A DNA stretch of 64,000 nt, from positions 69,943 through 133,942 of the forward strand of contig CAYMVA010000032.1 of NCBI GenBank assembly GCA_964393745.1, in the 5' to 3' direction. The DNA comes from an uncultured Enterobacteriaceae bacterium (GTDB taxonomy: Bacteria; Pseudomonadota; Gammaproteobacteria; Burkholderiales; SG8-39). Under the pieces are notes generated by a model, which had not been told where the DNA came from, did no database searches, and saw only the letters and a list, made by a program, of their open reading frames with translations. Positions 1 through 64,000 of the stretch are shown piece after piece. The position numbers and the translations under genes are program-made. Every line of letters begins with the position of its first letter. Within the stretch, counting starts at the first letter, position 1.

Positions 1-70
1 CCGCCAGCGCGGCCGCCAGCGCGCGGCTGCGCGGGAAGTCGCCCGAGAGCAGTGTCTCGAGCGCGCTCAC
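1..70 (-). CDS. ABC transporter permease (LivM-like), 5' end only; the gene runs off the window
   Basis: GTG at 70..68 overlaps the TGA of the upstream permease (GTGA). It reads VSALETLLSGDFPRSRALAAALA. It sits last in a liv-type operon. Confidence 0.45.
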   Translation of the reverse strand, partial: MSALETLLSGDFPRSRALAAALA

Positions 71-1098
71 TGCTTGCTCATCGGGTAAAGTCCCTGCGGC
101 CGCCACAGCAGCACCAGCACCATCAGCAGGATATTCGAGCCGAGCGCGATCTTGGGCGACAGATACCCGACGTAGTTGGCCACCAGCCCCACCAGCAGCG
201 CGCCCACGAAGCAACCGCCGACCGAGCCCAGGCCGCCGATGATGATGACGATGAAGATCAGCACCATCATTTGGCCGCCGATCGCCACCGTTACGTTCTC
301 CTGATACATGCCCCAGAGCGCGCCGCCAAGGCCGGCGAGCGCCGAGCCGGCAGCGAACACCGCCACGAACAGGCGCCGGATGCGGTAGCCCATCGCCTCG
401 ACCATCTCCTTGCTCTCCACGCCGGCGCGGATCAGCAGCCCGATCTTGGTGCGGTTGAGCAGCAGGATCATGGCGGCGAACACCGCCAGGCCCACGACCA
501 CCGCGATCAATCGGTATTTCTCGACCGCAACGTCGCCGAACAGGAACGAGCCGCGCAGCGTCGCCGGCCGCAGCAGCGGGATCAGGTCCGGCCCCCACAG
601 CACGTGGATCAGCTGCTCGGCGACGATCATGCCGCCGGTGGTGATCAGGATCTGCTTCAGGTGCTGGCCGTAGACCGGCCGGATGATGATGCGCTCGAAC
701 GCGAGCCCGAGCGCCCCGGCGGCCAGCGTCGCCGCCAGCACCGCCGGCACCAGCGCGTACAGGTTGACGAGGAAGCTGTCGGCGCCGGCGGGGCCGGCGA
801 GCAGCTTCATCACCGAGGCGGCGACGTAGGCGCCGATGGCGATGAAAAGGCCGTGCGCGAAATTCATCACGTCCATAAGGCCGAACACGAGTGTCAGGCC
901 CGAGGCCATGATGAAGATCAGCAGCCCCATGGCGAGGCCTGCCACGGTGAGCGTCACCCAGGTGGACGGGTTGCCGATGAGGAGCAGCGCGCCGAGCGCG
1001 ATCAGCGTCACCAGCGCGAGCGGGATGAGGTCCAGCCGCGCCTGCGGCAGCGCGTCGTCGGTGGAGGCAATGGCGGCTGACGCGGCGGCTGGCTTCAT
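67..1098 (-). CDS. Branched-chain amino acid-type ABC transporter permease (LivH-like)
   Basis: The start is the internal ATG at 1098 of ORF 67..1659, with an ATGA overlap onto the upstream ATPase stop. The 343-aa product is polytopic and hydrophobic (GLTLVFGLMDVMNFAHG). The part of the ORF upstream of 1098 is Arg-rich and out of context. Confidence 0.85.
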   Translation of the reverse strand: MKPAAASAAIASTDDALPQARLDLIPLALVTLIALGALLLIGNPSTWVTLTVAGLAMGLLIFIMASGLTLVFGLMDVMNFAHGLFIAIGAYVAASVMKLLAGPAGADSFLVNLYALVPAVLAATLAAGALGLAFERIIIRPVYGQHLKQILITTGGMIVAEQLIHVLWGPDLIPLLRPATLRGSFLFGDVAVEKYRLIAVVVGLAVFAAMILLLNRTKIGLLIRAGVESKEMVEAMGYRIRRLFVAVFAAGSALAGLGGALWGMYQENVTVAIGGQMMVLIFIVIIIGGLGSVGGCFVGALLVGLVANYVGYLSPKIALGSNILLMVLVLLWRPQGLYPMSKQ

Positions 1099-1832
1099 TG
1101 GTGCACTTCGAGCGACAGGCCGAGCAGTCGCGTCTGCAACTCCGCGTCGGCGGCGAGCTGCGCCATGGCGCCGGCGTGCACGATGCGGCCCGCGTCCATC
1201 ACCGCGACCGAGTCGCCAAGCGAGCGCGCGGCGTGGAAGTTCTGCTCCACCATCAGGATGGTGGTGTCGGTCTTCTTCAGCTCGGCGAACGCCTGGATCA
1301 GGCTGTTGATGATCGCCGGCGCGAGGCCCTTGGTCGGCTCGTCGATCAGCAGGAGCTTCCTCGGCTCGACGATGGCGCGCGAGATCGCGAGCATCTGCTT
1401 CTGGCCGCCGGAGAGCTGGCCCGCGGGCAGGAACCAGAACTTCTTCAGCGCCGGGAAGAAGCCGAAGATCCAGTCCAGGCGCGCGCCGTCGAGCGGCCCG
1501 CTGCGCGCCGCCAGCACCAGGTTCTCCTTCACCGTCAGCCCGGCGAAGATTCCCATCGACTCCGGAACGTAGGCGATGCCGCGCCCGGCGATCGCGGGCG
1601 TGGGCTGGCGCGCGATGTCGGCGCCGTCGAAGGCGATCGCGCCCGAGGACGCCTGCCACAGGCCCATGATGGTGCGCAGCGTGGTGGTCTTGCCGGCGCC
1701 GTTGCGGCCGAGCAGCATGGTGAGACCGCCGCGCGGCACCGCGAAATCCACGCCCTGCAGGATGTGGTAGTGCCCGATGTGCGTATGCACACCGCGCAGG
1801 GAGAGCAGCGGCGCGCGCGGGTCTTCAGGCAT
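1095..1832 (-). CDS. ABC transporter ATP-binding protein (LivF-like)
   Basis: Walker A GRNGAGKTT, ABC signature LSGGQKQ and Walker B LLLIDEP are present. Confidence 0.9.
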   Translation of the reverse strand: MPEDPRAPLLSLRGVHTHIGHYHILQGVDFAVPRGGLTMLLGRNGAGKTTTLRTIMGLWQASSGAIAFDGADIARQPTPAIAGRGIAYVPESMGIFAGLTVKENLVLAARSGPLDGARLDWIFGFFPALKKFWFLPAGQLSGGQKQMLAISRAIVEPRKLLLIDEPTKGLAPAIINSLIQAFAELKKTDTTILMVEQNFHAARSLGDSVAVMDAGRIVHAGAMAQLAADAELQTRLLGLSLEVHQ

Positions 1833-2649
1833 CGGCGCTCACGCCCAGATAGGCTTCCTGCACGATCGGCGAGGCGATCACTTCGGCCGGTGGGCCATCG
1901 GCGACCAGCTCGCCTTGGTGCAGCACGATGATGCGGTCTGCGAGCGAGCGCACCACGTCCATCTTGTGCTCCACCAGCAGGATGGTCTTGTCCTTCTGGT
2001 TCTTGATCTCGTGCACCAGCTCGAGGATCACCGGCACCTCGTCCACGCTCATGCCTGCGGTCGGCTCGTCGAACATGAAGATGTTGGGCTCCAGCGCGAG
2101 CAGGATCGCGACCTCGAGCTTGCGCTGGTCGCCGTGCGGCAGCTCGGAGGCAAGCATAGTGCGCCGCTCGGCGAGCGCCACGCGCTCGAGGTAATGCTCG
2201 GCGCGCTCGATCAGCTCGCGGTGCCGGCTCCACATGGAATACAGATTGAGCCCCGTGCCGGCGCGTGCCTGCACTGCGAGCCGCACGTTCTCCAGCACCG
2301 TGAGGAACGGGAACAGGTTGGTGAGCTGAAACGCGCGCCCCATCCCTTTGCGCGTGCGCACTGGGGCGCTCGCCGTGGTCACGTCCTCGCCGTAGAGCAG
2401 CACCTGCCCGGCGCTCGCCGGCAGCTGCCCCGAGATGAGGTTGAAATAGGTGGTCTTGCCGGCGCCGTTGGGGCCGACGATCGCGGTGAGCGTGCCCAGA
2501 TGGAAGGCGCAGCTCACGGCGTTGACCGCGACGTGACCGCCGAAGCGGATCGTCAGCCCACGCGTCTCCAGGACCGGGTGTCCGCCCGCAATCGGCATGG
2601 GTTCGTCGTTGCCGTCGGATGAACGCCAGCGCCATGCTGTGCGTTCCAT
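1825..2649 (-). CDS. ABC transporter ATP-binding protein (LivG-like)
   Basis: Walker A GPNGAGKTT and Walker B FMFDEPTAGMS are present. The true start may be the ATG at 2598 (MPIAGGHPVLETRGL). Confidence 0.9.
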   Translation of the reverse strand: MERTAWRWRSSDGNDEPMPIAGGHPVLETRGLTIRFGGHVAVNAVSCAFHLGTLTAIVGPNGAGKTTYFNLISGQLPASAGQVLLYGEDVTTASAPVRTRKGMGRAFQLTNLFPFLTVLENVRLAVQARAGTGLNLYSMWSRHRELIERAEHYLERVALAERRTMLASELPHGDQRKLEVAILLALEPNIFMFDEPTAGMSVDEVPVILELVHEIKNQKDKTILLVEHKMDVVRSLADRIIVLHQGELVADGPPAEVIASPIVQEAYLGVSADA

Positions 2650-2683
2650 CCGGCGGAGTTAAGGCGGCGCTTTGCGTCCGCCC

Positions 2684-3874
2684 TTAACGCGGCTTATTGC
2701 GGACCGGAACCGGAATCTCGCCGGCCTTGATCTCGCGCACCAGCTCGAGCAGATCCCACTCGTCGGCCTGCGTTTTCTTGATGCGGAACTGGTACATCGC
2801 CTGCATCGCCTGGTGGTCTTCCTTGCGGAAGGTCATGGTGCCCTTGGGGGTCTCGAAGCTCATCCCGGCCATGGCCGCGATCAACTTCTCGGTGTCGGTG
2901 CCGCCGGCCTTCTTGATCGCCTCGACGACGGCGATGCCGGCCGACATGCCGCCGGCGACGAAGAAATCGGGCGGCGCGCCGGCGAAGCGCTTCTTGTACT
3001 CGCTGACCATCCAGTCGTTGACCTTGTTCTTCGGGAAGTCGTGGTAGTAGTAGATCGCGCCCTCGATGCCGGCGAACTGCTTCCAGGTCTTCATCACCGG
3101 CAGTATGTTGCCGCCCGGGGCGAGCGCGATGTTGAAGCGCTCGGGCTTGAGGTCGGCGATCTTGGCGAGCGGGTGCGGGCCGGCCCAGATGATGCCGATG
3201 ACACGCGAGCCGGGCTTGTCCTTGAGAGCGTCGAACATGCGCTGCGCCGGCGCCGTGAAATCGGTGGTCGCCTGCGGCACGTACTCCTCGTGCACCACCC
3301 TGGCCTTGCTGCCGACCGCGGCGAGCGCGTCCTTGAGCGCCTTGACACCGTCGCGCCCGAACGCGTAGTCCTGCGCCAGCATCGCGATCTGCGCATCCTG
3401 CGGCGTCGCCACCGCGGCCGCGATCGCATCCTGCGACGAGCTGCGCCCGGTGCGGAACACGTAGCGGTTCCAGCGCTCGCCGGTGATCGAGTCGGCGACC
3501 GCCGGCTCGACCAGCAGGATTTTCTTGTACTCCTCCGCAACCGGCAGCATCGCCAGCGCCGAGGCCGACGAGGTCGGGCCGATGGCGAGGTCCACCTTGT
3601 CGTCCCCGTACGCAGCCGCGAGCGCCGACTTCGCGATGTCGGGCTTGAGCTGGTCGTCCTTCTCGATGACGACGATTTTGCGGCCGAGCACTTGCATGGT
3701 GCCGCCGGTGGCGTATTCCAGGCCCATCGTCAGGCCGGCTTGTGTCTGCTTGGCGTAGGCCTCGAACGGCCCGGTCTTGCCGTAGATGTGCGCGATCTTG
3801 ATGTCCTGCGCGAGCGCCAGACTGCCGGCGGCGGCGAATGCGGCGGCGGCGAGCCAATGGGTGATGCGTTTCAT
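2684..3874 (-). CDS. Periplasmic substrate-binding protein of the Leu/Ile/Val (LivK/amide) family
   Basis: Signal peptide MKRITHWLAAAAFAAAGSLALA. The product is 396 aa. It is the first gene of the ABC operon. Confidence 0.85.
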   Translation of the reverse strand: MKRITHWLAAAAFAAAGSLALAQDIKIAHIYGKTGPFEAYAKQTQAGLTMGLEYATGGTMQVLGRKIVVIEKDDQLKPDIAKSALAAAYGDDKVDLAIGPTSSASALAMLPVAEEYKKILLVEPAVADSITGERWNRYVFRTGRSSSQDAIAAAVATPQDAQIAMLAQDYAFGRDGVKALKDALAAVGSKARVVHEEYVPQATTDFTAPAQRMFDALKDKPGSRVIGIIWAGPHPLAKIADLKPERFNIALAPGGNILPVMKTWKQFAGIEGAIYYYHDFPKNKVNDWMVSEYKKRFAGAPPDFFVAGGMSAGIAVVEAIKKAGGTDTEKLIAAMAGMSFETPKGTMTFRKEDHQAMQAMYQFRIKKTQADEWDLLELVREIKAGEIPVPVRNKPR

Positions 3875-3993
3875 GCGTCCTCCGGAGGGGTGATTGCAGG
3901 TCTGCTATGGTTGTGCCCGATTGTCCGACATTCGGACGGGCCGCGCCAGAGGCGGCAATTCGCGTGCCGGCGCTTTCGGCCGGCGCCCTACGG

Positions 3994-5160
<1,167 letters not shown>

Positions 5161-5256
5161 GGCGGCCGGTAATCTAACACCGGGCAGCCGCCTGCCCGGT
5201 AGCAGAGCGGATTCTCAGTTTTCATCATTTGTTTCAAGCAGTTACAGGTGAAAACA

Positions 5257-5285
5257 TGGACATTGCCGCGCTGCATCGGTAAAAT
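5257..5285 (+). promoter_or_regulatory. Candidate sigma70 promoter for petABC
   Basis: -35 TGGACA (5257..5262), a 17-nt spacer, then -10 TAAAAT (5280..5285), about 40 nt upstream of the petA ATG. Confidence 0.35.
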
Positions 5286-5325
5286 CGCGTTTCTTTTTTT
5301 GCCGGCTCGGCCGAAAAACTTCCCC

Positions 5326-5916
5326 ATGAGCGAAAACAAGATGGATCCGACGCGCCGCAACCTGATCGTCGCGACTGCAGCCGCCGGCGGCGCCGCCAGT
5401 CTGGGCGCCGCGGTGCCATTCGTATGGAGCATGTGGCCCTCGGAGCGCGCCAAGGCGGCCGGCGCGCCGGTCGAAGTGGACATCTCCGGGATGGCGCCGG
5501 GCGAGTTGAAGATCGTCGAGTGGCGCGGCAAGCCAGTGTGGGTGATCCGGCGCACCAAGGAAATGCTCGACACGCTCAAGGCGGTCACCGCCAAGCTCAC
5601 CGACCCGAGCTCACGCGCCTCGGAGCAGCCCGAGTTCGCGAAGAATGAAGCGCGCGCGCTCAAGCCCGAGTTCATGGTCATGGAGGGCGTGTGCACCCAC
5701 CTCGGCTGCTCGCCGCAGCTCAAGGGCGCGGAGGCGAAGGCGGAAATGGGCGCCGACTGGGGCGGCGGCTTTTACTGCCCGTGCCACGGCTCGAAGTTCG
5801 ATTACGCGGGGCGCGTATTCAAGGGCGCGCCGGCGCCGCTCAACCTGCCGGTGCCGCCGCACGTCTACCTGTCCGACGCTACGCTGGTCATCGGCGAAGA
5901 AAAGAAAGGGGCCTGA
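5326..5916 (+). CDS. petA: Ubiquinol-cytochrome c reductase Rieske iron-sulfur subunit
   Basis: Twin-arginine motif TRRNLI and Rieske boxes CTHLGC and CPCHGS are present. The start is the internal ATG of ORF 5248..5916. Confidence 0.93.
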   Translation: MSENKMDPTRRNLIVATAAAGGAASLGAAVPFVWSMWPSERAKAAGAPVEVDISGMAPGELKIVEWRGKPVWVIRRTKEMLDTLKAVTAKLTDPSSRASEQPEFAKNEARALKPEFMVMEGVCTHLGCSPQLKGAEAKAEMGADWGGGFYCPCHGSKFDYAGRVFKGAPAPLNLPVPPHVYLSDATLVIGEEKKGA

Positions 5917-5919
5917 GCC

Positions 5920-7203
5920 ATGGTCAGCCGCTTGACCGCGCTGTGGGACTGGTTCGATTCGCGCATGCCCTCGGTCGCCGAGGAGTGGCGCAAGCACGCC
6001 GCCGAATACTACGCGCCGAAGAACTTCAACTTCTGGTACTACTTCGGCTCGCTCGCGCTGCTGGTGCTGGTGATCCAGATCGTGTCGGGCATTTTCCTGA
6101 CCATGTACTACAAGCCCGACGCCGGGCTTGCTTTCGGCTCGGTCGAGTACATCATGCGCGATGTCCCCGGCGGCTGGCTGATTCGCTACATCCACTCGAC
6201 CGGCTCCTCGGCGTTCTTCATCGTCGTCTACCTGCACATGTTCCGCGCCATGCTGTACGGCTCCTACCGCGAGCCGCGCGAGCTGATCTGGATCTTCGGC
6301 GTGCTCATCTACCTGACGCTCATGGGCGAGGCGTTCTTCGGCTACCTGCTGCCGTGGGGCCAGATGTCCTACTGGGGTGCGCAGGTGATCGTCAACCTGT
6401 TCGCCGTGGTGCCGTTCATCGGGCCGGATCTCGCGCTCTGGATCCGCGGCGACTACGTGGTGTCGGACGCGACCCTGAACCGCTTCTTCGCACTGCACGT
6501 GATCGCGCTGCCGCTGGCGCTGCTCGGGCTGGTGGTGGCGCACCTGATGGCGCTGCACGACGTCGGTTCCAACAACCCCGACGGCATCGAGATCAAGAAG
6601 AAAAAGGGTGCCGACGGCAAGCCGCTGGACGGCATCCCGTTCCACCCCTACTACACGGTGAAGGACATCGTCGGCACGGTGGTGTTCCTCGCCATTTTCT
6701 GCGTCGTCATATTCTTCGTGCCCGAGATGGGCGGCTACTTCCTCGAGTACAACAACTTCATTCCGGCCGATCCGCTCCAGACCCCGGCGCACATCGCCCC
6801 GGTGTGGTACTTCACCCCGTACTACACCATCCTGCGGGCGGTGCCGCCGTTATTCAGCTCGCAGTTCCCGGGCGTGCTGGCGATGGGGTTGGCGGTGCTG
6901 GTGCTGTTCTTCCTGCCGTGGCTCGACCGTGGCGCGGCCAGGTCGATCCGCTACCGCGGCGCGTACTACAAGAGCGCGCTCGCGATCTTCGTGGTCGCGT
7001 TCCTGATGCTCGGCTACCTCGGCACCGAGCCGACCACGGTCTGGGGGCAGTTCGGCTTCGACGCCTTCTTTCTCGACACCAAGGAAATCGCCACTTGGGT
7101 GGGGCGCCTGGGGACGGTGGTCTATTTCCTGTTCTTCATCCTGATGCCTTGGTACACGGCGAAGGACAAGTGCCTGCCCGAGCCCGAGCGGGTAACCCTG
7201 TGA
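5920..7203 (+). CDS. petB: Cytochrome b subunit of the bc1 complex
   Basis: 427-aa polytopic protein with typical cytochrome b sequence (YIMRDVPGGWLIRYIHSTGSS). It lies directly after petA. Confidence 0.95.
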   Translation: MVSRLTALWDWFDSRMPSVAEEWRKHAAEYYAPKNFNFWYYFGSLALLVLVIQIVSGIFLTMYYKPDAGLAFGSVEYIMRDVPGGWLIRYIHSTGSSAFFIVVYLHMFRAMLYGSYREPRELIWIFGVLIYLTLMGEAFFGYLLPWGQMSYWGAQVIVNLFAVVPFIGPDLALWIRGDYVVSDATLNRFFALHVIALPLALLGLVVAHLMALHDVGSNNPDGIEIKKKKGADGKPLDGIPFHPYYTVKDIVGTVVFLAIFCVVIFFVPEMGGYFLEYNNFIPADPLQTPAHIAPVWYFTPYYTILRAVPPLFSSQFPGVLAMGLAVLVLFFLPWLDRGAARSIRYRGAYYKSALAIFVVAFLMLGYLGTEPTTVWGQFGFDAFFLDTKEIATWVGRLGTVVYFLFFILMPWYTAKDKCLPEPERVTL

Positions 7204-7220
7204 GGCGGGGAGCGAACCGG

Positions 7221-7916
7221 ATGAGAAAACTGATCCTGCTGGCGCTCGTCGCCCCGCTGCTCGCGTGGGGCGCTGAAACCGGCTACCGCCTGGAGCGTGC
7301 GCCGATCCACCCGCGCGACCTGGCGAGCCTGCAATCGGGCGCGCGCCTGTTCGTCAACTACTGCCTCAACTGCCACGGCGCGCAGTTCATGCGCTACAAC
7401 CGGCTCACCGACCTCGGCCTCACCGAGGCGCAGATTCGCGACAACCTGATCCTCACCAGCGACAAAGTCGGCGACACCATGAAGGTGGTGCAGTCGGCCA
7501 AGGACGGCAAGAACTGGTTCGGCGTCGCGCCGCCCGACCTGACGGTGATCGGCCGCTCGCGCGGCGCCGACTGGCTCTACACCTACCTGCGCACCTTCTA
7601 CCGCGACCCCAAGACCGCCACCGGCTGGAACAACGCCGTGTTCCCGCAGGTGGCGATGCCGCACGCGCTCTGGAGCATGCAGGGCGAGCGCGCCTGGGAC
7701 GCGGACAAGAAGGTCTGGACCCAGCTCAGCCCGGGCACGCACGGCACGGTGCAGTACGACGCCGCGGTGCGCGACCTGGTGAATTTCCTGGTCTACATGG
7801 GTGAGCCGAATGCCGTCGATCGCAAGATCATCGGCATCGTGGTGCTGATCGTGCTCGGCCTGCTGTTCCTGCTCGCCTATGCGCTGAAGAAGGAATACTG
7901 GCGCGACGTGAAGTAG
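7221..7916 (+). CDS. petC: Cytochrome c1
   Basis: Signal peptide, haem-binding CLNCH and a C-terminal TM anchor. It is the last 231 codons of the long ORF 5691..7916. Confidence 0.9.
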   Translation: MRKLILLALVAPLLAWGAETGYRLERAPIHPRDLASLQSGARLFVNYCLNCHGAQFMRYNRLTDLGLTEAQIRDNLILTSDKVGDTMKVVQSAKDGKNWFGVAPPDLTVIGRSRGADWLYTYLRTFYRDPKTATGWNNAVFPQVAMPHALWSMQGERAWDADKKVWTQLSPGTHGTVQYDAAVRDLVNFLVYMGEPNAVDRKIIGIVVLIVLGLLFLLAYALKKEYWRDVK

Positions 7917-7939
7917 GCCGCTCGCCCAAAGTTCCGGGA

Positions 7940-7966
7940 AAGCCGGGCGCCGCCCGGCTTTTTTCT
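7940..7966 (+). terminator. Rho-independent terminator after petC
   Basis: GC-rich inverted repeat aagccgggcg/cgcccggctt followed by a T-run. Confidence 0.6.
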
Positions 7967-7985
7967 CTGTCAAGGACCGCGCAAC

Positions 7986-8585
7986 ATGATGCAACTGTAT
8001 TCTGGCACTACCTGCCCGTTCAGCCACCGCTGCCGCTTCGTGCTGTACGAGAAGGGCATGGACTTCCAGGTGATCGACGTCGACATGTACAACAAGCCGG
8101 AAGACATCGCGGTGATGAACCCGTACAACCGGCTGCCGGTGCTGGTCGAGCGCGACCTGATCCTGTACGAGTCCAACATCATCAACGAGTACATCGACGA
8201 GCGCTTCCCGCACCCGCAGCTGATGCCGGCCGATCCGGTGATGCGGGCGCGCGCCCGCCTGATGCTGTTCAACATGGAGGTGGAGCTGTTCTCGCAGATC
8301 GACGCGCTCGAGTCGGGCAAGGAGAAACAGGAAGAGCGCGCCCGGGGGCAGGTGGCGGACCGCCTGGTCGAGCTGGCGCCGCTGTTCACCCGGACCAAGC
8401 ACATGCTGGGCGACGAGTTCACCATGCTCGATGTCGCCATAGCGCCGCTGCTGTGGCGCCTGGACCGCTACGGCATCAAGCTCGGCAAGCCGGCGGCGCC
8501 GCTGATGAAGTACGCCGAGCGCATTTTCTCCCGTCCGGCGTTCATCGAGGCGCTCACGCCCTCGGAAAAGGTGATGCGCAGGTAG
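7986..8585 (+). CDS. sspA: Stringent starvation protein A (GST-like)
   Basis: MMQLYSGTTCPFSHRCRFVLYEKGMDF...NPYNRLPVLVERDLILYESNIINEYIDERFPHP. The downstream partner is sspB. Confidence 0.9.
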   Translation: MMQLYSGTTCPFSHRCRFVLYEKGMDFQVIDVDMYNKPEDIAVMNPYNRLPVLVERDLILYESNIINEYIDERFPHPQLMPADPVMRARARLMLFNMEVELFSQIDALESGKEKQEERARGQVADRLVELAPLFTRTKHMLGDEFTMLDVAIAPLLWRLDRYGIKLGKPAAPLMKYAERIFSRPAFIEALTPSEKVMRR

Positions 8586-8592
8586 TCCCAAA

Positions 8593-9057
8593 ATGTCGGC
8601 CGAGATCCCGACCAAGCCGTACCTGCTGCGCGCGCTCTACGAGTGGTGCGTGGACAACGGCTATACGCCGCACCTGGCGGTGACGGTGGACGCGCGCGCC
8701 CAGGTGCCGGTGGAGTACGTGAAGAACGGCGAGATCACGCTCAATGTCGCGCCGAGCGCGGTGCACAAGCTGCAGCTGGGCAACGAACTGATCGAATTCT
8801 CGGCGCGCTTCGCCGGCGTCGCGCGACAGATCTCGGTGCCCGTTTCGAGCGTCTACGCGCTGTATGCGCGCGAAACCGGGCACGGCATGACCTTCGACCT
8901 CGACTCCGCCAAGCCGGCGCTGCAGACGAAGGCCGAGGGCGAGCCCGCCATGCCGGCGGTCAGGGATGCTTCGCTCCCGGCGCTGCTGCCGCCGGCAGCG
9001 CCGGCCGAGCCGACCAAGCCCTCGGGCGGCAAGCCCCGGCTGCGCCGGATAAAGTAA
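8593..9057 (+). CDS. sspB: Stringent starvation protein B (ClpXP adaptor)
   Basis: N-terminal KPYLLRALYEWCVDNGYTPHL, followed by a C-terminal disordered tail ending in a short basic tag. Confidence 0.88.
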   Translation: MSAEIPTKPYLLRALYEWCVDNGYTPHLAVTVDARAQVPVEYVKNGEITLNVAPSAVHKLQLGNELIEFSARFAGVARQISVPVSSVYALYARETGHGMTFDLDSAKPALQTKAEGEPAMPAVRDASLPALLPPAAPAEPTKPSGGKPRLRRIK

Positions 9058-9070
9058 CATCCCCGGCCGG

Positions 9071-9145
9071 GCCGGCTTAGCTCAGTGGTAGAGCACCCGC
9101 CTTGTAAGCGGAAGGTCCTCCGTTCAATCCGGAGAGCCGGCACCA
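9071..9145 (+). tRNA. tRNA-Thr (anticodon UGU)
   Basis: Cloverleaf by eye: acceptor gccggct/agccggc, D-arm gctc-agtggta-gagc, anticodon loop cttgtaa, T-arm ctccg-ttcaatc-cggag, encoded CCA. Confidence 0.9.
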
Positions 9146-9150
9146 GGAAC

Positions 9151-9183
9151 GAAAAAGCCCGCCGAGGCGGGCTTTTCGTTTTT
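9151..9183. terminator. Bidirectional terminator hairpin between tRNA-Thr and cspA
   Basis: Stem gcccgcc/ggcgggc, with an A-run on the left and a T-run on the right. Confidence 0.6.
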
Positions 9184-9193
9184 GCGGCGCTGC

Positions 9194-9397
9194 CTAGACC
9201 GGCTTGATGTTCGCCGCCTGCATGCCCTTGGGGCCCTGCTTGGCTTCGAACTCGACCTTCTGGCCTTCTTTGAGCGTTTTGAAGCCGCTCATCTCGATCG
9301 CGCTGTGATGCGCGAACAGGTCCTCGCCGCCGCCATCGGGCTTGATGAAGCCGAAGCCCTTGGAGTCGTTGAACCACTTCACGGTACCGGTTGCCAT
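9194..9397 (-). CDS. cspA: Cold-shock protein, CspA family
   Basis: 67 aa, [23 protein letters not shown] (RNP1 KGFGFI). A leader and promoter region of about 150 nt fills 9398..9548. Confidence 0.93.
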
Positions 9398-9548
9398 GTT
9401 TACTGCCTTTCCTGAATTGCCGCGACGAATCCGGGCGCGACTGAGCCGGGCACGAAGATCAAGAAAGGGAACGGACTTCCACTAGGAACGCCACTTGCGC
9501 GGCGATAAGGGTGTGCGAATTCACTGCTTGAATATCCTGCGGCCTGGA

Positions 9549-11501
9549 TTATGCCACAGTTCCGGCGCCCGCCGCGAGCGCGCTGCAGAGCGCCGCGAGC
9601 TTGGCGCGCTCGACGGAGGCAAGGCCCGCGGGATCGAAGCGGTAGCGCAGGTGCAGCCGCAGCGCGTCTCGCAGGCGCGCCGCACGCGACGGCTCGAGGG
9701 CGGGCGCGATGCGCGCCAGCCACGCCGCTTGCGATTCGCCCGGCTCGCGCGCCGCGAGTGTGCGCTCGACGGCGTAGAACTCTGAATCCTCGCCTTGCCG
9801 GCGAACGGCAGCCTGCGGCGGGGACTCGCCTTGTAACGCCACGCGCCGGCCGCGCAGCAGCCGCCACCCGAGGATCCCGACGAGCGCGGCGAGCGCCAGG
9901 TACCAGGCGTCGCTCGGCTTGAATTCGTCGCGCTGCGACCAGCGGTATGCGGCCCAGCGCAACACGTCGGAGAGCCTCTGCCAGGCGGGCGCGAGCTTCT
10001 CCTCCTCGCTGAACCAGGACGGCGGCGTGGTGTCGAGGTCCACCCAGCGCCCGCCCAGCCAGGCGCGCGTCCAGGCGTGCGCATGGCGCGCGCGCACCAC
10101 AAACGCGCCCTCGAGCGCGCTGTACTCCAGCACCGCGAAGCCGGTAGCGTAGCGCGCCGGCACCCCCGCGGCACGCAGCAGCAGGGTAGTGGCGGCGGCG
10201 AAATATTCGCAATGGCCGGCGCGCGCGCGCACCATGAAATCGCCCAGCGGCGTCTCGCCCCTCGGCACCGGCCGCTCGCGGAAGCTCGAGTAGGAAAAGC
10301 GCTCGAAGTGCGCGCGCACGCGCTCGAGCGCCTGCTCGGCGCCCAAACCGCGCAGTGCCAGCGTATCTGCGGCCCACTCGAAAGTGGCGCGCTCGCTGGG
10401 CGGGATGACGAGGTCGCCGCCGCCCGGGGCGGAGTAGGCGGCGATGCCGTTAGCTGCGCCGGCCTGGTACTCGATCCAGTCCCCGCCCAGCTCTGCGTGC
10501 ACCGCGCCGAGCGCGTTGCGCCTCACGACCGAGGCCGGAAACCCCTCGATGCGCGTCGCGCCGGCGGGCAGCGGCAGCAGCAGCTTGCCGCGTTCGGGGC
10601 GCGTCACGATGCGCACGCGCCATTCCGGCTCGGCGGGCGCGAGCGTCCAGCTGGCGCCGCCTTCCCCGGCCTGCAGCGCTTCCATGGGCGCGTTGCGCGC
10701 GTGCCAGGTGGTGCCGATGTAGGCGTTGTAGCTCGCGCGGTGCAGCAGGCGCACGCGTTCGGCGCCTTTTTCGGGCGCGTGCACGCGCATCACGATGGTG
10801 TCGATCTCTTTTTGCCGCCCGAGCGAGCCGATGTCGGTGGTGCTGCGATACGGGTCGGCGTCCATGCCGCGCAGGTGCCAGTCGGTGATCCAGTTGCCGA
10901 CCATGAGCTGCAGCTGCGCATGCCCTAGGTGTACGACATGGCCGAGCACTGCGCTGGCGGCGAGCAGGGCCATGAAAGCGAGCGCGTTGGAGTGCCGAGG
11001 TCGCGCGGCGTACAGCGCCCACGCCGCGGCAAGCACCACGCCCGCGTAATACACCGACCCGGTGCCGCCTGCGACGCCGGCGGCGAGCAGCGTCGTGGCC
11101 ATATACACAGCGCTCACGTCCACCATCGGGTCCCTGACCGACGGGTCTCGCGCCCTGAGTTTTCTCAGGTAGCGGAACAGCGCCGAGAGCGGGATGCGGC
11201 CGCTGGCGGAAAACATCTGCGCGGCGAGGACCGGCGCGAGTGCCACCGGCAGCCAAATGAACGCCGCGAGCACACCGCGCGCCACGCCCCGGTCGAGGGC
11301 GAGCAGGATGGCGATGCCGACGAAGCCGATGGTGCTCAAGTCCGCTATGCGCGCGTGCTCGGGGGCGCCGAGATCGAACCTGAGCGCCATGCGCCGCGGC
11401 GCCTCGAGCGCCAGCGCGAGCGCGATGCCGGCGAGCAGGTTGTCCGTCTGCCAACCCCAGAAGACCAGCGCGGCGCCGATCAGGAATGGCGGAGCAATCA
11501 T
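9549..11501 (-). CDS. Transglutaminase-like membrane protein (DUF3488-type N-terminus plus transglutaminase core)
   Basis: There are multiple N-terminal TM helices. The catalytic Cys context is RAGHCEYFAAATTLLLRAAGVPARYATGF. ATGA overlap with the DUF58 gene. Confidence 0.8.
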   Translation of the reverse strand: MIAPPFLIGAALVFWGWQTDNLLAGIALALALEAPRRMALRFDLGAPEHARIADLSTIGFVGIAILLALDRGVARGVLAAFIWLPVALAPVLAAQMFSASGRIPLSALFRYLRKLRARDPSVRDPMVDVSAVYMATTLLAAGVAGGTGSVYYAGVVLAAAWALYAARPRHSNALAFMALLAASAVLGHVVHLGHAQLQLMVGNWITDWHLRGMDADPYRSTTDIGSLGRQKEIDTIVMRVHAPEKGAERVRLLHRASYNAYIGTTWHARNAPMEALQAGEGGASWTLAPAEPEWRVRIVTRPERGKLLLPLPAGATRIEGFPASVVRRNALGAVHAELGGDWIEYQAGAANGIAAYSAPGGGDLVIPPSERATFEWAADTLALRGLGAEQALERVRAHFERFSYSSFRERPVPRGETPLGDFMVRARAGHCEYFAAATTLLLRAAGVPARYATGFAVLEYSALEGAFVVRARHAHAWTRAWLGGRWVDLDTTPPSWFSEEEKLAPAWQRLSDVLRWAAYRWSQRDEFKPSDAWYLALAALVGILGWRLLRGRRVALQGESPPQAAVRRQGEDSEFYAVERTLAAREPGESQAAWLARIAPALEPSRAARLRDALRLHLRYRFDPAGLASVERAKLAALCSALAAGAGTVA

Positions 11502-12820
11502 CGGAGCTTGAGCAGATCCTTTTCGATCTGGCCCGGATGCAGCGCCACGATCCCGGGCGGCAGGTCGGCAGGAACCGTGCCGTCAGGGCACACCAGCAGC
11601 GCGCGCACTTCGGCACCGGATGCACGCAACGCGACGATGAAGTCGCGCCGCTCCGCGTCCCATGCCACCAGGATTGCAATCACGCTGGAGACGCTTGCGC
11701 GCCGCGCCAGCAACGCGCGCGCGAGCGCCGCAAACTCGCGCTGCTCGCTCGCCGCCACGCCGGCGAGCACCTCCAGCATGTGATCGGCCTGCATCTGGCC
11801 GCGCCCCGCGGTGTAGGTGCGCACCTCGGTGCCTACGAACAGCAGATCGAGCAGGCACTCATGCGTGTCCATGGTGTAGACAAAGGAGGCGGCGAGCGCG
11901 ACTGCTTCTTCCAGCTCCTGGTGCGCGCCGCCGGTGTCGAGCACCAGCGCGTGGCGCTCGAAGAATTCGTTCTGGTACTCCTTCACCACCGGCTTGCCGG
12001 CGCGCGCGAAGCTTTTCCAGTGCACCCGCTGCAGCGGATCGCCGGGCCGGTAATCGCGCAGCGCGAGGAATTCCTCCGAGTCGCCGATCGAAGCCGCGAG
12101 CGACACGCCCCCGGGCTGGAACTTGCGCTTGCCCGGCAGCGCCAGCTCGGGCAGGCGGTAGCGCCTCGGCAGCGCGATCAGGTGCGCCTCGAGGGGCACG
12201 CGAGCCAGGCCCTTCACCAGGCCGAGCGGATCGGCGCGCCCGAGCGTAAGGCCGCTGATCTCGATGCGGCCACGCCGCCTGACTGTAAAGCCAAGCTTTA
12301 CACTTTGCCGCTCCCCGGGCGCGATTGCCGGCAGCTCGGCCGCCTGCGCATCCTTCGGCAGGCGCTGCTCGATCAGCCAGCGCCAGCGGAAGTAGCCCAC
12401 GTTGCGGTCCCACCAGTTGCGGCGCTCTTCGCCCGGCTCGCGCGCCCGCCGCCACGCCTCGAACGCCGGCCGCGGATCGACGAAGCGCTCGCCCACCAGC
12501 ACGCCGTCGAGCGCGCGCCGGCCGCGGTTGGTGAGCGTGACGCGATAGCTGCATGGCTCGCCGGCAGTGGCGTAGCGTGGCAGCTCGCGGCGCACCTCGA
12601 CACGCGCGCGGAACGCAAGGCTCGCGAGGTACGCCAGTGCGAGCAACGCGACGAGGAACGCGAACGCCTGGTAGGTGAGGGTGCGGTTGGTATCGAGGCC
12701 GGCGCCGCCCGCCGCGCCCGCGGCGCCAAGCACTACCCAGCCGGCGAGCGTCAGGCGCTCGCGCAGCCAGTGATCGAGGGCGCTGAAGAAGCGCAGCGCC
12801 GCATACAGCAGGCGTCTCAC
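11498..12820 (-). CDS. DUF58 family protein (MoxR partner)
   Basis: GTG at 12820 overlaps the MoxR stop (GTGA). There are two N-terminal TM helices. The DUF58-type motif DYRPGDPLQRVHWKSFAR is present. Confidence 0.75.
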   Translation of the reverse strand: MRRLLYAALRFFSALDHWLRERLTLAGWVVLGAAGAAGGAGLDTNRTLTYQAFAFLVALLALAYLASLAFRARVEVRRELPRYATAGEPCSYRVTLTNRGRRALDGVLVGERFVDPRPAFEAWRRAREPGEERRNWWDRNVGYFRWRWLIEQRLPKDAQAAELPAIAPGERQSVKLGFTVRRRGRIEISGLTLGRADPLGLVKGLARVPLEAHLIALPRRYRLPELALPGKRKFQPGGVSLAASIGDSEEFLALRDYRPGDPLQRVHWKSFARAGKPVVKEYQNEFFERHALVLDTGGAHQELEEAVALAASFVYTMDTHECLLDLLFVGTEVRTYTAGRGQMQADHMLEVLAGVAASEQREFAALARALLARRASVSSVIAILVAWDAERRDFIVALRASGAEVRALLVCPDGTVPADLPPGIVALHPGQIEKDLLKLR

Positions 12821-13782
12821 GCCGGCACCGGCACCTCGCGCAGGATGTCGCCGACCAGCGCGGCGCCGGTGGCGCCGGCGAACTTCGCCTGCGGGTCGAG
12901 CACCATGCGGTGCGCGAGCACCAGCACCGCGAGCTCCTGGATGTGGTCCGGGCGCACGTATTCCTCGCCATCGAACAGCGCCAGCGCCTTGGCGGCGTGC
13001 GCCAGCGCAAGCGATGCGCGAGGTCCGCAGCCGAGCTGCACCTGCGGCGCCGAGCGCGTGCGGCGCACCAGCTCGATGACGTAGCGCCGCAGCTCGTCGG
13101 CCATGCGCACCTGACGCACGCGCGCTTTGAGCGCCAGCACTTCTTCGCGGCTCACGGCGGGCCTGAGCGTCGCGAGCGGATGGCCGAGATCCTGCGCCAC
13201 GAGCACTTCGGCCTCGACCTCGGCGCTGACGTAGCCGAGCGACAGGCACATGGCGAAGCGGTCCATCTGCGCCTCGGGCAGCGGATAGGTGCCGCGGAAC
13301 TCGACCGGGTTCTGCGTCGCGATGACGAAGAACAGCTCGTCCATCAGGTGCGTGCGGCCCTCGACCGAGACCTGCCCTTCGGCCATCACTTCGAGCAGCG
13401 CCGACTGCGTGCGCGGCGAGGCGCGGTTGACCTCGTCGGCGAGCAGGATGCAGGTGAACACCGGCCCGGCGCGGAACTCGAACACCTGCTCTTTCTGGTT
13501 GAACACCGACACGCCGAGGATGTCGGAGGGCAGCAGATCGGGGGTGAACTGCACGCGCGCGAAGCGCGCCCCGATCGAGGCGGCGAGGCTCTTGGCGAGG
13601 GTGGTCTTGCCGGTGCCGGGGAAATCCTCGATCAGGACGTGGCCGCCGGAGGCGAACGCGGCGAGCAGCCTGCGCACCGCGTCGTGGCTGCCGCGCATCA
13701 CGCGCTCGATGTTGCCGGCGATGCGCGCGAACAACGCCGCTGCCTCGGCTGCGGAAAGCGCCTGCGGCGCGCTGGCGTCCAC
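12817..13782 (-). CDS. MoxR-like AAA+ ATPase
   Basis: Walker A FPGTGKTTLAKS, Walker B ILLADEVNRA, 321 aa. Confidence 0.9.
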   Translation of the reverse strand: MDASAPQALSAAEAAALFARIAGNIERVMRGSHDAVRRLLAAFASGGHVLIEDFPGTGKTTLAKSLAASIGARFARVQFTPDLLPSDILGVSVFNQKEQVFEFRAGPVFTCILLADEVNRASPRTQSALLEVMAEGQVSVEGRTHLMDELFFVIATQNPVEFRGTYPLPEAQMDRFAMCLSLGYVSAEVEAEVLVAQDLGHPLATLRPAVSREEVLALKARVRQVRMADELRRYVIELVRRTRSAPQVQLGCGPRASLALAHAAKALALFDGEEYVRPDHIQELAVLVLAHRMVLDPQAKFAGATGAALVGDILREVPVPA

Positions 13783-13793
13783 CAGAACCCTTT

Positions 13794-14762
13794 CTACTCC
13801 TGAGCCTCGCGCGTCTTCTTGTCGCGGATCGCCTGTGCGAAGTCGAGCACGTTCCTCGCCAGCGCAACGCGGTCCTCGACCGTGCGCATCACGGTCTGCG
13901 CCAGGTGCACTTCGATGCCGCTGGCGACGATGCCATCGGCGTGCGCCTCGTCCTCGGCGTCGATGACGAAGCCGTCAATCAGCCGCAGGTATTCCAGCGC
14001 CACGCGCCGTGCCGAGACCTCGTGTCCCAGCTCGCGCATCATCTTGCCGGCCGAGCCCCTGAGCGCCTTGCCGCCTACGATCGGGGTCACCGCGATCACC
14101 GGCGCGCCGCGCTGGCGCAGCAGCTCGCGCATCCCCGGCACTTCCAGGATCGGGCGGATGCTGTGATAGGGGTTGGCGGGGCAGATCACCACCGCCTCGA
14201 GGTCGGGCGAATCGAGCGCATTCGCCACCTGCTGCGTGATTCGCGCGGTGTCGGCGCCCGCGTACTGGAAGCCGCGCACCGCGGGCTCGCAGGCGAGCTG
14301 CATGAAGTATTCGTGGAAAGTGACCGCGCCGTCCTCGGTGAGAACGTGGGTGCGCACTCGCTCGTCGCTCATTGGCAGCACGCGCCCGACGATGCCGAGA
14401 TTGCGAGCGAAATCGAGCGTGATGTCGGTGAGCCGGCGGCCAGCGGCCAACCCTTCGGCGCGCAGCATCGGCGCCGCGAGCGACTTATCGCCGAACTTGA
14501 CGCCCTCGTAGCCACCGAGCGTCTTCAGCATGCCGGCGAGCGCGTAGCTCTCACCCGCCGGCTCCCAGCCCGCTGCGGGATTGGCGAGCCCGCCGAGCGT
14601 GTAGAGCATGGTATCGAGGTCCGGCGAGAAGGCGAGCCCGAGGTACTCGTAGTCATCGCCGGTGTTGACCACCACCGTGAATTCCTCGCCGCGTAGCCGG
14701 TACAGGCCGTCGGCGAGCTTGGCGCCGCCGAACTGCCCCGCCAGTGCCACCACAGTTCCCAC
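13794..14762 (-). CDS. CofD/UPF0052-family protein (2-phospho-L-lactate transferase-like)
   Basis: N-terminal VVALAGQFGGAKLADGL resembles the CofD GG(V)GGAKL motif. The product is 322 aa. Only 11 nt separate it from the MoxR start. GTG start. Confidence 0.6.
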   Translation of the reverse strand: MGTVVALAGQFGGAKLADGLYRLRGEEFTVVVNTGDDYEYLGLAFSPDLDTMLYTLGGLANPAAGWEPAGESYALAGMLKTLGGYEGVKFGDKSLAAPMLRAEGLAAGRRLTDITLDFARNLGIVGRVLPMSDERVRTHVLTEDGAVTFHEYFMQLACEPAVRGFQYAGADTARITQQVANALDSPDLEAVVICPANPYHSIRPILEVPGMRELLRQRGAPVIAVTPIVGGKALRGSAGKMMRELGHEVSARRVALEYLRLIDGFVIDAEDEAHADGIVASGIEVHLAQTVMRTVEDRVALARNVLDFAQAIRDKKTREAQE

Positions 14763-14776
14763 TCGCCTAGTTTACC

Positions 14777-14847
14777 GGGGACAGACCCCGATTTAGAGAA
14801 AATTTTGCAAAGGAATCAATGGACAAGGCGAGACCTGTCCCCGATTT

Positions 14848-14848
<1 letters not shown>
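14777..14848. repeat. Intergenic repeat family A, two degenerate units
   Basis: ggggacagaccccgattt at 14777..14794 and gacctgtccccgatttc at 14832..14848. Confidence 0.6.
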
Positions 14849-16887
<2,039 letters not shown>

Positions 16888-16936
16888 CTACGGGACTGCG
16901 AACGAGCGCCGGATTCTACGCGATGCCGGGGTACGA

Positions 16937-17815
16937 TTGAGCGCTGTGGAAGTTGATTTTCAGATCGTCGACGCGCATCAGCATTTCTGGGACCCGCGCG
17001 TCAATTACCACCCCTGGCTGTGCGACCAGCCGTCGATCCCGTTCCGCTATGGCGATTACTCCGCGCTCAGGCGGCCGTATCTGCCGGCGGATTACTTTGC
17101 CGACGCGCGCCCGCTCCGCATTGTGAAGACCGTTTACGTGGAAACCGAGTGGGACCCGCACGATGCGCTCGGCGAGATGCGCTATGTGGAGCGCTTGCGG
17201 CGCGAGACCGGATTTCCCACGGTCGCGGTGGCGCAGGCTTGGTTAGACCGCGACGATCTAGCGGCCACGCTCGACGGACTGGCGCAGTTCGATTTCGTGC
17301 GCGGCATCCGCCACAAGCCGCGCCCAGGGCAGATGGAGGAGGCGCGCTGGCGCGCGGGATTCAAGCAGCTCGGGCGCCGCGGCCTGCGCTTCGATCTGCA
17401 GTCGCCGTGGACGCAGCTGGAGGAGGCGGCGCGGCTGGCGCGAGCGTTCCCCGATGCGCGCGTCATCCTCAATCACACTGGGCTGCCCGCCGATCGCAGC
17501 GCTGATGGCATCGCGGGCTGGAAGAAGGCGATGAGCGCGCTCGCCGAGTGCCCGAACGTGGCGCTGAAAATCTCTGGCCTCGGCGTGCCGGGGCGGCCGT
17601 GGACCGTGGAGTCGAACCGCGAAGTGGTGCTCGGGGCGGTCGAGCGCTTCGGCATCGGGCGGGCGATGTTCGCGAGCAACTTTCCGGTGGACAGCCTGTG
17701 CGCGACGTTCGACGCCATCGTCTCCGGGATGCGCGCCATCGTGCGCGATTTCTCCGCCACGGAGCAGCGCGCGCTGTTCCACGACAACGCAGTTCGCATC
17801 TACGACATGGAGTAG
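16937..17815 (+). CDS. Amidohydrolase-2 family metal-dependent hydrolase (lactonase/decarboxylase-like)
   Basis: IVDAHQHFW motif near the N-terminus and NHTGLP later. The start is ambiguous (TTG 16937 or GTG 16946). Confidence 0.7.
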   Translation: MSAVEVDFQIVDAHQHFWDPRVNYHPWLCDQPSIPFRYGDYSALRRPYLPADYFADARPLRIVKTVYVETEWDPHDALGEMRYVERLRRETGFPTVAVAQAWLDRDDLAATLDGLAQFDFVRGIRHKPRPGQMEEARWRAGFKQLGRRGLRFDLQSPWTQLEEAARLARAFPDARVILNHTGLPADRSADGIAGWKKAMSALAECPNVALKISGLGVPGRPWTVESNREVVLGAVERFGIGRAMFASNFPVDSLCATFDAIVSGMRAIVRDFSATEQRALFHDNAVRIYDME

Positions 17816-17818
17816 CAA

Positions 17819-18694
17819 ATGACCTCGAAAGCCAAACTCGGTTACGTCGGTGTCGGCTTGATGGGCTTGCCCATGGCGAAGCGCCTGATCTCGCTGGGCT
17901 ACACCGTGCGTGCCTACGACATCGTCGCGGAGAAGACCGCCGCCGCGGTGCAGGCGGGTGCAAGCGCCGCATCCTCGCCTGCAGACGCCGTCCGGGGTGC
18001 CGACCTAGTGCTGCTCAACCTGCCCACCAACGAAGCGGTGGAGCAAGCGGCGTTCGGCGAGCAGGGCGTCGCCTCGGCAGTGCGACCGCCGCAACTGGTG
18101 ATCGACTTCTCCACCATCAAAGTGGAGAAGTGCAAGGCATTCGCGCGCAAGCTGCGCGAGGCGACCGGCGCCGGCTGGATCGATGCCCCGGTCTCGGGCG
18201 GCCCGCCCGCCTCGGGCAGCGGCACGCTCACGGTGATGGCGGGGGGCGAAGCATCCGAGATCGAGCGCGCGCGACCGTTCTTCGCCGACGTCGCGGGGCG
18301 CTTCACCCACATGGGGCCCTCGGGCGCGGGCATGGTCGCGAAGATGCTCAACCAGCTCATCGTCGGCTGCGGCCACGCGGTGATGGCCGAGGCGGTGGTG
18401 CTCGCCGAGGCCGCGGGCATCGACGCCGCGCGCCTGCCCGAATGCCTCGCCGGCGGGCACGCCGACGGCTCGCTGCTCAAGAACCTCTACCCGCGCATGG
18501 TGAGGCGCGACTTCGCGCCGCTCGGTTACGTGCGGCAGCTGCTGAAAGACCTCGAGATGGTGAACGAGTTCGCCGGCACGCTGAAGGCGCCGACTCCGAT
18601 GATGGGCGAGGCGTTGTCGCTCTACCGGATGCTCGCGCACCTCGGCCACACTGAGCTCGACACCGCGGCGCTCGTCAAGCTCTACGAGCGCTAG
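17819..18694 (+). CDS. NAD(P)-dependent 3-hydroxyisobutyrate dehydrogenase-family oxidoreductase
   Basis: Rossmann motif LGYVGVGLMGLPMA, 291 aa. Confidence 0.8.
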   Translation: MTSKAKLGYVGVGLMGLPMAKRLISLGYTVRAYDIVAEKTAAAVQAGASAASSPADAVRGADLVLLNLPTNEAVEQAAFGEQGVASAVRPPQLVIDFSTIKVEKCKAFARKLREATGAGWIDAPVSGGPPASGSGTLTVMAGGEASEIERARPFFADVAGRFTHMGPSGAGMVAKMLNQLIVGCGHAVMAEAVVLAEAAGIDAARLPECLAGGHADGSLLKNLYPRMVRRDFAPLGYVRQLLKDLEMVNEFAGTLKAPTPMMGEALSLYRMLAHLGHTELDTAALVKLYER

Positions 18695-18697
18695 ACA

Positions 18698-18725
18698 GAA
18701 AAATCGGGCTCTGACCCCGATTTTT
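18698..18725. repeat. Repeat family A variant forming a hairpin (probable bidirectional terminator)
   Basis: gaaaaatcgggctctgaccccgattttt lies between convergent genes. Confidence 0.5.
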
Positions 18726-18942
18726 ACTTCCCGGACTTTTTCGCGCCGCGCGCCGGCGAAGGGGTTCCGGTGCGCGTCTGCAGCGCGTAGCGCCGGCGCA
18801 TCATCATGATCGTTCCCCCCGCGGTGAGCAGCAGGATGCCCGAGATCATCAGCAGCACCGAGCCCCCCCTGCCAATCAGGAAACCGCCGGTGGCGATGTA
18901 GATGAAGGGCGAGCCTTCGTACCAGTATTTTTCTATGCCCAT
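18724..18942 (-). CDS. Small hypothetical membrane protein (72 aa)
   Basis: ATG at 18942 is preceded by aaggga. It has two hydrophobic helices (SPFIYIATGGFLIG, LLMISGILLLTAGGTIMMM). I recognise no family. Confidence 0.4.
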   Translation of the reverse strand: MGIEKYWYEGSPFIYIATGGFLIGRGGSVLLMISGILLLTAGGTIMMMRRRYALQTRTGTPSPARGAKKSGK

Positions 18943-19022
18943 CGTGGTCCCTTTCGCGACGCGCAGCGCGAAGCATACCGCCCGGCGCCGAATTCTGCTG
19001 CGGTCAACGGACGGCCGCGCGC

Positions 19023-19883
19023 TTACCCGCCCCGGCGGACCACCAGCACCGTGCCGAGGACGACGAGGATGCCGCCGCCGAGCGCCAGCGGCGGCAGCGT
19101 TTCGCCGAGGAACAGCCAGCCCCACAACACGCCGAACAGCGGGATCAGAAACGTGACCGTTAGCGCGCGCGTGGCGCCGATATCGGCGATCAGGCGGAAG
19201 TAGAGCAGGAATGCGACACCGCTGCCGAGCAGCGCCAGTGCCAGTACGTTGCCGATGACCAGCGGCGACGGTGCGGCAGCGGGCATGACGAATGGCAGCA
19301 GCGGCAGCAGCACCAGCGCGGCGGCGAGCTGGTTGCCTGCCGCCATGCCGCGCGCTGAGGCGCCGCTCGAAAAGCGCTTCATCAGCACGCCGGTGACGCC
19401 GTATGCGCAGCAGGCGCCGAGCGCCGCCGCCACCGCCCATGCGAATTGCGGCCCGGCGGTGCCGGCGCCGGGGCGCGCGATCAGGGCGACTCCGGCGGCG
19501 CCCAGCGCCAGGCCGGCGAGCTTGCGCGCGGTGACCCGCTCATCGCGGAAGGCGGCGTTCCAGAGCAGGGCGAACATGGGCGAGGTGGCGTTCAGGATCG
19601 CGAGCAGCGAGGCCGGCGCATGCGTCGCGGCATAGCCGTACAGGCAGAAGGGCAGCGCGATGTTGACCGTGCCGATAAGGGCGTAGAAACGCGCGTGGCG
19701 GCGCAGCTCGGGGTCGAAACCTGTGTAGCGGAACCAGGCGAGCACCGCCAGGCCGCCGAGCAGCACGCGCAGCTCCGCGGTCCAGATCGCCCCCAGGGCG
19801 GGCGCGGCGACGCGCATGAAGATGAAGGCCGCGCCCCAGATCGCGGCGAGCGCCGTAAGGCGCGCGAAGTCCGAGGCCCTCAA
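19023..19883 (-). CDS. EamA/DMT-family transporter
   Basis: Ten-TM-like hydrophobic profile. TTG at 19883 overlaps the upstream stop (TTGA). 286 aa. Confidence 0.75.
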   Translation of the reverse strand: MRASDFARLTALAAIWGAAFIFMRVAAPALGAIWTAELRVLLGGLAVLAWFRYTGFDPELRRHARFYALIGTVNIALPFCLYGYAATHAPASLLAILNATSPMFALLWNAAFRDERVTARKLAGLALGAAGVALIARPGAGTAGPQFAWAVAAALGACCAYGVTGVLMKRFSSGASARGMAAGNQLAAALVLLPLLPFVMPAAAPSPLVIGNVLALALLGSGVAFLLYFRLIADIGATRALTVTFLIPLFGVLWGWLFLGETLPPLALGGGILVVLGTVLVVRRGG

Positions 19884-20731
19884 CGCGCGGCGCGCCTGCC
19901 TGGCCGCTTGGGCGCCGCCTCCAGGGCGAGCAATCGCTGCTTTCGTTGCAGGCCCCAGGCGTAGCCGCCGAGGCCGCCGTCGGCGCGCACCGCGCGATGG
20001 CATGGAACCACCAGTGCCACCGGGTTGGCGCCGCAGGCGCTGCCCACCGCGCGCACCGCCCGCGGCGCGCCGATGGCGCGTGCGATCTGCGAGTAGGTGC
20101 GCGTCTCGCCGCGCGGGATGGCACGCAATGCCTCCCAGACCCGACGCTGGAACACGGTGCCGCGGACATCCAGCGGCACGCGCGCGAGCGAGGCGTCGCC
20201 CTCGAGGAAACGGCGCATCGCACGCCCGGCATCCGCGAGTGCGCGCCGGTCCTCGACCAGCTCGGCTTCGCTGAACTCCTCCGCCAGCAGGCGCTCGAGC
20301 TTCGCCCGGTCCTCGCCAAGCTTCACCGCGCACAGGCCCCGCGGGGTGGCAGCGAGCAGAATGTTCCCGATCGGGAACATGAAGGTGGCGTACACGATAC
20401 GCAGTCCCTTGCCCTTGGCGCGGTAGGCGCGCGCCGCCATGCCCAGGCGCGCCGCCGCCTTCTCATAGAAGCGCGACACCGAGCCGTAGCCAGCCTCGAA
20501 CAGCGCGTCTGTCACCCGACTGCCGTTGGCGAGCGCGCGCTTGGCGTCCTCGAGCTGCTGCTCGAGCTGATAGTCCTTGGGCGAGAGGCCGAAAGCCTCC
20601 TTGAAGCGGCGCTGCAGGTGAAACGGGCTTGCGCCCACGGCGCGCGCCAAGTGCTGCAGCGTGACGCGCTCGCCGCGGCGCTCATCGAGCAAGGCGCGGG
20701 CACGGGTTTCAATCGAGATCGGCATGTCCAT
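19880..20731 (-). CDS. AraC-type HTH fused to O6-methylguanine-DNA methyltransferase (Ada-like without the N-terminal Zn domain)
   Basis: The HTH region is VTLQHLARAVGASPFHLQRRFKEAFG and the MGMT active site is VVPCHRAV. The start could instead be the GTG at 20842, which overlaps the paaK stop. Confidence 0.85.
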   Translation of the reverse strand: MDMPISIETRARALLDERRGERVTLQHLARAVGASPFHLQRRFKEAFGLSPKDYQLEQQLEDAKRALANGSRVTDALFEAGYGSVSRFYEKAAARLGMAARAYRAKGKGLRIVYATFMFPIGNILLAATPRGLCAVKLGEDRAKLERLLAEEFSEAELVEDRRALADAGRAMRRFLEGDASLARVPLDVRGTVFQRRVWEALRAIPRGETRTYSQIARAIGAPRAVRAVGSACGANPVALVVPCHRAVRADGGLGGYAWGLQRKQRLLALEAAPKRPGRRAAR

Positions 20732-20838
20732 GCCCGCATGGTGCCCGCGCGCGGGGCGCGATTCCATCCGGATCTTGCGATCGTTCAAGCGCGGGGGGAT
20801 CTTAAGGGGGGCAGACGCGATTTGCGGGAACCCCCTTT

Positions 20839-22119
20839 TCACTTGGGCCGCTTGTCCACGACCCGCTTCGCCTTGCCTATTGAGCGCTCAATGGTGGAGA
20901 TCGGCACCACGCGCACGTCGGTAGAGACCCCGATGTAGCTCTTGATGTTGTGCTGCAGCCGGGCGCCGGCGCCGGTGTCCTCGACCCCCGGGGCGAGCTC
21001 GACCAGCACCGTCAGGTGATCCAGCGGCCCGTCCTTGGAGAGCTCGAGCACGTAGTGCGGCGCAAGCTCGGGCTGCTTCAGGATCAGCTCCTCGATCTGC
21101 GACGGGAACAGGTTGACGCCGCGGATGATCAGCATGTCGTCCGAGCGCCCGGTGATTTTCTCCATGCGGCGCATGACGCGCGCCGTGCCCGGAAGCAGGC
21201 GCGTCAGGTCGCGCGTGCGGTAGCGGATCACCGGCAGCGCCTCCTTGGTGAGCGAGGTGAAAACCAGCTCTCCCATCTCGCCCTCGGGCAGCGACTTGCC
21301 GCTTTGCGGGTCGACAACCTCGGGAAAGAAGTGGTCCTCCCAGATGGTGAGGCCGTCCTTGGTCTCGGCGATCTCCTGCGCCACGCCCGGCCCCATCACT
21401 TCCGACAGGCCGTAGAGGTCGATCGCGCTCAGGCTGGTGCGCGCCTCGATCGACTTGCGCATCTCGTTGGTCCAGGGCTCGGCGCCGAAGATGCCGATGC
21501 GCAGCGAGCATTTCTTCGGGTCGATGCCCTGCTTTTCCATCTCGTCGGCGATCGCCAGCATATAGGAGGGCGTCACCATGATGATGTCGGGCTGGAAATC
21601 CTGGATCAGCTGCACCTGGCGCTCGGTCATGCCGCCCGAGAGCGGGATCGTGACCAGCCCCAGGCGCTCGGCACCGTAATGCGCGCCCAGGCCGCCGGTG
21701 AACAGGCCATAGCCGTAGGCGTTGTGCACCTTGTCCCCGGGGCGCGCGCCCGCGGCGCGGATCGAGCGCGCCATAACGTTGGCCCAGGTGTCGATGTCCT
21801 TGGCGGTGTAGCCGACCACGGTGGGCTTGCCGGTGGTGCCGCTCGAGGCGTGGATGCGCACCACCTTGTCCATCGGCACGGCGAACATGCCGAACGGGTA
21901 GGTCTCGCGCAGATCCGCCTTGGTGGTAAACGGGAATTTCGCCAGATCGGCAAGCGTGCGGCAGTCTGCGGGCTTGACCCCTGCGGCGTCGAATTTCTTG
22001 CGGTAGTGGGCGACGTTGTCGTAGGCATGCTGCAGCGACCACTTGAGGCGCTCGAGCTGCAGCTTGCGCAGCTCCGCCAGCGGCGCCTTCTCTACCGATT
22101 CCAGCGGAAATGTCGTCAT
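20839..22119 (-). CDS. paaK: Phenylacetate-CoA ligase
   Basis: 426 aa with MTTFPLESVEKAPLAELRKLQLERLKWSLQHAY and the AMP-binding motif SSGTTGKPTVV. Confidence 0.92.
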   Translation of the reverse strand: MTTFPLESVEKAPLAELRKLQLERLKWSLQHAYDNVAHYRKKFDAAGVKPADCRTLADLAKFPFTTKADLRETYPFGMFAVPMDKVVRIHASSGTTGKPTVVGYTAKDIDTWANVMARSIRAAGARPGDKVHNAYGYGLFTGGLGAHYGAERLGLVTIPLSGGMTERQVQLIQDFQPDIIMVTPSYMLAIADEMEKQGIDPKKCSLRIGIFGAEPWTNEMRKSIEARTSLSAIDLYGLSEVMGPGVAQEIAETKDGLTIWEDHFFPEVVDPQSGKSLPEGEMGELVFTSLTKEALPVIRYRTRDLTRLLPGTARVMRRMEKITGRSDDMLIIRGVNLFPSQIEELILKQPELAPHYVLELSKDGPLDHLTVLVELAPGVEDTGAGARLQHNIKSYIGVSTDVRVVPISTIERSIGKAKRVVDKRPK

Positions 22120-22120
22120 C

Positions 22121-22145
22121 CCTGAATCCTGGATCCTGAATCCTG
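22121..22145. promoter_or_regulatory. Candidate operator in the paaK/paaY divergent promoter region
   Basis: Direct repeat cctgaatcctg at 22121..22131 and 22135..22145 around a central ggatcc. Confidence 0.25.
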
Positions 22146-22188
22146 CCTTCCCCCGGAAATATTACACCGAGGACGCTAGAATCCGGTC

Positions 22189-22806
22189 ATGCCCAAGGTG
22201 TATTCGCTCGACGGCATCACGCCGGTGGTGCATGCGCTCGCGTACGTGCATCCGAGCGCGGTGCTGATCGGCGACGTGATCGTCGGCGCGCGCGTCTACG
22301 TCGGCCCCTGTGCCAGCCTGCGCGGCGACTTCGGCCGCATCGTCGTGGGCGAGGGCGCCAACATCCAGGATAGCTGCGTGTTGCATGCCTTCCCGGACCG
22401 CGATCTGGTGGTCGAGGCCGATGCCCACATCGGCCATGGCGCGGTGCTGCACGGCTGCGTGGTCAAGCGCGATGCGTTAATCGGCATCAACGCGGTGGTG
22501 AACGACAACGCGGTGGTGGGCGAATCGGCGTTCGTCGCCGCGATGGCGTTCGTCAAGGCCGAGTTCGTGGTGCCGGCGCGCACCCTGGTGGCGGGAATTC
22601 CGGCCAAGGTGCTGCGCGAGCTGACCAATGCAGAAATCGCCTGGAAGCGCGGCGCCACCCTCCAGTACCAGGAACTCGCCGCGCGCAGCCTCGCGACCAT
22701 GCGGCAGACCGAAGCGCTGGCTGCTGCAGAGCCGGACCGCAAGCGCTTCACCTCCGATGAGGTGCTGCCGCTCTCGGTGATGAAGGCGCGCGAGGGCAAA
22801 CCATGA
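22189..22806 (+). CDS. paaY: Hexapeptide-repeat protein PaaY (phenylacetate-pathway thioesterase / gamma-carbonic-anhydrase-like)
   Basis: Left-handed beta-helix repeats ([23 protein letters not shown]). It is divergent from paaK. Confidence 0.8.
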
Positions 22807-22816
22807 CGGAGATTGC

Positions 22817-23593
22817 ATGAGCTACCAATTCATCACCACCGAAGTGAAGGGCCGGGTCGCGCTCGTCACCCTCAACCGCCCCAAGCAGATGAACGCACTC
22901 AACGCCACCCTGATGCAGGAACTCGGCGCTGCGCTCTACGCCTTCGACGCCGACGACGGCATCGGCGCCATCGTCATTACAGGCAACGACAAGGCGTTTG
23001 CCGCCGGCGCCGACATCGGCGCCATGAAGGATTTCGACTTCATGCACGCCTACAAGTCCGACTACATCACGCGCGACTGGGAGCACCTGCGCAACGTGCG
23101 CAAACCGGTGATAGCGGCGGTGGCGGGCTACGCGCTCGGCGGCGGCTGCGAGCTGGCGATGATGTGCGACCTCGTGATCGCGGCCGACAGCGCGCGTTTC
23201 GGCCAGCCCGAGATCAACCTCGGCACCTTTCCCGGCTCGGGCGGCACGCAGCGCCTGCCGCGCGCAGTCGGCAAAGCGAAGGCGATGGACCTGATCCTCA
23301 CCGCACGCATGATGGATGCGGCCGAAGCGGAGCGCGCCGGGCTGGTGTCGCGCGTGGTGCCGGCGGACAAGCTGATGGGCGAGGCGCTGGCGGTGGCGGA
23401 GAAAATCGCTTCCTACTCGCTGCCCGTGACGATGATGGCGAAGGAGGCGGTCAATCGCGCCTACGAGAGCACGCTCGCGGAAGGCGTGCGTTTCGAGCGG
23501 CGGCTGTTTCACGCTACTTTCGCGCTCGATGATCAGAAGGAAGGCATGGCGGCATTCGTCGCCAAGAGAAAGCCGAAGTTCCGCCACCGGTGA
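22817..23593 (+). CDS. Enoyl-CoA hydratase (crotonase family, PaaF-like)
   Basis: 258 aa with [16 protein letters not shown]...[14 protein letters not shown]...[11 protein letters not shown]. Confidence 0.9.
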
Positions 23594-23606
23594 CGCAGTC
23601 CCGGTG

Positions 23607-23669
23607 AAGGAACTTCGCCCCCGCGCACGCGGGGGCCCAAAGGAACTTTGCCTCCGCGGAGGCGGAGGT
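23607..23669 (+). repeat. Two tandem related GC hairpins downstream of the crotonase gene
   Basis: The units are gaaggaacttcgcccccgcgcacgcgggggc and aaaggaactttgcctccgcggaggcggaggt. Confidence 0.4.
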
Positions 23670-23751
23670 CCACACCATCGCTGACAGTTTCTGACACTTC
23701 TCACGCAATTTCTTCCGCAGCGGTTGCCGGGGGCAGGCAACCGGGCGGAAA

Positions 23752-24999
23752 ATGCATTCTTCTCAGGCGATTGATCGCGCGCGCATGTACAGGGAAATCC
23801 CGGTCGGGCAACTAAGAATCGGCATGTTCGTGGTCGAGCTCGATCGGCCCTGGACCGAGACGCCGTTCACCTTCCAGGGCTTCCTGCTCAAGAACGACAA
23901 GCAGCTCGAGATGCTGCGCCAGCTGTGCAAGAAGGTGTACGTCGACCCGGAGCGCTCCGATGTCGGGACCGTGGCGATCATGCATGCCTCCGGCACCCTG
24001 GTCAGCGCGCGCGCTGACCAGGTGCGCGGCGACACCTCGTACCCGGACCAAACCACCGTCGAGGGCGAACTGCCGGCCGCGCGCGCCGCATACGCCGAGG
24101 CCCGTACGCTGCTCGAGGACATGATCGCGGCGGTGCAGATCGGCAAGGTGATCGAGGGACCGAAATTGCGCGAGGCGGTCTCGAGGGTCACCGACAGCAT
24201 CGTGCGCAATCCCGACGCCATGATGCTGCTCACGCGGATGATGGAGAAAAGCAGCCACGTCGCGAACCGCGCGCTCGATGTCTCGATCTATATGCTGGTG
24301 TTCGGGCGCTTCCTGCAGCTGCCGCGGGAACGCCTCGATACCCTGGGCCTGCTCGGGCTGCTGCAGGACATCGGCAAGGTAAAGCTGCCGAACGAGCTGC
24401 TGGAGAAGCGCGGCAAGCTCACGCCCGCGGAGTACAAAGTGGCGCGCTCGCACGTGCAGGCCTCGGCCGATGTGCTGAGCGCCACCCCCGGGCTGCCCGC
24501 CGACCTCGCGGCGCTCGCGCTGCTGCACCACGAGCGCCATGACGGCACAGGCTACCCGAAGGGACTCAAAGGCGCCGAGATCGGCCTCGTCGGCTCGATT
24601 GCGGGCATCGTGGACACGTTCGACGCGCTCACCATGCCGCGCCCCTACGCCGAGCAGATGGCGCCCTCGAACGCGCTCAACCTGCTGTTCAAGGGCCGCG
24701 GCACGCAGTTCCACTCCGCGCTGGTGGAGCAGTTCATCCAGTGCATCGGCGTGTTTCCGGTCGGCGCCGTGGTCGAGCTGAACACGGGGGAGGTCGGCGT
24801 GGTGATTGCGCAGAACCTGGTGCGCCGGCTGCAGCCGCGCGTGATGGTGATCATGGACGCCGAGGGCCGGCCGCTGCGGCCGCACAAGATCCTCGACCTG
24901 GTGAAGGAACCCAAGGGCAGCGCCAACGAACCCTATCGCATCCGCCGTACGCTCGAGCACGGCAAAGTGGAGATCGATCCGCGGGAATTCTTCCTGTGA
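23752..24999 (+). CDS. HD-GYP domain c-di-GMP phosphodiesterase with a DUF3391-type N-terminus
   Basis: HHERHDGTGYPKGLKG and LLQDIGK motifs are present. An alternative start is the ATG at 23785. Confidence 0.85.
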   Translation: MHSSQAIDRARMYREIPVGQLRIGMFVVELDRPWTETPFTFQGFLLKNDKQLEMLRQLCKKVYVDPERSDVGTVAIMHASGTLVSARADQVRGDTSYPDQTTVEGELPAARAAYAEARTLLEDMIAAVQIGKVIEGPKLREAVSRVTDSIVRNPDAMMLLTRMMEKSSHVANRALDVSIYMLVFGRFLQLPRERLDTLGLLGLLQDIGKVKLPNELLEKRGKLTPAEYKVARSHVQASADVLSATPGLPADLAALALLHHERHDGTGYPKGLKGAEIGLVGSIAGIVDTFDALTMPRPYAEQMAPSNALNLLFKGRGTQFHSALVEQFIQCIGVFPVGAVVELNTGEVGVVIAQNLVRRLQPRVMVIMDAEGRPLRPHKILDLVKEPKGSANEPYRIRRTLEHGKVEIDPREFFL

Positions 25000-26813
25000 A
25001 CCACCCGGCGCCGGCGCCGGGACTGCATTCGGGTGAGCCGCCGCTCAGCCGCGAAGCGGTCGCGCGGCTGCTGGCGGAGTTCGGCGTCGACGAGGCGATG
25101 CTCGTGCGCCTCAACGAGCTCGGCAAGGCGATTCGCAGGGCCGCGCCCGAGGTGCTCGCGCCGGCGCGGCGCGAGAAGCTGCTCGCCGACGCCACCAACC
25201 AGTTTTTCATGCCGCTGCTGCAGCCGGCGATGTCTGAGCCGCCGCGCGCGATCCTGGAGGCGCTCGCGCGCGGCAGCCTTACGCGCGATGTGCTTGTCGA
25301 TCTGCTGGCGGGCTGGGCGATGTCGGTCAACCCGGAAGAGCCCACCGTGCGCATCCAGCGCGACTGCCTGCCGCAGCAGGAGATCCTCGGCACGGGCGCC
25401 ATGCGCGCCTACGGCGCGGACGCGGTTCGCCGCGAAGGCGCGCTCGCCGCGGTGGCGCGCCTTGTCGGCCTGCAGTACGCGGTCGCCGCGGCCGCGGTGG
25501 CCGCGGCCCGGGCCCGTGACGCGGCGCGCGCAGACCTGATGCCCGATTACGTGCCTTTCGTGGAGCAGCTGCGCAAGCGGGTCGAGGCGCGCGCCGCCGA
25601 CGGCCGGCCACTGGCGGTGCTGTACGTGGACTGCGGCGTGATTGCGCGCGTGGACGGCGTGTGGGGATTCCATGTCGGCGACGCGGTGCGCGCGCGCATC
25701 TTCGGCCGCATGAAAAGCGACGTGCTGCGGCCGCGCGACCTGCTCGGCGAAATCGGGCGCGACGAGTTCGCCTGCGTGCTCGACGCCATCGGCGGCGCAG
25801 GGTTGGCGGATCTCGCGGCGCAGAAGACGCTGCGCACGCTCACCGCGCCGCTGCGCTCCACCGACACCGAGGTGTACGCGAAGCCCGCGATCGGCATCGC
25901 GCTCTATCCCGAGCACGGGCGCAGCGCGGCCTCGCTGCTGCAGCACGCCAAGGTGGCGTGCAACGCTGCGCGCGACACGGTGGAGCGCGTCGCCGTCTAC
26001 AGCGAGCAGCAGGAAGACCCGCACGCGACGCTGATGCTGCACGAGGGCAGGCTGCGCGCGGCGATCGAGTCGAGCACGCTGGCGCTTGCCTTCCAGCCCC
26101 AGGTCCGACTCTCGGACCGGCGCATCGTCGGCGTCGAGAGCCTGCTGCGCTGGAATGACGCGGTGCTCGGGACGGTGCCACCGGGCAAGGCGATCGCGGT
26201 GGCCGATTCGGCGGGCCTCGCGAACGAGATCACCTGGTGGGTGCTGAACAACGCGCTGCGCCACTGCGCCGAATTCCGCGCGCGGGGCCTGGACCTGCGC
26301 GTCGGCGTGAACCTCACGGCGCACAACCTGCGCGAGCGCGACCTGCCCGATTTCGTGGACCGCGCGCTGCGCACCTGGGGCCTGGACGGCGACCGGCTGG
26401 TGATCGAGGTGACGGAGACCGCGGTGATCGGCGCTGGCAACGCCATTGCAGAGAGCTTCGCGCGGCTCAAGGCGCTCGGCGTGCGGCTCGCGATCGACGA
26501 TTTCGGCACCGGCTACTCGTCGATGAACTACCTCGCCACGATGCCGTTCGACGAGATGAAGATCGACCTCGCGTTCGTGAGCGACATGGCGCGCGTGCCG
26601 CAGCACGACCGCATCGTGCGCTCGCTCATCCATCTGGCGCACGACCTCGGGCTGGTGGTGGTGGCCGAGGGCGTGGAGGACGCAGCGGTCGCTACGCGCC
26701 TCGCCGAGCTCGGCTGCGACTTGATGCAGGGCTACTTCACCAGCGCGCCGCTCGACCCGGAGAGTCTGCTCGCCGCCTACGGCACGGGCACCGGCACCGT
26801 CACCCAGATTTGA
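24996..26813 (+). CDS. Degenerate GGDEF - EAL domain protein
   Basis: GTG at 24996 overlaps the HD-GYP stop (GTGA). The GGDEF site is degenerate (GRDEF). The EAL domain shows ESLLRW and DDFGTGYSS. Confidence 0.8.
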   Translation: MNHPAPAPGLHSGEPPLSREAVARLLAEFGVDEAMLVRLNELGKAIRRAAPEVLAPARREKLLADATNQFFMPLLQPAMSEPPRAILEALARGSLTRDVLVDLLAGWAMSVNPEEPTVRIQRDCLPQQEILGTGAMRAYGADAVRREGALAAVARLVGLQYAVAAAAVAAARARDAARADLMPDYVPFVEQLRKRVEARAADGRPLAVLYVDCGVIARVDGVWGFHVGDAVRARIFGRMKSDVLRPRDLLGEIGRDEFACVLDAIGGAGLADLAAQKTLRTLTAPLRSTDTEVYAKPAIGIALYPEHGRSAASLLQHAKVACNAARDTVERVAVYSEQQEDPHATLMLHEGRLRAAIESSTLALAFQPQVRLSDRRIVGVESLLRWNDAVLGTVPPGKAIAVADSAGLANEITWWVLNNALRHCAEFRARGLDLRVGVNLTAHNLRERDLPDFVDRALRTWGLDGDRLVIEVTETAVIGAGNAIAESFARLKALGVRLAIDDFGTGYSSMNYLATMPFDEMKIDLAFVSDMARVPQHDRIVRSLIHLAHDLGLVVVAEGVEDAAVATRLAELGCDLMQGYFTSAPLDPESLLAAYGTGTGTVTQI

Positions 26814-28018
26814 AGCCGGCCGCGCTCCTGCTCGCCGCCCACGTCTTCTCGATGCTGGGCTTCTCCACCTTTGCGGCGCTGCTGCCGGAGCTGCGCGACC
26901 TGTGGCAGCTGTCGAACTCAGGCGCGGGCGTCATCGCGAGCGCGTTCTTCGCCGGCTACGTGGCGACGGTGTCGTACTGGACTGCGCTCACCGACCGCAC
27001 CGATGCGAGGCTCGTGTACCTCGCCGGAAGCGCGCTTGCCGTGGCCGGCGCGCTCGGCTTCGGCATGGCCGCGGAGGGCCTCGCGAGCGCAGCCTGTTTC
27101 CAGTTCCTTCTTGGCATGGGGGTCGCCGGCAGCTACATGCCGGGACTGCGGCTGCTGTCGGACCGGCTCGCGGGACCGGCGCAGAGCCGCTTCGTCGCCT
27201 TCTACACCTCGTTCTTCGGCATCGGCACCGCGCTCTCGCTCGCGGTGACGGGCATGACCGCGGCCGCGTTCGGCTGGCGCGCCGCGTTCATCGTCTGCGC
27301 CGTCGGTCCGCTGCTTGCGGGCGCCATCGTCACGCTGGGTATAAGCGCCGGACCTCGCAGCGCGCACCCGGCGCGGGCGTTCTCGCTTGCGAGCTTGTTT
27401 CCGCTGGACGCCTGGCGCAGGGTGCTCGCCGATCGCGCCGCTACCGGCTATACGCTCGGCTACGTGGTGCATTGCATCGAGCTGTTCGGCTCGCGCGGCT
27501 GGATGGTGGCGTTCTTAGCCTACGCTGCGGGGTTGCAAGCAGCGGGCGAGGAGTTTCCGTGGAGCGCGGCGGCGATCGCCGCGCTGGTGAATCTGCTGTC
27601 GGTTCCCGCCTCCATTTTCGGCAACGAGGCGGCGCTGCGCATCGGGCGGCGGCGCTGGATTCTCGGCGTCATGCTGGCCTCTGGAGCCTGCGGCATCGCG
27701 CTCGCTTTCGCCGCGCCGCTGCACTGGGCGCTGGTGTTCGCGCTGATGTGCGCGCATTCGATGCTGGTGATGGCGGACTCTGGAACTCTCACCGCCGGGC
27801 TGGTGGCCGCGGCGCCGGCGGAGATGCGCGGCGCGGCGCTGGGGTTCTATTCGTTGGCCGGCTTTGCAGGCGGCATGCTCGGGCCGGTGATCTTCGGCGC
27901 CGCACTGGACTCGGCGGGCGGGTCGGGCGCCGGGCCGGCCTGGGTGTGGGCCTACGCCGCCATCGGCGCCGGCTGCCTCGCAGCGCCACTCGTGCTGCGG
28001 CTCGCGGCGCGGCGCTGA
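26810..28018 (+). CDS. MFS transporter
   Basis: TTG at 26810 overlaps the upstream stop (TTGA), with an alternative ATG at 26852. The profile suggests about 12 TM helices. Confidence 0.75.
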   Translation: MKPAALLLAAHVFSMLGFSTFAALLPELRDLWQLSNSGAGVIASAFFAGYVATVSYWTALTDRTDARLVYLAGSALAVAGALGFGMAAEGLASAACFQFLLGMGVAGSYMPGLRLLSDRLAGPAQSRFVAFYTSFFGIGTALSLAVTGMTAAAFGWRAAFIVCAVGPLLAGAIVTLGISAGPRSAHPARAFSLASLFPLDAWRRVLADRAATGYTLGYVVHCIELFGSRGWMVAFLAYAAGLQAAGEEFPWSAAAIAALVNLLSVPASIFGNEAALRIGRRRWILGVMLASGACGIALAFAAPLHWALVFALMCAHSMLVMADSGTLTAGLVAAAPAEMRGAALGFYSLAGFAGGMLGPVIFGAALDSAGGSGAGPAWVWAYAAIGAGCLAAPLVLRLAARR

Positions 28019-28031
28019 ACCGCGCCCGGCC

Positions 28032-28778
28032 TCAGTCGCGCTTATACGGCTCGTGCAGCTCTACCGGCCGCGCTGCGCGCTTGCGTAAGCGGATGTTGAG
28101 CATCTCCACCGCCACCGCGAACGCCATCGCGAAGTAGACGTAGCCTTTCGGGATCTCGTGCTTGAAGCCGGAGGCGATCAGCACCACGCCGATCACCACC
28201 AGGAAGGCGAGCGCCAGCATCTTGATCGTCGGGTGCTGCGAGACGAAAGCGCCGATCGGCCCCGCGAACAGCATCATCAAGGCCACCGAGACCACCACTG
28301 CGGCGACCATCACCTCGATCCAGGGCACCATGCCGACCGCGGTGATGATCGAATCGAGCGAAAACACCAGGTCGAGCAGCATGATCTGGCCGATCACCGC
28401 GCCGAAGGTCGCGCCCACCGCCGCCGAGCGCTCGCCTGCCACGCCTTCGAGGAGCTGGTGGATCTCCTTGACGGCTTTCCAAAGCAGGAACAAGCCGCCG
28501 CCGATCAAGATCAGGTCGCGCCCGGAAATCCGCTCGCCCAGCAAGGTGAAAAGAGGCGCGGTCAGGCCGATGATCCAGGACAGCACCAGCAGCAGGCCGA
28601 TGCGCATGAACATGGCGGCGGCGAGGCCGATGCGCCGCGCCCGCTCGCGCTCCCGCGGCGGCAGCTTGTCCACCAGAATGGTGATAAAGATGATGTTGTC
28701 GATGCCGAGCACCAGCTCGAGCGCGGTCAGGGTGGCGAACGCGATCCAGACCTGGGGATCGGAAAGCAGCTCGATCAT
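28032..28778 (-). CDS. TerC/Alx-family integral membrane protein
   Basis: MIELLSDPQVWIAFATLTALELVLGIDNIIFI. The ATG at 28778 is preceded by ggagaa. Confidence 0.85.
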   Translation of the reverse strand: MIELLSDPQVWIAFATLTALELVLGIDNIIFITILVDKLPPRERERARRIGLAAAMFMRIGLLLVLSWIIGLTAPLFTLLGERISGRDLILIGGGLFLLWKAVKEIHQLLEGVAGERSAAVGATFGAVIGQIMLLDLVFSLDSIITAVGMVPWIEVMVAAVVVSVALMMLFAGPIGAFVSQHPTIKMLALAFLVVIGVVLIASGFKHEIPKGYVYFAMAFAVAVEMLNIRLRKRAARPVELHEPYKRD

Positions 28779-28873
28779 CGGGGCTTCTCCGGTATGCAGT
28801 TGCGGCAAATAATAGGAGATAATCGCGCCGCCGGCCCGCTTCGGGATGCGGCACTTGCCATGCGGGAGGAAAT

Positions 28874-30538
28874 ATGGAGCGCATCTGGCTGAAGTCGTAC
28901 CCGAAGGGCGTGCCGGCCGACATCAACGTCGCCGAGTACGCCTCGCTGGCGGCGCTGTTCGACTCGAGCATCGCCAAGTACCGCGAGCGCGACGCCTTCC
29001 ACTGCATGGGCAAGACCATCAGCTTCGGCACGCTCGAAGAGGGGTCTCGCAAGTTCGGCGCCTGGCTGCAGGGCAAGGGCCTCGCCAAGGGCGCGCGCGT
29101 CGCGCTCATGATGCCCAACTGCCTGCAGTACCCGGTGGCGATGTTCGGCGTGCTGCGCGCCGGCATGACGGTGGTGAACGTCAACCCGCTGTACACCCCG
29201 CGCGAGCTCGAGCACCAGCTCAAGGACTCGGGCGCGGAAGCGATCGTGATCCTGGAGAACTTCGCCAGCATCCTGCAGGAAGTGCTGCCGAAGACCCCGC
29301 TGAAGCACGTGGTGGTGACTTCGCTCGGCGAGATGCTCGGCGTCAAGGGCCTGATCGTCAATTTCGTGGTGCGCAACGTGAAGAAGATGGTGCCGGCCTT
29401 CGACCTGCCAGGCGCGATCCGGTTCGGCGACGCGCTCGCCGAGGGCGCCGGCAGGCAGCTCGCGACGCCGCCGCTCGGGCACGAAGACATCGCCTATCTG
29501 CAGTACACCGGCGGCACCACCGGCGTGTCGAAAGGCGCGGTGCTCACGCACAAGAACGTGATCGCGGCGCTGCTGCAGTACCGCGTCTGGCTCGCGCCGG
29601 CGATCGGCGAGGAGCAACCCAGGATCATCACCGCGCTGCCGCTGTATCACATCTTCTCGCTCACGGTGAACTGCCTTTCCATGATGGTGGTCGGCGGCTG
29701 CAACATCCTGATCACCAACCCGCGCGACATCCCGGGCTTCGTCAAGGAGCTGGGCAAGCACCGCTACACCATGATCACGGGCGTCAACACGCTGTTCAAC
29801 GCGCTGCTCAACCACCCGGATTTCGCCAAGCTCGGCTTCTCGCACGTCAAGCTCGCGCTCGGCGGCGGCATGGCGGTGCAGAAAGCGGTGGCGGAGAAGT
29901 GGCAGCAGGTCACCGGCACCGTGCTGCTTGAGGGCTACGGCCTCACCGAGACCGCGCCCTCGGCAACCGCGAACCCGCTCGATCAGAAGGAGTTCAGCGG
30001 CACGATCGGCGTGCCGCTGCCTTCGACCGAGATCGTGCTGCGCGACGACAACGACAAGGACGTGGCGCTCGGCCAGCCGGGCGAGATCTGCATCCGCGGC
30101 CCGCAGGTGATGCGCGGCTACTGGCAGCGCGATGACGAGACCGCCAAGGTGCTCGGCGCCGACCGCTTCCTGCACACCGGCGACATCGGCATCATGGACG
30201 AGAAGGGCTTCATCCGCATCGTGGATCGCAAGAAGGACATGATCCTGGTGTCGGGCTTCAACGTCTACCCGAACGAGCTCGAGCAGGTGGTGGCGATGAT
30301 GCCCGGGGTGCTGGAGGTGGCGGCGATCGGCGTGCCGGACCAGCATTCCGGCGAAGTGCCGAAGCTGTTCATCGTGAAAAAAGACCCGAGCCTGACCGAG
30401 GCGCAAGTGCTCGCGTTCTGCAAGGAGCAGCTCACCGGCTACAAGCGCCCGAAGCACGTCGAGTTCCGCGCCGATCTGCCCAAGACCAACGTCGGCAAGA
30501 TCCTGCGCCGCGCGCTGCGCGACGAAAAGAAAGCGTAA
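28874..30538 (+). CDS. fadD: Long-chain-fatty-acid-CoA ligase
   Basis: 554 aa with [14 protein letters not shown] and the AMP-binding motif [15 protein letters not shown] gggagga. Confidence 0.92.
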
Positions 30539-30578
30539 AGGCCGCGCATTAGCACGGGCGCGCCGGCGGACGGCGAAC

Positions 30579-30597
30579 TGTAAAGTGTGACTTTACA
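30579..30597. repeat. AT-rich palindrome, repeat family B (TGTAAAG-N5-CTTTACA)
   Basis: tgtaaagtgtgactttaca. A near-identical copy lies at 58715..58735. Confidence 0.6.
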
Positions 30598-30641
30598 CTT
30601 GTGATCCACCGGGGCAGCCGCCATTGCGGCGCCGTGCAGAA

Positions 30642-31799
30642 TCAACCGGGCGGGAGGAGCGACCACAGCGGCACCGCCTCGATGCCGCCCGGCAGGGTAA
30701 ACCGCCGGTCGCCGGGATAGACGACGTACAGCGCGTCGAGCCGCAAGTCTGAAATCGCGATACGCATGGAGTGCGTGACCTGTGGGGCGTCGGCCCGCTT
30801 AAACTCCACGCCAACCCGGCGCCGCCCCTTGAGCATCATGAGGTCCAACTCGGCGCCCTGGTGGGTCGCCCAGAAGTACGCCTCGTCAGGCCGCGCCAGG
30901 CGCAGCACCTGCTCCAGCGCGAAGCCCTCCCAGCTCGCGCCGCAGCGCGGATGCGCGAGCAGCGCCGGAAGCGTGCCCGTGTCCATCAGCGCATGCAGCA
31001 GCCCGCTGTCGCGGAAAAAGACCTTCGGCGCCTTGACCTGGCGTTTGCCGAGGTTCTCGTGCCAGGGCTGCAGCTGCCGCACCATGAGAGTTTGCGTGAG
31101 CGTGTCGAGATAGCGCCGCACCGTAGGCTCGGACACCCCGAGCGAGCGGGCCGGGTCGGCCGCCGACCACACCTGCCCGTGAACGTGAGCGACCATCCGC
31201 CAGAACCGCAGCATCGCCGGCGCCGCGACATTCACGCCGAACTGCGGCAGGTCGACTTCGACGTGGCTGGAGATCGCCTGCATGCGCCACGCGAAGCTGT
31301 CTTCGTCCGAGGCCGCGAGGTACGAGCGCGGAAATCCGCCGCGCACCCAGAGCCGCGTCTGCGCCGCGTCGCTCCAGCGGCGCGCGTCGCCGCAGGCTTC
31401 GCGCAGGTCGAATCCCGCCACCTCCACCGTCTCCACCCGCCCGAGCAGCGATTCGCCGGCCTGGCGCAGCAGCGCGGGCGAGGCGCTGCCGAGGAGCAGA
31501 TACTGCCCCGGTGAGTCGGAACGGTCGATCAGCACGCGCAGCACCGGAAACAGGCCCGGGCGGCGCTGCACTTCGTCGATCACCACCAGGCCCCGCAAGC
31601 GCGACAGCGTCTCGAGCGGCTGCTCCAGGCGCATCACGTGGAGCGGGTTCTCGAGATCGAAGTAGTTGGGCGAGCTGCGCTCGAGGAAGGCCTGCGCGAG
31701 GGTCGTCTTGCCGGACTGCCGAGGACCCGCGAGGACCACGGCGCGCGAGCGCGCGAGCGCGGTCCGGACGGCGGCGGCCAGGTCGGGGCGGGGCAGCAT
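30642..31799 (-). CDS. AAA-superfamily ATPase with a DUF4143-type C-terminus (COG1373-like)
   Basis: Walker A GPRQSGKTT and Walker B LVVIDEVQ. The product is 385 aa. The upstream flank is unusually AT-rich. Confidence 0.8.
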   Translation of the reverse strand: MLPRPDLAAAVRTALARSRAVVLAGPRQSGKTTLAQAFLERSSPNYFDLENPLHVMRLEQPLETLSRLRGLVVIDEVQRRPGLFPVLRVLIDRSDSPGQYLLLGSASPALLRQAGESLLGRVETVEVAGFDLREACGDARRWSDAAQTRLWVRGGFPRSYLAASDEDSFAWRMQAISSHVEVDLPQFGVNVAAPAMLRFWRMVAHVHGQVWSAADPARSLGVSEPTVRRYLDTLTQTLMVRQLQPWHENLGKRQVKAPKVFFRDSGLLHALMDTGTLPALLAHPRCGASWEGFALEQVLRLARPDEAYFWATHQGAELDLMMLKGRRRVGVEFKRADAPQVTHSMRIAISDLRLDALYVVYPGDRRFTLPGGIEAVPLWSLLPPG

Positions 31800-31886
31800 G
31801 CCGGAAGTCTAGCAAAATGATTCATGAAATAGGAATATATTGTGTTCCTTTTTCATGATTCAAATGCCGCCGCTGGCGGGATCGCT

Positions 31887-32444
31887 TCAGGGGCTTTTCC
31901 GATCCGAAGTGGGCGCGGACGGTGTCTGAGTTGCAGCGGCCGGAACAGGAGCGGCACCGCCCGGCGCGGCGGGTATGGGCTTGGCGGCCTGCGCTGCCGG
32001 GGTGAAGATGAACTTCCAGTCCGCGTACGTCTCGGCCTTGTCGAAGCCCTGTTGCGCGGGCTTGAATCCCGCGGCCTTGATGGGCTTCGCTTCCGAGCGG
32101 CTGTAGACGCCCATCACGCCGCCGTCGGGTGCCTTGACGATGCCCCACTCGTCGCTTCCCGTGAGCGGATCGGCATAGAGCCGCCGCAGGTAGCGCTCGG
32201 TGCCGGGCTTGCGTGGATCTTTAAGCAAGTCGCCGAGCGCGCGCGGATACTGGCGCGGGCCGCTCAGGTAATAACGCTCGATCGCCTTGCGGTAGTGACT
32301 GCCAACGTGCAGCAGCTCCGCTTCCTTTTCGCGCAGCGCAACCGTATGCCAGACCTCGCCGGTGAGCGCGAGCCCCAGGCCCATGATCGCGACCACGAAA
32401 AGGATCGTGAGATAGGTGAAGCCGGCAACGCGCCTCACTACCAT
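31887..32444 (-). CDS. Prepilin-type N-terminal domain protein (atypical pseudopilin with a Pro/Ala-rich tail)
   Basis: Leader and hydrophobic segment VAGFTYLTILFVVAIMGLGLALTGE. It is the last gene of the T2SS-like operon. Confidence 0.6.
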   Translation of the reverse strand: MVVRRVAGFTYLTILFVVAIMGLGLALTGEVWHTVALREKEAELLHVGSHYRKAIERYYLSGPRQYPRALGDLLKDPRKPGTERYLRRLYADPLTGSDEWGIVKAPDGGVMGVYSRSEAKPIKAAGFKPAQQGFDKAETYADWKFIFTPAAQAAKPIPAAPGGAAPVPAAATQTPSAPTSDRKSP

Positions 32445-32812
32445 TCCCCGTAGGCGGTGCCGTCGCTCGCTTTGCCCTGGGCACCGCTTTTGACGTCGAA
32501 CACTCCGCTTTTCTGCGGATCCTCGGGCGGCACCGCTACCCAGGTGGTGGCGCTTTCGGTGATCGGATCCACCGGCACCTTGCGCAGGTACTTTTCGCCG
32601 GCGAGCGCCTCGATGGATTCCGCGTACTTGCCCTTGTCGGCGTAGTACTTGCCGATGGCGTCGCGCATCTGGTAGAGGTTCTCCTTAAGCACCGCCTCCT
32701 TCGCCCGGTCGTGGCTGCCGAAGTAGCGCGGCACGGCGAGCAGCAAAAGCGTCGCGACGATCGCGAGGACCACCAGCAGCTCGATCAGCGTGAAGCCCGC
32801 GCGGCGCCTCAT
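32438..32812 (-). CDS. GspG-like pseudopilin
   Basis: MRRRAGFTLIELLVVLAIVATLL prepilin motif. 124 aa, ending YGEW. Confidence 0.75.
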   Translation of the reverse strand: MRRRAGFTLIELLVVLAIVATLLLLAVPRYFGSHDRAKEAVLKENLYQMRDAIGKYYADKGKYAESIEALAGEKYLRKVPVDPITESATTWVAVPPEDPQKSGVFDVKSGAQGKASDGTAYGEW

Positions 32813-32830
32813 TTTCCCCTCAATTTCCTC

Positions 32831-33325
32831 TCACCACTCCCGGTAAGGCCGGCCATTGATGCCCTTGGCCGCCGCGAGCGAGTAGACGTCGAACACGTCG
32901 TCGCCTTCCTTGGGCTCGTCGGGCGGGCTGGCGTAGCTGCGCTTGCCCCAGGTGGCCGCGGCCGCTAGCTCCGCGTCGGTGGAAAATGGATCGCGCGGCA
33001 TGCGGCGCAGGAAATAGATCCGTTCCTTGCGCGCGGTCTTCTGGTCCTCGACGCCTTCGACCAGGTCCTCGAGCCGCTTGGGGTATCCCGACTCTCCGAC
33101 CCGCTTCAGGATGCGGCCGTCGTCCGAAGCCTGCTTGTAGCCGTCGATCGCCTCGCGTATGTCGCGCAACGCGCGGCGCAGGTCCTGTTCTTTCGCGCGC
33201 TGCACCACGAGCTCGTTGAGCGGCACCGCCACGGTGGCGAGCAGCGCGACGATCGCCACCGTGATGAGAAGCTCGATGAGCGTGAAGCCGCCGGCGCGGC
33301 TCGCCCGCGCTGCACGCCGGATCAT
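32831..33325 (-). CDS. GspG-like pseudopilin
   Basis: RAGGFTLIELLITVAIVALLA prepilin motif. 164 aa, ending YREW. Confidence 0.75.
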   Translation of the reverse strand: MIRRAARASRAGGFTLIELLITVAIVALLATVAVPLNELVVQRAKEQDLRRALRDIREAIDGYKQASDDGRILKRVGESGYPKRLEDLVEGVEDQKTARKERIYFLRRMPRDPFSTDAELAAAATWGKRSYASPPDEPKEGDDVFDVYSLAAAKGINGRPYREW

Positions 33326-35232
33326 TGCGATGGCGCGGCGGGCTTCACGCCACCGAACGGGACCATGTCCGATCCGGAGGGAGCAGGCGGCGGCGCCGGT
33401 TTCGGCTGCGCCGGCTGCTGCGCTGGCGGCTTCGTGACCGGCGGGCCGAGTACAACCCCTGCCGGTGCCGCGCCGGCGGACGCTTCAGTGCCGGCGGAGA
33501 ATTCGACCGAGCGCACGTCCGGCCGCGCCAGCGTGCGCACCAGCCGCGGCGTGATGAGAAGCACGATCTGGGTCTTGATCGCCTCGTCGCGCGTCGAGGA
33601 GAAAAGCCGCCCCACCACTGGAAAGTCGCCGACGCCCGGCACGCGGTTCGCGGTGCGGCGATCCTCGTCGCTGATCAGCCCGGCAAGAATCTGGGTCTCC
33701 CCGTCGTGCAGCCGTAGCGAGGTGGCGGCGTTGCGAGTGCCGATCTGATAGACGAGGGTACCGGAGCTGATGCTGCGCACCTCCTTCACGATATTGCTCA
33801 CTTCCAGCGAAACCTTGATGCCGATCTCGTCCTCCAGGTAGATGAGCGGCTCGACTTCGAGCTTGAGGCCGATGTCGAGATAGCTCACATTTTCGGAGAC
33901 GAAACCCCCGGTGGCCGCGGCCGTGGTGGTGATCACCGGCACGCGCTCGCCGATGTGGATCTTGGCTTTTTCCTTGTTCTTGACGCGGATCCTGGGATTG
34001 GCGAGCACGCTGGTGGTGCCGTCCTGCTGGCGCAGGTTGAGCAGGAAAAGCGGGTTTGGAAAAATCAGGCGAACCAGCTGCGAACTGCGGTTGAGCCATT
34101 CGGGAAGCGTCACCACGCCCGGAATGCCGGCGGCACCGACCAGGCTCCAGGCCACCGAATCCGGATACTTCAGCCCCAGCTCGAGCAGCCGGTTCGAGCC
34201 CACCTCCAGCACCTCGACTTCGAGCACCACTTCGGGCTCGGCGAGGTCCTGCGCCGCGATCAGCCGCTCGGCCAGGCGCACCGCATCCGGCGTGTCCTTG
34301 ATCACCAGCAGGTTGATCTTCTCGTCTATGAAAATGTCGCGCGTCTTGACCACCGTGCGGATCATGGTGGCGGTCTGCTTGACGTCGGCATTGGCGAGAT
34401 AGAAGCTCTTCACCACCAGCTCCTGGTACTCGCGCAGCTTCGCCGGGGTGTTCGGGAACACGATCACCGTGTTGTCGTTGAGGATCTTCTGCTGCAACTG
34501 ATTAGGAAGCAGGAGCAGCCGAACCGCCTCCTCGAAGGTGGTGTCGCGCACCGCGACACTGGTCCTCTGGTCGGCGCGGACATCCTTGTCGAAGACGAAA
34601 TTGACGCCGTAGGCGCGCGACAGCACGTCGAATGCGGCGCGCAGGGTGACGTCGCGCAGCTCGAGCGAAATCGGCTGGCTCGATGAAGGCTTGAGCCGCA
34701 CGCTGGCGAGCGCCGGCCGGATGAGCTTCTCGTCGATGCGGCGCTGCAACCGCCGCGCCTCGCGCTGCGCCGGGTTCTCGGCCAGCACCGGGCGCAGCGC
34801 GTCCTGCGCCTCGCGGTACTTCTCGGCAGCGAACAGCTTCTCCGCGTCGGCGACCAGCGTTCGATGGCGCTTGTCGGCCTCGATCTGCGCCAGTCCGGCA
34901 CGGGCACGGGGATTCACGCCGTCGTACTTGAGCACGCGCTGGTACAGCATCGCAGCGGCTTCGAATTGTCCCGCCAGGCGCATGGTCTCTGCCTGGCTCA
35001 GCCACTGCGCCATCAGCAGATCGCGCTGGCGGAAATACTCAATGCGCAGCGCGTTGCTGCCCGGATCGTCCTTGGATGCCTTGTCGAGCATCGCCAGCGC
35101 TTCCTCGCCGCGGCCCTGCTCAATTTGCTGGCGCGCGTCGTTGATCACGGAATAGGTGGTGCAAGCCGCAAGCAGCAAGCAAGCGGCGAGCAGCGCAAGC
35201 AGGGAATTGGGAGATGGGCGGTGGGGTTTCAT
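33322..35232 (-). CDS. Secretin (GspD/PilQ family) lipoprotein with a TPR-like N-terminal extension
   Basis: Lipobox LLLAAC, then about 190 aa of helical TPR-like repeats, then N-domains and a secretin core (VPGVGDFPVVGRLFS). The ATG at 35232 has an aaggtga RBS. An alternative start lies at 35253. Confidence 0.88.
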   Translation of the reverse strand: MKPHRPSPNSLLALLAACLLLAACTTYSVINDARQQIEQGRGEEALAMLDKASKDDPGSNALRIEYFRQRDLLMAQWLSQAETMRLAGQFEAAAMLYQRVLKYDGVNPRARAGLAQIEADKRHRTLVADAEKLFAAEKYREAQDALRPVLAENPAQREARRLQRRIDEKLIRPALASVRLKPSSSQPISLELRDVTLRAAFDVLSRAYGVNFVFDKDVRADQRTSVAVRDTTFEEAVRLLLLPNQLQQKILNDNTVIVFPNTPAKLREYQELVVKSFYLANADVKQTATMIRTVVKTRDIFIDEKINLLVIKDTPDAVRLAERLIAAQDLAEPEVVLEVEVLEVGSNRLLELGLKYPDSVAWSLVGAAGIPGVVTLPEWLNRSSQLVRLIFPNPLFLLNLRQQDGTTSVLANPRIRVKNKEKAKIHIGERVPVITTTAAATGGFVSENVSYLDIGLKLEVEPLIYLEDEIGIKVSLEVSNIVKEVRSISSGTLVYQIGTRNAATSLRLHDGETQILAGLISDEDRRTANRVPGVGDFPVVGRLFSSTRDEAIKTQIVLLITPRLVRTLARPDVRSVEFSAGTEASAGAAPAGVVLGPPVTKPPAQQPAQPKPAPPPAPSGSDMVPFGGVKPAAPSQ

Positions 35233-35236
35233 GGGT

Positions 35237-35776
35237 TCACCTTGTCTCGGCATCGTCGCCCGGCCGGAAATGCAGCGTCAGGCGCAACTGCGCGTCGAGC
35301 TGCTGGTCTGCGATTTTCTTGCGCTCGAAGCGTAGCGCGTCCACCGACGCAACCGGCATGTTCTTCAGCACTGCGTCGAGGAACGAGCGGATCTGGGCAT
35401 AGCTGCCTCGCACTGGCAGCGTGATGCGGTAGGCGATGGGACCCGCGTTGCGCTTCTCCAGGCGGTACTCGCCCTGCATGAGCTCCAGCTTGGATGCGCG
35501 CGCGATCGCGTAGACGCTCTCCAGCTCGTCGGTCAGGCGCTCGATCGGCGGCAGCAGGCCGTAGAAGCGCCGCAAGTCGTCGGCGCGGTCGTCGACCGCC
35601 ACGGGGCGGAACGGCCCGCGGCTGCGCAGCCGCTCGGCAGCTTCGCGCTGCGCGGAAAGCTCCTGCTGCGCCGGGCGCAAGGCGGTGAAATAGAACTGCA
35701 GGCAAAAGAACAGCACCCCAAGGCCAAGCACACCGGCGGTGCCCAGTTTGCCGAGCATCGCCTGAAGGGGGTTCAC
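35237..35776 (-). CDS. Single-pass membrane protein, GspM (subtype b)/PilO-like
   Basis: GTG at 35776 overlaps the upstream stop (GTGA). There is an N-terminal TM helix (GVLGLGVLFFCLQFYF) followed by a periplasmic domain. The call rests on position and topology. Confidence 0.5.
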   Translation of the reverse strand: MNPLQAMLGKLGTAGVLGLGVLFFCLQFYFTALRPAQQELSAQREAAERLRSRGPFRPVAVDDRADDLRRFYGLLPPIERLTDELESVYAIARASKLELMQGEYRLEKRNAGPIAYRITLPVRGSYAQIRSFLDAVLKNMPVASVDALRFERKKIADQQLDAQLRLTLHFRPGDDAETR

Positions 35777-36294
35777 GGCGCCCCCTTCAGCTGCGCCTGC
35801 ACCGTGAACTGGATCGGGCGGTTCGGGTCTTCCATCTGTACCTGGTGGCTCACCACGTGCACATCGGCAAGGGTTTCTGCCGCGCCCAGCCGGCGCAGGT
35901 AATCGAGCATTGCCTGCTGCGTGCGCGCCTCGGCGCCGAGCCGCAGCTGCCGCTGTGGGGCGTCCGGCTGCAGCTGCAGGATGGCGACATCGCTGGTGGT
36001 TGCGCCCTCGACCGTCTCGATGATGGTGCCCCAGGGCAGGGCGAGCTGGCGCAATACCGCCTCTACGCTTTTTGCCTCCTCTTCCAGCCGGCGCGGCGTA
36101 GCTTGCGCCGCCTGCCTGCCCGGACCGAGCAATCGCTGCCCGGCCTCGATCCGGTCCAGCTCGAGCTTCGCTTCGCGATAACGCTCGATGAGCAATCCCG
36201 CCGCTGCGATGGAAATGGCGAGCACCACCAGGCCCAGCGCCCGCGGCCCGCGTGGCACGGCGATGTAATCGAGCTCGAGGCGCCGCAGCGTCAT
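35773..36294 (-). CDS. Single-pass membrane protein, PilN/GspL-periplasmic-domain-like
   Basis: Short cytoplasmic N-terminus, TM helix ALGLVVLAISIAAAGLLI, coiled segment and a periplasmic domain. ATGA overlap with the upstream gene. Confidence 0.45.
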   Translation of the reverse strand: MTLRRLELDYIAVPRGPRALGLVVLAISIAAAGLLIERYREAKLELDRIEAGQRLLGPGRQAAQATPRRLEEEAKSVEAVLRQLALPWGTIIETVEGATTSDVAILQLQPDAPQRQLRLGAEARTQQAMLDYLRRLGAAETLADVHVVSHQVQMEDPNRPIQFTVQAQLKGAP

Positions 36295-37124
36295 TGGGCG
36301 GTGAGGGCCATTGCGTAGCGCGCATCCTCGAGCGGCGCGAACCCGGCCAGGGGCGGCAGCGTGAGGCCGAGCAGCTTCCAGCCGTGTGCCTCGGTGGAGT
36401 CAGCTTTAGACGCGGCCGGCGCGTGAACATGCGCGCTATGCGGGGCGGGCTCGGTGCCGGCGCGCAGCTGCTGCCGATCGAGCAGCGCGGCCCAGTCCTC
36501 GGCGCCGGGATACTCGCCGCGCAAGGTCTGCACCGACGCCCATTGCTGCGCAGCGACCAGCGCCAGGCACACCCGTTGCGGCTCTACCAGCAGCAGCCAG
36601 CCATCTTCCTTCGCCATTGCGCTGCGCCACTGGTTGAACGCCGACATCAGGTACGGCTGCACCGAAACCAGCCGCGCCTTGCCCGCCCGCGGAAAGCACG
36701 CGCCGATCGCCGGGATGAGCGCCGCATCCACTGCGCTTGCCAGGCGGGGCGCGCCGCGCGCTCCCTCGCCCAGGCGAACGTCCCAGCCCTTGGCGCGCTC
36801 GCCGTAGATGCGCGCGAAGTGGAAGCGCGCCAGCGCAAGCTGTTCCTCCCGGCCGGTGAGCGCGGCGTCCGAGTTCACGATCGCGTAGCGCACGAAATGG
36901 TTGGAGAGCACGACCGTGGCGTCCAGGCGCTCGCCGCGCAGTGGCCCGGCGGCTTCGGCCAGCGCCGCAACCGCGCCTTGCCACGGCTCGGCACCGAACG
37001 CGGGATCGCAATCGACCGCATGCTTGGCGATGACGCGGGGACGCAGGCCGCCCGCGATGCGCAGCAGCGCGACCGCGCCGGGCGCGAGCGACACCAGCAG
37101 GCGGTCACGCCACAAACGTGACAC
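36291..37124 (-). CDS. Hypothetical cytoplasmic protein, possibly the GspL/PilM-like ATPase-docking component
   Basis: 277 aa with no TM helix, sitting between the GspE gene and the PilN-like gene. GTG start overlapping the gspE end. The assignment rests on position only. Confidence 0.4.
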   Translation of the reverse strand: MSRLWRDRLLVSLAPGAVALLRIAGGLRPRVIAKHAVDCDPAFGAEPWQGAVAALAEAAGPLRGERLDATVVLSNHFVRYAIVNSDAALTGREEQLALARFHFARIYGERAKGWDVRLGEGARGAPRLASAVDAALIPAIGACFPRAGKARLVSVQPYLMSAFNQWRSAMAKEDGWLLLVEPQRVCLALVAAQQWASVQTLRGEYPGAEDWAALLDRQQLRAGTEPAPHSAHVHAPAASKADSTEAHGWKLLGLTLPPLAGFAPLEDARYAMALTAQ

Positions 37125-38799
37125 GGTTGATCTCCGCCAGCGTGGTTTCGCCTTTTCTCACCGCCTCGAACGCCGCCTCGCGCAAGAAGCGCGTGCCGTT
37201 GGCGTGCGCCGCCAGCTTGATCTGGCGAACCGGCGCTCGCTGGGCGATCAACTCGCGGATGTCGTCATTGAGGATCAGCAGCTCGGCGATCGCCTTGCGC
37301 CCCTTGAAGCCTGCGCCGCGGCATTCGCGGCAGCCGCGGCCGGCGCGGAAGCGGAAACCGCTTGCCGCCGCAGCGTCCAGTCCCGACTCGCGCAACAGCG
37401 CCGCGTCGGGCTTGTCGTCTTCGGCGCAGTGCGGGCAGACCAGCCGCACCAGGCGCTGCGCCAGGATCGCGTTCAACGCCGATACGAAGCTGTACAGGTC
37501 CACATTCATGTGCATGAAGCGGCCGATGACATCGAACACGTTGTTGGCGTGCACCGTGGTGAAGACCAGGTGACCGGTGAGCGCCGACTGCACCGCGATG
37601 TTCGCAGTCTCCGCGTCGCGGATCTCGCCGACCATGATCTTGTCCGGGTCGTGGCGCAGGATCGAACGCAGGCCGCGCGCGAAGGTGAGGCCCTTTTTCT
37701 CGTTCACCGGGATCTGCAGCACCCCGGGGAGCTGGTACTCGACCGGGTCCTCGATGGTGACGATCTTGTCCTGGCCGTTATTGATCTCGGTGATCGCCGC
37801 GTAAAGCGTGGTGGTCTTGCCGCTGCCGGTCGGGCCGGTGACCAACAGCATGCCGTAGGGCTCATGCGACAGGCGCCGCAGCACGCGCACCTCGTCCGCG
37901 GAGAAACCGAGGCTGTCGAGCGAGAGCTGCTGCTTGGTCGCCTCGTAGAGAGATTGCTTGTCGAGCACGCGCAGCACCGCGTCCTCGCCATGGATGCTCG
38001 GCATGATCGAGACGCGGAAGTCCACCGCGCGGCCGTGGTCTATGGCCTTGAAACGCCCGTCCTGCGGCACGCGCCGCTCGGTGACATCGAGCTCGGCCAG
38101 CACCTTGACGCGCGCGATCGCCTGCTCCGCCTGCTGCGTGTCCTGGATCTGCTTGATCTGCGACAGGATGCCGTCGATGCGGAACTTGATGGTGAGCCCG
38201 GCAGCGACGGTCTCGAGATGGATGTCGCTGGCGCCTATCTTGAGCGCATCGCGCAGTGTCGAGCGCACCAGGCGCACCACTTCGCTCGTCTCCTCGCTGA
38301 TCGCCTTGAGCGAGAGGTCTTCGGCCCGGTCATGCTCCTGGCCTGCTCCGGCGACTTCGGCCTGGACGGTGTCCAGCGCGCGCAGCGTCTCCTCGTGGCC
38401 GGCGAGGAAAGCGACCAGGTCGCCCCGGTGCACCAGGCGCCAGGCGAACGGCGCCGTGAGCCGCTCTTCTGCCCATGCCGCGAGCTCGGCCGAGAACGGA
38501 TCGTCGGTGGCGAGCAGAAGCTCGCCGCCCTGGGCGCGCAGCAAGGCGCAGCTACGCTGCGCGCACTCGTTGAACGGCAGCACGTCGAATGCCGGCGCGG
38601 CGCGCCGCAATTCATCCATGCTCATCACTTCCACGCGCACCGTCGCGCCAAGTCGTTCGGTGAATGCATCCGGCTCGAGCGCCAGCTTTTCCTCTAGCAC
38701 GTCCACCAGGCGGCGCCGGCCGGCGGCGGCGGCGGCGCGCGCCGCAGCCGTCACCTCGCCCGGAATCGGCTGCGGACTCTGCGTGCCCGGCGCGTTCAC
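37105..38799 (-). CDS. gspE: Type II secretion / type IV pilus assembly ATPase (GspE/PilB family)
   Basis: Walker A GPTGSGKTTT, Asp box, Walker B IMVGEIRD, His box TGHLVFTTVHANN and a tetracysteine CPHC...CREC. Confidence 0.93.
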   Translation of the reverse strand: MNAPGTQSPQPIPGEVTAAARAAAAAGRRRLVDVLEEKLALEPDAFTERLGATVRVEVMSMDELRRAAPAFDVLPFNECAQRSCALLRAQGGELLLATDDPFSAELAAWAEERLTAPFAWRLVHRGDLVAFLAGHEETLRALDTVQAEVAGAGQEHDRAEDLSLKAISEETSEVVRLVRSTLRDALKIGASDIHLETVAAGLTIKFRIDGILSQIKQIQDTQQAEQAIARVKVLAELDVTERRVPQDGRFKAIDHGRAVDFRVSIMPSIHGEDAVLRVLDKQSLYEATKQQLSLDSLGFSADEVRVLRRLSHEPYGMLLVTGPTGSGKTTTLYAAITEINNGQDKIVTIEDPVEYQLPGVLQIPVNEKKGLTFARGLRSILRHDPDKIMVGEIRDAETANIAVQSALTGHLVFTTVHANNVFDVIGRFMHMNVDLYSFVSALNAILAQRLVRLVCPHCAEDDKPDAALLRESGLDAAAASGFRFRAGRGCRECRGAGFKGRKAIAELLILNDDIRELIAQRAPVRQIKLAAHANGTRFLREAAFEAVRKGETTLAEINRVTFVA

Positions 38800-39983
38800 C
38801 GCAAACTCCCTGCGAGTTCGAAGATCGGCATGTACATGAGGATCACGATGGCGCCGATCACCAGCCCGATCACCGCCATCAGGATGGGCTCGAACAGGCG
38901 CGTGAACCAGTCCACCCAGCGCGAGATCTCTTCGTCATGGAACGCGGCGATGCGGTCCATCATCTCTCCCATGTTGCCGCTCTGCTCGCCCACCGCGAGC
39001 ATGCGCAGGGCGACCGGCGTGGTGAGTCCGTTGGCTTCCATCGAGGCGGAGACCTGCCGCCCTTCGCTGATCGCGCGGCGTGCAGCCGCCAGGCGTTCGC
39101 GCAGCGCCGGGTGCAGCAGCTCCCCGCCCATGTCGAGCGCCGCGACGAGCGGCATGCCCCCGCGCAGCAGCATGCCGATGGTGCGGTAGAAGCGCGCCAG
39201 CTGATACACCTTCATGCGCTCGCCGATCCCCGGGAAGCGCCACAGTGCGTCCGAGACCTTGGCGCGAACGGGGCCCGCGCGCAAGGCGTAAATCGCGCCG
39301 ATCACCAATGCGCCGAGTATGCCGAGCACGAGCGCGCCATTGCCTTCGACCAACTGCCCCCATGACAGCAGCGCCCGCGAGAACAGCGGCAGGTCGGAGG
39401 CGCGCTCCTCGTAGATGCGGCTGAAACGCGGCACCACGTAGAACATGAGGAACAAGCTCACCAGGCCGCCGACGCCGAGCAGCAGCAGCGGATAGATCGA
39501 GGCGTTCTGCAGGCGCTTGCGCAGCGCTTCGAGCTGGCTCTGGTAGGCGACATAGCGCCCGAGTGCCGGGCCGAGGTCGCTGGTGCGCTCGGCGGCGCGC
39601 ACCGTCGCGACGTAGAGCGGAGAAAACACCTGCGGCAACTGCCCGAGCGCGGCGGAGAAAAGCTGCCCCTGGCGCAGCGTGCCGGCAATGCGCCCGAGCG
39701 CGGCCCGAAAATCGTCTCGCCGTTCGGTCTCGCCGAGGGTCTCGACCGCGTCCACCAGCGGCAGCCCGGCGCCGAGCAACACCAGCAGTTGCTGCGAGAA
39801 AAGCACCACCGGAAAGCGCTCGCCGGAGCGCCAAGCCTGGAGCCAACCCGACTTGCGGCGCACCGCGAGCACGGTGTAGCCGCGGATTTCGGCTTGCTGC
39901 CGGGCGCCCGCCTCGTCGAGCGCCTGGAAGTCGAGCGACTCGATGTGGCCGTCCTGGGCGACTGCTTTGAGTTGGTAGCGCAT
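38796..39983 (-). CDS. gspF: Type II secretion inner-membrane platform protein (GspF/PilC family)
   Basis: 395 aa from the ATG at 39983. It has duplicated GspF domains and three TM segments. The part of ORF 38796..40532 upstream of 39983 overlaps gspG and is discarded. Confidence 0.9.
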   Translation of the reverse strand: MRYQLKAVAQDGHIESLDFQALDEAGARQQAEIRGYTVLAVRRKSGWLQAWRSGERFPVVLFSQQLLVLLGAGLPLVDAVETLGETERRDDFRAALGRIAGTLRQGQLFSAALGQLPQVFSPLYVATVRAAERTSDLGPALGRYVAYQSQLEALRKRLQNASIYPLLLLGVGGLVSLFLMFYVVPRFSRIYEERASDLPLFSRALLSWGQLVEGNGALVLGILGALVIGAIYALRAGPVRAKVSDALWRFPGIGERMKVYQLARFYRTIGMLLRGGMPLVAALDMGGELLHPALRERLAAARRAISEGRQVSASMEANGLTTPVALRMLAVGEQSGNMGEMMDRIAAFHDEEISRWVDWFTRLFEPILMAVIGLVIGAIVILMYMPIFELAGSLR

Positions 39984-40003
39984 TGGCTTGGCCGAGGGTG
40001 CGC

Positions 40004-40438
40004 TCAGTGATTGCTGAGGTCGGCGTTCTCGCCGCTGCCGCCGGGCGTGCCGTCCTTGCCGTACGAGATCAGGTCGAAGTCGCCTTTCTCTCCCGGGGCG
40101 CGGTAAGCGTACGGCTTGCCCCAGGGATCGAGCGGCACGGCTTTCTTGAGATACGGTCCGTTCCATTTCGGCTCGTTCTGCGGGCGCTCCAGCAGCGCGT
40201 TCAGGCCCAATTCGGTGCCCGGATAGCGGCCGGTGTCGAGCCGGTATTGGTCGAGCGCTTTCTCGAAAGCATCGATCTGCGCTTTGGCGGTGTTGACCTC
40301 GGATTTCCCGATCTGGCCGAAATAACGCGGCGCGACGTAGCCCACCAGAAGCCCGATGATCGCGACCACCACAAGCAGCTCGAGCAGCGTGAAACCAGCC
40401 CCCTGTCTGCGCGGCGCGAAACGATTGTTGCGGTGCAC
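40004..40438 (-). CDS. gspG: Major pseudopilin GspG
   Basis: GAGFTLLELLVVVAIIGLL prepilin motif plus a GspG-type body (NGPYLKK...DPWGKPYAYRAPGEKGDFDLISYGKDGTPGG). GTG start. Confidence 0.9.
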   Translation of the reverse strand: MHRNNRFAPRRQGAGFTLLELLVVVAIIGLLVGYVAPRYFGQIGKSEVNTAKAQIDAFEKALDQYRLDTGRYPGTELGLNALLERPQNEPKWNGPYLKKAVPLDPWGKPYAYRAPGEKGDFDLISYGKDGTPGGSGENADLSNH

Positions 40439-40558
40439 AAGCCCCTCTTAAATTCCATGGTAGTTCAAGCAGATCACAATATGACCGTGCGCGCTGCACC
40501 GCGCAAGTGGAGTCCTCCCGCAGGTGCTGCATCGCGCATAGAATGAGACCCTAGGATA

Positions 40559-41527
40559 ATGCGCGCCGCCACCCGACGACAGGCAATTTTATTCGCGGTT
40601 CTCGCTGCAATCGTCGCCTACCTAGCGTTCGATTCCGGTGGCGGCGGACTATGGACCCCGAGCGCTTCCCCGGACGCTGCGAGGCGCGAAGCGGGCAAGG
40701 ACGCCGATTCCGGCCCTTACGGCGTGGGTGCGGAAAAGGGCGCGGAAAAGCGCGCCGGGCGATTTGCGCTGCCGGACAGGGTGCCGCTGGGCGAGCCGCG
40801 CGCGGCGCTGTTCGGCTCGCACACCTGGCAGCCGCCGGCCCCCAAAGTTGGCGCGGCGCCTGCCGCCCCCGCAGTTCCGGCGATGCCCTACAGGTTCGCC
40901 GGCAAGCTGCTGCAGGAAGGCAAGCTGCAGGTCTTTCTCGCGAAGGGCGATGAGGTGGTGCCGATTCGCCAGGGGGAGACGCTCGATGGCGCCTACCGGG
41001 TCGAGTCGATCGGTGAAGCCCAGATCACGCTGCTGTACCTGCCGCTCAAGCACAAGGAATCGATCCCGGTCAATTCTTCGCTGCCGCTCGCCGAGGCTCC
41101 CAAGGCGCGAGACACGGCGAAAGCGGCGCAGCTGCTGTGGGAAGGCCCGCAAAGCGTCAAGCAAGGAACGCAGTTTTCTGTTGCGCTGCGCGTCACCTCG
41201 GCGCAACCGGTGTACGCCTCGCCGATGCAGTTCCAGTTCGACCCGAAGCTGCTCGAGACGGTGGCGGTGAAGCCGGGCAGGTTCTTCAGCCAGGACGCGC
41301 GCAATTTCAGCTACCGCGTCAATCCGGAGGGCTCGATCTTCATCGGCGCTTCCAAGCGCAGCCACACGCTCGCCGACGACGCGGAATTCCTGGTGCTGAC
41401 GTTCAGGCCCCTCAAGCCGGCCCCGGTCGCGGAACTGTCGATCGCGTCCATGAACCTGCAGGGGCCTGCGGGCCGCGCCATCGCGTTCGATCCGCTGGGG
41501 GCGTTCAAGACGGCGATCACGCCGTGA
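40559..41527 (+). CDS. Membrane-anchored protein with a GspC/PilP-like middle region and a cohesin-like C-terminal domain
   Basis: N-terminal TM helix AILFAVLAAIVAYLAF. A beta-rich segment (YRFAGKLLQEGKLQVFLAKGDEVVPIRQGETLDGAYRVESI) follows. The last 130 aa or so resemble cohesin modules (GTQFSVALRV...MQFQFDPKLLETVAVKPG...FLVLTFRPLK). Confidence 0.5.
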   Translation: MRAATRRQAILFAVLAAIVAYLAFDSGGGGLWTPSASPDAARREAGKDADSGPYGVGAEKGAEKRAGRFALPDRVPLGEPRAALFGSHTWQPPAPKVGAAPAAPAVPAMPYRFAGKLLQEGKLQVFLAKGDEVVPIRQGETLDGAYRVESIGEAQITLLYLPLKHKESIPVNSSLPLAEAPKARDTAKAAQLLWEGPQSVKQGTQFSVALRVTSAQPVYASPMQFQFDPKLLETVAVKPGRFFSQDARNFSYRVNPEGSIFIGASKRSHTLADDAEFLVLTFRPLKPAPVAELSIASMNLQGPAGRAIAFDPLGAFKTAITP

Positions 41528-41576
41528 CCGGGCTTGCTCGCATGCCTGAGTTTCATATTCTAGGAGGAGTACCGAC

Positions 41577-43898
41577 GTGAATACTTTTGGATCAGGCAGC
41601 GCGGTCCAGCGCCGTTATCGCGGCATTTCCCGCTACCTGCTTTTGTTTTTGGCGTCGCTGCTTTACGCGACGTGGCCGGCACAGGCCGCCGCCTCCCAGG
41701 AAGAAATGCAGGCGGGAATACGGTCGTTTCGGAACGGCGACTTCACGCAAGCGCTTCAGCACTGGTCGGTCGCGGCGAGTGCCTACGAAGCGGCAGGCAA
41801 CCACGAGGGACAGGCGCTGGCGTTGGTGCGCGGCGCCGAGGCGGAACTGAGCCTTGGCCGCAGCCCGAACGCCTTCGACAAGCTGCAGAAGGCGCAAACC
41901 CTTGCGCAGCGCACTGACAATCAATCGCTGCTGGCAGCCGTCGAGGGCGGTCTCGGCAATGCCTATCTGGCTACCGGTCGCGAGGCCGACGCCGAGCGCA
42001 TGCTGCGTTCGAGCATCGATCGCGCGCGCAAGACGCAGAATGCCGAGGCGGCCGCGCAGGGACTTAACAACCTGGGGAACCTTTTTGCCCTGCAAGGGCG
42101 GTTCGCCGACGCCAGCCGCGTGTACCGGGAAGCGGTCGAGGCGGCATCCAAGGCCGGCAACAAGAGCATCGCCATCCGCGCTTCGACCAACCACGCGCGC
42201 GCTTTGATGGACGATGGCCGGTACGGCGAAGCGATCACCTTGTTGTCGGTTCTGGGTGACCAAACCCGCACCATGGAGCCCTCGCACGAGAAGGCGTACG
42301 GGCTGATCAGCATCGGCCGGCTCTATGTGCGCTTGCTGGGGTCCGGCATTGAGCCCATCGGCGAGTGGAGTGCGCGCGCGCACGCGGCGTTGAACGATGC
42401 GCTGAGCGTTGCCGACGCCATCCAGGACCCGCGCGCTCGCTCGTATGCGCTCGGCTACCTGGGCGAGCTCTACGAGCTGGCCGCGCGCAACGAAGAGGCG
42501 CTGCAATTTACGCAGCGGGCGATCATGGCCGCGCAGATGGCCGATGCCCCGGAGATCCTTTACCTATGGCAATGGCAAAGTGGACGGCTGCTGAAGGCGC
42601 AGGGCAGGACCGAGCAGGCGATTCTCGCCTATCAGCATGCGGTCAATACGCTGAGGTCCGTGCGCCAGGACCTGGCGGCCCGCGGCTCGCGCACGACGTT
42701 TCGCCAATCCGTAGGGCCGGTATTTTTCCAGCTCGCGGACCTGTTGCTCGAGCACTCGGGAACGCTGAGCGATCCGAAGCGGGTGGCGCAGCACCTGGTC
42801 GATGCACGCAGTGCCGTCGAGGTGCTCAAGGGCGCGGAGCTGCAGGACTACTTCCAGGACGACTGCGTGACCGCGCTGCGCGCGAGGACCGCCGGCATCG
42901 ACCGGCTCGCCTCGAACACCGCCGCGCTCTATCCGATCATCCTGCCGGACCGCCTGGAGCTTTTGCTGAGCATGCCCGACGGCATGAAGCGCTTCACGAC
43001 CCGTGTCGGCGCTCAAGAACTCACCAACGAGATCCGGGCGTTCCGCGCGCGCCTCGAGAAACGAACCACGCACCAGTACGTGCCGCATGCGCAAAAGCTG
43101 TATGACTGGCTCATCCGCCCCATTGCGGCCGAGTTGGAGAAGGCCGGCATCGACACGCTCGTGATCGTGCCCGATGCGGCGCTGCGCACCATCCCGCTCC
43201 CGGCGCTGCATGACGGCAAGCAGTTCCTGGTCGCGCGCTTTGCCGTTGCGACCACACCCGGCTTGACGCTGACCGATCCGCGGCCGATACCGCGGGAGAA
43301 AACGAAGGTGATGCTCAACGGCCTGACCGAGTCGGTGCAGGGTTTTTCGTCCCTGCCGTACGTGGCCGAGGAGCTGCAAAACGTCCAGAAACTCTACGGC
43401 GGGACGATCCGCGAAAACAAGCAGTTCACCGTTGAGGCGATGGAAAAAGACCTGGAGCAAACGCCCTACCAGATCGTGCACATCGCCTCGCACGCGCAGT
43501 TCGACAGCGACGTCAACAAGACCTTCCTGCTCACCTACGACGGCAAGCTCGGCATGAACCGCCTCGAGCAGATGCTGGGCATCTCGAAGTTTCGCACCGA
43601 CACCGTGGAGCTGCTGACGCTGAGCGCGTGCGAGACCGCTGTCGGCGACGATCGCGCGGCGCTGGGTCTCGCGGGCGTGGCGCTCAAGGCGGGGGCGCGC
43701 AGCGCGCTCGCCAGCCTCTGGACCGTCAACGACCCGGCTTCGGCGCAACTGGTGTCCGAGTTCTACCGCGGGCTGCAGAATCCGGCGAACTCGAAGGCCA
43801 AGGCGCTGCAGCAGGCGCAACTCGGCCTGCTGAACGACGCGCGCTACCGGCACCCGAATTACTGGAGCGCGTTCCTGCTCATCGGCAATTGGCTCTAG
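41577..43898 (+). CDS. Secreted/periplasmic TPR-repeat protein with a C-terminal CHAT (caspase-like) domain
   Basis: GTG start with an aggagg RBS. Signal peptide LLFLASLLYATWPAQAAAS, then TPR-like repeats. The CHAT dyad contexts are YQIVHIASHAQF (His) and LLTLSACETAVG (Cys), and the protein ends YWSAFLLIGNWL. Confidence 0.88.
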   Translation: MNTFGSGSAVQRRYRGISRYLLLFLASLLYATWPAQAAASQEEMQAGIRSFRNGDFTQALQHWSVAASAYEAAGNHEGQALALVRGAEAELSLGRSPNAFDKLQKAQTLAQRTDNQSLLAAVEGGLGNAYLATGREADAERMLRSSIDRARKTQNAEAAAQGLNNLGNLFALQGRFADASRVYREAVEAASKAGNKSIAIRASTNHARALMDDGRYGEAITLLSVLGDQTRTMEPSHEKAYGLISIGRLYVRLLGSGIEPIGEWSARAHAALNDALSVADAIQDPRARSYALGYLGELYELAARNEEALQFTQRAIMAAQMADAPEILYLWQWQSGRLLKAQGRTEQAILAYQHAVNTLRSVRQDLAARGSRTTFRQSVGPVFFQLADLLLEHSGTLSDPKRVAQHLVDARSAVEVLKGAELQDYFQDDCVTALRARTAGIDRLASNTAALYPIILPDRLELLLSMPDGMKRFTTRVGAQELTNEIRAFRARLEKRTTHQYVPHAQKLYDWLIRPIAAELEKAGIDTLVIVPDAALRTIPLPALHDGKQFLVARFAVATTPGLTLTDPRPIPREKTKVMLNGLTESVQGFSSLPYVAEELQNVQKLYGGTIRENKQFTVEAMEKDLEQTPYQIVHIASHAQFDSDVNKTFLLTYDGKLGMNRLEQMLGISKFRTDTVELLTLSACETAVGDDRAALGLAGVALKAGARSALASLWTVNDPASAQLVSEFYRGLQNPANSKAKALQQAQLGLLNDARYRHPNYWSAFLLIGNWL

Positions 43899-43967
43899 GC
43901 CGCGCATGAACGACGTTGTCTTAACGCGTATACTGCTTCGGTTGACCAAACCAAGGAGGGTCAGGTC

Positions 43968-44720
43968 ATGAAATCTTCAGTCGCCAAAGTCTTTCTCGGC
44001 GTCGCCACTGCCGTGGCGTTAGTCGTAACCACGGCCACCGCCCAGGATTCGAGGAAACCGTCCGGACAGCCCGATGCCCAAGCGCCGGCGACGGGGTCTG
44101 TTGCATACAAGCCGCCCATGCGGGGCGCACCGCTCACGCGCGTGGGCGGAGGCACCCGCAGCGTAGGTGCCAGCGTCCTGACGCTGAACGTGCTCGCGCC
44201 TGGGGAGACTGGCTACACGATGCAGGAAAAGCCGACCATCTACTGGTATGTGTCGGACACGGTCAACAGCCCGGTGGAGCTGACGATCACCAGCACCGCG
44301 AGCCTGCAGGACGCGGCGACGCCGGCGTTCGAGATCACCCTGAAACCGCCGGTCGCCAAGGGCTTTCACGCATTGCGGCTGGCGGACCATGGCATCGCGC
44401 TCAAGCCCGATGTCGAGTACCAGTGGTTCGTCGCGGTGGTGCGCAACCCCGCGCAGCGCTCGCACGACGTGATTGCCGGCGGCACCATCAAGCGGATCGC
44501 CGACAGCGGTGCGGTCGAGCCCAGGCTCAAGCAGACCTCGCAGGCGCAGTGGGCGGCGGTGTATGCGGAAGCGGGCATCTGGTACGACGCGATCGACCAG
44601 TTGTCGAAGCAGATCAGCGCCGACCCCGCCAATCGCCAGCTGCGCGCGCAACGCGCCGCGCTTCTGGAGCAGGTCGGCTTGCGCGAAGCGGCGGCCTTCG
44701 ACCGCAGCTCCGGGAGCTAG
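43968..44720 (+). CDS. DUF928 family secreted protein
   Basis: Signal peptide, then PPMRGAPLTRVGGGTRS, PTIYWYV, YQWFVAV and AGIWYDAIDQL, as I recall for DUF928. RBS aaggaggg. Confidence 0.75.
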   Translation: MKSSVAKVFLGVATAVALVVTTATAQDSRKPSGQPDAQAPATGSVAYKPPMRGAPLTRVGGGTRSVGASVLTLNVLAPGETGYTMQEKPTIYWYVSDTVNSPVELTITSTASLQDAATPAFEITLKPPVAKGFHALRLADHGIALKPDVEYQWFVAVVRNPAQRSHDVIAGGTIKRIADSGAVEPRLKQTSQAQWAAVYAEAGIWYDAIDQLSKQISADPANRQLRAQRAALLEQVGLREAAAFDRSSGS

Positions 44721-44741
44721 GGAGCCTCCGCTCTAGTCCTG

Positions 44742-46469
44742 CTAACGCAGCCAGCCCGGGCGGAAGTTCAGGCGGAAGTACCAGCTATCGTCCTGCAGGC
44801 TGTGGCTGGGCGGATTGGGCACATCGTTGAGCCCCTTGGCGTAGTAAAGCTCGGCCGAAAATTCGGGGCTCGGGTTCCAGATGAGCCCCAGCCCGACGCC
44901 GGTGAGGTGCGACGGGCTGAGGTTTTCCCTGTCCTTGAACTTTGCGCCCCCGGTATCGACGTACGCCGCAGCCTGCAGGTTGCGCGCTCCGGTCGGGTTA
45001 TCGAAAACGGGGATGCGGTATTCGAGCGACGCCGTGTAGCCGCGGTCGCGCAGCAGTTGGAAGGCGCGATAACCGCGCACGCTATCCAGTCCGCCGACCG
45101 CGTACTGCTCCATCGGCAGCAGGGCGTCGTTGGTGAGCTGGAGGTCGGCGCGCAGGCGAAGCTGGTCGCCGCGCTCGCCCAGGAGCTTGACCCACTGAAA
45201 CTGGCCCAGCCATGACACGAAGCGGCTGTCGGGCGCATCCGAGTGGATGGTAGAGCCGAACGCATCGAGCCCGATGCTCACGGTCGAGCGCACGGCGATC
45301 ACCTGCGTGCGGCCGCGGTCCAGGTAATCCCCCACCAGGCGCAGCGCGGATACGACCGCCTTGCCGTCGACCACCCCCGGCGAGAAGGAAAACGGCACGC
45401 CTAGCAGTGACGATTGGGTTTCGCGCCGCTCGAGCACGCCGGCCAGCACGAGTTGCTCGTTGGGCGTCCGAAATACGGGATGGCTGATCTGCCCGCCGAT
45501 CGTTTCCAGCTTGCTCGTGATGTCCAGCACGTTGAACGGCGACTCCACCACTTCGGCCTTGGTCTTTTCGTAGTGCAGGCCGAGCGCCGTGTCCCTCGCC
45601 GTGATGGGCGTGCGATAGCGCAGCTTGAAGTCGTAGGGAATGCCTTGGGCATAACCGAGCTCGACCCCCAACTGATCCCCTCTGCCGGTCAGGTTGTTCA
45701 TCGACCCGAGCAGCGTCAGCTTCGCTTCGCCCAGGCTCGGCGACATCCTGTTGTCGATCACCGCGCCGATGTCGTAACGGGGCGCCTCCTCGACCTTGGC
45801 CTTGAGCACCGCTTCTCCCGGGCGCTCGCCCGGCACCACCTGGGCGTTCAGGCTCTTTACCATCGGATCGCGCAACAGGATCTGCAGCTTCTGCTCGAGC
45901 TCCGGGATGTTCAGAGGCGGCCCGGCGTGCAGCGCGATGCGGTCGCTGAAATACTCCTTGTCGAAGTGCTCGGTGCCCTCGATCTCCATGCGCGTCAGGC
46001 TGCCCTCGACGATGCGGATTTCGATGACGCCGTCGGCGACCTTCTGGTCGGGGATCACCGCGCCCGAGTTGATGTAGCCCTTGCTGACGTAGTGCGCGGT
46101 CAGGCGCTGGCGCAGCTCTTCGAGGTCAGTATTGCTGATCTCGCGATTCTCGAAGGGCGCGGCGATCTTCTCGAGCTCGCCCTCCGGGAAAACGGTGTTC
46201 CCGGTGATGCGGAACTTGCTCACCCGCACCTGCAGGACGGTCGGCAAGCGATCCGCCTCCGGCGGGCTTATCCGCGGAAGCCTGAGCAGCTCGGGCGGCG
46301 GCTTGAGGAACTCGGGCGCCGGCAGGGGCTGCTGCGAGGGCAGGGTTTGCGAGGGAACTTGCGGAACCTGCGCCCAGACGAAATTCGCCGCGGCATGCGC
46401 GAGGAGCAGCGAAAGGCCCGTTACATACCCGGCGAGATCAGATTTCCTGCAGCCTGTTTTTCGATGCAC
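44742..46469 (-). CDS. Two-partner secretion outer-membrane transporter (TpsB; ShlB/FhaC/HecB family)
   Basis: GTG at 46469 gives 575 aa with signal peptide LSLLLAHAAANFVWAQ. POTRA-like region (FRITGNTVFPEGELE...LRQRLTAHYVSKGYINSGAVIP) and a C-terminal beta-barrel ending in an aromatic-rich segment. The start is inferred. Confidence 0.85.
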   Translation of the reverse strand: MHRKTGCRKSDLAGYVTGLSLLLAHAAANFVWAQVPQVPSQTLPSQQPLPAPEFLKPPPELLRLPRISPPEADRLPTVLQVRVSKFRITGNTVFPEGELEKIAAPFENREISNTDLEELRQRLTAHYVSKGYINSGAVIPDQKVADGVIEIRIVEGSLTRMEIEGTEHFDKEYFSDRIALHAGPPLNIPELEQKLQILLRDPMVKSLNAQVVPGERPGEAVLKAKVEEAPRYDIGAVIDNRMSPSLGEAKLTLLGSMNNLTGRGDQLGVELGYAQGIPYDFKLRYRTPITARDTALGLHYEKTKAEVVESPFNVLDITSKLETIGGQISHPVFRTPNEQLVLAGVLERRETQSSLLGVPFSFSPGVVDGKAVVSALRLVGDYLDRGRTQVIAVRSTVSIGLDAFGSTIHSDAPDSRFVSWLGQFQWVKLLGERGDQLRLRADLQLTNDALLPMEQYAVGGLDSVRGYRAFQLLRDRGYTASLEYRIPVFDNPTGARNLQAAAYVDTGGAKFKDRENLSPSHLTGVGLGLIWNPSPEFSAELYYAKGLNDVPNPPSHSLQDDSWYFRLNFRPGWLR

Positions 46470-46488
46470 TTTGGACGAACCCGCGCCC

Positions 46489-49400
46489 CTAGCGCGAGCA
46501 GTCCCGATAGTCTGCCATAGCCAGCGCGAGCGCGTAACGCGGCCCATCGGGGCCGGCATCGGCCCTGACCGGCCCGCGGGCACCCGCCAGACCGGTGGCG
46601 ACGTCCGAACCGAAACTCGGCAGGTAGCCACCCGCGTCGACCGGGACCCCGCCGCGGCCCGCGACCACGAACGAGCTCGGCGCCCCCGTGCGCCGCGCCG
46701 AGCACAGGCCGCGCAGCTGGCTGCTTGCATCGAGGAACGCCGCCGGCAGTTGCCCGATGCTGCTCTCGACGTTGTTGTCCGGCGATACGATCTGGATCAC
46801 GCCGGGCGTGCTCAAGGCGGACGACGCCTCTATCACGCTGGTTATGCTGGCGAGGAAATTGTCGGCGATGATGGTGATATTGCCGCCCGGGCCGCCGAAC
46901 GCATTGGCGATGATCGAGCTGTTGTTCAGGATGACGAACTGCGGATCGATCAGGATGTTGCCGCCCTGGCCCAGGCCACCCGCGACGCTGGTGCTGATGA
47001 CGCTGTCCTGGAGCTGCACCATGAACGGCGCCTTGAGCGTAATGTTGCCGCCGTCCGCCGTGAGCGCCTGCGTGGTGATCTGGCCGTTGTTGAGATAGAT
47101 CTCGCTGCCCGAGGTGATCGTGACGCTGCCGGCCTCGCCCAAGCCCGACACGATGCTTCCGCCAAGTGGTCCGCCGCTGTCTGCTTTGAGGCGCCCGCCG
47201 TCAAGGATCGCGACCCGGTTGCCGGCGTTCAGCACCACGTCGCCCCCCTTGCCGTCGCCGAAGGTGCTCGTAGAAACCACGCTGTCCTGGCCGGATATAG
47301 TGATGGCGCTGCCAGCGGCGATCCCCACGGTGCCGCCAGCACCGGTGCCCACGGCTACCGCTCCGCCGAGCAACCCGCCGCTCTCGGAAGCGGCCTTGCC
47401 ACCGCTTTGGACGTCGACTTGGTTGGCGCTCAGGGTGACGTTGCCTCCGGCCCCATCGCCGAACGTCGTCGTGGATACCGTGCTGCCCGGACCCGAGATG
47501 TTGATCGCGTTGCCTGCCGAGATCGAGACGCTGCCGCCGCTGCCGGTGCCTACGGCGACGGTTCCACCGAGCAATCCGCCGCTTTCGCCGACGACGCGCC
47601 CGCCGTTCAGGACCGCAACCTGGTTGCCGGCGGTCAGCGTCACGTCACCGCCACTGCCGTCGCCGAATGTGCTCGTGGAGATGGCACTACCCTGGCCAGA
47701 TACTGTAATCGTGTCACTAGCCGAAACCATCACGCTACCGGCGCTGCCCGAGCCGACGCCGATCGAGCCGTCGAGGAACTCGACGCCGCTGCGGCTGCGA
47801 ATGGCACCGCCGTCCAATACCGACAGCGTGCCGACATTGCCCACCACGCTGCCGGCATTGCTTTCCCATCCGGTCGATGTCTCGATCCGCGTGCCGGCGT
47901 TCAGCGTCAACGCTGGCGTCGTGATCGAAACCGCACCGGCGTTACCCGGCGTGAGAGGCGGGTTTGGAATATCCACCCAAAATGGCGCCACATCCGTCGG
48001 AGTGAAAGTTGTCCAGTCAAATCCATGGCTGCGCAGGTAGGCAAGGACCTCCATCAACTTGGCGCTGGGATTTCCCATTTCCGCGCGGAAATCATCGAAG
48101 GTGCGGAAGAACACCGAATTGAATAAATCGTTCAGTTGATCGTCGGGCGGCTGGAAGGTCGCGCCCACGATGCGGGCGTCAGAGCCGGAGAGCGTGATTG
48201 GCCCGCCGGCCGTCAACGTGATGTTGCCCGCATTGCCCGCACCAAAGGTGGTGCTGGTAATACGGCCGCCATCCTTCACCGCGATCGACCCGGCGGCTTT
48301 GATCGTAATGTTGCCCGAATCGCCCGCGAAACTGCTCTGCGAGCCGATCAGCGCGCTCTGCGGATCGCCGGTGCCCGCTACCAGGACACTGCCAGCGTTG
48401 ATCGTAATATCGCCGGCGCGCCCGAAGTTACGGCTATCCGTCGTGATTTGGCCCAGGCCACTGACTGCCAGGCTGTCGCTCGCGTTGATCGTGATGTTCC
48501 CGCTGTTGCCGGTAATGAGTTGGCCTTCCATGCTGCTGAACGGATAGGCCGGATTGCGCAGGCCTTGGGCCGCGAGCCCCTCGAATGCGAATGGGCTGTC
48601 GCTACCGTTACCTGACACGTCCACCTGTCTGGCGTTGATCGTCAGGCTCGGGCCCTCGCCCTCGATGGCGTTAATAAGCACGATCGATCCGCCGCTTCCC
48701 ACACTCACCTTGTCCGCGTTGATAGTGACGTGGCCAGCTTCGCCGGGCGCGTTGCGCTGCACCTGGATGCCCGCGAATCCCGAAATCGACACGGAGCCCG
48801 CGTTGATCGTCACGTCGGGCACCTTGGCGGCTGGCGCGACGTAGTTGCCCAAAGGATCCCCCGTATAGACGAAGATCCCTGGAGGCGCGAACGTCAGCAG
48901 CTCTCTCGCAGAACCAGTGATCGTCACCGCATCGGTTACCTTGATGTTCACCTGCCCGCCGTCCGGCAACGGCGAAAAACCGACGAACGAGAGTTCGAAC
49001 GCAAAGGCCCCGGGCAGCACGACGCCGTCATTGATTGCTAGATTGCCGCCGCGGATGAAGATCTCCTTGCCGTCCACTATGCTGCCAGGCCCGACCTTGA
49101 TGCTTCCCAACTTCGAGAAGCCGTCGACATTGAATCCGACCCCATCGAAAGTCGCTTCCCCAGCAGAAGCGACGCTCACCAGATTGACACGGCCGCCCGG
49201 TGCCACCACGTAGCCCGGTGTGCTGCCGTCCAGGGCGCCGATGCTGACCCCCGGAATATCACTTCCCGGGGCGTTGCCGCCGACCAGCGACAGCGTTTGC
49301 TCTTGCGGCACCATCAGCTGTGCAGCTGGGTAGAAGATGGAGAAGTCGATGCCTCCCGTCTGTACCTCGATTGGCTTGGGATTCGCCGAGAGAAAACCAA

Positions 49401-49923
49401 AAGCCGAGGGCGGTGAGGTCGTGAGCACGGTCGCCTGCGCCGGGTCTGCGTAGAAGATGCCGTCATTGCCAAGCTTGATGTAGTCGGCCGTCGTGGCGTG
49501 AAACGAGCCGCCGACGTCGAGCCGCGCGGTCGGCCCGAAGATGATGCCGGCGGGGTTCATCAGGAACAGATTGGCGGTCCCGAAATCGAGCGTGTTGATG
49601 GTGCCGAAGATGTTCGAGGGGTTTCCGGCCGTGACACGGGCCAAGATGTTCGCGGTGGCCGGGGCAGCGGGACTGTTGAGGAAGTTGGCGCTCTCGCCCG
49701 TGTTCACACTGAAGTTGCCGAAGCTGTGGAACAGATTCGTTCCGCCGCTTGGCCTCGTGCCTCCGGTGATGTTGTAGGTACCCGCCACAGGCTGGTCGAC
49801 CGCCGTACCGAGGCCGCTGGGAGTCACCTGGGCATGGCTGACAGAGGGCAGGCCGCTCGAAGTGCAAAGCAGCGTACCCACCAGCACAGCCTGAAATCTG
49901 CCGCCGCAACGTCGCGTGGTCAT
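46489..49923 (-). CDS. TpsA-type exoprotein with an N-terminal haemagglutination-activity (TPS) domain and a beta-helical passenger
   Basis: Signal peptide, TPS motifs GGTNLFHSFGNFSV and FLMNPAGIIFG, then long Gly/Ser/Thr/Asn beta-helix repeats. 1144 aa. Strong RBS gtgaggag. Confidence 0.88.
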   Translation of the reverse strand: MTTRRCGGRFQAVLVGTLLCTSSGLPSVSHAQVTPSGLGTAVDQPVAGTYNITGGTRPSGGTNLFHSFGNFSVNTGESANFLNSPAAPATANILARVTAGNPSNIFGTINTLDFGTANLFLMNPAGIIFGPTARLDVGGSFHATTADYIKLGNDGIFYADPAQATVLTTSPPSAFGFLSANPKPIEVQTGGIDFSIFYPAAQLMVPQEQTLSLVGGNAPGSDIPGVSIGALDGSTPGYVVAPGGRVNLVSVASAGEATFDGVGFNVDGFSKLGSIKVGPGSIVDGKEIFIRGGNLAINDGVVLPGAFAFELSFVGFSPLPDGGQVNIKVTDAVTITGSARELLTFAPPGIFVYTGDPLGNYVAPAAKVPDVTINAGSVSISGFAGIQVQRNAPGEAGHVTINADKVSVGSGGSIVLINAIEGEGPSLTINARQVDVSGNGSDSPFAFEGLAAQGLRNPAYPFSSMEGQLITGNSGNITINASDSLAVSGLGQITTDSRNFGRAGDITINAGSVLVAGTGDPQSALIGSQSSFAGDSGNITIKAAGSIAVKDGGRITSTTFGAGNAGNITLTAGGPITLSGSDARIVGATFQPPDDQLNDLFNSVFFRTFDDFRAEMGNPSAKLMEVLAYLRSHGFDWTTFTPTDVAPFWVDIPNPPLTPGNAGAVSITTPALTLNAGTRIETSTGWESNAGSVVGNVGTLSVLDGGAIRSRSGVEFLDGSIGVGSGSAGSVMVSASDTITVSGQGSAISTSTFGDGSGGDVTLTAGNQVAVLNGGRVVGESGGLLGGTVAVGTGSGGSVSISAGNAINISGPGSTVSTTTFGDGAGGNVTLSANQVDVQSGGKAASESGGLLGGAVAVGTGAGGTVGIAAGSAITISGQDSVVSTSTFGDGKGGDVVLNAGNRVAILDGGRLKADSGGPLGGSIVSGLGEAGSVTITSGSEIYLNNGQITTQALTADGGNITLKAPFMVQLQDSVISTSVAGGLGQGGNILIDPQFVILNNSSIIANAFGGPGGNITIIADNFLASITSVIEASSALSTPGVIQIVSPDNNVESSIGQLPAAFLDASSQLRGLCSARRTGAPSSFVVAGRGGVPVDAGGYLPSFGSDVATGLAGARGPVRADAGPDGPRYALALAMADYRDCSR
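47137..47745 (-). repeat. Three tandem repeats of about 67 aa (about 200 bp) inside the tpsA coding sequence
   Basis: The units share ISG-x-GS-x-(I/V)STxTFGDGxGG(D/N)V-(10 or 11 aa)-GG-(5 aa)-(E/D)SGG(L/P)LGG, spanning roughly aa 727-929. Confidence 0.6.
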
Positions 49924-49971
49924 AGAGTTCTCCTCACCTGCCCAGGCCCCGCGTTGTCAATGGCACCGCAG

Positions 49972-49998
49972 TCCTGCGCCCCCTTCGGGAGCGCAGGA
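49972..49998 (-). other. Strong stem-loop between the Cys-rich gene and tpsA (intra-operon RNA structure or partial terminator)
   Basis: tcctgcgc (49972..49979) pairs with gcgcagga (49991..49998). There is no U-tract. Confidence 0.4.
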
Positions 49999-50010
49999 TT
50001 CGCTGCTAGG

Positions 50011-51654
50011 TCACCATTGGACGATGCTGATATTGGGGAAATCCGTCGTGAAATCGAACGGAAAACTGCCCGCCGGGTTTTGCACGGTCGTTCCGCTCAA
50101 ATGCAGGGTAACGGTGGGCGGATTCGTGGGATTGTGAACTCGGATGGCCGCCGCCAGCTCCGGACATCTCCGGTACACCAAGCGAAGCCCATACTTCAAG
50201 GGAACGGTGCTGATAACAAAATTCTGAATTGGCGCCTCTATTGGGGCAATGCCTTCGAGCTTCGGCGCTGCGGAAAGGGGCGAGATCAGGATGTCGGTAT
50301 TCGCCAACGAAACCTGATCTGGGATCGTTACTTGGAGTTTGCCCGCGTTGAGGTCGCCGGCGCCCCCGCAGGCGACATTGATGGTGCCTTGATCTATCGT
50401 GGCCAAGATGTCGTTATTACCCAGCTTAATCTTTTCGACGTCCTGGGTGCCCGTGTGGAGCACTTTTTGGGTGGAGGTGATCCCACATATGCGCAACTGA
50501 TTGTCAAACCCTTCGCCAGGACTCGGCAAATCACCAGTGAAGATTCCACCCCCATTGACGAGGTTGGTGTTGTCACTGAACAAGCCGACGTCCGACTGGC
50601 AGTAGCGCGCGTACGCCTCCTTCGGGGTTCCCTTTACGTATGACGTCGGCGGTGATAATTCCGGTAGGGTCGGCAGCCTCGTCGTCGGGTCGCAGGACCC
50701 CACGGTGGAGACTTCCTTATAGACCAGCAGCTGCCCTACCGTCATTGGCTGAATCTGGCCCGAATCCAACGCGTTCGGAACGGAGGCGACACTCGGAAAC
50801 GCGGTATTACACGCAGTGGTGTCGACGACAAACGTGGTGGTCTTGCCTTTCGTCACGTATTTCCCGGGAATCCCGCCGAGCTGCATGGTGCACGCGCCAG
50901 CTTCGAAACGTGTCTGGCTGCAGGGCCCAGTGAAATCGGGTATCGCGGTGGTTATCAGCTCCTTAAGCGTCAGAAAACCTTCCACCTTGACGCCGTTGCC
51001 GCAGGCGAACGTGTAATTAAGCTCGGTCCCAACGACGGGGGGGTTCGAAGAGGAGTCCCTGCAGGTGCGGAGGGCGAAGGCCGTACTCGTGTCGCCCGGT
51101 TTGTGCTTGGGATTCTGCAGGTCCGTAAAGGTGCCGCAGTTGTTGCCGATTCCCGAGTTGGCGTCTTCGCATGCCAACGGAGCGGTGGATTCATATTTGA
51201 CGCTGAAATCGAACTTTCCGCTCCCGTACGGCGCGTCTGCGTGGTGTTCAGGCAGAAATGGTACGGGTGGGCTAGAAGTTCCCGTCTGATTCCACCCACT
51301 GCACGTAGCATAGTTACCCGCTCCGACCACCTCCTGCGTCACCCTGATCGGTTTATTCAAATCACCAGGCACACCCGGTTCGGACGACCACTGGCCTTGG
51401 AATTCCGTCCAAGTACATTTGATAGCCTGTCCGTGGTGGCTGATGTAGGTGATGCTGCCGCCCACGGTCTGGGTGCTGCAGCTGGTGGAAATTTTCGTCC
51501 AGCCAGTAGGGCACACGGCGTTGTTCGTGCAGGCCCTGGCGCCCGTCGAGCTGCGGCAGGTTATCGCGGCGAAGGCATCCTGCACCAGCGATAACCCGAG
51601 CACCGCAAATGCGAAGGCCGAAAGGGATTTAACGAATGAGTAACGGCTGATCAT
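50011..51654 (-). CDS. Orphan secreted cysteine-rich protein (547 aa, 18 Cys); I recognise no family
   Basis: Signal peptide AFAFAVLGLSLVQDAFA and RBS aaggaga. Hand-counted GC is about 52-63% per line, against about 65-72% in neighbouring genes. It is the first gene of the tpsA-tpsB transcription direction. Confidence 0.7.
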   Translation of the reverse strand: MISRYSFVKSLSAFAFAVLGLSLVQDAFAAITCRSSTGARACTNNAVCPTGWTKISTSCSTQTVGGSITYISHHGQAIKCTWTEFQGQWSSEPGVPGDLNKPIRVTQEVVGAGNYATCSGWNQTGTSSPPVPFLPEHHADAPYGSGKFDFSVKYESTAPLACEDANSGIGNNCGTFTDLQNPKHKPGDTSTAFALRTCRDSSSNPPVVGTELNYTFACGNGVKVEGFLTLKELITTAIPDFTGPCSQTRFEAGACTMQLGGIPGKYVTKGKTTTFVVDTTACNTAFPSVASVPNALDSGQIQPMTVGQLLVYKEVSTVGSCDPTTRLPTLPELSPPTSYVKGTPKEAYARYCQSDVGLFSDNTNLVNGGGIFTGDLPSPGEGFDNQLRICGITSTQKVLHTGTQDVEKIKLGNNDILATIDQGTINVACGGAGDLNAGKLQVTIPDQVSLANTDILISPLSAAPKLEGIAPIEAPIQNFVISTVPLKYGLRLVYRRCPELAAAIRVHNPTNPPTVTLHLSGTTVQNPAGSFPFDFTTDFPNISIVQW

Positions 51655-51678
51655 GGCGCCTCTCCTTGACTTCGGAAA

Positions 51679-51706
51679 ATTGCAAGGTATTCAAACTAGT
51701 ATTCAA
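51679..51706 (-). promoter_or_regulatory. Candidate sigma70 promoter for the Cys-rich gene
   Basis: On the minus strand: TTGAAT (51706..51701), a 16-nt spacer, then TGCAAT (51684..51679). It overlaps an 8-bp direct repeat TTGAATAC x2. Confidence 0.3.
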
Positions 51707-51855
51707 GCGGTTCCCCTCCCAGGGGAATTAATGCACCTTATTCCCTTCGTCCGACTGGGTCAAGGGATGCATGACCTAGGACATCCAGCCCGCCGGCACC
51801 CAACCCGGGCTGCTATGCTGCGCCGCGCCACCCCACACTGCGGAGTACCCCCGCC

Positions 51856-52779
51856 TTGTCGCTGCCGCAGGGTCACCTCGTCAAGGGCCTCGGCTGGATC
51901 GCGCTCGCGATCCTGTGCTGGGCGCCGCTGTTCCCGACCGCCAAGCGGGCGCTGCCGTTCGTGGATGCGTTCGCGCTCGGCACGCTGCGCTACGCGATCG
52001 GCACGGTGCTTTTCATAGCGCTGCTGGTCGCGTTCGAGGGGCGGCGGGCGCTGCGCTACGACGGGCGCTTCGTGGCAGCGGCGCTGTTCGGCGTCATCGG
52101 CATCACCGGCTTCAACACTCTCGTTTGGTACGGGCTCACCTACACGCGCCCGGAGCATGGAGCCATCATCATGAGCCTGCAAACGCCGCTCACCGCGCTT
52201 GCTGTGTGGCTGACGCGCGGCCTGCGCCCGGCGCGCTTCACGCAGGCGTGCATCGCGCTGGCGCTTTTCGGCGTGTTCCTGGTGGTCACCAAGGGCAGCC
52301 TTGCGAGCGCGTTCGAGGGCGGCGCGCTCGCCGGCGACCTGGTGATCCTTCTCGGTGCGCTAAGCTGGGTGATCTACACCATCGCCGGGGCGCGCTTCTC
52401 CGGCTGGTCGCCGCTGCGCTTCACCGTGCTCACCTGCCTGCCCGGTGCGGCGGGGCTTTTCATCGTCAATGGCGTCGCAATCGCAGCGGGCATTGCGGTA
52501 GTGCCGAGCGTTGCTGCGGTCGCCGAGATCGGCTGGCAGATCGCCTATTTCGCGGTCTGCACCGTGGTGCTCGGTGTGCTGGGCTTCAATTTCGCGGTGA
52601 AGTATCTCGGCGCGCTCAACACCATGCTGATGCTCAATCTGATCCCGGTGTCGGTGTTCGTGATCGAGGCGGTGCTCGGGCGCCAATTCGCCGCCATCGA
52701 GATCGCCGGCGGCGCGGTGGTGATCGGCGCGCTGGTCGCCAACAACCTCTATCTGCGCCAGGTCAGCGCGCGGGCGTGA
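51856..52779 (+). CDS. EamA/DMT-family transporter
   Basis: Ten-TM-like profile, 307 aa, TTG start. The last 4 codons lie inside direct repeat DR-A. Confidence 0.8.
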   Translation: MSLPQGHLVKGLGWIALAILCWAPLFPTAKRALPFVDAFALGTLRYAIGTVLFIALLVAFEGRRALRYDGRFVAAALFGVIGITGFNTLVWYGLTYTRPEHGAIIMSLQTPLTALAVWLTRGLRPARFTQACIALALFGVFLVVTKGSLASAFEGGALAGDLVILLGALSWVIYTIAGARFSGWSPLRFTVLTCLPGAAGLFIVNGVAIAAGIAVVPSVAAVAEIGWQIAYFAVCTVVLGVLGFNFAVKYLGALNTMLMLNLIPVSVFVIEAVLGRQFAAIEIAGGAVVIGALVANNLYLRQVSARA

Positions 52780-52805
52780 GCCTGAGCAGCTTGTGCGGCT
52801 GCGCT
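52768..52805 (+). repeat. 38-bp perfect direct repeat, copy A
   Basis: gcgcgggcgtgagcctgagcagcttgtgcggctgcgct is identical to 54779..54816. Confidence 0.95.
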
Positions 52806-54778
52806 GCAGAATGTGATCGCATGTATGATCAATCGCCCGATCCGGAGCGCGTGCAGTGATTGCCAAGTGGCTTGAATGGCTGCGCAAGCCGACGCCTGTC
52901 AGCCTTGCGCTGGGATTTGCCGCGACCCTTCTTGTCATCGGTCTGCGCAGCGCGGGATTTCTTCAGTTCGTCGAGCTGGCGACTTACGACGCCTACCTGC
53001 GCGTGAAAGAGCACCAGAGTGTGCCGGAACCGCGCATCGTGCTGGTGCAAACGGTCGAGGAAGACATCCAGAAGCTCGGCGAGTGGCCGATCTCCGACCG
53101 CCGCATGGCCGAGGTGTTGAAGAAAGTTCTGGCCAGCAACCCGCGCGCTGTAGGCGTGGATCTGTATCGCGATATCCCGGTGCCGCCCGGCAGTGACGAA
53201 TTGAGCGCCTTGCTGACCGGCGACAAGCGCGTCATCTTCATCGAGAAGTTTGGCAAGGACAGCAGCAAGCGTGTCGCGGGTCCCGCCGCCTTGCGTGGCA
53301 CCGAGCGGATCGGATTTTCGGATGTCACCCCTGACGACGACGGGGTGGTGCGCCGCGGGCTGCTGTTTCTGGATGACGGCAAGACCTCGTCAACGTCGCT
53401 TGCGTTGCGCCTTGCGCTCGCCTACCTGGCCGAAGAAGGCGTCACACCACAGCCCGATGCCGACGACCCGACGCACATCCGCCTCGGCCGGGTGACGCTA
53501 CGGCCGTTCGAGGCGGACGACGGGGGCTACGTCGGCGCGGATGCTCAGGGGTATCAATATCTGCTCGATTTCCGGGGTGGCGCGCAGCGTTTCAAGACTT
53601 ACTCGCTAAGCGAGGTGTTGGAAGGCCGCGTGGAGCCGAATTTGATCAAGGGCAGCGTCGTAATTTTCGGGGTCAATGCAGAAAGCGTGAAGGACGAGTT
53701 CCTGACACCGTTCGACCGTTTCACCCGGCGCGGCCACGCCACCGCGGGAATTGCCGTGCACGGCTACGAGGTTAGCCAGCTCATTCGCGGCGCCCTGCAA
53801 GGCGACGTGCCCATACGGTTCCTGAGTGACCGTTTCGAAAACCTGTGGATCTTGCTCTGGAGCCTCGCCGCCGCGATGGTGGGAAAGTTTGCGCGCAGCA
53901 CCGTGCGCTTTTCGCTGTCCACGGCGGCCGGGCTGCTCCTTCTCGTAGGCGCGACCCTGTTCGCGTTCCTCGAGCACTGGTGGCTGCCGGTCGCGCCGGC
54001 CGCCATCGTCTGGCTGGGTTCGGCGGGCCTGGTGACTGCATTCCTCTCCGGGCACGAGCGGCAGGAGAAGAAGTTCCTGATGGATCTGTTCTCCAGAAGC
54101 GTCTCGCCGGCGATCGCCGACGAGATGTGGAAACAGCGCGCCAGTTTCATCAAGGGCGGCAGGCTCGAGCCGCAGACGATGACCGTCACGATCCTGTTTT
54201 CGGATCTGGCGGGCTTCACCACGGTTTCGGAACGCCTGACCCCCGCGCAACTGATGGACTGGCTGAACCAGTACATGGAAACCATGGCGGGATTGGTGAT
54301 CAAGCACGGCGGGGTGGTGGATGACTATTATGGCGATGCGATCAAGGCCAACTTCGGCGTGCCCTTGCCTCGCACCAGCGCCGAGGAAATCCGCCAGGAC
54401 GCCGCCAACGCCATGCGCTGTGCCTTGGACATGCGGCGGGAAATGGAACAGCTGGTCGCATCCTGGTCCGCCCAAGGCGCGCCGCTGGTCAAGGTGCGCG
54501 TAGGCATTGCCACGGGGCCGGTGGTGGCGGGCTGCCTCGGCAGCGCGCAGCGGATGAAGTACACAACCATCGGCGACGTCGTCAATACGGCCGCGCGGCT
54601 CGAGAGCTACGGCAAGGAGATTCCCGAGCACCTGGTCAATCCCTATTGCCAGGTCATGGTGGCAGCCTCGACGGTGGCGCAACTCGATGGCGAGTTCAAG
54701 CTCGAGCCGATCGGGACCCTGCAGCTGAAAGGCAAGACACAGGGCGTGGACGTGTTTGCCCTGCTCGGTACTAAAGAG
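52806..54778 (+). other. Putative inserted segment (1973 bp) carrying the cyclase gene, bounded by the 38-bp direct repeats
   Basis: It lies exactly between DR-A and DR-B. Hand-counted GC is lower, about 48-62% per line. The cyclase ORF has no stop of its own and terminates inside DR-B. Confidence 0.6.
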
Positions 54779-54790
54779 GCGCGGGCGTGA
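52856..54790 (+). CDS. CHASE2 sensor domain - class III adenylate/guanylate cyclase
   Basis: N-terminal TM helix, a periplasmic CHASE2-like region, a TM cluster, and a cyclase domain (VTILFSDLAGFTTVSE...YYGDAIKANFG...TTIGDVVNTAARLE). GTG start. Confidence 0.88.
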   Translation: MIAKWLEWLRKPTPVSLALGFAATLLVIGLRSAGFLQFVELATYDAYLRVKEHQSVPEPRIVLVQTVEEDIQKLGEWPISDRRMAEVLKKVLASNPRAVGVDLYRDIPVPPGSDELSALLTGDKRVIFIEKFGKDSSKRVAGPAALRGTERIGFSDVTPDDDGVVRRGLLFLDDGKTSSTSLALRLALAYLAEEGVTPQPDADDPTHIRLGRVTLRPFEADDGGYVGADAQGYQYLLDFRGGAQRFKTYSLSEVLEGRVEPNLIKGSVVIFGVNAESVKDEFLTPFDRFTRRGHATAGIAVHGYEVSQLIRGALQGDVPIRFLSDRFENLWILLWSLAAAMVGKFARSTVRFSLSTAAGLLLLVGATLFAFLEHWWLPVAPAAIVWLGSAGLVTAFLSGHERQEKKFLMDLFSRSVSPAIADEMWKQRASFIKGGRLEPQTMTVTILFSDLAGFTTVSERLTPAQLMDWLNQYMETMAGLVIKHGGVVDDYYGDAIKANFGVPLPRTSAEEIRQDAANAMRCALDMRREMEQLVASWSAQGAPLVKVRVGIATGPVVAGCLGSAQRMKYTTIGDVVNTAARLESYGKEIPEHLVNPYCQVMVAASTVAQLDGEFKLEPIGTLQLKGKTQGVDVFALLGTKEARA

Positions 54791-57185
54791 GCCTGAGCAG
54801 CTTGTGCGGCTGCGCTTCGAGCGTCTTGCGCGCGGTCACCATCTGGATGTACTCGCCCTTCGCCCAGGCCTCGGTGAACGCCTCGTAGTGCGGCGACAGC
54901 AGGTTGCCCGACTGGCCGCCGGAGTGGATGTAGAGGGATTTCTCGAGGTCAGAGAGGTCGTAAATCGCGCGCAGGCTGGCGGCGTGGCGGTTGGCGAAGG
55001 GCTGCGCCTCGTCGTTGAAATTGTTGCGCCCTACGTTCACCGTGTAGACGTCGCCCGGCGTGGGCACGCGGATGTCGAAGGCGCGCGCGAGCAGCGGCTG
55101 CCGGCTGAAGGGCCGGTGCTCGTGGCGCGCGACGTGCGCCTCGCCCCAGCGCCAACCTGACGAATCCTCCCCGTAGCGCTGGCGCAGGTCGGCGAGCGCC
55201 GCTTCAAGGGATAGCGCAAGCAGCTCCTCGCAGGTCTCTATGGCGGGCGTGCGCACGTCGTCGCACCAACGCGCTTGCTCGCGATCGCCCGAGATCGCCT
55301 TGGCGACGAAAGTCGCGCGCGCGAGCCAGTTGCTGCGGAACGCATCGCCCAGCTCGTCGGCGTAGAGCGCGCGTGTCAATTCGCGCCACCAGCCCCAGGC
55401 GATCAGCGGCTCAGGCCGCCCCGGCGCCATCTCGCCATCCCATTTCGCCAGTTGCGCGAGCGCGCGGCGCGCCTCTTCGCTCCTTGGGCGGGTGGCGAGC
55501 AGCCGCGGCAACGACTCGCGCATCGCGAGCGACACCACGTCGCCCTGCATGCGCGCGAAGCTCGCGACGTTGTGCTTCGGCGTTGCGTCGAGCAGCGCAC
55601 GGATGCGGTCGGCGCGGTAGGGCGACTGCCATTCGGCGCTGATGAAGTGCGGGTAGCCGGGTGGCGTGATCTTGTGATTTGCCGTGTGCAGCTCGCCGCT
55701 CGCTGGGTTGTAGGCGCGCGGCAGGGCATCGAAGGGCAGGTAGCCGTCCCAGTCGTATTTCGCCAGCCAGCCAGGCGCGGGCGCAAGGCCTTTCAGATCG
55801 TTATCGGGCTTTCTCAGCGGCACGCGACCCGCGGCGACAAAGCCGATGTTGCCCTCGATATCGGCGTACACCATGTTCTGCTGCGGGGTGTGGAAGTCGC
55901 GCACCGCGGCGAGGAACCCTTCCCAGTCCCGGGCGCGCGCGAGCTTGAGCGCCGCCTGCGGCGTGAGATCGTCCTCGAGCAGCGCGGTCCAGGCGAAAGC
56001 GAGCACGTGTCCGCGCGGCGCCACGTCCTGCGCCGGGCGCAGCACGTCGGACACGATGGGGCCGTGGCGCGAGACGCGGATCCGCAGCCGCTCGGGCTCG
56101 GCGCCCTTCACGTGGATTGTTTCCTCGATTACCTGGAAGGCGCGCGGGCCCTCGGGCGTCATGTAATTGCCGGCGTTGTCCAGCTTCTCGATGTACAGGT
56201 CCTGCACGTCGGGGCCGGTGTTGGTGAAGCCCCAGGCGAAACGATCGCTGCGGCCGAGCACGATCGCCGGCATCCCGGGCAGCGAGGCGCCGATCAGGTT
56301 GGCTCCGGCGACCGAAAGGTGCGCGAAGTACCACACCGGCGGCGCGGTGAGGCTTAGGTGCGGATCGTTGGCGAGCAGCGGCTTGCCGCTTACGGTGCGA
56401 GCGCCGGAAACCACCCAGTTATTCGAGCCGATGCCTTCCGGTTGCACGCCCGGGGCGAGCTCGGCGAGGCGGATGCCGTCCTCGGCGAGCTGCACGCCTT
56501 CGCGCTCGAGCGCGCCATAGAGCGTTTTCAGGTCGGCGATCTCGGGCGGCGCCTCGCCCGGATAGGGCGCGACGAATTCCTGGATGCGCGCCAGCGGCAG
56601 CGTCTTCGCCAGGCGCATGCGCAGCACTTCGTTGCGCCAGTTGCCGCCCAGGTCCCAGGCCATCATCTTCATCCACGCCACCGAGTCGGCGGGCGTCCAG
56701 GGCTCGGGCTGCGTGCCGGTGATCCAGAATTCGGGCGGCAGCACAGGCGCCGAAGCGAGGAACGCATTGATGCCGGCAGCGTAGGCCCCGAGCATGCGGC
56801 GCGTCTCGGCGTCGAACGCGCGCAGGTTCGCCTCCGCCGCGCGCCGCACGCCGAGCGTGCGCAGGAAGCGGTCGGTTTCGAGCGCGCCTTTGCCCACCAC
56901 CTCGGCAAGCCGCCCGGCGGCGATGCGCCGGTTCATCTCCAATTGCCAGAGCCGGTCCTGCGCGTGCACGTAGCCGAGCGCGAAACTCGCGTCCTCGTAG
57001 GTCGCGGCGAATATGTGAGGCACGCCGTAGCGGTCGCGCAGCACCTCTACAGGCGCCGAGAGCCCGGCAAGCCGCACCTCGCCCTCGACCTCGGGCAGCG
57101 ATTGCCGCAGATACAGGTACCCGCCTGCAACGGCGAGCACAGCAAGCCCCAACACCACAACCAGCAGCCGGGCGAGCACCCTCAT
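54771..57185 (-). CDS. Penicillin acylase family Ntn-hydrolase (possible acyl-homoserine-lactone acylase)
   Basis: The ATG at 57185 gives signal/TM MRVLARLLVVVLGLAVLAVAGG. The Ntn nucleophile context is GIGSNNWVVSG. The 16 codons upstream of 57185 are encoded by repeat family A and are discarded. Confidence 0.9.
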   Translation of the reverse strand: MRVLARLLVVVLGLAVLAVAGGYLYLRQSLPEVEGEVRLAGLSAPVEVLRDRYGVPHIFAATYEDASFALGYVHAQDRLWQLEMNRRIAAGRLAEVVGKGALETDRFLRTLGVRRAAEANLRAFDAETRRMLGAYAAGINAFLASAPVLPPEFWITGTQPEPWTPADSVAWMKMMAWDLGGNWRNEVLRMRLAKTLPLARIQEFVAPYPGEAPPEIADLKTLYGALEREGVQLAEDGIRLAELAPGVQPEGIGSNNWVVSGARTVSGKPLLANDPHLSLTAPPVWYFAHLSVAGANLIGASLPGMPAIVLGRSDRFAWGFTNTGPDVQDLYIEKLDNAGNYMTPEGPRAFQVIEETIHVKGAEPERLRIRVSRHGPIVSDVLRPAQDVAPRGHVLAFAWTALLEDDLTPQAALKLARARDWEGFLAAVRDFHTPQQNMVYADIEGNIGFVAAGRVPLRKPDNDLKGLAPAPGWLAKYDWDGYLPFDALPRAYNPASGELHTANHKITPPGYPHFISAEWQSPYRADRIRALLDATPKHNVASFARMQGDVVSLAMRESLPRLLATRPRSEEARRALAQLAKWDGEMAPGRPEPLIAWGWWRELTRALYADELGDAFRSNWLARATFVAKAISGDREQARWCDDVRTPAIETCEELLALSLEAALADLRQRYGEDSSGWRWGEAHVARHEHRPFSRQPLLARAFDIRVPTPGDVYTVNVGRNNFNDEAQPFANRHAASLRAIYDLSDLEKSLYIHSGGQSGNLLSPHYEAFTEAWAKGEYIQMVTARKTLEAQPHKLLRLTPAPL
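54779..54816 (+). repeat. 38-bp perfect direct repeat, copy B
   Basis: Identical to 52768..52805. It contains the cyclase stop codon and encodes most of the last 15 codons of the acylase on the other strand. Confidence 0.95.
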
Positions 57186-57200
57186 ACGTTCAAGAATACC

Positions 57201-57336
57201 GAAAATCGGGGACAGAGCCCGATTTCCAGACAATCGGGGTCAGAGCCCGATTTCGGTTCGGTAAATCGCTTTGTGCGATTTTGCGCAAAATCGCCCCGGG
57301 CGATTTGCCCGAAATCGGGCTCTGTCCCCGATTTTC
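57201..57336. repeat. Repeat family A cluster (nested hairpins)
   Basis: gaaaatcggggacagagccc, caatcggggtcagagccc, internal aaatcgc/gcgattt hairpins, and the inverted unit gggctctgtccccgattttc. Confidence 0.8.
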
Positions 57337-57387
57337 CAGAATCTGCTATATAACTGGTTGGTTACACGGCTCACAGGAGGCCCGCCG

Positions 57388-58611
57388 GTGCTCTACAGCC
57401 TGTACGAAACGCAGCACACGATGCTCGAGCCCTTGCGGCACGTGGCGGAGGCGACGCGCGGCTGGTTCGCGCATCCGTTCAGCCCCTTCGCCTACACGCC
57501 GCTGTCGCGCCGCCTCGCGGCCTCGAGCGAGTTGTTCCTGCGCGTCACGCAGCGCTATGAAAAGCCCGACTGGCGCATCGCCGAGACCCGCATCGGCGAG
57601 CACAACGTCCCGGTGTCGATCGAATGCGCGCTCGACAAGCCGTTCTGCCGCCTGATCCATTTCCGCCGCGAGCTCGCGGCGCCGCGCAACGATCCCAAGG
57701 TGCTGGTGGTGGCGCCGCTCTCGGGGCACCACGCGACGCTCTTGCGCGACACCGTGCGCACGCTGCTGCCCGAGCACGAGGTGTGGGTCACCGACTGGGT
57801 GGATGCGCGCATGGTGCCGCTCGAGGCGGGCGCGTTCCATCTCGACGACTACGTGGATTACATGCGCGAATTCATCCGCCTGCTGTCACCTGATCTCCAC
57901 GTGATCTCGGTGTGCCAGCCCACGGTGCCGGTGCTGGCAGCGGTGTCACTGATGGCGGCGGCGCGCGAGCCGCACTTGCCGAAAACGATGGTGATGATGG
58001 GCGGGCCGATCGACGCCCGCAAGAGCCCGACCGCAGTCAACGATCTCGCCACCACGCGGCCGGCCTCGTGGTTCGAGCGCCACGTGATCCACCGCGTGCC
58101 GCAGAAATATCCGGGCTTCATGCGGCGCGTCTATCCCGGGTTCCTGCAGCACCTCGGCTTCGTGGCCATGAACCCGGACCGGCACGTCGACGCGCATTGG
58201 GACTTCTACAATCACCTGCTCCTGGGCGACGGCAGCTCGGCGGAGTCGCACCGCAAGTTCTACGACGAGTACAACGCGGTGCTCGACATGCCGGCCGAGT
58301 ACGACCTCGACACCGTGCGCGCCGTGTTCCAGGAATTCGCGCTGCCGCAGGGGCGCATGCGGGTGCGCGACGAGCCGGTGCGGCCGCAAGCGATCCGCGA
58401 CACCGCGCTGCTCACGATCGAGGGCGAGCTGGACGACATTTCGGGCAACCGCCAGACCGAGGCCGCGCACCTGCTGTGCCTCAACATCCCGCGCGAGCGG
58501 CGCGAGCACTACTGCGCCCCCGGCGTCGGCCACTTCGGCATCTTCTCCGGCCGGCGCTGGCGCACCATGATCTACCCGCGCGTGCGCGACTTCATCCGCC
58601 AGCACGCATAA
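57388..58611 (+). CDS. phaZ: Intracellular polyhydroxyalkanoate depolymerase
   Basis: The GTG at 57388 has an aggagg RBS 8 nt upstream. The N-terminus VLYSLYETQHTMLEPLRHVAEA is typical of intracellular PhaZ. 407 aa. Confidence 0.85.
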   Translation: MLYSLYETQHTMLEPLRHVAEATRGWFAHPFSPFAYTPLSRRLAASSELFLRVTQRYEKPDWRIAETRIGEHNVPVSIECALDKPFCRLIHFRRELAAPRNDPKVLVVAPLSGHHATLLRDTVRTLLPEHEVWVTDWVDARMVPLEAGAFHLDDYVDYMREFIRLLSPDLHVISVCQPTVPVLAAVSLMAAAREPHLPKTMVMMGGPIDARKSPTAVNDLATTRPASWFERHVIHRVPQKYPGFMRRVYPGFLQHLGFVAMNPDRHVDAHWDFYNHLLLGDGSSAESHRKFYDEYNAVLDMPAEYDLDTVRAVFQEFALPQGRMRVRDEPVRPQAIRDTALLTIEGELDDISGNRQTEAAHLLCLNIPRERREHYCAPGVGHFGIFSGRRWRTMIYPRVRDFIRQHA

Positions 58612-58710
58612 GAAAATCGGGAAAATCGGGGACAGACCCCGGAAAATCGGGGACAGACCCCGGTTCTTCTTTGCCTGGGGTCTGTCCCCGATTTTCCGTC
58701 CCCGATTTTC
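58612..58710. repeat. Repeat family A cluster (two forward units, spacer, inverted units)
   Basis: gaaaatcggggacagaccccg x2, then ggggtctgtccccgattttc plus gtccccgattttc. Confidence 0.85.
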
Positions 58711-58714
58711 CGAA

Positions 58715-58735
58715 GTGTAAAGCGTGACTTTACAC
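58715..58735. repeat. AT-rich palindrome, repeat family B
   Basis: gtgtaaagcgtgactttacac has 8-bp arms and a 5-nt loop. It matches 30579..30597. Confidence 0.6.
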
Positions 58736-58797
58736 TTTGGGCCGCCGGGGCCGCGGCACTTTCGCGCCGCGGCTGGCAAGGATCTCGATCCGGGCGA

Positions 58798-58891
58798 TCA
58801 GCGGGTGACTCTGGATCGCCAATACCCCGGACGGCGGCGCTGGTGCGCAACGGCCACGATGCTCCGCTTCGGGGTGGAACTCAAGCTTCAC
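58798..58891 (-). pseudogene. Internally deleted, frameshifted ParE/RelE-family toxin remnant
   Basis: GTG at 58891 overlaps the antitoxin stop (GTGA) and encodes VKLEFHPEAE. After 1 extra nt, another frame reads IVAVAHQRRRPGYWRSRVTR-stop (58860..58798). These are typical toxin N- and C-termini with the middle missing. Confidence 0.6.
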
Positions 58892-59121
58892 CGCTTGATA
58901 CGCGCGCGCAGATTCTCAAAGACGCGTTCGCTGGGGATAGGCTGCACTTTGCCTTCGTTGATCTCTTGAAGTCGCCTTTGCGCCTCCTCCAGCCAGGCCC
59001 GCTCGACGCCGGAGTCGGCCGGACCGTCAAGTTCAGCAATCAGGGCGCGCACCAATTCCGTCTTGTCTTCTAGACTCAATGCCCGGATCCTGGCCTCGAT
59101 TTCAACGACAACGTCTGACAT
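58888..59121 (-). CDS. Addiction-module antitoxin component (TIGR02574-like)
   Basis: 77 aa, with LSLEDKTELVRALIAELDG...VERAWLEEAQRRLQEINEGKVQPIP. Confidence 0.7.
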   Translation of the reverse strand: MSDVVVEIEARIRALSLEDKTELVRALIAELDGPADSGVERAWLEEAQRRLQEINEGKVQPIPSERVFENLRARIKR

Positions 59122-59184
59122 GATTACCCTCGAGAGTTTCGCCGCCTCTGGCAGTGTAGCGTGGTAGCCCCTCAGCCTCGCTTT

Positions 59185-60639
59185 TTACTTCCGCAATTGC
59201 GACAGCCAGTGTTCCATCTGGCGCCCGGCCGCCTCGCGCCCGCCCAGACCGAATGAGAGCGCGACCGCCACCGCGATCGCGCCGAAGGTCAGGCCGAAGG
59301 CGAGATTCACGATGTCGTCGGCGATGCCCATGGCGCGCAGGCCCATCGCGATCACCAGGCCCCAGATCGCGACGCGTGCCAATTGCGCCAGGCCGGCGCG
59401 CTCGCTGCTCGCGCGCCGGATGGTGACGTAGGCGAGATTCGCCAGCCAGAAGCCGATCACCAGGATGGCGGCGCCCAGCAGCACTTCGCCGCCGAACTTG
59501 ATGAACATGGTGACGAGGTCGCCCACCTTCATGAACTCCAACCGGTGCGCCGCCTCCACCGTGGCGAACAGCATGGCGAAAAACAGCACCAGCACCCGCA
59601 CCAGCGACGAGGGCCGCAGCGTGTCGGTCAAGGTCGCGCCGAGCCCGATCTTGCCCGGCAGGGTGTCGATGCCCATGCCGGCGAGCAGCCGCGCCAACAC
59701 CTCGGCGGCGAACTTCGCCACATACCAGGTGATGACGAGAATCAGCGCCGCCGCCACAAGATTCGGCACTGCCGAGAGCAAGCGCTGCAACATGTCGCTC
59801 GCCGGCCGCGAGATCGCATCCACTTTGAGCGCATCGAGCGCCGCGATCAGCGTCGGCACAAAGATCAGGATGAAGACGATGGTGCCGGTGACGCGCGACA
59901 GCTTCACTGCCTCGGCAAATCCGATGCGGCTGCCGAAGGTGTCCGCGCCCGCCGCAGCGAGCAGGTTGGTGACCAGGCCGCGCAGCACCTTCGCCACCAG
60001 CCAACCGACGAAGCCGATCACCACGGCGCCGAAAATGTTGGGCACCATGTCGAGCAGCTTCGCCAACATCCCCTGCACCGGCTCGAGCAGGCCGCGCAGG
60101 TCGTAGGCGGCGAGGATGCTCGGCACGAACAGCAGGATCACCAGCCAGAACAGCACGTTGGCCACCGTCTTGCTCATCGGTTCCATGCCGGCTTCGGCGG
60201 TGAGTTTCTTGTGCAGCGTGGTGGCGGCGAGCGCGCGCACCGCCAGCGCCTGTACCAACGTCGCGATCAGCCAGGCGACCAGCGCCAGGATGGTGCCGGC
60301 GACCAGGCGCGGCGCATAGCCGACGATCTGGCTGACCAGCTGCGCGAACGGGTTCGACACCTTGTCGAGGTGCAGCGAGTCGAACACCGCCACCACCGTC
60401 ACCAGGATCACCAGCCAGAACACGCCGAGTGCAATGCCCGACTCGACAGAGACCCTCTGTCCGGTGCTGTCCTGGATGCGCGCATCCACGTGCAGCAGCC
60501 CGAGCAGCCGCCGCGTGGCGGCGCGCGCCACCACCGCGATCAGCCAGCCGAGGATGATGATGCCGAGCGCGGCGAAGATCGAGGGCAGTTGCGCGCCGAG
60601 GGTGGATTGCAGCGAACTTGCGAGGGCCGAGATGTCCAT
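59185..60639 (-). CDS. Polytopic membrane protein with repeated conserved TM-helix motifs (mechanosensitive-channel-related family)
   Basis: ATG at 60639 with a gggagg RBS. 484 aa with five or six internally similar hydrophobic hairpins (e.g. VPNIFGAVVIGFVGWLVAKVL and VPNLVAAALILVITWYVAKFA). Confidence 0.65.
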   Translation of the reverse strand: MDISALASSLQSTLGAQLPSIFAALGIIILGWLIAVVARAATRRLLGLLHVDARIQDSTGQRVSVESGIALGVFWLVILVTVVAVFDSLHLDKVSNPFAQLVSQIVGYAPRLVAGTILALVAWLIATLVQALAVRALAATTLHKKLTAEAGMEPMSKTVANVLFWLVILLFVPSILAAYDLRGLLEPVQGMLAKLLDMVPNIFGAVVIGFVGWLVAKVLRGLVTNLLAAAGADTFGSRIGFAEAVKLSRVTGTIVFILIFVPTLIAALDALKVDAISRPASDMLQRLLSAVPNLVAAALILVITWYVAKFAAEVLARLLAGMGIDTLPGKIGLGATLTDTLRPSSLVRVLVLFFAMLFATVEAAHRLEFMKVGDLVTMFIKFGGEVLLGAAILVIGFWLANLAYVTIRRASSERAGLAQLARVAIWGLVIAMGLRAMGIADDIVNLAFGLTFGAIAVAVALSFGLGGREAAGRQMEHWLSQLRK

Positions 60640-60651
60640 GTCGCCTCCCTT

Positions 60652-60737
60652 GGAAATCGGGAAAATCGGGGACAGACCCCAAGCGAGAAAACCGGGGTCT
60701 GTCCCCAACGAGAACCGGGGTCTGTCCCCGATCTTCC
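60652..60737. repeat. Repeat family A element (MITE-like)
   Basis: ggaaatcgg gaaaatcggggacagacccc aagcgagaaaacc ggggtctgtcccc aacgagaacc ggggtctgtccccgatcttcc. Confidence 0.85.
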
Positions 60738-60749
60738 TACCTTACGCCG

Positions 60750-61256
60750 CTATCGGGGCGGCGGCAAACGGCTGCCTGCGCGCGCGGCCAGCCAGAGCGC
60801 GTACAACGCCAGCGCTGCGAACCATGCGAGCGACCACTCGGCGATCGACAAGCCGAGGAAAGTCCAGCCGACCTCGGCGCACTGCCCCGAGCCGGCGAAC
60901 AGCTTTTCCAGGGTGCGCGCGAGCGGCAGGTTCTCGAGCATGAAGAACAGGTCCGGGCCGCAGGGCGGGATCTTGTCCGGGGGGAGGTGCTGCAGCCACA
61001 CCTGGCGCGCCGCGGTCGCGGCGCCGCCGGCGGCGAAGGCGAATGCCGCGATCGAGTAGGCGATGCCGCCGGCGCGTCCCGGCGCATGCAGCGCGGCGAC
61101 GGCGAGCACTGCAAGCACCGCGTAATAGAAACCGCGCTGCACCAGGCATAGCGGGCAGGGTTCCTGGCCGCCGAAGTACTGCAGGTAATAGCCCGAGGCG
61201 AGCAATGCCGCGCAAACAGCAGCGCCGGCGGCGTATCGGGCGCGAGGAGTGATCAT
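60750..61256 (-). CDS. dsbB: Disulfide bond formation protein B
   Basis: 168 aa with four TM helices, the CPLC pair and a second Cys pair in the periplasmic loop. ATGA overlap with the upstream gene. Confidence 0.85.
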   Translation of the reverse strand: MITPRARYAAGAAVCAALLASGYYLQYFGGQEPCPLCLVQRGFYYAVLAVLAVAALHAPGRAGGIAYSIAAFAFAAGGAATAARQVWLQHLPPDKIPPCGPDLFFMLENLPLARTLEKLFAGSGQCAEVGWTFLGLSIAEWSLAWFAALALYALWLAARAGSRLPPPR

Positions 61257-62239
61257 GCCTGCGGCGGCGCGATCTTCTGGTCGATGGCGCCGAAGATCGA
61301 CATTCCATCGGCGCCGCTCATCTCGATGCGCACGCGGTCGCCGTAGCTGAGGAATGGCGTCTTGGGCTTGCCGCCGGCGATGATTTCCTCGGCGCGGCGC
61401 TCGAACAGGCACCCGGCACCCGTCTTGCGGTCGCGGTTGGACACGGTGCCCGAGCCGACGATGGTGCCGGTGCCGAGCGGCCGCGTTTTCGCCGCGTGCG
61501 CGATCAGGCGCGCGAAATCGAACTGCATGTCCTTGCCGGCGTCGGGCTCGCCGAGCAGCTTGCCGTTCACCCACGCGCGCACCTGGCCGTGCAGCCGCCT
61601 GCCGTCCCAGGCCTCGCCCAGCTCGTCCGGCGTCACGGCGCACGGCGAGAACGAGGAAGGCGGCTTGGAATGGAAAAAGCCGAAGCCCTTGGCGAGATCG
61701 GCCGGCACCAGGTTCCTGAGGCTGACATCGTTCATCAGCATCACCAGGCGGATCGCCTCGGCCGCCTGTCCGCGATCCGCGCCCATCGGCACGTCGCCCG
61801 TGATCACGGCGAGCTCCATCTCGAGGTCGATGCCGTGCTCCTCGGTCGCGACCACCACGTCGTCGCAAGGGCCGAGCAGGGCGTCGGAGCAGCCTTGGTA
61901 CATGAAGGGCTCGCGCTTCGCGTCCTCGGGCATCTGCTGGCCGCGCGAGCGCCGGATCAACTCTGCATGCACCAAGTAGGCCGAGCCGTCGGCGAACTGG
62001 TAGGCGCGCGGCAGCGGCGCCATCAGTGCCGCGGGGTCGAGCTCGAAGGCACGCGCCGCGTGCCCGGCGTCGAGCGCGGCGGCGAGATCCGCGAGCTGCG
62101 GCGCGCAGTAGGACCAATCATCCAGCGCTGCCTGCAGTGTTGGCGCGACGTGGTCGGCCTTCAGGGCGCGCTTCAGGTCACGCGATGCGACCAGCAACGT
62201 GCCGTCGCGCGTGCCGTCTTTAAGAGTTGCTAGTTTCAT
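61253..62239 (-). CDS. Fumarylacetoacetate hydrolase (FAH) family protein
   Basis: 328 aa from the ATG at 62239, with MKLATLKDGTRDGTLLVASRDL and the FAH-type core GTIVGSGTVSN. Confidence 0.85.
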   Translation of the reverse strand: MKLATLKDGTRDGTLLVASRDLKRALKADHVAPTLQAALDDWSYCAPQLADLAAALDAGHAARAFELDPAALMAPLPRAYQFADGSAYLVHAELIRRSRGQQMPEDAKREPFMYQGCSDALLGPCDDVVVATEEHGIDLEMELAVITGDVPMGADRGQAAEAIRLVMLMNDVSLRNLVPADLAKGFGFFHSKPPSSFSPCAVTPDELGEAWDGRRLHGQVRAWVNGKLLGEPDAGKDMQFDFARLIAHAAKTRPLGTGTIVGSGTVSNRDRKTGAGCLFERRAEEIIAGGKPKTPFLSYGDRVRIEMSGADGMSIFGAIDQKIAPPQA

Positions 62240-62253
62240 AGAGAGGATTGGCG

Positions 62254-62327
62254 GAAATCGGGGACAGACCCCAAGCGAGAGAACCGGGGTCTGTCCCCGA
62301 TTTCCGGGGTCTGTCCCCGATTTTTTT
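62254..62327. repeat. Repeat family A element (MITE-like), same spacer as 60652..60737
   Basis: ggaaatcggggacagacccc aagcgagagaacc ggggtctgtccccgatttcc ggggtctgtccccgattttt. Confidence 0.85.
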
Positions 62328-62328
62328 A

Positions 62329-62928
62329 TTATCTCAAAAATGCCTGCGCCGCCTGCGCTGCGACCTGGTCGAGCGTCAGGCGGCCGCCTTCGCGGTACCA
62401 CTGGCCGGCCCAGTTCACCGCGCCGAGCACCAGCAGGCGCGCGAGCTGCGCGTCGCCCGGAATGTGCCCGGCGCGCGCCAGCTCGTCCACCATGCGCTGC
62501 CAGAGCGCGTCGTAGCGGTCCTTGAGCGCGATGATGCGGCGGCGGTTGGCCGGGGTGAGCGAGCGCCACTCGTACAGCAGCACAGGGATGAAGTCGTTGC
62601 CTGCCTCGAGGATGGTGCCGAGGTGCGCGCGCACCAGGCGCTTGAACTTCTCCTCCGGCGGCGCCGGCGCCGCCATCACCGCCTCGATGCGCTGCAGGCC
62701 CTCGTCCAGGCCCTGCTCCATCACCGCCACCAGCATCTCCTGCTTGCTGCGGAAGTGGTAGAACGGGCTGCCCGAGTGCATGCCGGCCGCAGAGGAAATG
62801 TCGCGGATGGTGGTGCCGTCGAACCCCTTGTCGCGGAACAGCCGCGCGCACACGCGCAGCAATTCCGGGCGCCGGTTGCCGTCGCCGTTCTGCGGCCGGC
62901 GCGCGCGGGCCTTTTTCTCCGCCTTCAT
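62329..62928 (-). CDS. TetR-family transcriptional regulator
   Basis: HTH region FDGTTIRDISSAAGMHSGSPFYHFRSKQEML. 199 aa. Confidence 0.9.
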   Translation of the reverse strand: MKAEKKARARRPQNGDGNRRPELLRVCARLFRDKGFDGTTIRDISSAAGMHSGSPFYHFRSKQEMLVAVMEQGLDEGLQRIEAVMAAPAPPEEKFKRLVRAHLGTILEAGNDFIPVLLYEWRSLTPANRRRIIALKDRYDALWQRMVDELARAGHIPGDAQLARLLVLGAVNWAGQWYREGGRLTLDQVAAQAAQAFLR

Positions 62929-63266
62929 CGCTTGCTCAGGCGCGGCAGATCAGCCGGCGCCTCGATCTCCATCCTGAGGAGCTGCGCAGCGACGTTCTTG
63001 CCGAGGTTGTCCATGCGCAGCGACCTCGCGGCGCCGCCCTGGAGCGCCGAATTGAGCACGATCTTGAGCGCGAGAAGGTTGTCGAGCGGCCAGAGCTCCA
63101 CCGGTCCTTGAGCGATGGCGGCAAAGTGCGCCGCGAGGCGCTCCTTGGTCACCTCGCGCTTGAGCACCGCGTAGGTCGGGGCGTCGTAGGCGAACAAGCC
63201 GATGTCGGCGCGGTCGGCCTTGTCGCCGGAGCGCGCGTGGGCGATCTTCCACAGCGGCACTCTCAC
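62925..63266 (-). CDS. Small DUF4387-like protein (partner of AtuA/DUF1446 proteins)
   Basis: GTG at 63266 overlaps the upstream stop (GTGA). It contains IAHARSGDKADRADIGLF. 113 aa. Confidence 0.6.
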   Translation of the reverse strand: MRVPLWKIAHARSGDKADRADIGLFAYDAPTYAVLKREVTKERLAAHFAAIAQGPVELWPLDNLLALKIVLNSALQGGAARSLRMDNLGKNVAAQLLRMEIEAPADLPRLSKR

Positions 63267-64000
63267 CCGATCTCCTCCACGCTCACCTCGACCTTCGATT
63301 CGATGAGCTCGCGTTTTGCCAGCGTCGGCCAGATGCCGAGCAGCTGCTTCGCGCCCTGCACGCCCTTCATGCTGCCGACGTACGGCGGGCCGGACAGGCC
63401 AAGCCACGGAAACAGCCGCCCGAACGCGTCGGCGATCTTCTTGTCCTGCGTGCGCATGGTCATGCGCAGGAAGCACTCGTTCAACTGGTCGCGGTAAGTC
63501 GGGTCGGCGTTCGCTCCCAGCAGCGAGTTGTAGCCGATGTACTCGACGTTCATGTCCTCCACTGACCAGCCGCGCTCGGTGACCAGCGTGCGGATGATCT
63601 CGGCCGCCTTCTCGCACTTGGCGTAGGCCTCGGGCCACGCAAAGCCGATGATGCCGCTGCCCATCCAGGCGTCGTGATAGCCGGCGACGATCTTGAGCTT
63701 GGCTGGTCGCGCCGCACCGCTCGCGCCGCGCACCCGCACGCGGTCGCTGCCCTGGTCGTCGAACTGGATCGCGCCCATGTCGAGCACCACGTCGGGCGAG
63801 AAGTAGGCGTGCGGGTTATGCACCTCGTAGAGCAGTTGCTGTCGCAGCGTGTCGAAGGAGACGCGGCCGCCGGTGCCGGGCGCCTTGGTGAACAGGGCGC
63901 TCGCGTCCTCGCTCACCTCGGCGATCGGGTAGCCCAAGTGGGCGTAGTCCGGAATGTCGGCCCACTCAGTGGCCGAGCCGAAATTGCCGCCCGAGCCCTG
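63263..64000 (-). CDS. AtuA-like (DUF1446) protein, C-terminal part; the gene runs off the window
   Basis: The reading frame stays open to position 64000. The sequence (LYEVHNPHAYFSPDVVLD...) is as I recall for acyclic-terpene-utilisation AtuA homologues. Confidence 0.7.
   Translation of the reverse strand, partial: QGSGGNFGSATEWADIPDYAHLGYPIAEVSEDASALFTKAPGTGGRVSFDTLRQQLLYEVHNPHAYFSPDVVLDMGAIQFDDQGSDRVRVRGASGAARPAKLKIVAGYHDAWMGSGIIGFAWPEAYAKCEKAAEIIRTLVTERGWSVEDMNVEYIGYNSLLGANADPTYRDQLNECFLRMTMRTQDKKIADAFGRLFPWLGLSGPPYVGSMKGVQGAKQLLGIWPTLAKRELIESKVEVSVEEIG

What the first reader, a model, noticed from the sequence alone, without database searches (positions are those of the whole stretch)
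40559..41527. GspC/PilP-like membrane protein ending in a cohesin-like module, divergent from gspG and co-operonic with the CHAT gene
The 322-aa protein has one N-terminal TM helix, a low-complexity linker and a beta-rich segment resembling the secretin-interacting HR/PilP fold. Where classical GspC carries a PDZ or coiled coil, it carries about 130 aa with a cohesin-like sequence pattern. It starts 120 bp from gspG on the opposite strand and ends 50 bp before the CHAT gene, so it physically links the secretion operon to the CHAT/DUF928 operon. A cohesin in the substrate-recognition position would imply cargo selection by a dockerin-like partner, which is not an established T2SS mechanism.
Basis: inference. 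Interest (0 to 1): 0.7.

Follow-up and report, generated by a model that had tools for sequence, protein, structure and literature searches.

The report
Secretion-machine coupling protein carrying a cohesin
This gene encodes the membrane-anchored protein that couples a type II-secretion-like machine to its outer-membrane pore, and it ends in a cohesin, a protein-docking module known from cellulosomes, which relatives of the machine carry on the pore protein instead.

Summary
ORF 40559-41527 (+) encodes a 322-aa protein with four parts: an N-terminal membrane helix, a disordered Pro/Ala linker, a 67-residue beta domain, and a C-terminal cohesin. The best structural matches of the beta domain are all PilP or GspC-HR domains. 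The cohesin matches Pfam at E=5e-11 and cellulosomal cohesins by fold (TM about 0.8).

It is the only PilP/GspC-type gene found in the window. It lies 120 bp from gspG, head to head with the operon gspG-F-E-pilM/N/O-like-secretin-3 pseudopilins.

In 17 of 25 related loci the same operon lies within 10 kb. In more distant Burkholderiales a short PilP-only gene sits between the pilO-like and secretin genes. There the cohesin is fused to the C-terminus of the secretin (116 of the 120 closest secretins).

The cohesin is therefore a movable but recurrent module of this machine type, and some relatives lack it.

The link to the CHAT gene is not general. The gene downstream of the cohesin gene varies (CHAT, RHS/YD, CHRD, beta-helix, multicopper oxidase) and usually encodes a protein with a signal peptide.

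No dockerin or shared tag was found, so the ligand is unknown. I read this as a new variant of a known kind and found no description of it in the papers I could search.

The parts
40559..41527 (+). Gene for the 322-aa PilP/GspC-like protein with a C-terminal cohesin
   Evidence: ORF and translation; family of homologues; AlphaFold model with mean pLDDT 77.6
40568..40633 (+). N-terminal transmembrane anchor (residues 4-25). Arg-rich residues precede it, so the N-terminus is probably cytoplasmic. There is no lipobox Cys.
   Evidence: Helix 4-25 in the model; sequence MRAATRRQAILFAVLAAIVAYLAF; orientation from the positive-inside rule is an inference
40634..40873 (+). Disordered Pro/Ala-rich linker. 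It holds a conserved motif LFGSxSWQPP (residues 84-93; F85 invariant and W90 nearly invariant).
   Evidence: pLDDT 37-56; 28% mean pairwise identity in the linker against 53% in the pre-HR stretch; invariant and nearly invariant columns
40874..41074 (+). PilP / GspC-HR-type beta domain (residues 106-172), the predicted secretin-binding module
   Evidence: The 13 best Foldseek PDB matches are all PilP, PulC-HR, GspC-HR or LspC; the family profile matches PilP 2ivw at E=0.098; 60% mean pairwise identity
41075..41125 (+). Second flexible linker (residues 173-189), 10-76 aa long across the family
   Evidence: pLDDT about 53-55; length range and 26% identity
41126..41524 (+). Cohesin domain (residues 190-322)
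   Evidence: Pfam PF00963 E=5e-11, 43.4 bits against a cut-off of 24.1; all 50 family members scanned match it; the 50 best Foldseek matches are all cohesin or cohesin-like modules, e.g. 2vo8 at E=3e-9 and TM 0.79; most conserved part of the protein at 64% identity
40439..40558 (.). 120-bp divergent intergenic region between gspG and the cohesin gene
   Evidence: Coordinates; no sigma-70 consensus match
40004..40438 (-). gspG, major pseudopilin, first gene of the machine operon
   Evidence: Pfam T2SSG E=5e-42; NCBIfam TIGR01710 170.5 bits against a cut-off of 88.85
38796..39986 (-). gspF/pilC-type platform protein (start approximate)
   Evidence: Pfam T2SSF E=3e-53; the GspF model aligns from residue 186 of the 578-aa maximal ORF
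37105..38799 (-). gspE/pilB-type ATPase
   Evidence: Pfam T2SSE E=4e-120; scores fall below both the GspE and the PilB equivalog cut-offs
36291..37124 (-). 277-aa protein in the PilM/GspL position, with no family match
   Evidence: Conserved in position and sequence in related loci; no Pfam or NCBIfam hit
35773..36294 (-). PilN-like protein
   Evidence: Pfam PilN E=4e-3, below the cut-off; conserved position
35237..35770 (-). PilO/GspM-like protein (start approximate)
   Evidence: Pfam T2SSM_b E=5e-4 and PilO E=0.012; NCBIfam GspM E=2e-5, below the cut-off
33322..35253 (-). Secretin with a lipobox-like signal sequence, then TPR, STN/N0, N1 and secretin domains. This copy has no cohesin.
   Evidence: Pfam Secretin E=2e-37, STN, Secretin_N and TPR hits, no Cohesin hit; sequence LLAACLLLAAC
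31887..33325 (-). Three pseudopilin-type genes (32831-33325, 32438-32812, 31887-32444) that end the operon
   Evidence: Prepilin N-terminal motif and weak GspG/H matches for the first two; the third has a GFTYLT-type N-terminus by eye and no family hit
41577..44720 (+). Downstream TPR-CHAT protease gene (41577-43898) and DUF928 gene (43968-44720), both apparently with signal peptides. They occupy a slot after the cohesin gene whose content varies between relatives.
   Evidence: Pfam CHAT E=5e-62 and DUF928 E=3e-34; the same neighbours occur only in L008 and L012

Best explanation
The protein is the PilP/GspC-type subunit of the T2SS-like machine encoded head to head with it. Shown: it has a membrane anchor, a flexible linker, a PilP/HR-fold domain and a cohesin. 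No other PilP/GspC-type gene was found in the window. Its relatives are nearly always encoded beside the same operon. Inferred by analogy with PilP-PilQ and GspC-GspD: the N-terminal helix anchors it in the inner membrane. The conserved LFGSxSWQPP stretch of the linker contacts the PilN/PilO-like proteins. The HR domain binds the STN/N0 domain at the base of the secretin, so about a dozen copies ring the periplasmic entrance of the pore. Each copy holds a cohesin on a tether of 10-76 residues, in the place where classical GspC holds a PDZ domain or a coiled coil. I think the cohesin most likely acts as a periplasmic docking module for one conserved ligand. That ligand could be a feature shared by exported proteins, or an accessory factor that delivers them. 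It is probably not a canonical dockerin. The genes immediately downstream of the cohesin gene vary and mostly encode proteins with signal peptides (here TPR-CHAT and DUF928). They are candidate clients.
For: Domain identities. Only copy of the HR and cohesin domains in the window. The pilO-like gene and the secretin gene overlap, so no PilP gene lies between them. Synteny: the operon gspG-F-E-277aa-pilN-pilO-secretin-pseudopilins lies within the fetched flanks in 17 of 25 distinct loci. In 12 it is divergent from gspG and in 5 it is convergent at the pseudopilin end. Gene-fusion evidence: in Noviherbaspirillum, Duganella, Pseudoduganella and Massilia a 169-186-aa PilP-only gene sits directly upstream of the secretin gene, and the secretin ends in a cohesin (Pfam E=2e-8 to 6e-10). 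116 of the 120 closest secretins carry Pfam Cohesin. The window cohesin matches those secretin-borne cohesins by tblastn at E about 1e-9, whereas the family profile matches a cellulosomal cohesin only at E=0.67. This points to shuffling of one module within the system. The cohesin is the most conserved segment (64% mean identity; linkers 26-28%), which implies a conserved ligand. Downstream genes usually encode proteins with signal peptides, of kinds typical of secreted proteins: CHAT, CHRD, SGL propellers, RHS/YD, NosD beta-helix, a Zn-protease-like protein and a Tat multicopper oxidase. In two MAGs the operon keeps a PilP-only gene. The cohesin-bearing paralogue lies on another contig, next to YD-repeat genes in one MAG and to other genes in the second.
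Against: No ligand was identified. No Pfam dockerin was found, and there is no dockerin-type calcium-loop pair in 808 kb. The downstream proteins share no motif or C-terminal tag. Cohesin similarity does not track the downstream gene type: the window protein is 54-56% identical to the CHAT-linked L008 and L012 and 55-57% identical to the non-CHAT L001 and L005. This argues against neighbour-specific recognition. Several loci have no plausible cargo gene downstream (L005, L020, L023, L025, L027). Hydrogenophaga and Leptothrix have the operon with no detectable cohesin in the locus, so the cohesin is dispensable for the core machine. The Pfam T2SSC and PilP models do not match, and the structural E-values for the HR domain are modest (6e-3 to 0.3). 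All contacts are inferred, and none was modelled or measured.
Confidence: 0.55

Rival explanations
1. The cohesin is a structural brace of the machine, not a cargo receptor. It would bind another subunit, for example the TPR domain at the secretin N-terminus, a pseudopilin or a neighbouring cohesin, and so stabilise or align the ring between the inner-membrane platform and the secretin.
For: The module is attached to a structural subunit in both arrangements, either the secretin C-terminus or PilP/GspC. It is highly conserved whatever the neighbouring genes are. No cargo tag or dockerin was found.
Against: Some systems of the same type show no cohesin in the locus (Hydrogenophaga, Leptothrix). 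In two MAGs the operon keeps a PilP-only gene while the cohesin-bearing paralogue sits elsewhere, beside YD-repeat genes in one of them. That pattern fits an accessory module better than a core structural one. The long and variable tether (10-76 aa) is also unusual for a fixed brace.
Confidence: 0.25
2. The cohesin-fold domain binds a non-protein ligand, such as peptidoglycan or an envelope or secreted polysaccharide. It would then anchor the machine to the cell wall, as AMIN domains do for PilQ and as GspA/B do in some T2SSs.
For: The beta-sandwich fold is generic, and no protein partner is evident. Its position on the secretin or on PilP matches where wall-anchoring domains occur in related machines (general knowledge, not tested here).
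Against: The sequence matches the Cohesin HMM specifically, and the 50 best structural matches are all cohesin or cohesin-like modules, with no carbohydrate-binding modules among them. To my knowledge, characterised cohesins bind proteins.
Confidence: 0.1
3. The protein belongs functionally to the downstream CHAT/DUF928/two-partner-secretion genes, for example as a membrane anchor for the CHAT protease. Its position next to the T2SS-like operon would be incidental.
For: A 49-bp spacer with a ribosome-binding site and no terminator makes co-transcription with CHAT likely. The same arrangement recurs in L008 and L012.
Against: Only 3 loci (the window, L008 and L012) have CHAT downstream, whereas 17 of 25 related loci have the T2SS-like operon next door. 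The HR domain has the secretin-binding fold. Without this gene the operon has no PilP/GspC gene in the window. In relatives the two domains are encoded inside the operon.
Confidence: 0.04

Closest known systems
GspC (T2SS inner-membrane component, e.g. ETEC GspC, Klebsiella PulC, Legionella LspC)
   Same: An N-terminal membrane helix, a Pro-rich linker, a small HR beta domain with the fold that binds the secretin N0 domain (Foldseek matches to 6hcg_e, 3oss_C and 7oio), then a second C-terminal interaction domain. It is encoded with gspG, gspF, gspE and a secretin gene.
   Different: The Pfam and NCBIfam GspC models do not match. The C-terminal domain is a cohesin, not a PDZ domain or coiled coil. 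The gene is transcribed divergently from the operon. The rest of the platform looks like PilM/N/O rather than GspL/M.
PilP (type IVa pilus alignment subcomplex PilMNOP-PilQ)
   Same: The best structural matches are PilP (2y4y, 2ivw, 2lc4, 4av2, 3jc8), and PilP gives the best, though weak, profile match. In distant relatives the cohesin-less orthologue lies immediately upstream of the secretin gene, after the PilO-like gene where that gene was detected, as in pilMNOPQ.
   Different: It is anchored by a transmembrane helix, not a lipid. It carries an extra C-terminal cohesin. The machine has a GspG-type major pseudopilin that passes the T2SS equivalog cut-off.
Cohesin modules (cellulosomal type I/II; non-cellulosomal ones such as Archaeoglobus fulgidus 2xdh and Clostridium perfringens 2vo8/2jh2)
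   Same: It scores above the Pfam Cohesin cut-off and has the same beta-sandwich fold, with TM 0.72-0.82 normalised to the target.
   Different: It is predicted to be periplasmic in a Gram-negative bacterium and is tethered to a secretion machine. No dockerin was found nearby. Sequence identity to solved cohesins is 9-20%.
Secretin-cohesin fusion proteins of Oxalobacteraceae and other Burkholderiales (e.g. WP_194714297 of Noviherbaspirillum soli). Databases name them 'cohesin domain-containing protein', 'GspD' or 'PilQ', and I found no study of them.
   Same: The same machine type and gene set, and a homologous cohesin (24-27% identity in the alignment, tblastn E about 1e-9). The PilP-like domain is also homologous.
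   Different: There the cohesin is on the C-terminus of the secretin and PilP is a separate gene of about 170 aa inside the operon. Here the secretin has no cohesin and the PilP-like protein carries it.

Membership tests
Cohesin (Pfam PF00963) | Sequence match to the family HMM above the curated cut-off | tested here: met
   43.4 bits against a cut-off of 24.1, E=5e-11, residues 199-289; all 50 family members scanned match
Cohesin (Pfam PF00963) | Cohesin-type beta-sandwich fold | tested here: met
   pLDDT 84-98 over residues 190-322; the 50 best Foldseek PDB matches are all cohesin or cohesin-like modules, with E down to 3e-9 and TM to target up to 0.82
Cohesin (Pfam PF00963) | Binds a dockerin partner | tested here: inconclusive
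   No Pfam dockerin in 12 neighbouring proteins and no paired calcium-loop motif in 808 kb of loci. Whole genomes could not be searched and binding cannot be tested with these tools.
GspC (T2SS protein C; Pfam T2SSC PF11356) | Sequence match to the family HMM | tested here: not met
   No GspC/T2SSC model is listed for the window protein at E<=10 or among the families listed for the 50 members at E<=1. NCBIfam gives no hit.
GspC (T2SS protein C; Pfam T2SSC PF11356) | N-terminal membrane helix followed by an HR domain with the fold that binds the secretin | tested here: met
   Helix 4-25. The HR-domain model matches PulC-HR 6hcg_e (TM to target 0.71), GspC-HR 3oss_C (0.76) and LspC 7oio. Binding itself was not tested.
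GspC (T2SS protein C; Pfam T2SSC PF11356) | C-terminal PDZ domain or coiled coil | tested here: not met
   The C-terminal domain is a cohesin
GspC (T2SS protein C; Pfam T2SSC PF11356) | Encoded with T2SS core genes | tested here: met
   Adjacent to gspG/F/E and a secretin gene in the window and in 17 of 25 related loci
PilP (Pfam PF04351) | Sequence match to the family HMM | tested here: not met
   No Pfam PilP hit. The family profile matches PilP chains in the PDB only weakly, at E=0.098-0.6.
PilP (Pfam PF04351) | PilP beta-sandwich fold | tested here: met
   Best Foldseek match 2y4y_B, E=5.8e-3, probability 1.00, rmsd 2.5 A over 64 columns; 10 of the best 13 matches are PilP
PilP (Pfam PF04351) | Lipoprotein encoded between pilO and pilQ | tested here: not met
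   There is no lipobox Cys and the gene lies outside the operon. The cohesin-less orthologues in L028, L032-L035 and L038-L042 do lie immediately upstream of the secretin gene, but they also have membrane helices rather than lipoboxes.
Canonical type II secretion system (the adjacent machine) | GspG-type major pseudopilin, GspE, GspF and GspD each reaching the equivalog cut-off | tested here: inconclusive
   GspG passes (170.5 against 88.85 bits). GspE (465 against 630), GspF (262 against 424) and GspD (141 against 351) fall below their cut-offs and score about equally against the PilB, PilC and PilQ models. The platform genes resemble PilN and PilO/GspM only weakly.

The most novel reading that the evidence does not exclude
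Cohesins act as interchangeable receptors of a distinct, widespread betaproteobacterial T2SS-like machine. The module is mounted either on the secretin or on a PilP/GspC adaptor. Adaptor-cohesin genes travel with cassettes of secreted proteins (TPR-CHAT proteases, RHS/YD toxins, beta-helix proteins, multicopper oxidases) and recruit them, or a shared escort factor, to the pore through a ligand that is not a dockerin. This would be the first defined cargo-docking module of a type II-like secretion system, and a periplasmic role for the cohesin fold.
Probability: 0.3. Interest if true: 0.8.

Novelty: new variant of a known kind. Interest (0 to 1): 0.6.

Why it matters
How type II secretion systems recognise their folded substrates is a long-standing open question. 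GspC and its variable C-terminal domain are among the main suspects. Here the same position holds a well-understood, high-affinity protein-docking fold, and evolution has moved that fold between the GspC/PilP-like subunit and the secretin.

This gives a concrete bait for finding the ligand in culturable relatives such as Noviherbaspirillum, Massilia, Collimonas and Polaromonas. If the ligand is cargo or a cargo escort, it would define a recognition mechanism for this machine class. It would also extend cohesin biology into the Gram-negative periplasm.

If the ligand is a machine subunit, the cohesin is a new structural element linking the inner-membrane platform to the secretin. In either case many database entries named only 'cohesin domain-containing protein' could be reannotated as secretion-machine components.

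Tried and rejected
- **Dockerin partner.** Pfam scans of CHAT, DUF928, TpsA, the 547-aa ORF, the third pseudopilin and seven downstream proteins from related loci gave no dockerin. A strict calcium-loop pattern on the six-frame translation of the window found nothing. A relaxed paired-loop pattern on 808 kb of window plus loci also found nothing. These tests cover neighbourhoods only, not whole genomes.
- **Shared tag among candidate cargo.** All-against-all blastp of 24 downstream proteins found only similarity within families (RHS/YD, SGL). Inspecting N- and C-termini showed signal peptides but no common C-terminal sorting signal.
- **Sequence membership in GspC or PilP.** There were no Pfam or NCBIfam hits, even at permissive E-values. 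Only weak PilP matches came from profiles against PDB sequences. The fold assignment therefore rests on the separate model of the middle domain.
- **Architecture survey with the cohesin-only alignment**. This returned only 34 short fragments and was uninformative. The full secretin query and the representative search were used instead.
- **Literature.** Six searches combining cohesin with T2SS, GspC, secretin, pseudopilin, PilP, type IV filament, secretion system or non-cellulosomal/proteobacteria found nothing relevant. The review on non-cellulosomal cohesins that I recalled is not held.
- **Pseudomonas putida Gsp-related (Xcm) pathway.** I recalled this as a possible relative of the machine. 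It could be found only as a reference, not as text, so no comparison was made.
- **Promoter and terminator scans** of 40300-41800 found nothing on either strand.
- **'Orphan' cohesin genes.** I first read L009 as a cohesin gene without a T2SS. It has the same upstream genes as L010/L045, and its downstream flank is filled with RHS genes up to the end of the contig. The operon may simply lie beyond the contig.
Full report
**1. The observation**

The ORF 40559-41527 (+) is real and encodes 322 aa. The window has 65-70% GC, so long chance ORFs are common. This one, however, has 304 database relatives at E<=1e-3. Most of the 120 listed align over 97-100% of its length at 44-91% identity. It also has 149 representatives of 50%-identity clusters at E<=1e-30.

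An AlphaFold model built on 50 homologues gives this layout:
- an N-terminal helix, residues 4-25;
- a low-confidence linker;
- a beta domain, residues 112-170, with pLDDT above 90;
- a short second linker;
- a beta sandwich, residues 190-321, with pLDDT 84-98.

gspG is 40004-40438 (-), matching Pfam T2SSG at E=5e-42 and passing the NCBIfam GspG cut-off. That leaves a 120-bp divergent spacer. The TPR-CHAT gene starts 49 bp after the stop. The spacer holds an AGGAGG site and no terminator-like hairpin.

**2. The two folded domains**

The C-terminal domain scores 43.4 bits against Pfam Cohesin (cut-off 24.1, E=5e-11). All 50 relatives scanned also match. A Foldseek search of the model against the PDB returns only cohesin or cohesin-like modules among its 50 best matches. 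Examples are 2vo8, 2vn5, 6kgc and the non-cellulosomal Archaeoglobus cohesin 2xdh. E-values reach 3e-9 and TM-scores to the target are 0.72-0.82 for the type I cohesins.

The middle domain matches no Pfam or NCBIfam model. Profiles of the family match PilP only weakly in the PDB sequences (E=0.098-0.6). I therefore modelled residues 84-178 alone (pLDDT above 90 in the core).

The 13 best structural matches of that model are all PilP (2y4y, 2ivw, 2lc4, 4av2, 3jc8), PulC-HR (6hcg_e), GspC-HR (3oss_C) or LspC (7oio). Foldseek probability is about 1.0 for the first eleven, and rmsd is 2.4-3.5 A over 64-70 columns for the crystal and cryo-EM entries. Unrelated folds follow only at E>0.5. The E-values (6e-3 to 0.3) are modest, as expected for a 60-residue domain. 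The fact that one family fills all the best matches is the argument.

**3. Genomic context in the window**

On the minus strand the operon reads as follows:
- gspG;
- a gspF/pilC-type gene;
- a gspE/pilB-type gene;
- a 277-aa gene in the PilM/GspL position;
- a PilN-like gene;
- a PilO/GspM-like gene;
- a secretin gene, whose product has a lipobox-like signal sequence followed by TPR, STN/N0, N1 and secretin domains;
- three pseudopilin-type genes.

The PilO-like gene overlaps the secretin gene, so no PilP or GspC gene lies inside the operon. tblastn with the HR and cohesin domains finds no second copy in the 64 kb. ORF 40559-41527 is therefore the only candidate in the window for the subunit that couples the platform to the secretin.

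**4. Related loci**

I examined six places found by exact protein look-up and 36 loci from one genome per species. I then mapped all window proteins onto them with tblastn. Nearly all come from Betaproteobacteria/Burkholderiales, mostly soil and groundwater MAGs.

Of 25 distinct loci with the fused protein, 17 contain the same operon within the fetched flanks. In 12 it is divergent from gspG, as in the window. In 5 it is convergent at the pseudopilin end.

Among the 8 without the operon:
- L009 shares its upstream genes with L010/L045, and its downstream flank is filled with RHS genes to the end of the contig.
- L019 and L022 come from MAGs whose operon lies on another contig (L029, L030). In L029 the operon keeps a 190-aa PilP-only gene after the third pseudopilin gene.

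**5. The key comparison**

In more distant relatives the homologue of the middle domain is a protein of about 165-190 aa consisting of a membrane helix, a Pro-rich linker and the HR domain. These relatives are Noviherbaspirillum soli, Duganella, Pseudoduganella, Massilia, a Zoogloeaceae MAG, Aromatoleum, Leptothrix discophora and Hydrogenophaga. The gene lies immediately upstream of the secretin gene and, where a PilO-like gene was detected, directly after it. That is the PilP position of pilMNOPQ.

In the Oxalobacteraceae the secretin itself ends in a cohesin after a low-complexity linker. Pfam gives E=2e-8, 6e-10 and 9e-8 for the three secretins scanned, all above the cut-off. This is not a rarity: 116 of the 120 closest relatives of the Noviherbaspirillum secretin carry Pfam Cohesin. 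They include proteins from Collimonas, Polaromonas, Actimicrobium and Paucimonas, variously named 'cohesin domain-containing protein', 'GspD' or 'PilQ'.

The window cohesin matches these secretin-borne cohesins by tblastn at about 1e-9 and aligns with them at 24-27% identity. By contrast, the family profile matches a cellulosomal cohesin only at E=0.67. One cohesin lineage has therefore been moved between two subunits that are expected to bind each other.

The window's secretin has no cohesin. Hydrogenophaga and Leptothrix have neither arrangement in the locus, so the module is recurrent but optional.

**6. What lies downstream**

The CHAT-DUF928-TpsB-TpsA neighbourhood recurs only in L008 (CHAT 73% identical) and L012. 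Elsewhere the genes immediately after the cohesin gene, on the same strand, are:
- a CHRD protein and SGL propellers (L001);
- RHS/YD-repeat proteins (L002, L009/L043, L011, L019);
- a NosD-type beta-helix protein (L010/L045);
- a Zn-protease-like protein (L024);
- a Tat-signal multicopper oxidase (L014);
- unrelated genes or none (L005, L020, L023, L025, L027).

Most of the named proteins have signal peptides and are of kinds commonly secreted. This fits a variable client cassette, but it is only an association.

They share no motif, no C-terminal tag and no dockerin. Cohesin similarity does not follow the neighbour type. The cohesin is the most conserved segment of the protein, at 64% mean pairwise identity. 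The HR domain is at 60% and the linkers at 26-28%, and the second linker varies from 10 to 76 residues. Whatever the cohesin binds is therefore conserved across loci with different neighbours.

**7. Mechanism**

Shown: the domain identities, the absence of a PilP/GspC gene from the operon, the synteny, and the movement of the cohesin between the secretin and the PilP-like protein.

Inferred from established knowledge of PilP-PilQ, PilP-PilN/O and GspC-GspD:
- The helix anchors the protein in the inner membrane with the rest in the periplasm.
- The conserved LFGSxSWQPP stretch may contact the PilN/O-like pair.
- The HR domain binds the STN/N0 ring of the secretin.
- A ring of tethered cohesins sits at the entrance of the pore, where classical GspC carries a PDZ domain or a coiled coil.

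My preferred reading (0.55) is a docking module for one conserved ligand that bears on export, either a shared feature of clients or an escort factor. The main rival (0.25) is a structural brace that binds another subunit. Its fusion to structural subunits and its high conservation favour the brace. Its optional presence, the long variable tether, and the paralogues encoded apart from an operon that keeps its own PilP-only gene favour an accessory role. Binding of a non-protein ligand (0.1) and a function tied only to the CHAT operon (0.04) are less likely.

**8. Comparison with known families and novelty**

The protein works like GspC/PilP but fails the sequence-model test for both. It is not a lipoprotein and has no PDZ domain or coiled coil. 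I therefore call it a GspC/PilP-like subunit rather than a member of either family. It is a member of the Pfam Cohesin family by sequence and fold, but the defining dockerin interaction is untested and no dockerin is nearby.

The machine itself is intermediate. Its GspG passes the T2SS equivalog cut-off. Its ATPase, platform protein and secretin score equally well, and below the cut-offs, against T2SS and type IV pilus models.

Databases already label these proteins as cohesin-containing. Six literature searches found no paper linking a cohesin to a T2SS or type IV pilus machine. The held library is incomplete, so an earlier description cannot be excluded.

I rate this a new variant of a known kind, with interest 0.6. 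The architecture is solid and gives a direct experimental route into T2SS substrate recognition, but the function of the cohesin is still unproven.

Noticed in passing
window 33322-35253 (-): The secretin has a lipobox-like signal sequence (LLAACLLLAAC) and about 180 residues of TPR repeats before its STN/N0 domain. From my own knowledge, this resembles a TPR pilotin lipoprotein of the PilF/PilW type fused to the secretin. The same layout occurs in all related secretins examined.
   Followed up: partly
window 41577-49923: The cluster is a signal-peptide TPR-CHAT protease gene, a DUF928 gene, a TpsB transporter gene (POTRA_2/ShlB, 44742-46730, -) and a TpsA-like gene with a TPS domain (46489-49923, -). 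The whole cluster recurs in L008, and at least the CHAT gene in L012. A literature search for 'DUF928' and 'CHAT domain' listed no paper holding the term DUF928 among its 12 results.
   Followed up: partly
window 38796-40532 (-): The maximal ORF for gspF is 578 aa, but the GspF model aligns only from residue 186. The upstream part overlaps gspG in another frame. The real start is probably near 39986, so the long ORF is an artefact of the high GC content.
   Followed up: partly
L014 7025-9247: A 740-aa multicopper oxidase with a twin-arginine signal lies about 1.2 kb downstream of the cohesin gene. I recall a report that secretion of the Mn-oxidising factor of Pseudomonas putida GB-1 needs a Gsp-related pathway. 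I could find that work only as a citation.
   Followed up: no
L003 7793-8806 and 11929-13011: Two full-length paralogues of the cohesin-bearing protein lie 3 kb apart beside one T2SS-like operon. A PhdYeFM/PIN toxin-antitoxin pair and a DUF4258 gene lie between them.
   Followed up: no
L009 and L015 (records CAYIRZ010000016.1, CAYYZZ010000008.1): MAGs titled 'uncultured Streptomycetaceae bacterium' carry this family. L015 has the Gram-negative secretin operon at 75-88% identity to the window proteins. L009 has the cohesin gene flanked by the same housekeeping genes as a Burkholderiales MAG (L045). The taxonomic labels or the binning of these contigs look wrong.
   Followed up: no
window 48000-52000: GC content falls from about 66% to 57-63% here. 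The 547-aa ORF 50011-51654 (-) has no Pfam match.
   Followed up: no
L002 11638-21080; L043 11450-19151; L011 and L019 about 11250-21000: Signal-peptide RHS/YD-repeat proteins, some with DUF6531, repeatedly follow the cohesin gene. No PAAR or VgrG genes are listed in the two loci with precomputed Pfam annotation (L002, L043), so an export route other than type VI secretion is possible.
   Followed up: partly

What the first reader, a model, noticed from the sequence alone, without database searches (positions are those of the whole stretch)
41577..51654. CHAT protease, DUF928 and a two-partner secretion pair with an orphan Cys-rich exoprotein: an uncharacterised envelope module
Five adjacent genes all encode exported proteins.
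- A 773-aa protein has a Sec signal peptide, a TPR-like N-half and a CHAT domain with intact His (HIASHA) and Cys (LSACET) contexts.
- A DUF928 protein follows it.
- On the convergent strand lie a 547-aa 18-Cys orphan, a 1144-aa TpsA (TPS motifs NLFHSF and NPAGIIFG) and a 575-aa FhaC/ShlB-type TpsB.

From memory, CHAT, DUF928, haemagglutinin-N-domain and ShlB genes co-occur in cyanobacterial genomes. I know of no assigned function for that combination, and finding it in a high-GC proteobacterial context is unusual. An extracytoplasmic caspase-like protease next to its own dedicated outer-membrane export pathway suggests a processing, activation or contact-dependent system.
Basis: partly seen in the sequence, partly recalled or inferred. 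Interest (0 to 1): 0.82.

Follow-up and report, generated by a model that had tools for sequence, protein, structure and literature searches.

The report
Envelope signalling module feeding CHASE2 cyclase
These genes belong to a widely conserved, apparently unstudied unit: an outer-membrane secretion pair, a periplasmic caspase-like protease, a small adaptor protein (DUF928) and an inner-membrane CHASE2 cyclase, which most likely carries a signal from the cell surface into the cell and could help show what CHASE2 sensors detect.

Summary
All five genes are real and the family assignments hold: TPR-CHAT, DUF928, TpsB, TpsA, and an 18-Cys protein.

A CHASE2-class III cyclase lies at 52856-54790, just outside the given coordinates.

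- **Conservation.** Of 26 DUF928 loci from other genomes with full 10-kb flanks, 26 carry the CHASE2-cyclase, 24 TpsA, 22 TpsB, 22 CHAT, and 20 carry all four. The records are labelled as about ten phyla. Annotated cyanobacterial plasmids show the same five genes.
- **Transducer is swappable.** Cyanobacteria use CHASE2-histidine kinase or CHAT-CHASE2. Another variant replaces CHASE2 with an ECF sigma factor plus an anti-sigma factor whose periplasmic domain is DUF928. TpsA, TpsB and CHAT stay with it.
- **DUF928 fold.** It models as an Ig-like plus TPR-like fold. The best match is MtxA (PDB 4Z29), another periplasmic protein encoded next to a CHASE2 cyclase.
- **Cys-rich protein.** It is not an orphan. 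It has 28 homologues besides itself, and all four examined sit just upstream of the module's tpsA.

Best reading: a two-partner-secretion-based cell-surface signalling pathway with a periplasmic protease relay and a cyclic-nucleotide output. The mechanism is inferred, not shown. No held paper describes the module.

The parts
41577..43898 (+). Periplasmic TPR-CHAT cysteine protease (773 aa). It has a Sec-like N-terminus, TPR repeats at about residues 45-360 and a CHAT domain at 504-771. The catalytic residues are His639 and Cys685.
   Evidence: Pfam. Dyad conservation. N-terminal hydrophobic segment. Present in 22 of 26 fully flanked DUF928 loci.
43968..44720 (+). DUF928 protein (250 aa). It has a signal peptide and a disordered N-terminal stretch with the invariant motif YKPPMRGAPLTRVGGGTRS (residues 47-65, nt 44106-44162). 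An Ig-like sandwich (73-176) and a five-helix TPR-like domain (183-247) follow.
   Evidence: Pfam. Alignment. AlphaFold model with pLDDT 85.9. Best fold match is MtxA, PDB 4Z29, E=2e-5.
44742..46469 (-). TpsB outer-membrane transporter (575 aa, GTG start). It has POTRA domains and a ShlB/Omp85 barrel.
   Evidence: Its best plasmid matches are all cyanobacterial TpsB genes, many annotated next to CHAT genes, at 29-39% identity across the cyanobacterial rows.
46489..49923 (-). TpsA exoprotein (1144 aa). It has a TPS secretion domain, Gly-rich beta-helix-type repeats and a conserved C-terminal tail: LRGLC (1070-1074), SSFVVAGRGGVP (1083-1094) and DCSR (1141-1144). The tail spans nt 46492-46716. 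These are the only two Cys residues of the mature protein.
   Evidence: The tail motif is also kept in cyanobacterial members.
50011..51654 (-). Lineage-specific Cys-rich secreted protein (547 aa, 18 Cys, 11 of them invariant in its family). It occupies the slot immediately upstream of tpsA.
   Evidence: Homologues hold the same position in L002, L087, L088 and L089. The model is all-beta with pLDDT 75.8 and has no PDB fold match. GC3 is 0.71 against 0.80-0.89 for its neighbours.
52856..54790 (+). Inner-membrane CHASE2 receptor fused to a class III nucleotide cyclase (644 aa).
   Evidence: Pfam CHASE2 1.6e-54 and Guanylate_cyc 1.2e-25. Hydrophobic segments flank the CHASE2 domain. Catalytic Asp450/Asp494 are kept in 58 of 58 and Asn577/Arg581 in 57 of 58 family members. 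Present in 26 of 26 fully flanked DUF928 loci.
51856..52779 (+). EamA-family transporter gene lying between the Cys-rich gene and the CHASE2 cyclase gene. It is probably an interloper and not part of the module.
   Evidence: Pfam. L002 has no called gene with an EamA hit at this position. L003 was annotated only with the module HMMs, so an EamA gene there is not excluded.

Best explanation
The locus encodes a trans-envelope (cell-surface) signalling pathway.

1. TpsB exports TpsA, which forms a surface-exposed fibre. The conserved Cys-bracketed C-terminal tail of TpsA stays in or below the TpsB pore, facing the periplasm.
2. A change at the surface alters what the periplasmic TPR-CHAT protease can reach. 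The change could be binding, pulling, damage or loss of TpsA, possibly involving the variable protein encoded upstream of tpsA.
3. The protease cuts a module protein. The best candidates are the invariant Arg/Gly/Pro motif in the disordered N-terminus of DUF928 and the TpsA tail.
4. DUF928, an Ig-like plus TPR-like adaptor, is the periplasmic partner of the CHASE2 domain. Its processing or release switches the cytoplasmic cyclase.
5. The cyclic nucleotide acts on cNMP-binding effectors.

**Shown here:** the families, intact catalytic residues, conserved gene linkage across many lineages, interchangeable transducers, the DUF928 fold and the conserved linear motifs.

**Inferred:** the locations of the proteins, who binds or cuts whom, and the direction of signal flow.
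For: 1. **Linkage.** Of 26 DUF928 loci with full 10-kb flanks, 26 have the CHASE2-cyclase, 24 TpsA, 22 TpsB, 22 CHAT, and 20 have all four. Several are single co-directional operons in the order TpsA, TpsB, CHAT, CHASE2-cyclase, DUF928.
2. **CHASE2 and DUF928 are the tightest pair.** The cyclase gene is the immediate upstream same-strand neighbour in 43 of 82 loci. In 14 of 46 loci where it is adjacent, a candidate DUF928 start overlaps the cyclase stop by 4 or 1 nt. Cyanobacterial plasmids show the same CHASE2-then-DUF928 order.
3. **The transducer is swapped while the rest stays.** Partners seen are CHASE2-histidine kinase and cytoplasmic CHAT-CHASE2 fusions in cyanobacteria. In another variant an ECF sigma factor pairs with a ZAS-type anti-sigma factor whose periplasmic domain is DUF928. 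All 3 such loci examined carry a module-type TpsA. Two of them (L092, L093) also carry TpsB, one (L093) carries TPR-CHAT, and none has CHASE2. This is the logic of cell-surface signalling.
4. **Motif position.** In the anti-sigma fusion P0204, and in P0300 by pattern match, the motif lies between the Pro/Ala-rich membrane linker and the folded domain. That is where a site-1 cut would lie. Other fusions carry diverged versions, and the pattern search missed four of five further family members.
5. **Enzymes look active.** The CHAT dyad and the cyclase metal and transition-state residues are conserved.
6. **Output.** cNMP-binding proteins are encoded beside the module in 22-25 loci. They include Crp-type regulators, a Ser/Thr kinase, a symporter and a patatin.
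7. **Fold.** The best fold match of DUF928 is MtxA, a periplasmic protein encoded next to a CHASE2-adenylate cyclase.
8. **Precedent.** In S. meliloti the CHASE2 cyclase CyaK needs the outer-membrane protein NsrA, encoded directly upstream, to respond to a peptidic signal (PMC7529298, PMC13001267).
Against: - There is no experimental datum for any member of the module.
- No cNMP-binding gene was found in the 64-kb window, and no Crp-like sites lie near the module.
- In the window the genes are not one operon. There are two convergent units, and the cyclase is separated from them by an EamA gene.
- The substrate of CHAT is unknown. The two linear motifs could be docking sites rather than cleavage sites.
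- The base-specifying cyclase position is variable (Asp, Lys or Gln) and is Asp in the window, so the product is uncertain.
- The 80 loci are the closest relatives of this DUF928. Linkage across the whole family, 4425 clusters at 50% identity, was not measured.
- The neighbourhood annotation used HMMs grown from the window's own proteins and a crude ORF caller.
Confidence: 0.6

Rival explanations
1. A Lap-like adhesin retention and release system. TpsA is a surface adhesin held in TpsB by its disulphide-bracketed C-terminal tail. The periplasmic CHAT protease cuts the tail to shed it. DUF928 and CHASE2 control or report protease availability, and the cyclic nucleotide coordinates expression. 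This overlaps with the best explanation. It differs in seeing adhesin release, not information transfer, as the main purpose.
For: There is precedent for a TpsA whose periplasmic C-terminal tail is cut by a periplasmic cysteine protease under control of an inner-membrane second-messenger protein: CdrA/CdrB with LapG and LapD (PMC4694147, PMC5422565). The window's mature TpsA has only two Cys, both in the conserved tail. The same pair occurs in 17 of 33 family members.
Against: - CHASE2-cyclase has a catalytic cytoplasmic output, so information must flow inwards. LapD is a receptor with no output enzyme.
- The ECF sigma/anti-sigma variant is a gene-expression switch, not a release device.
- No LapG or LapD homologues are in the module, and no TAAG site is in the tail (read).
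- Ten of 33 TpsA proteins have only one tail Cys.
Confidence: 0.2
2. An envelope-surveillance defence system. Phage adsorption or envelope breach at TpsA triggers the CHASE2 cyclase to make a cyclic nucleotide that activates a toxic effector, in the manner of Pycsar or CBASS.
For: The cyclase domain matches Pycsar PycC models at 2.5e-26. One neighbouring effector is a cNMP-binding patatin phospholipase. CHAT and caspase domains are common in conflict systems (PMC8195603).
Against: - The PycC score equals the generic Pfam Guanylate_cyc score (90.7 against 90.6 bits), so it shows family membership only.
- No other component matches a PADLOC model, apart from a generic TPR hit and a weak BovA hit (E=0.00043) on the CHAT protein.
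- Three of the ten neighbouring effectors scanned are Crp-type regulators, and a kinase-fused and a transporter-fused form also occur.
- The window holds no effector.
- The CHAT protease here has an export signal, unlike cytoplasmic death effectors.
Confidence: 0.05
3. A sortase-like surface attachment system. CHAT, a caspase-fold enzyme like GPI transamidase, acts as a transpeptidase. It removes the conserved C-terminal signal of TpsA and links TpsA to an envelope polymer or to DUF928.
For: TpsA carries a short, strongly conserved C-terminal motif (SSFVVxGRGGxP) across phyla, which resembles a sorting signal. That caspase-fold enzymes can act as transpeptidases is general knowledge and was not tested here. 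One DUF928 protein is fused to a peptidoglycan-binding domain.
Against: It does not explain the constant CHASE2 or anti-sigma partner. No acceptor is evident, and no CHAT-family transpeptidase is known to me.
Confidence: 0.05
4. A classical TPS toxin or contact-dependent inhibition system in which CHAT activates a toxic TpsA C-terminus.
For: The TPS pair has an adjacent protease.
Against: - The TpsA C-terminus is conserved across phyla rather than polymorphic.
- TpsA has no VENN or LYN pre-toxin motif.
- There is no small immunity-like gene after tpsA, because tpsB follows within 20 nt.
- The constant partners are signalling proteins.
Confidence: 0.03

Closest known systems
Sinorhizobium meliloti NsrA - CyaK/CyaD1/CyaD2 - Clr pathway
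   Same: A CHASE2-class III cyclase in the inner membrane needs an outer-membrane protein encoded directly upstream in order to respond to an external peptidic signal. The output is a cyclic nucleotide read by a Crp-type regulator (PMC7529298, PMC13001267). CyaK has the same CHASE2 plus cyclase architecture as the window protein.
   Different: NsrA is a single protein with a FecR domain, TPR repeats and a C-terminal barrel. It is not a TpsA/TpsB pair. The 18.9-kb region around nsrA-cyaK has no gene annotated as CHAT or DUF928. A profile comparison found no relation between DUF928 and the FecR region of NsrA.
MtxA and the adjacent CHASE2-adenylate cyclase of Magnetospirillum (PDB 4Z29)
   Same: MtxA is a periplasmic protein with a long flexible N-terminal part followed by an Ig-like and a TPR-like domain. 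Its gene lies next to a CHASE2-adenylate cyclase gene (PMC4439547). It is the best structural match of the DUF928 model, with E=2e-5 and target-normalised TM 0.61.
   Different: The DUF928 profile detects no sequence similarity to it. MtxA precedes the cyclase gene, whereas DUF928 usually follows it. Whether the mtxA locus also has TPS and CHAT genes was not checked. The function of MtxA is unknown.
FecA-FecR-FecI type cell-surface signalling
   Same: An outer-membrane component, a periplasm-facing receiver and a cytoplasmic output. The ECF sigma plus anti-sigma-DUF928 variant of the module has the same sigma/anti-sigma logic. That anti-sigma factors of this type are released by regulated proteolysis is established knowledge.
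   Different: The outer-membrane part is a TpsA/TpsB pair, not a TonB-dependent transducer. The receiver domain is DUF928, not FecR. The module carries its own caspase-like protease. In the window the output is a cyclase, not a sigma factor.
CdrA/CdrB with LapG and LapD (Pseudomonas aeruginosa)
   Same: A TPS exoprotein whose periplasmic C-terminal tail is cut by a periplasmic cysteine protease, coupled to an inner-membrane second-messenger protein (PMC4694147, PMC5422565).
   Different: LapG is a transglutaminase-like protease, not a CHAT protease. LapD binds c-di-GMP and signals outwards. Here the membrane protein makes a nucleotide, so the signal goes inwards. The lapG and lapD genes are not part of the cdrAB locus.
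TPR-CHAT protease Csx29 of type III-E CRISPR (Craspase)
   Same: The same two-part architecture, TPR repeats followed by a CHAT protease domain, used as a switchable site-specific protease in a signalling relay. This comparison is from general knowledge.
   Different: Csx29 is cytoplasmic and RNA-activated. The window protein has an export signal and no CRISPR context. No solved CHAT structure matched it by sequence.

Membership tests
Two-partner secretion (type Vb) system | TpsA with an N-terminal TPS secretion domain | tested here: met
   PF05860 E=8.3e-39 over residues 32-283, and TIGR01901 E=5.5e-21.
Two-partner secretion (type Vb) system | TpsB with POTRA domains and a ShlB/Omp85 barrel, encoded next to tpsA | tested here: met
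   POTRA_2 1.3e-22, ShlB 3.5e-20 and Omp85 4e-13. The tpsB start lies 20 nt after the tpsA stop.
Two-partner secretion (type Vb) system | TpsB-dependent export of TpsA | not testable with these tools
   This needs a secretion assay in a tpsB mutant.
CHAT (caspase-haemoglobinase fold) proteases | CHAT domain with the catalytic His and Cys | tested here: met
   PF12770 E=4.5e-62. His639 and Cys685 are kept in at least 95% of 50 module members.
DUF928 (PF06051) | Match to the family profile above its curated cut-off | tested here: met
   119 bits against a cut-off of 26.
CHASE2 transmembrane receptors | CHASE2 domain flanked by membrane segments, with a cytoplasmic output domain | tested here: met
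   PF05226 E=1.6e-54 over residues 23-340. Hydrophobic segments lie at 12-30, 350-368 and 377-395. The cyclase occupies 441-629.
Class III adenylate/guanylate cyclases | Two metal-binding Asp residues and the transition-state Asn and Arg | tested here: met
   Asp450 and Asp494 are kept in 58 of 58, and Asn577 and Arg581 in 57 of 58 family members.
Class III adenylate/guanylate cyclases | Lys/Asp (adenine) or Glu/Cys (guanine) base-specifying pair | tested here: not met
   The window has Asp490 and Thr570. Position 490 varies among Asp, Lys and Gln in the family. The product therefore cannot be named.
Contact-dependent inhibition (CdiA/CdiB, BcpA/BcpB) | Pre-toxin motif (VENN or LYN), polymorphic C-terminal toxin and a downstream immunity gene | tested here: not met
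   No such motif is present. The C-terminus is conserved across phyla. tpsB follows tpsA directly.
FecIRA-type cell-surface signalling | TonB-dependent transducer, FecR-type anti-sigma factor and ECF sigma factor | tested here: not met
   None of the three is in the window's module. Variant loci have an ECF sigma and a ZAS anti-sigma fused to DUF928 but still no TonB-dependent transducer. The resemblance is in logic, not membership.
Lap system (LapG/LapD-controlled adhesins) | LapG-type protease, LapD receptor and a TAAG-type cleavage site in the adhesin | tested here: not met
   No such domains are in the six proteins. No TAAG occurs in the TpsA tail (read).
Pycsar anti-phage system | PycC cyclase with an adjacent cNMP-binding effector (membrane or TIR type) | tested here: not met
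   The cyclase matches PycC models at family level only. No cNMP-binding ORF occurs anywhere in the window.

The most novel reading that the evidence does not exclude
CHASE2 domains may not be small-molecule sensors. They may be receivers of a protein-borne signal made by a dedicated machine: a surface TpsA fibre, its TpsB pore and a periplasmic caspase-like protease that processes DUF928 or the TpsA tail into a tethered or released peptide ligand. That would be a bacterial counterpart of protease-activated receptors. The same TPS, CHAT and DUF928 input unit would then be a portable front end wired to cyclases, histidine kinases, cytoplasmic CHAT proteases or ECF sigma factors in many bacterial phyla.
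Probability: 0.3. Interest if true: 0.85.

Novelty: new variant of a known kind. Interest (0 to 1): 0.75.

Why it matters
CHASE2 has been a catalogued sensor domain since 2003, yet papers as late as 2023 still state that its ligands are unknown (PMC10581220). The only functional lead is the S. meliloti NsrA-CyaK pathway, which responds to a protein signal.

This work identifies a fixed set of partner genes for a large class of CHASE2 receptors. It also shows that the same partners serve an ECF sigma/anti-sigma pair instead. Together these give concrete, testable candidates for what CHASE2 reads: DUF928 and a protease product.

If the reading is right, several things would follow:
- DUF928 (4425 clusters at 50% identity) would gain a role.
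- An extracytoplasmic job would be defined for CHAT proteases.
- A signalling function would be added to two-partner secretion.

The module occurs in culturable cyanobacteria (Nostoc punctiforme, Pseudanabaena), so experiments are feasible.

Tried and rejected
- **Apparent CHAT-CHASE2-cyclase fusion in L043.** The 1377-aa ORF is an artefact. A masked run of N bridges two genes.
- **DUF928 versus the FecR region of NsrA.** A profile comparison gave probability 0.2%, so there is no relation.
- **DUF928 profile against PDB sequences.** No hit was found. Only the fold search found MtxA.
- **Full CHAT protein against PDB sequences.** Only TPR proteins matched.
- **Fold search of the Cys-rich protein model.** Nothing was below E=1e-3. 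Its role stays unknown.
- **Crp-box search (TGTGA-N6-TCACA, up to 2 mismatches).** There were 2 matches in the window against 12 expected by chance, and none lay near the module.
- **Promoter and terminator scan of 40.4-55 kb.** Counts were no higher than in shuffled sequence, so operon boundaries were not resolved.
- **PADLOC.** Only generic cyclase and TPR matches, plus one weak BovA match, were found.
- **First alignment for the genome scan (A1).** It was too diverse to seed the scan. A2 was used instead.
- **Papers not held.** Garnerone 2018 (NsrA) and Tian 2012 were unavailable. NsrA domains were therefore determined directly from a pSymB record.
- **Similarity between the two linear motifs.** The TpsA tail (GRGGVP) and the DUF928 N-terminus (RGAP...RVGGGTR) are both Arg/Gly/Pro-rich. 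The resemblance is too short to test, and I do not rely on it.

Full report
**1. The observation.** Profile searches confirm every family assignment.
- The 773-aa protein has TPR repeats followed by a CHAT domain (PF12770, E=4.5e-62).
- The 250-aa protein is DUF928 (PF06051, E=2.7e-34).
- The 1144-aa protein has a TPS secretion domain (PF05860, E=8.3e-39; TIGR01901).
- The last ORF has POTRA_2, ShlB and Omp85 domains.

The TpsB ORF is open for 662 codons. A GTG at 46469, 20 nt after the tpsA stop, gives the 575-aa protein with a signal-like N-terminus. The quoted motifs are at the quoted contexts. The 547-aa protein has 18 Cys and no Pfam or NCBIfam match. All five have an N-terminal hydrophobic segment stronger than 99% of the rest of the protein. 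That fits export, although no dedicated predictor was available.

**2. A sixth member was missed.** At 52856-54790 (+), after an EamA transporter gene, lies a 644-aa protein with an N-terminal membrane segment. It has a CHASE2 domain (E=1.6e-54), further membrane segments and a class III nucleotide cyclase (E=1.2e-25). Two close relatives of the locus in Burkholderiales metagenome contigs have the same set: CHASE2-cyclase, TPR-CHAT, DUF928, ShlB-type TpsB, TpsA and an unannotated gene upstream of tpsA.

**3. Conservation elsewhere.** DUF928 is a large family, with 4425 clusters at 50% identity at E<=1e-3. A scan of one genome per species returned at least 537 confirmed relatives. The 80 best were fetched with 10-kb flanks.

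I called ORFs and searched them with profiles grown iteratively from the window's proteins. Results for the 26 loci with full flanks on both sides:

| Partner | Loci with it (of 26) |
|---|---|
| CHASE2-cyclase | 26 |
| TpsA | 24 |
| TpsB | 22 |
| CHAT | 22 |
| All four | 20 |

Two of the loci lacking CHAT (L047, L054) have the module running into the edge of the fetched stretch, so CHAT may lie just beyond it. Several Desulfobacterota loci are single co-directional operons in the order TpsA, TpsB, CHAT, CHASE2-cyclase, DUF928 (L028, L036, L053, L055).

The record titles span Beta-, Gamma- and Alphaproteobacteria, Desulfobacterota, Myxococcota, Verrucomicrobiota, Nitrospirota/Nitrospinota and Rokubacteria. 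Single MAGs are labelled Chloroflexota, Spirochaetales and Bifidobacteriaceae. MAG labels can be wrong.

NCBI-annotated cyanobacterial plasmids show the same five genes side by side: Pseudanabaena ABRG5-3 and Nostoc UHCC 0302. N. punctiforme and Nostoc NIES-3756 show CHASE2 followed directly by DUF928. The window's TpsB is closer to cyanobacterial TpsB genes, many annotated next to CHAT genes (29-39% identity), than to the best proteobacterial plasmid TpsBs listed (about 24-26%).

The idea that a proteobacterial setting is unusual is wrong.

**4. The tightest pair is CHASE2 with DUF928.**
- The cyclase gene is the immediate upstream same-strand neighbour of DUF928 in 43 of 82 loci. CHAT holds that place in 16, as in the window.
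- In 14 of the 46 loci where the cyclase is adjacent, a candidate DUF928 start overlaps the cyclase stop by 4 or 1 nt. This suggests coupled translation.

**5. The transducer is interchangeable.**
- In cyanobacteria the linked CHASE2 protein ends in a histidine kinase (Pseudanabaena). In Nostoc it carries a cytoplasmic N-terminal CHAT domain instead of a cyclase.
- DUF928 also occurs fused in cis to ZAS-type anti-sigma factors. Their order is an HxxxCxxC zinc-finger motif, one membrane helix, a Pro/Ala-rich linker and then the DUF928 domain. In P0204 and P0300 the linker ends in a recognisable copy of the conserved motif.
- All three such loci inspected have an ECF sigma gene immediately upstream and a module-type TpsA. 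L092 and L093 also have TpsB, and L093 has TPR-CHAT. None has CHASE2.
- A peptidoglycan-binding-DUF928 fusion and tandem DUF928 proteins also exist.

The simplest reading is that TpsA, TpsB, CHAT and DUF928 form an input unit. It can be wired to different cytoplasmic outputs.

**6. The parts in more detail.**
- *CHAT.* His639 and Cys685 are kept in at least 95% of 50 family members, and the whole TPR-CHAT architecture is conserved. The protein has no TPS domain. It is therefore not a TpsB cargo, and with its Sec-type N-terminus it is most likely periplasmic.
- *DUF928.* The AlphaFold model (pLDDT 85.9) shows a low-confidence N-terminal stretch (residues 27-70). This stretch carries the family's most conserved linear motif, PPxRGAPxxRVGGGTR. 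An Ig-like sandwich and a five-helix TPR-like domain follow.
- *DUF928 fold match.* The only strong fold matches (E<=1e-3) in the PDB are the two chains of 4Z29, the C-terminal Ig-like plus TPR domain of Magnetospirillum MtxA (E=2e-5). MtxA is a periplasmic protein whose gene lies next to a CHASE2-adenylate cyclase gene (PMC4439547). The relation is not detectable by sequence.
- *Motif in cyanobacteria.* Cyanobacterial DUF928 proteins keep a recognisable version of the motif.
- *TpsA.* The C-terminal ~70 residues are conserved across phyla: LRxxCxxR...SSFVVxGRGGxPxxP. The window's mature TpsA has only two Cys, at 1074 and 1142, bracketing this tail. The same pair is seen in 17 of 33 family members, and 10 have only the first Cys. 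There is no pre-toxin motif and no immunity-like gene.
- *Cyclase.* The metal-binding Asp residues and the Asn/Arg pair are essentially invariant. The base-specifying position is variable and is Asp in the window, so the product cannot be named.
- *Output.* cNMP-binding proteins are encoded next to the module in 22-25 loci. They include Crp-type regulators, a Ser/Thr kinase, a symporter and a patatin. None was found in this window.

**7. The Cys-rich protein.** It is not an orphan.
- The search returned 29 proteins at E<=1e-3 including the window's own, so it has 28 homologues. Two carry source names, from Beta- and Gammaproteobacterial metagenome genomes. Eleven Cys are invariant.
- In all four homologue loci examined (L002, L087, L088, L089) the gene sits immediately upstream of the module's tpsA.
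- Other lineages fill that slot with unrelated secreted proteins.
- Its model is an all-beta multi-domain protein with no significant PDB match.
- Its GC3 (0.71) is below that of its neighbours.

I regard it as a lineage-specific accessory, perhaps a partner or specificity factor of TpsA. Its role is open.

**8. Mechanism.** The best-supported explanation is a two-partner-secretion-based cell-surface signalling pathway with a periplasmic protease relay into a CHASE2 cyclase. Section Best explanation sets it out.
- *Shown:* family identities, intact catalytic residues, conserved linkage, interchangeable transducers, the fold of DUF928 and the conserved linear motifs.
- *Inferred:* protein locations, physical contacts, the CHAT substrate and the direction of flow.

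The position of the DUF928 motif in two anti-sigma fusions, between the membrane linker and the folded domain, is where a site-1 cut would lie. This is my main reason to favour DUF928 as a CHAT substrate, but it is an inference.

The chief rival is a Lap-like adhesin release device, following the precedent of CdrA/CdrB with LapG and LapD (PMC4694147, PMC5422565). The two readings can coexist. The catalytic cytoplasmic output and the sigma-factor variant argue that information flows inwards. Defence, sortase-like and toxin-delivery readings are less likely (see rivals).

**9. Comparison with what is known.** The closest studied system is S. meliloti NsrA-CyaK-Clr. There a CHASE2 cyclase depends on an outer-membrane protein encoded directly upstream and responds to a peptidic signal (PMC7529298, PMC13001267). 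I retrieved nsrA-cyaK from a pSymB record. NsrA is a FecR domain plus TPR repeats plus a C-terminal barrel. It is therefore a different front end on the same kind of receptor.

In the held library no paper mentions DUF928 with CHAT. Only one mentions DUF928 at all, in passing. None of the top-ranked papers from a search combining 'CHAT domain' with TPS terms contained 'CHAT domain'. A 2023 paper still calls CHASE2 ligands unknown. Absence from this library does not prove that the module has never been noted in a database or a subscription journal.

**10. Verdict.** The module is a widespread, apparently uncharacterised variant of trans-envelope signalling. It is interesting mainly because it turns the open question of what CHASE2 senses into a short list of testable interactions.

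**Caveats.**
- The sampled loci are the nearest relatives of this DUF928.
- Neighbourhood annotation used home-grown profiles and simple ORF calling.
- Taxon labels come from MAG records.
- There are no expression or biochemical data.

Noticed in passing
window 33322-41527: A type II secretion or type IV pilus-like cluster lies directly upstream of the module. It includes a secretin with TPR, STN and FecR_C-like N-terminal parts, a T2SSE ATPase, a T2SSF platform protein and a cohesin-domain protein with a signal-like N-terminus. The relative L002 also has a Secretin_N gene about 10 kb from its module.
   Followed up: partly
window 50011-51654: The Cys-rich gene has lower GC3 (0.71) than all its neighbours (0.80-0.89), and the region's GC falls to 0.59. 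This fits fast evolution or separate acquisition of the slot gene.
   Followed up: partly
window about 49950-49990: A 7-bp inverted repeat (CCTGCGC...GCGCAGG) lies between the stop of the Cys-rich gene and the tpsA start. No T-run follows it. It might modulate read-through into tpsA.
   Followed up: no
L013, L016, L018, L021 (Rhodoferax loci); L001:16414-17706; L093:11368-12657: The slot just upstream of the module's tpsA holds unrelated secreted proteins in different lineages. These are a ~314-aa family in Rhodoferax, an unrelated 430-aa protein in L001, and a VCPO_2nd-domain protein in the sigma-factor variant.
   Followed up: partly
L083:10678-13251 and L086:4584-6941: Nostoc CHASE2 proteins linked to DUF928 carry an N-terminal CHAT domain with no export signal. 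A second, apparently cytoplasmic CHAT protease therefore seems to be the receptor's output there.
   Followed up: partly
L056:1192-3525, L040:721-2130, L043:10673-12142, L036:10597-12546: cNMP-binding domains next to the module are fused to very different effectors: a patatin phospholipase, Ser/Thr kinases and a Na/sulfate-type symporter. A GAF-like family recurs in 6 loci.
   Followed up: partly
window 51856-52779: An EamA-family transporter gene sits between the Cys-rich gene and the CHASE2 cyclase gene. The relative L002 has no EamA-annotated gene at this position. L003 was not checked for one.
   Followed up: no
window 54771-60708: Downstream genes look unrelated to the module: a penicillin amidase family protein, a PHB depolymerase and a mechanosensitive-channel family protein.
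   Followed up: no
L043:5654-9787: A masked run of N in this genome record joins the CHAT and CHASE2-cyclase genes into one false 1377-aa ORF. Automated domain-fusion screens could be misled by it.
   Followed up: yes

What the first reader, a model, noticed from the sequence alone, without database searches (positions are those of the whole stretch)
52768..54816. CHASE2-cyclase gene inserted between convergent genes, flanked by perfect 38-bp direct repeats that supply its stop codon
The 38-mer gcgcgggcgtgagcctgagcagcttgtgcggctgcgct occurs at 52768..52805 and 54779..54816, 2011 bp apart.
- Copy A contains the EamA stop codon.
- Copy B contains the cyclase stop, so both proteins end in ARA-stop.
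- On the other strand, copy B encodes the acylase C-terminus AQPHKLLRLTPA.
- Read on the minus strand, copy A still encodes AQPHKLLRLTPAR followed by a stop at 52765..52763.

This is what the acylase end would look like if EamA and the acylase were originally convergent and overlapping. The 1973-bp segment between the repeats has lower hand-counted GC, carries only the cyclase ORF plus 50 bp of upstream DNA, and has no transposase or inverted repeats. A 38-bp duplication is far longer than typical IS target-site duplications, which points to an unusual insertion mechanism.
Basis: seen in the sequence. Interest (0 to 1): 0.68.

Follow-up and report, generated by a model that had tools for sequence, protein, structure and literature searches.

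The report
Cyclase gene relocated across its neighbour
A signalling-enzyme gene has been moved about 1 kb from its usual place beside a secretion-gene cluster into the overlapping ends of two neighbouring genes, leaving a 38-base duplicated scar; this looks like an ordinary error-prone DNA rearrangement, not a new kind of mobile element.

Summary
A perfect 38-mer lies at 52768-52805 and 54779-54816. It flanks a 1973-bp segment that holds only a CHASE2 adenylate/guanylate cyclase gene and 50 bp of leader.

Relatives confirm an insertion. Three contigs 84-91% identical to the window (L082, L094, L091) and several outgroup species have one copy of the 38-mer region, with EamA and the acylase directly convergent.

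The filled junction (acylase ending PAPL*) recurs in three other, diverged assemblies. So it is real and inherited.

The gene is not foreign. It is the usual last gene of the CHAT-DUF928-ShlB-TPS-orf5xx cluster, which lies just upstream of EamA in the window. In relatives L083, L092 and L093 the same cyclase, with its full C-terminus, sits between that cluster and EamA. The window has therefore swapped the order of cyclase and EamA.

Both junctions fall in short homologies: about 8-9 nt (inferred from homologues) on the right and 1-2 nt on the left. There is no transposase, no integrase, no inverted repeats, and no flanking repeats around homologues.

Best reading: a single microhomology-guided rearrangement, either template switching or duplication followed by loss. 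Interest is modest.

The parts
41577..51654 (.). CHAT-TPR (41577-43898 +), DUF928 (43968-44720 +), ShlB/POTRA_2 (44742-46730 -), TPS-domain exoprotein (46489-49923 -) and orf547 (50011-51654 -). This is the cluster whose usual last gene is the CHASE2 cyclase.
   Evidence: Pfam hits. The same cluster has the cyclase directly next to orf5xx (one cNMP-binding gene between them in L087-L089) in L083, L086, L087-L089 and L090.
51680..51855 (.). Conserved upstream region of EamA ('e'). Its left border is a breakpoint shared with relatives.
   Evidence: Homology with L082, L094 and L084 starts at about 51680-51685. A different minus-strand gene abuts this border in each genome.
51856..52779 (+). EamA/DMT transporter gene. 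It is core, and is syntenic with the acylase and PHB depolymerase in all relatives.
   Evidence: Pfam PF00892; synteny.
52768..52805 (+). 38-mer copy A: the last three EamA codons plus the stop, then 26 nt that are now intergenic.
   Evidence: It is homologous to the single copy in L082, L094 and L091.
52806..52855 (+). 50-bp cyclase leader moved together with the gene. It holds the conserved motif TGCAGAATGTGATCGCATGT (52805-52824) and the ribosome-binding site GGAG (52844-52847).
   Evidence: The motif is conserved upstream of the cyclase homologues L083, L085, L086 and L090, and more weakly in L084 and L087. Read directly from the sequence.
52856..54790 (+). CHASE2 adenylate/guanylate cyclase, 644 aa. 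Its native C-terminal tail is replaced by ARA* from copy B.
   Evidence: Pfam PF05226 + PF00211. Most homologues are about 640-665 aa and have their own tails. dN/dS is 0.10-0.14 against L083, L084 and L085.
54779..54816 (+). 38-mer copy B. It carries the cyclase stop on the + strand and acylase residues AQPHKLLRLTPA on the - strand. Its first 9 nt (54779-54787) are the right-junction microhomology.
   Evidence: Native cyclases continue GAG-GCGCGAGCG (L083) or GAG-GCGCGGCGG (L085) at this point.
54771..57185 (-). Penicillin-amidase-family acylase. Its C-terminus is changed from ...PAR* to ...PAPL*, with the new stop (54771-54773) taken from cyclase sequence.
   Evidence: Pfam PF01804. C-termini compared.

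Best explanation
**What it is.** The CHASE2 cyclase is the usual terminal gene of the CHAT-DUF928-ShlB-TPS-orf5xx cluster, which lies just upstream of EamA.

**What happened.** In an ancestor of this genome the cyclase sat between that cluster and EamA, as it still does in relatives L083, L092 and L093. One recombinase-independent, microhomology-guided rearrangement then placed the cyclase ORF, with 50 bp of its own leader, on the other side of EamA. It landed in the short region where EamA and the convergent acylase overlap.

**Possible routes.**
- A replication template-switching event.
- A tandem duplication of the cyclase-EamA unit, followed by loss of the first cyclase copy and the second EamA copy.

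**The 38-mer.** It is native target sequence present on both sides of the insert. Its right edge is the point where the copy left the EamA/acylase region and joined the cyclase leader (1-2 nt shared). Its left edge is where the cyclase 3' end, GAG-GCGCG(A/G)GCG, rejoined GCGCGGGCG at the end of EamA.

**Consequences.**
- EamA is unchanged.
- The cyclase lost its variable native tail and ends with the borrowed ARA-stop.
- The acylase changed from R* to PL*.
- The cyclase kept its conserved leader motif and remains under purifying selection.

**Shown:** the empty site, the native origin of the 38-mer, the canonical cluster, the swapped order in relatives, and inheritance of the junction in a small clade.

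**Inferred:** the ancestral order in this particular lineage and the molecular mechanism.
For: **Empty sites**
- L082 is about 90% nt identical to the window. L082 1-3023 matches window 57789-54779, and L082 2987-4105 matches window 52804-51680. It has a single 38-mer (37/38) and no cyclase.
- L094 and L091 are the same.
- Outgroups L003, L004, L006, L008 and L019 have overlapping or abutting convergent EamA and acylase.

**Canonical cluster**
- The cyclase is directly next to orf5xx (one cNMP-binding gene between them in L087-L089) and the TPS/ShlB/DUF928/CHAT genes in L083, L086, L087-L089 and L090.
- The window has the same cluster at 41.6-51.65 kb without a cyclase, and only one cyclase copy overall.

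**Swapped order**
- L083 5994-7974 matches window 52804-54787, and L083 8031-8954 matches window 51850-52773.
- L093 has cyclase, then EamA, then the acylase.
- These cyclases keep native tails...EARAESPVAHAG* and ...ETQAEKARAESLA*.

**Composition and divergence**
- Cyclase GC3 is 0.81. Cluster genes are 0.80-0.85 (orf547 0.71). Core genes are 0.88-0.94.
- Cyclase divergence from the L083/L092/L093 lineages (84-88% nt) is similar to that of EamA and the acylase (84-87%).

**Junctions**
- Both junctions lie in microhomologies.
- No flanking repeat of 10 nt or more surrounds the cyclase in L083-L086 or L090; L087 has only an 11-nt leader-motif match.
- There is no integrase or transposase in 31.8-51.7 kb and no bounding inverted repeats.

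**Junction is real and inherited**
- Acylases P0246, P0243 and P0244 come from other assemblies and are 93.6-97.3% identical. They also end PAPL*.
- A tree from 250 aa is compatible with one origin.
- Logan contig L081 reproduces the insert and both junctions.

**Function and precedent**
- Cyclase dN/dS is 0.10-0.14.
- Microhomology-mediated duplications and deletions are frequent in bacteria (PMC3411829; PMC6614815).
Against: - No relative shows the exact postulated precursor (cluster, cyclase, complete EamA upstream region, EamA, acylase). In L083, L092 and L093 only about 45 bp of the EamA upstream region remain, whereas the window has all 175 bp. At least one more event, or a more complex single event, is needed.
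- The window's closest core relatives (L082, L094) lack the whole cluster. The cluster may have arrived by recombination from another lineage, and the cyclase could have been placed separately.
- The left edge of the insert coincides, to within 2 nt, with the start of the conserved leader motif. That would also fit a cassette with a defined end.
- L084, which carries the closest cyclase homologue, has a decayed EamA 5' end just upstream of the cyclase. This scenario does not explain that.
- The microhomology argument uses homologues as stand-ins for the unknown donor sequence.
Confidence: 0.6

Rival explanations
1. The cyclase was captured independently. A linear cyclase fragment, from another strain or another locus, was ligated into a staggered double-strand break (two nicks about 38 nt apart, filled in) at the EamA/acylase overlap. 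This could occur by end joining or by homology-facilitated illegitimate recombination. It would be unrelated to the neighbouring cluster's own cyclase.
For: - The sister lineages L082 and L094 lack both the cluster and the cyclase.
- The closest cyclase homologues (L084 at 89% nt, L085 at 87% nt) sit in other contexts.
- GC is lower than in the flanking genes.
- Filling in a staggered break would explain a true 38-bp target duplication in one step.
Against: - The window's cluster lacks exactly the gene that has been inserted 1.1 kb away.
- Cyclase GC3 equals that of the cluster.
- Relatives have the cyclase adjacent to the same EamA.
- The right junction lies in an 8-9 nt similarity. Blunt ligation after fill-in does not predict that.
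Confidence: 0.17
2. The segment is a non-autonomous integrative cassette. The 38-mer would be an att-like core, recombined by an integrase or an unknown enzyme encoded elsewhere. The cassette could then excise as a 2011-bp circle and reintegrate.
For: - Perfect direct repeats reconstitute the 3' ends of the interrupted genes, as island att sites do at tRNA genes.
- The insert has a sharp left end at the start of a conserved motif.
- The k=31 Logan graph cannot distinguish an integrated copy from a circle.
Against: - The 38-mer is native target sequence, present once in the empty sites. It is poorly conserved between species, so it is not a plausible conserved att site.
- It was found nowhere else: only two copies in the window, and one metagenome hit, which is the empty site.
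- No homologue locus has comparable flanking repeats: none of 10 nt or more in L083-L086 or L090, and only an 11-nt leader-motif match in L087.
- No recombinase gene lies in 31.8-59 kb.
- The cyclase's native tail is truncated, whereas a cassette would carry a complete gene.
- The 38-mer has no notable secondary structure.
Confidence: 0.06
3. The filled arrangement is ancestral, and the 'empty' sites are secondary deletions caused by recombination between the two 38-mers.
For: Recombination between the repeats would regenerate the ...PAR* empty site exactly. Filled and empty lineages are about equally diverged.
Against: - Every outgroup species lacks the cyclase at this site.
- Empty sites carry C at position 38, while both window copies carry T.
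- Cyclases elsewhere have native C-terminal tails that cannot derive from the truncated window form.
Confidence: 0.04
4. It is an assembly artefact: a mis-join through a 38-bp repeat in a metagenome assembly.
For: The window probably comes from a metagenome-assembled contig of 141,811 bp. Also, 38 equals k-1 for k=39.
Against: - The junction-specific acylase C-terminus PAPL* is present in three other, non-identical assemblies.
- An independent k=31 assembly contains both junction sequences.
Confidence: 0.03

Closest known systems
Microhomology-mediated illegitimate recombination in bacteria (spontaneous tandem duplications and deletions; template switching of the FoSTeS/MMBIR type)
   Same: - Junctions lie in short direct homologies (about 8-9 nt and 1-2 nt).
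- No element-encoded enzyme or terminal repeats.
- The result is a short duplication at the breakpoints, with loss of the sequences between switch points.
- Such events are frequent in bacterial populations (PMC3411829; PMC6614815).
   Different: The outcome here is a fixed, inherited swap of two adjacent functional genes that leaves three ORFs intact. It is not a transient amplification or a simple deletion. The mechanism is inferred from junction sequences only.
Gene-order change by tandem duplication and random loss (classic for mitochondrial genomes; from my own knowledge)
   Same: Two neighbouring units (cyclase, EamA) end up in reversed order and the same orientation. A leftover of the duplicated segment end (the 38-mer) remains.
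   Different: - No intermediate with two copies was found.
- In bacteria a 3-kb tandem duplication usually collapses by homologous recombination before differential loss can occur.
Target-site duplications of IS elements and transposons
   Same: Direct repeats of target sequence flank an inserted segment.
   Different: - Those duplications are typically 2-14 bp.
- The element has terminal inverted repeats and a transposase, and occurs at many sites. None of this holds here.
Integrative islands or cis-mobilisable elements with att direct repeats that restore the 3' end of the target gene (for example tRNA genes; from my own knowledge)
   Same: Perfect direct repeats rebuild the 3' ends of the interrupted genes.
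   Different: - No integrase, and no conserved att site.
- The repeat is lineage-specific target sequence.
- The cargo gene is truncated.
- No second integration site is known.
CHASE2-sensor nucleotide cyclases encoded beside DUF928, CHAT and TPS/ShlB genes
   Same: The domain architecture is CHASE2 + Guanylate_cyc, with the same gene neighbourhood. A CHASE2-DUF928 neighbourhood is reported in Nostoc (PMC5587647).
   Different: In the window EamA separates the cyclase from its cluster. The function of the cluster is unknown.

Membership tests
IS/transposon insertion | Transposase gene inside or near the element | tested here: not met
   The insert holds only the cyclase ORF and a 50-bp leader. 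The genes examined between 28.9 and 58.6 kb gave no transposase or integrase Pfam hit.
IS/transposon insertion | Terminal inverted repeats at the element ends | tested here: not met
   The repeat finder reports no inverted pair bounding 52806-54778.
IS/transposon insertion | Multiple copies or sites with the same ends and a short (2-14 bp) target duplication | tested here: not met
   The window has a single copy. No comparable flanking repeats surround the homologues: none of 10 nt or more in L083-L086 or L090, and an 11-nt leader-motif match in L087. The duplication is 27-38 bp.
Site-specific integrative element (att repeats, tyrosine or serine recombinase; CIME) | Recombinase encoded in the element or nearby | tested here: not met
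   Pfam scans of neighbouring genes found none. A recombinase elsewhere in the genome cannot be excluded.
Site-specific integrative element (att repeats, tyrosine or serine recombinase; CIME) | A conserved att core shared by the element and many target genomes | tested here: not met
   The 38-mer region diverges quickly between species. The exact 26-nt core was found only once in the metagenome collection, at an empty site.
Site-specific integrative element (att repeats, tyrosine or serine recombinase; CIME) | An excised circular form and an empty site within the same population | not testable with these tools
   This needs read-level data. The k=31 contig L081 is compatible with either topology.
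Microhomology-mediated illegitimate recombination / template switching | Short sequence identity between donor and target at each novel junction | tested here: inconclusive
   - Right junction: the homologues' consensus GCGCGAGCG against the target GCGCGGGCG (8 of 9), plus a nearby shared GAGCC.
- Left junction: 1-2 nt (CT).
- The donor sequence itself is unknown, so homologues serve as proxies.
Microhomology-mediated illegitimate recombination / template switching | Donor and target lie close together on the same replicon | tested here: met
   The canonical cyclase position (next to orf5xx, upstream of EamA) is about 1.1 kb from the insertion point. Relatives L083, L092 and L093 still have the cyclase there.
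Microhomology-mediated illegitimate recombination / template switching | Independence from RecA and from element-encoded enzymes | not testable with these tools
   This requires genetics.
CHASE2 adenylate/guanylate cyclase (protein family) | An N-terminal CHASE2 sensor domain and a C-terminal class III cyclase domain, both above Pfam gathering scores | tested here: met
   PF05226 scores 185.6 bits (cut-off 26.3). PF00211 scores 90.6 bits (cut-off 21.9).
CHAT-DUF928-ShlB-TPS-CHASE2 gene cluster | The cyclase lies next to orf5xx/TPS/ShlB with DUF928 and CHAT genes, across several genomes | tested here: met
   L083, L086, L087-L089 and L090 all show it. In L087-L089 one cNMP-binding gene lies between orf5xx and the cyclase. 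In the window every member is present, but EamA lies between orf547 and the cyclase.

The most novel reading that the evidence does not exclude
The cyclase with its 50-bp leader could be a discrete, non-autonomous gene cassette with a defined left end at the conserved TGCAGAAT... motif. An unknown enzyme acting in trans would move it by making cuts staggered by about 38 nt. The repeats could then support reversible excision as a 2011-bp circle, switching the cyclase in and out of the chromosome.
Probability: 0.05. Interest if true: 0.75.

Novelty: new member of a known kind. Interest (0 to 1): 0.3.

Why it matters
- It is a very clean natural example of a bacterial gene crossing its neighbour without any mobile-element machinery. 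The empty site, the original arrangement and the derived arrangement are all still visible in relatives.
- Two convergent genes with overlapping ends can accept an insertion. A short duplication lets all three ORFs survive: EamA is unchanged, the acylase keeps its end apart from the last residue, and the incoming gene takes its stop codon from the duplicate.
- It is a caution for annotation. Low GC together with long flanking direct repeats looks like horizontal transfer by a novel element, but here it is a local reshuffle.
- It does not open a long-standing question. The biological role of the CHAT-DUF928-TPS-CHASE2 cluster remains the more interesting unknown.

Tried and rejected
- **Dispersed repeat.** Rejected. 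There are only two copies in the window even with 3 mismatches. A 26-nt core gave one hit in the metagenome collection, and that hit is an empty site.
- **Paralogous donor in the window.** None found by blastn or tblastn.
- **Structured or terminator role for the 38-mer.** RNA folds are no better than shuffles (z = 0.4-1.0). No promoter-like or terminator-like sites lie at the junctions.
- **Flanking repeats around cyclase homologues, or around genes inserted at the same junction in other species (L001, L002, L009).** None of note.
- **Mobile-element genes in the 20-kb accessory region.** None. It holds type II secretion/pilus genes and the cluster.
- **Exact-protein look-up of EamA and the acylase.** The look-ups for EamA and the window's acylase returned nothing at first. 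The cluster-member look-up later supplied the informative C-termini.
- **Contexts of L084 and L085.** These could not be tied to anything else by blastn or tblastx. The EamA 5' remnant upstream of the L084 cyclase stays unexplained.
- **dN/dS for the acylase.** It failed because of a frame error in my script. That value should be ignored.
- DNA of the other filled-site contigs (P0246, P0243, P0244) could not be fetched.

Full report
**Observation.** The 38-mer GCGCGGGCGTGAGCCTGAGCAGCTTGTGCGGCTGCGCT is present at 52768-52805 and 54779-54816. It occurs nowhere else in the window, even with three mismatches, and none is expected by chance.
- EamA, 51856-52779 (+)
- A CHASE2 + class III cyclase, 52856-54790 (+)
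- A penicillin-amidase-family acylase, 54771-57185 (-)

Copy A holds the EamA stop and copy B holds the cyclase stop. The minus strand of copy B encodes the acylase tail AQPHKLLRLTPA, followed by PL*. The 1973-bp insert has lower GC than its flanks: 0.636 against 0.677 and 0.693. No inverted repeats bound it.

**Empty sites.** The window belongs to an uncultured Burkholderiales-like betaproteobacterium. The best species-level relatives reach 83% aa identity in the acylase. The synteny PHB depolymerase - acylase - EamA is conserved.
- In L003, L004, L006, L008 and L019, EamA and the acylase are directly convergent and overlapping or abutting, with no cyclase.
- A metagenome contig about 90% identical to the window (L082) has one copy of the 38-mer (37/38). 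The left flank of copy A lies on one side of it and the right flank of copy B on the other.
- L094 and L091 are further empty sites.
- Their acylases end ...LTPAR*, which is what the minus strand of copy A still encodes.

The 38-mer is therefore native target sequence, and the cyclase segment is an insertion.

**Reality and age of the insertion.**
- The cyclase protein is recorded on an NCBI contig of 141,811 bp. An independent k=31 assembly of SRR9952630 (L081) equals window 52776-54808 and breaks inside both repeats.
- Three acylases from other assemblies (P0246, P0243, P0244) are 93.6-97.3% identical to the window's. They also end ...PAPL*. That ending can only be read across the cyclase/38-mer junction.
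- P0242 and P0245 end ...PAR*.
- A neighbour-joining tree of the shared 250 residues is compatible with a single origin of the filled state.

The junction is not an assembly artefact, and it has been inherited through several percent of protein divergence.

**Origin of the gene.** The cyclase has close homologues, mostly about 640-665 aa long. On longer contigs it is directly next to an orf5xx gene (with one cNMP-binding gene between them in L087-L089), together with a TPS-domain exoprotein, ShlB, DUF928 and a CHAT-TPR protein (L083, L086, L087-L089, L090).

The window carries this same cluster at 41.6-51.65 kb, ending 200 bp upstream of EamA. It has no cyclase next to orf547 and only one cyclase copy overall.

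In L083 the order is cluster - cyclase - EamA:
- L083 5994-7974 matches window 52804-54787.
- L083 8031-8954 matches window 51850-52773.

L092 and L093 have the same order, and L093 continues into the acylase. These cyclases keep their own C-terminal tails.

Two further points argue against a foreign origin. Cyclase GC3 (0.81) equals that of the cluster genes (0.80-0.85) and not that of the core genes (0.88-0.94). Its divergence from those lineages is similar to that of EamA and the acylase. The window has swapped the order of the cyclase and EamA.

**Junctions.**
- Right junction. Native cyclases continue after ...GAG with GCGCGAGCG-GAGAGCC (L083), GCGCGGCGG (L085) or ACGCGAGCG (L087). The target reads GCGCGGGCG-TGAGCC. 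The junction therefore lies in an 8-9 nt near-identity.
- Left junction. Native leaders read ...CTGCAGAATG and the target reads ...GCTGCGC(C/T), giving 1-2 shared nt.
- All close empty sites (L082, L094, L091) have C at position 38, where both window copies have T. The certain duplication is therefore 27-38 nt.
- No other cyclase locus has comparable flanking repeats: none of 10 nt or more in L083-L086 or L090, and only an 11-nt leader-motif match in L087.
- No recombinase or transposase gene lies nearby.
- The 38-mer has no special fold.

**Mechanism (inferred).** The pattern island - core - island - core, with three novel joints, fits two routes:
- One replication event with several template switches.
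- A tandem duplication of the cyclase-EamA unit, followed by microhomology-mediated loss of the first cyclase and the second EamA.

In both, the 38-mer is simply the stretch between two independent breakpoints. It is not the footprint of a staggered cut. Microhomology-mediated duplications and deletions are common in bacteria (PMC3411829; PMC6614815).

The relocated gene kept its conserved leader motif (52805-52824) and its ribosome-binding site. It is under purifying selection, with dN/dS 0.10-0.14.

**Weak points.**
- The exact precursor was not found. The relatives with cyclase before EamA retain only about 45 bp of the EamA upstream region, while the window has all 175 bp.
- The nearest core relatives lack the cluster altogether.
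- L084 carries an unexplained EamA 5' remnant upstream of the closest cyclase homologue.
- Independent capture of a cyclase fragment at a staggered break therefore remains a real alternative, at about 0.17.
- A dedicated cassette mechanism is unlikely, at about 0.05.

**Verdict.** The insertion reading is supported. The idea of an unusual mechanism is not. This is a well-documented local gene relocation by illegitimate recombination: a new example of a known kind, of modest interest.

Noticed in passing
window 14776-14800, 18692-18721, 57194-57336, 58614-58661, 60654-60732, 62246-62321: A family of REP-like palindromic units (AAATCGGGGACAGACCCC / GGGGTCTGTCCCC) lies in intergenic gaps. Similar units fill the EamA/acylase gap in relatives L012, L013 and L042.
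   Followed up: no
window about 31900-51680: A 20-kb accessory segment holds a pilin-like gene, a secretin, T2SSE and T2SSF genes, a cohesin-domain protein, and then the CHAT-DUF928-ShlB-TPS-orf547 cluster. It is absent from the outgroups, where EamA abuts the AMP-binding enzyme gene (homologue of window 28874-30538) or a DUF4143 ATPase gene.
   Followed up: partly
window 50011-51654 (-): orf547 has the lowest GC in the region (0.578), has no Pfam hit, and is only 31% identical to its positional counterpart in L083. It looks like a hypervariable partner of the TPS protein.
   Followed up: partly
window 52805-52824; L083, L085, L086 and L090 upstream of the cyclase: The leader motif TGCAGAAT(G/C)(T/C)GATCGCATGT is conserved 30-50 nt upstream of the cyclase start in L083, L085, L086 and L090, and is recognisable in weaker form in L084 and L087. 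It is probably an operator or promoter element. L087 repeats part of it downstream of the gene.
   Followed up: no
L084 964-1220: The contig with the closest cyclase homologue (89% nt) carries the EamA upstream region and a decayed EamA 5' end (about 26 codons, with a stop) just upstream of the cyclase leader. Its 69% identity fits neutral decay. How it arose is unexplained.
   Followed up: partly
L085 913-3126: In this homologue the cyclase is fused in frame to a C-terminal PilZ domain (737 aa). The fusion starts at about the point where the window's cyclase is truncated.
   Followed up: no
L002 8420-9103, L009 8454-9554, L001 2516-2782: Other species have different single genes or spacers in the same EamA/acylase gap: a HAD hydrolase in L002, an Amidohydro_2 protein in L009, and 268 bp in L001. 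None has flanking repeats. This junction seems to accept insertions repeatedly.
   Followed up: partly
window about 51680; L082 about 4105; L094 about 2232; L084 about 965: The left border of the conserved EamA upstream region is a shared breakpoint. Unrelated minus-strand genes abut it: orf547 in the window, DUF7948 in L082 and L091, an M12-like peptidase in L094, and a 274-aa ORF in L084. This suggests a hotspot for gene replacement.
   Followed up: partly
L083 8968-9286: In L083 the EamA gene has a different C-terminus and is followed by a ribbon-helix-helix gene instead of the acylase. L093 has the same cyclase-EamA order but keeps the acylase.
   Followed up: no
window 12279-12305, 30574-30600, 58711-58737: The palindrome TGTAAAG-N5-CTTTACA is repeated in three intergenic places. 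It may be a regulator-binding site (family D14).
   Followed up: no
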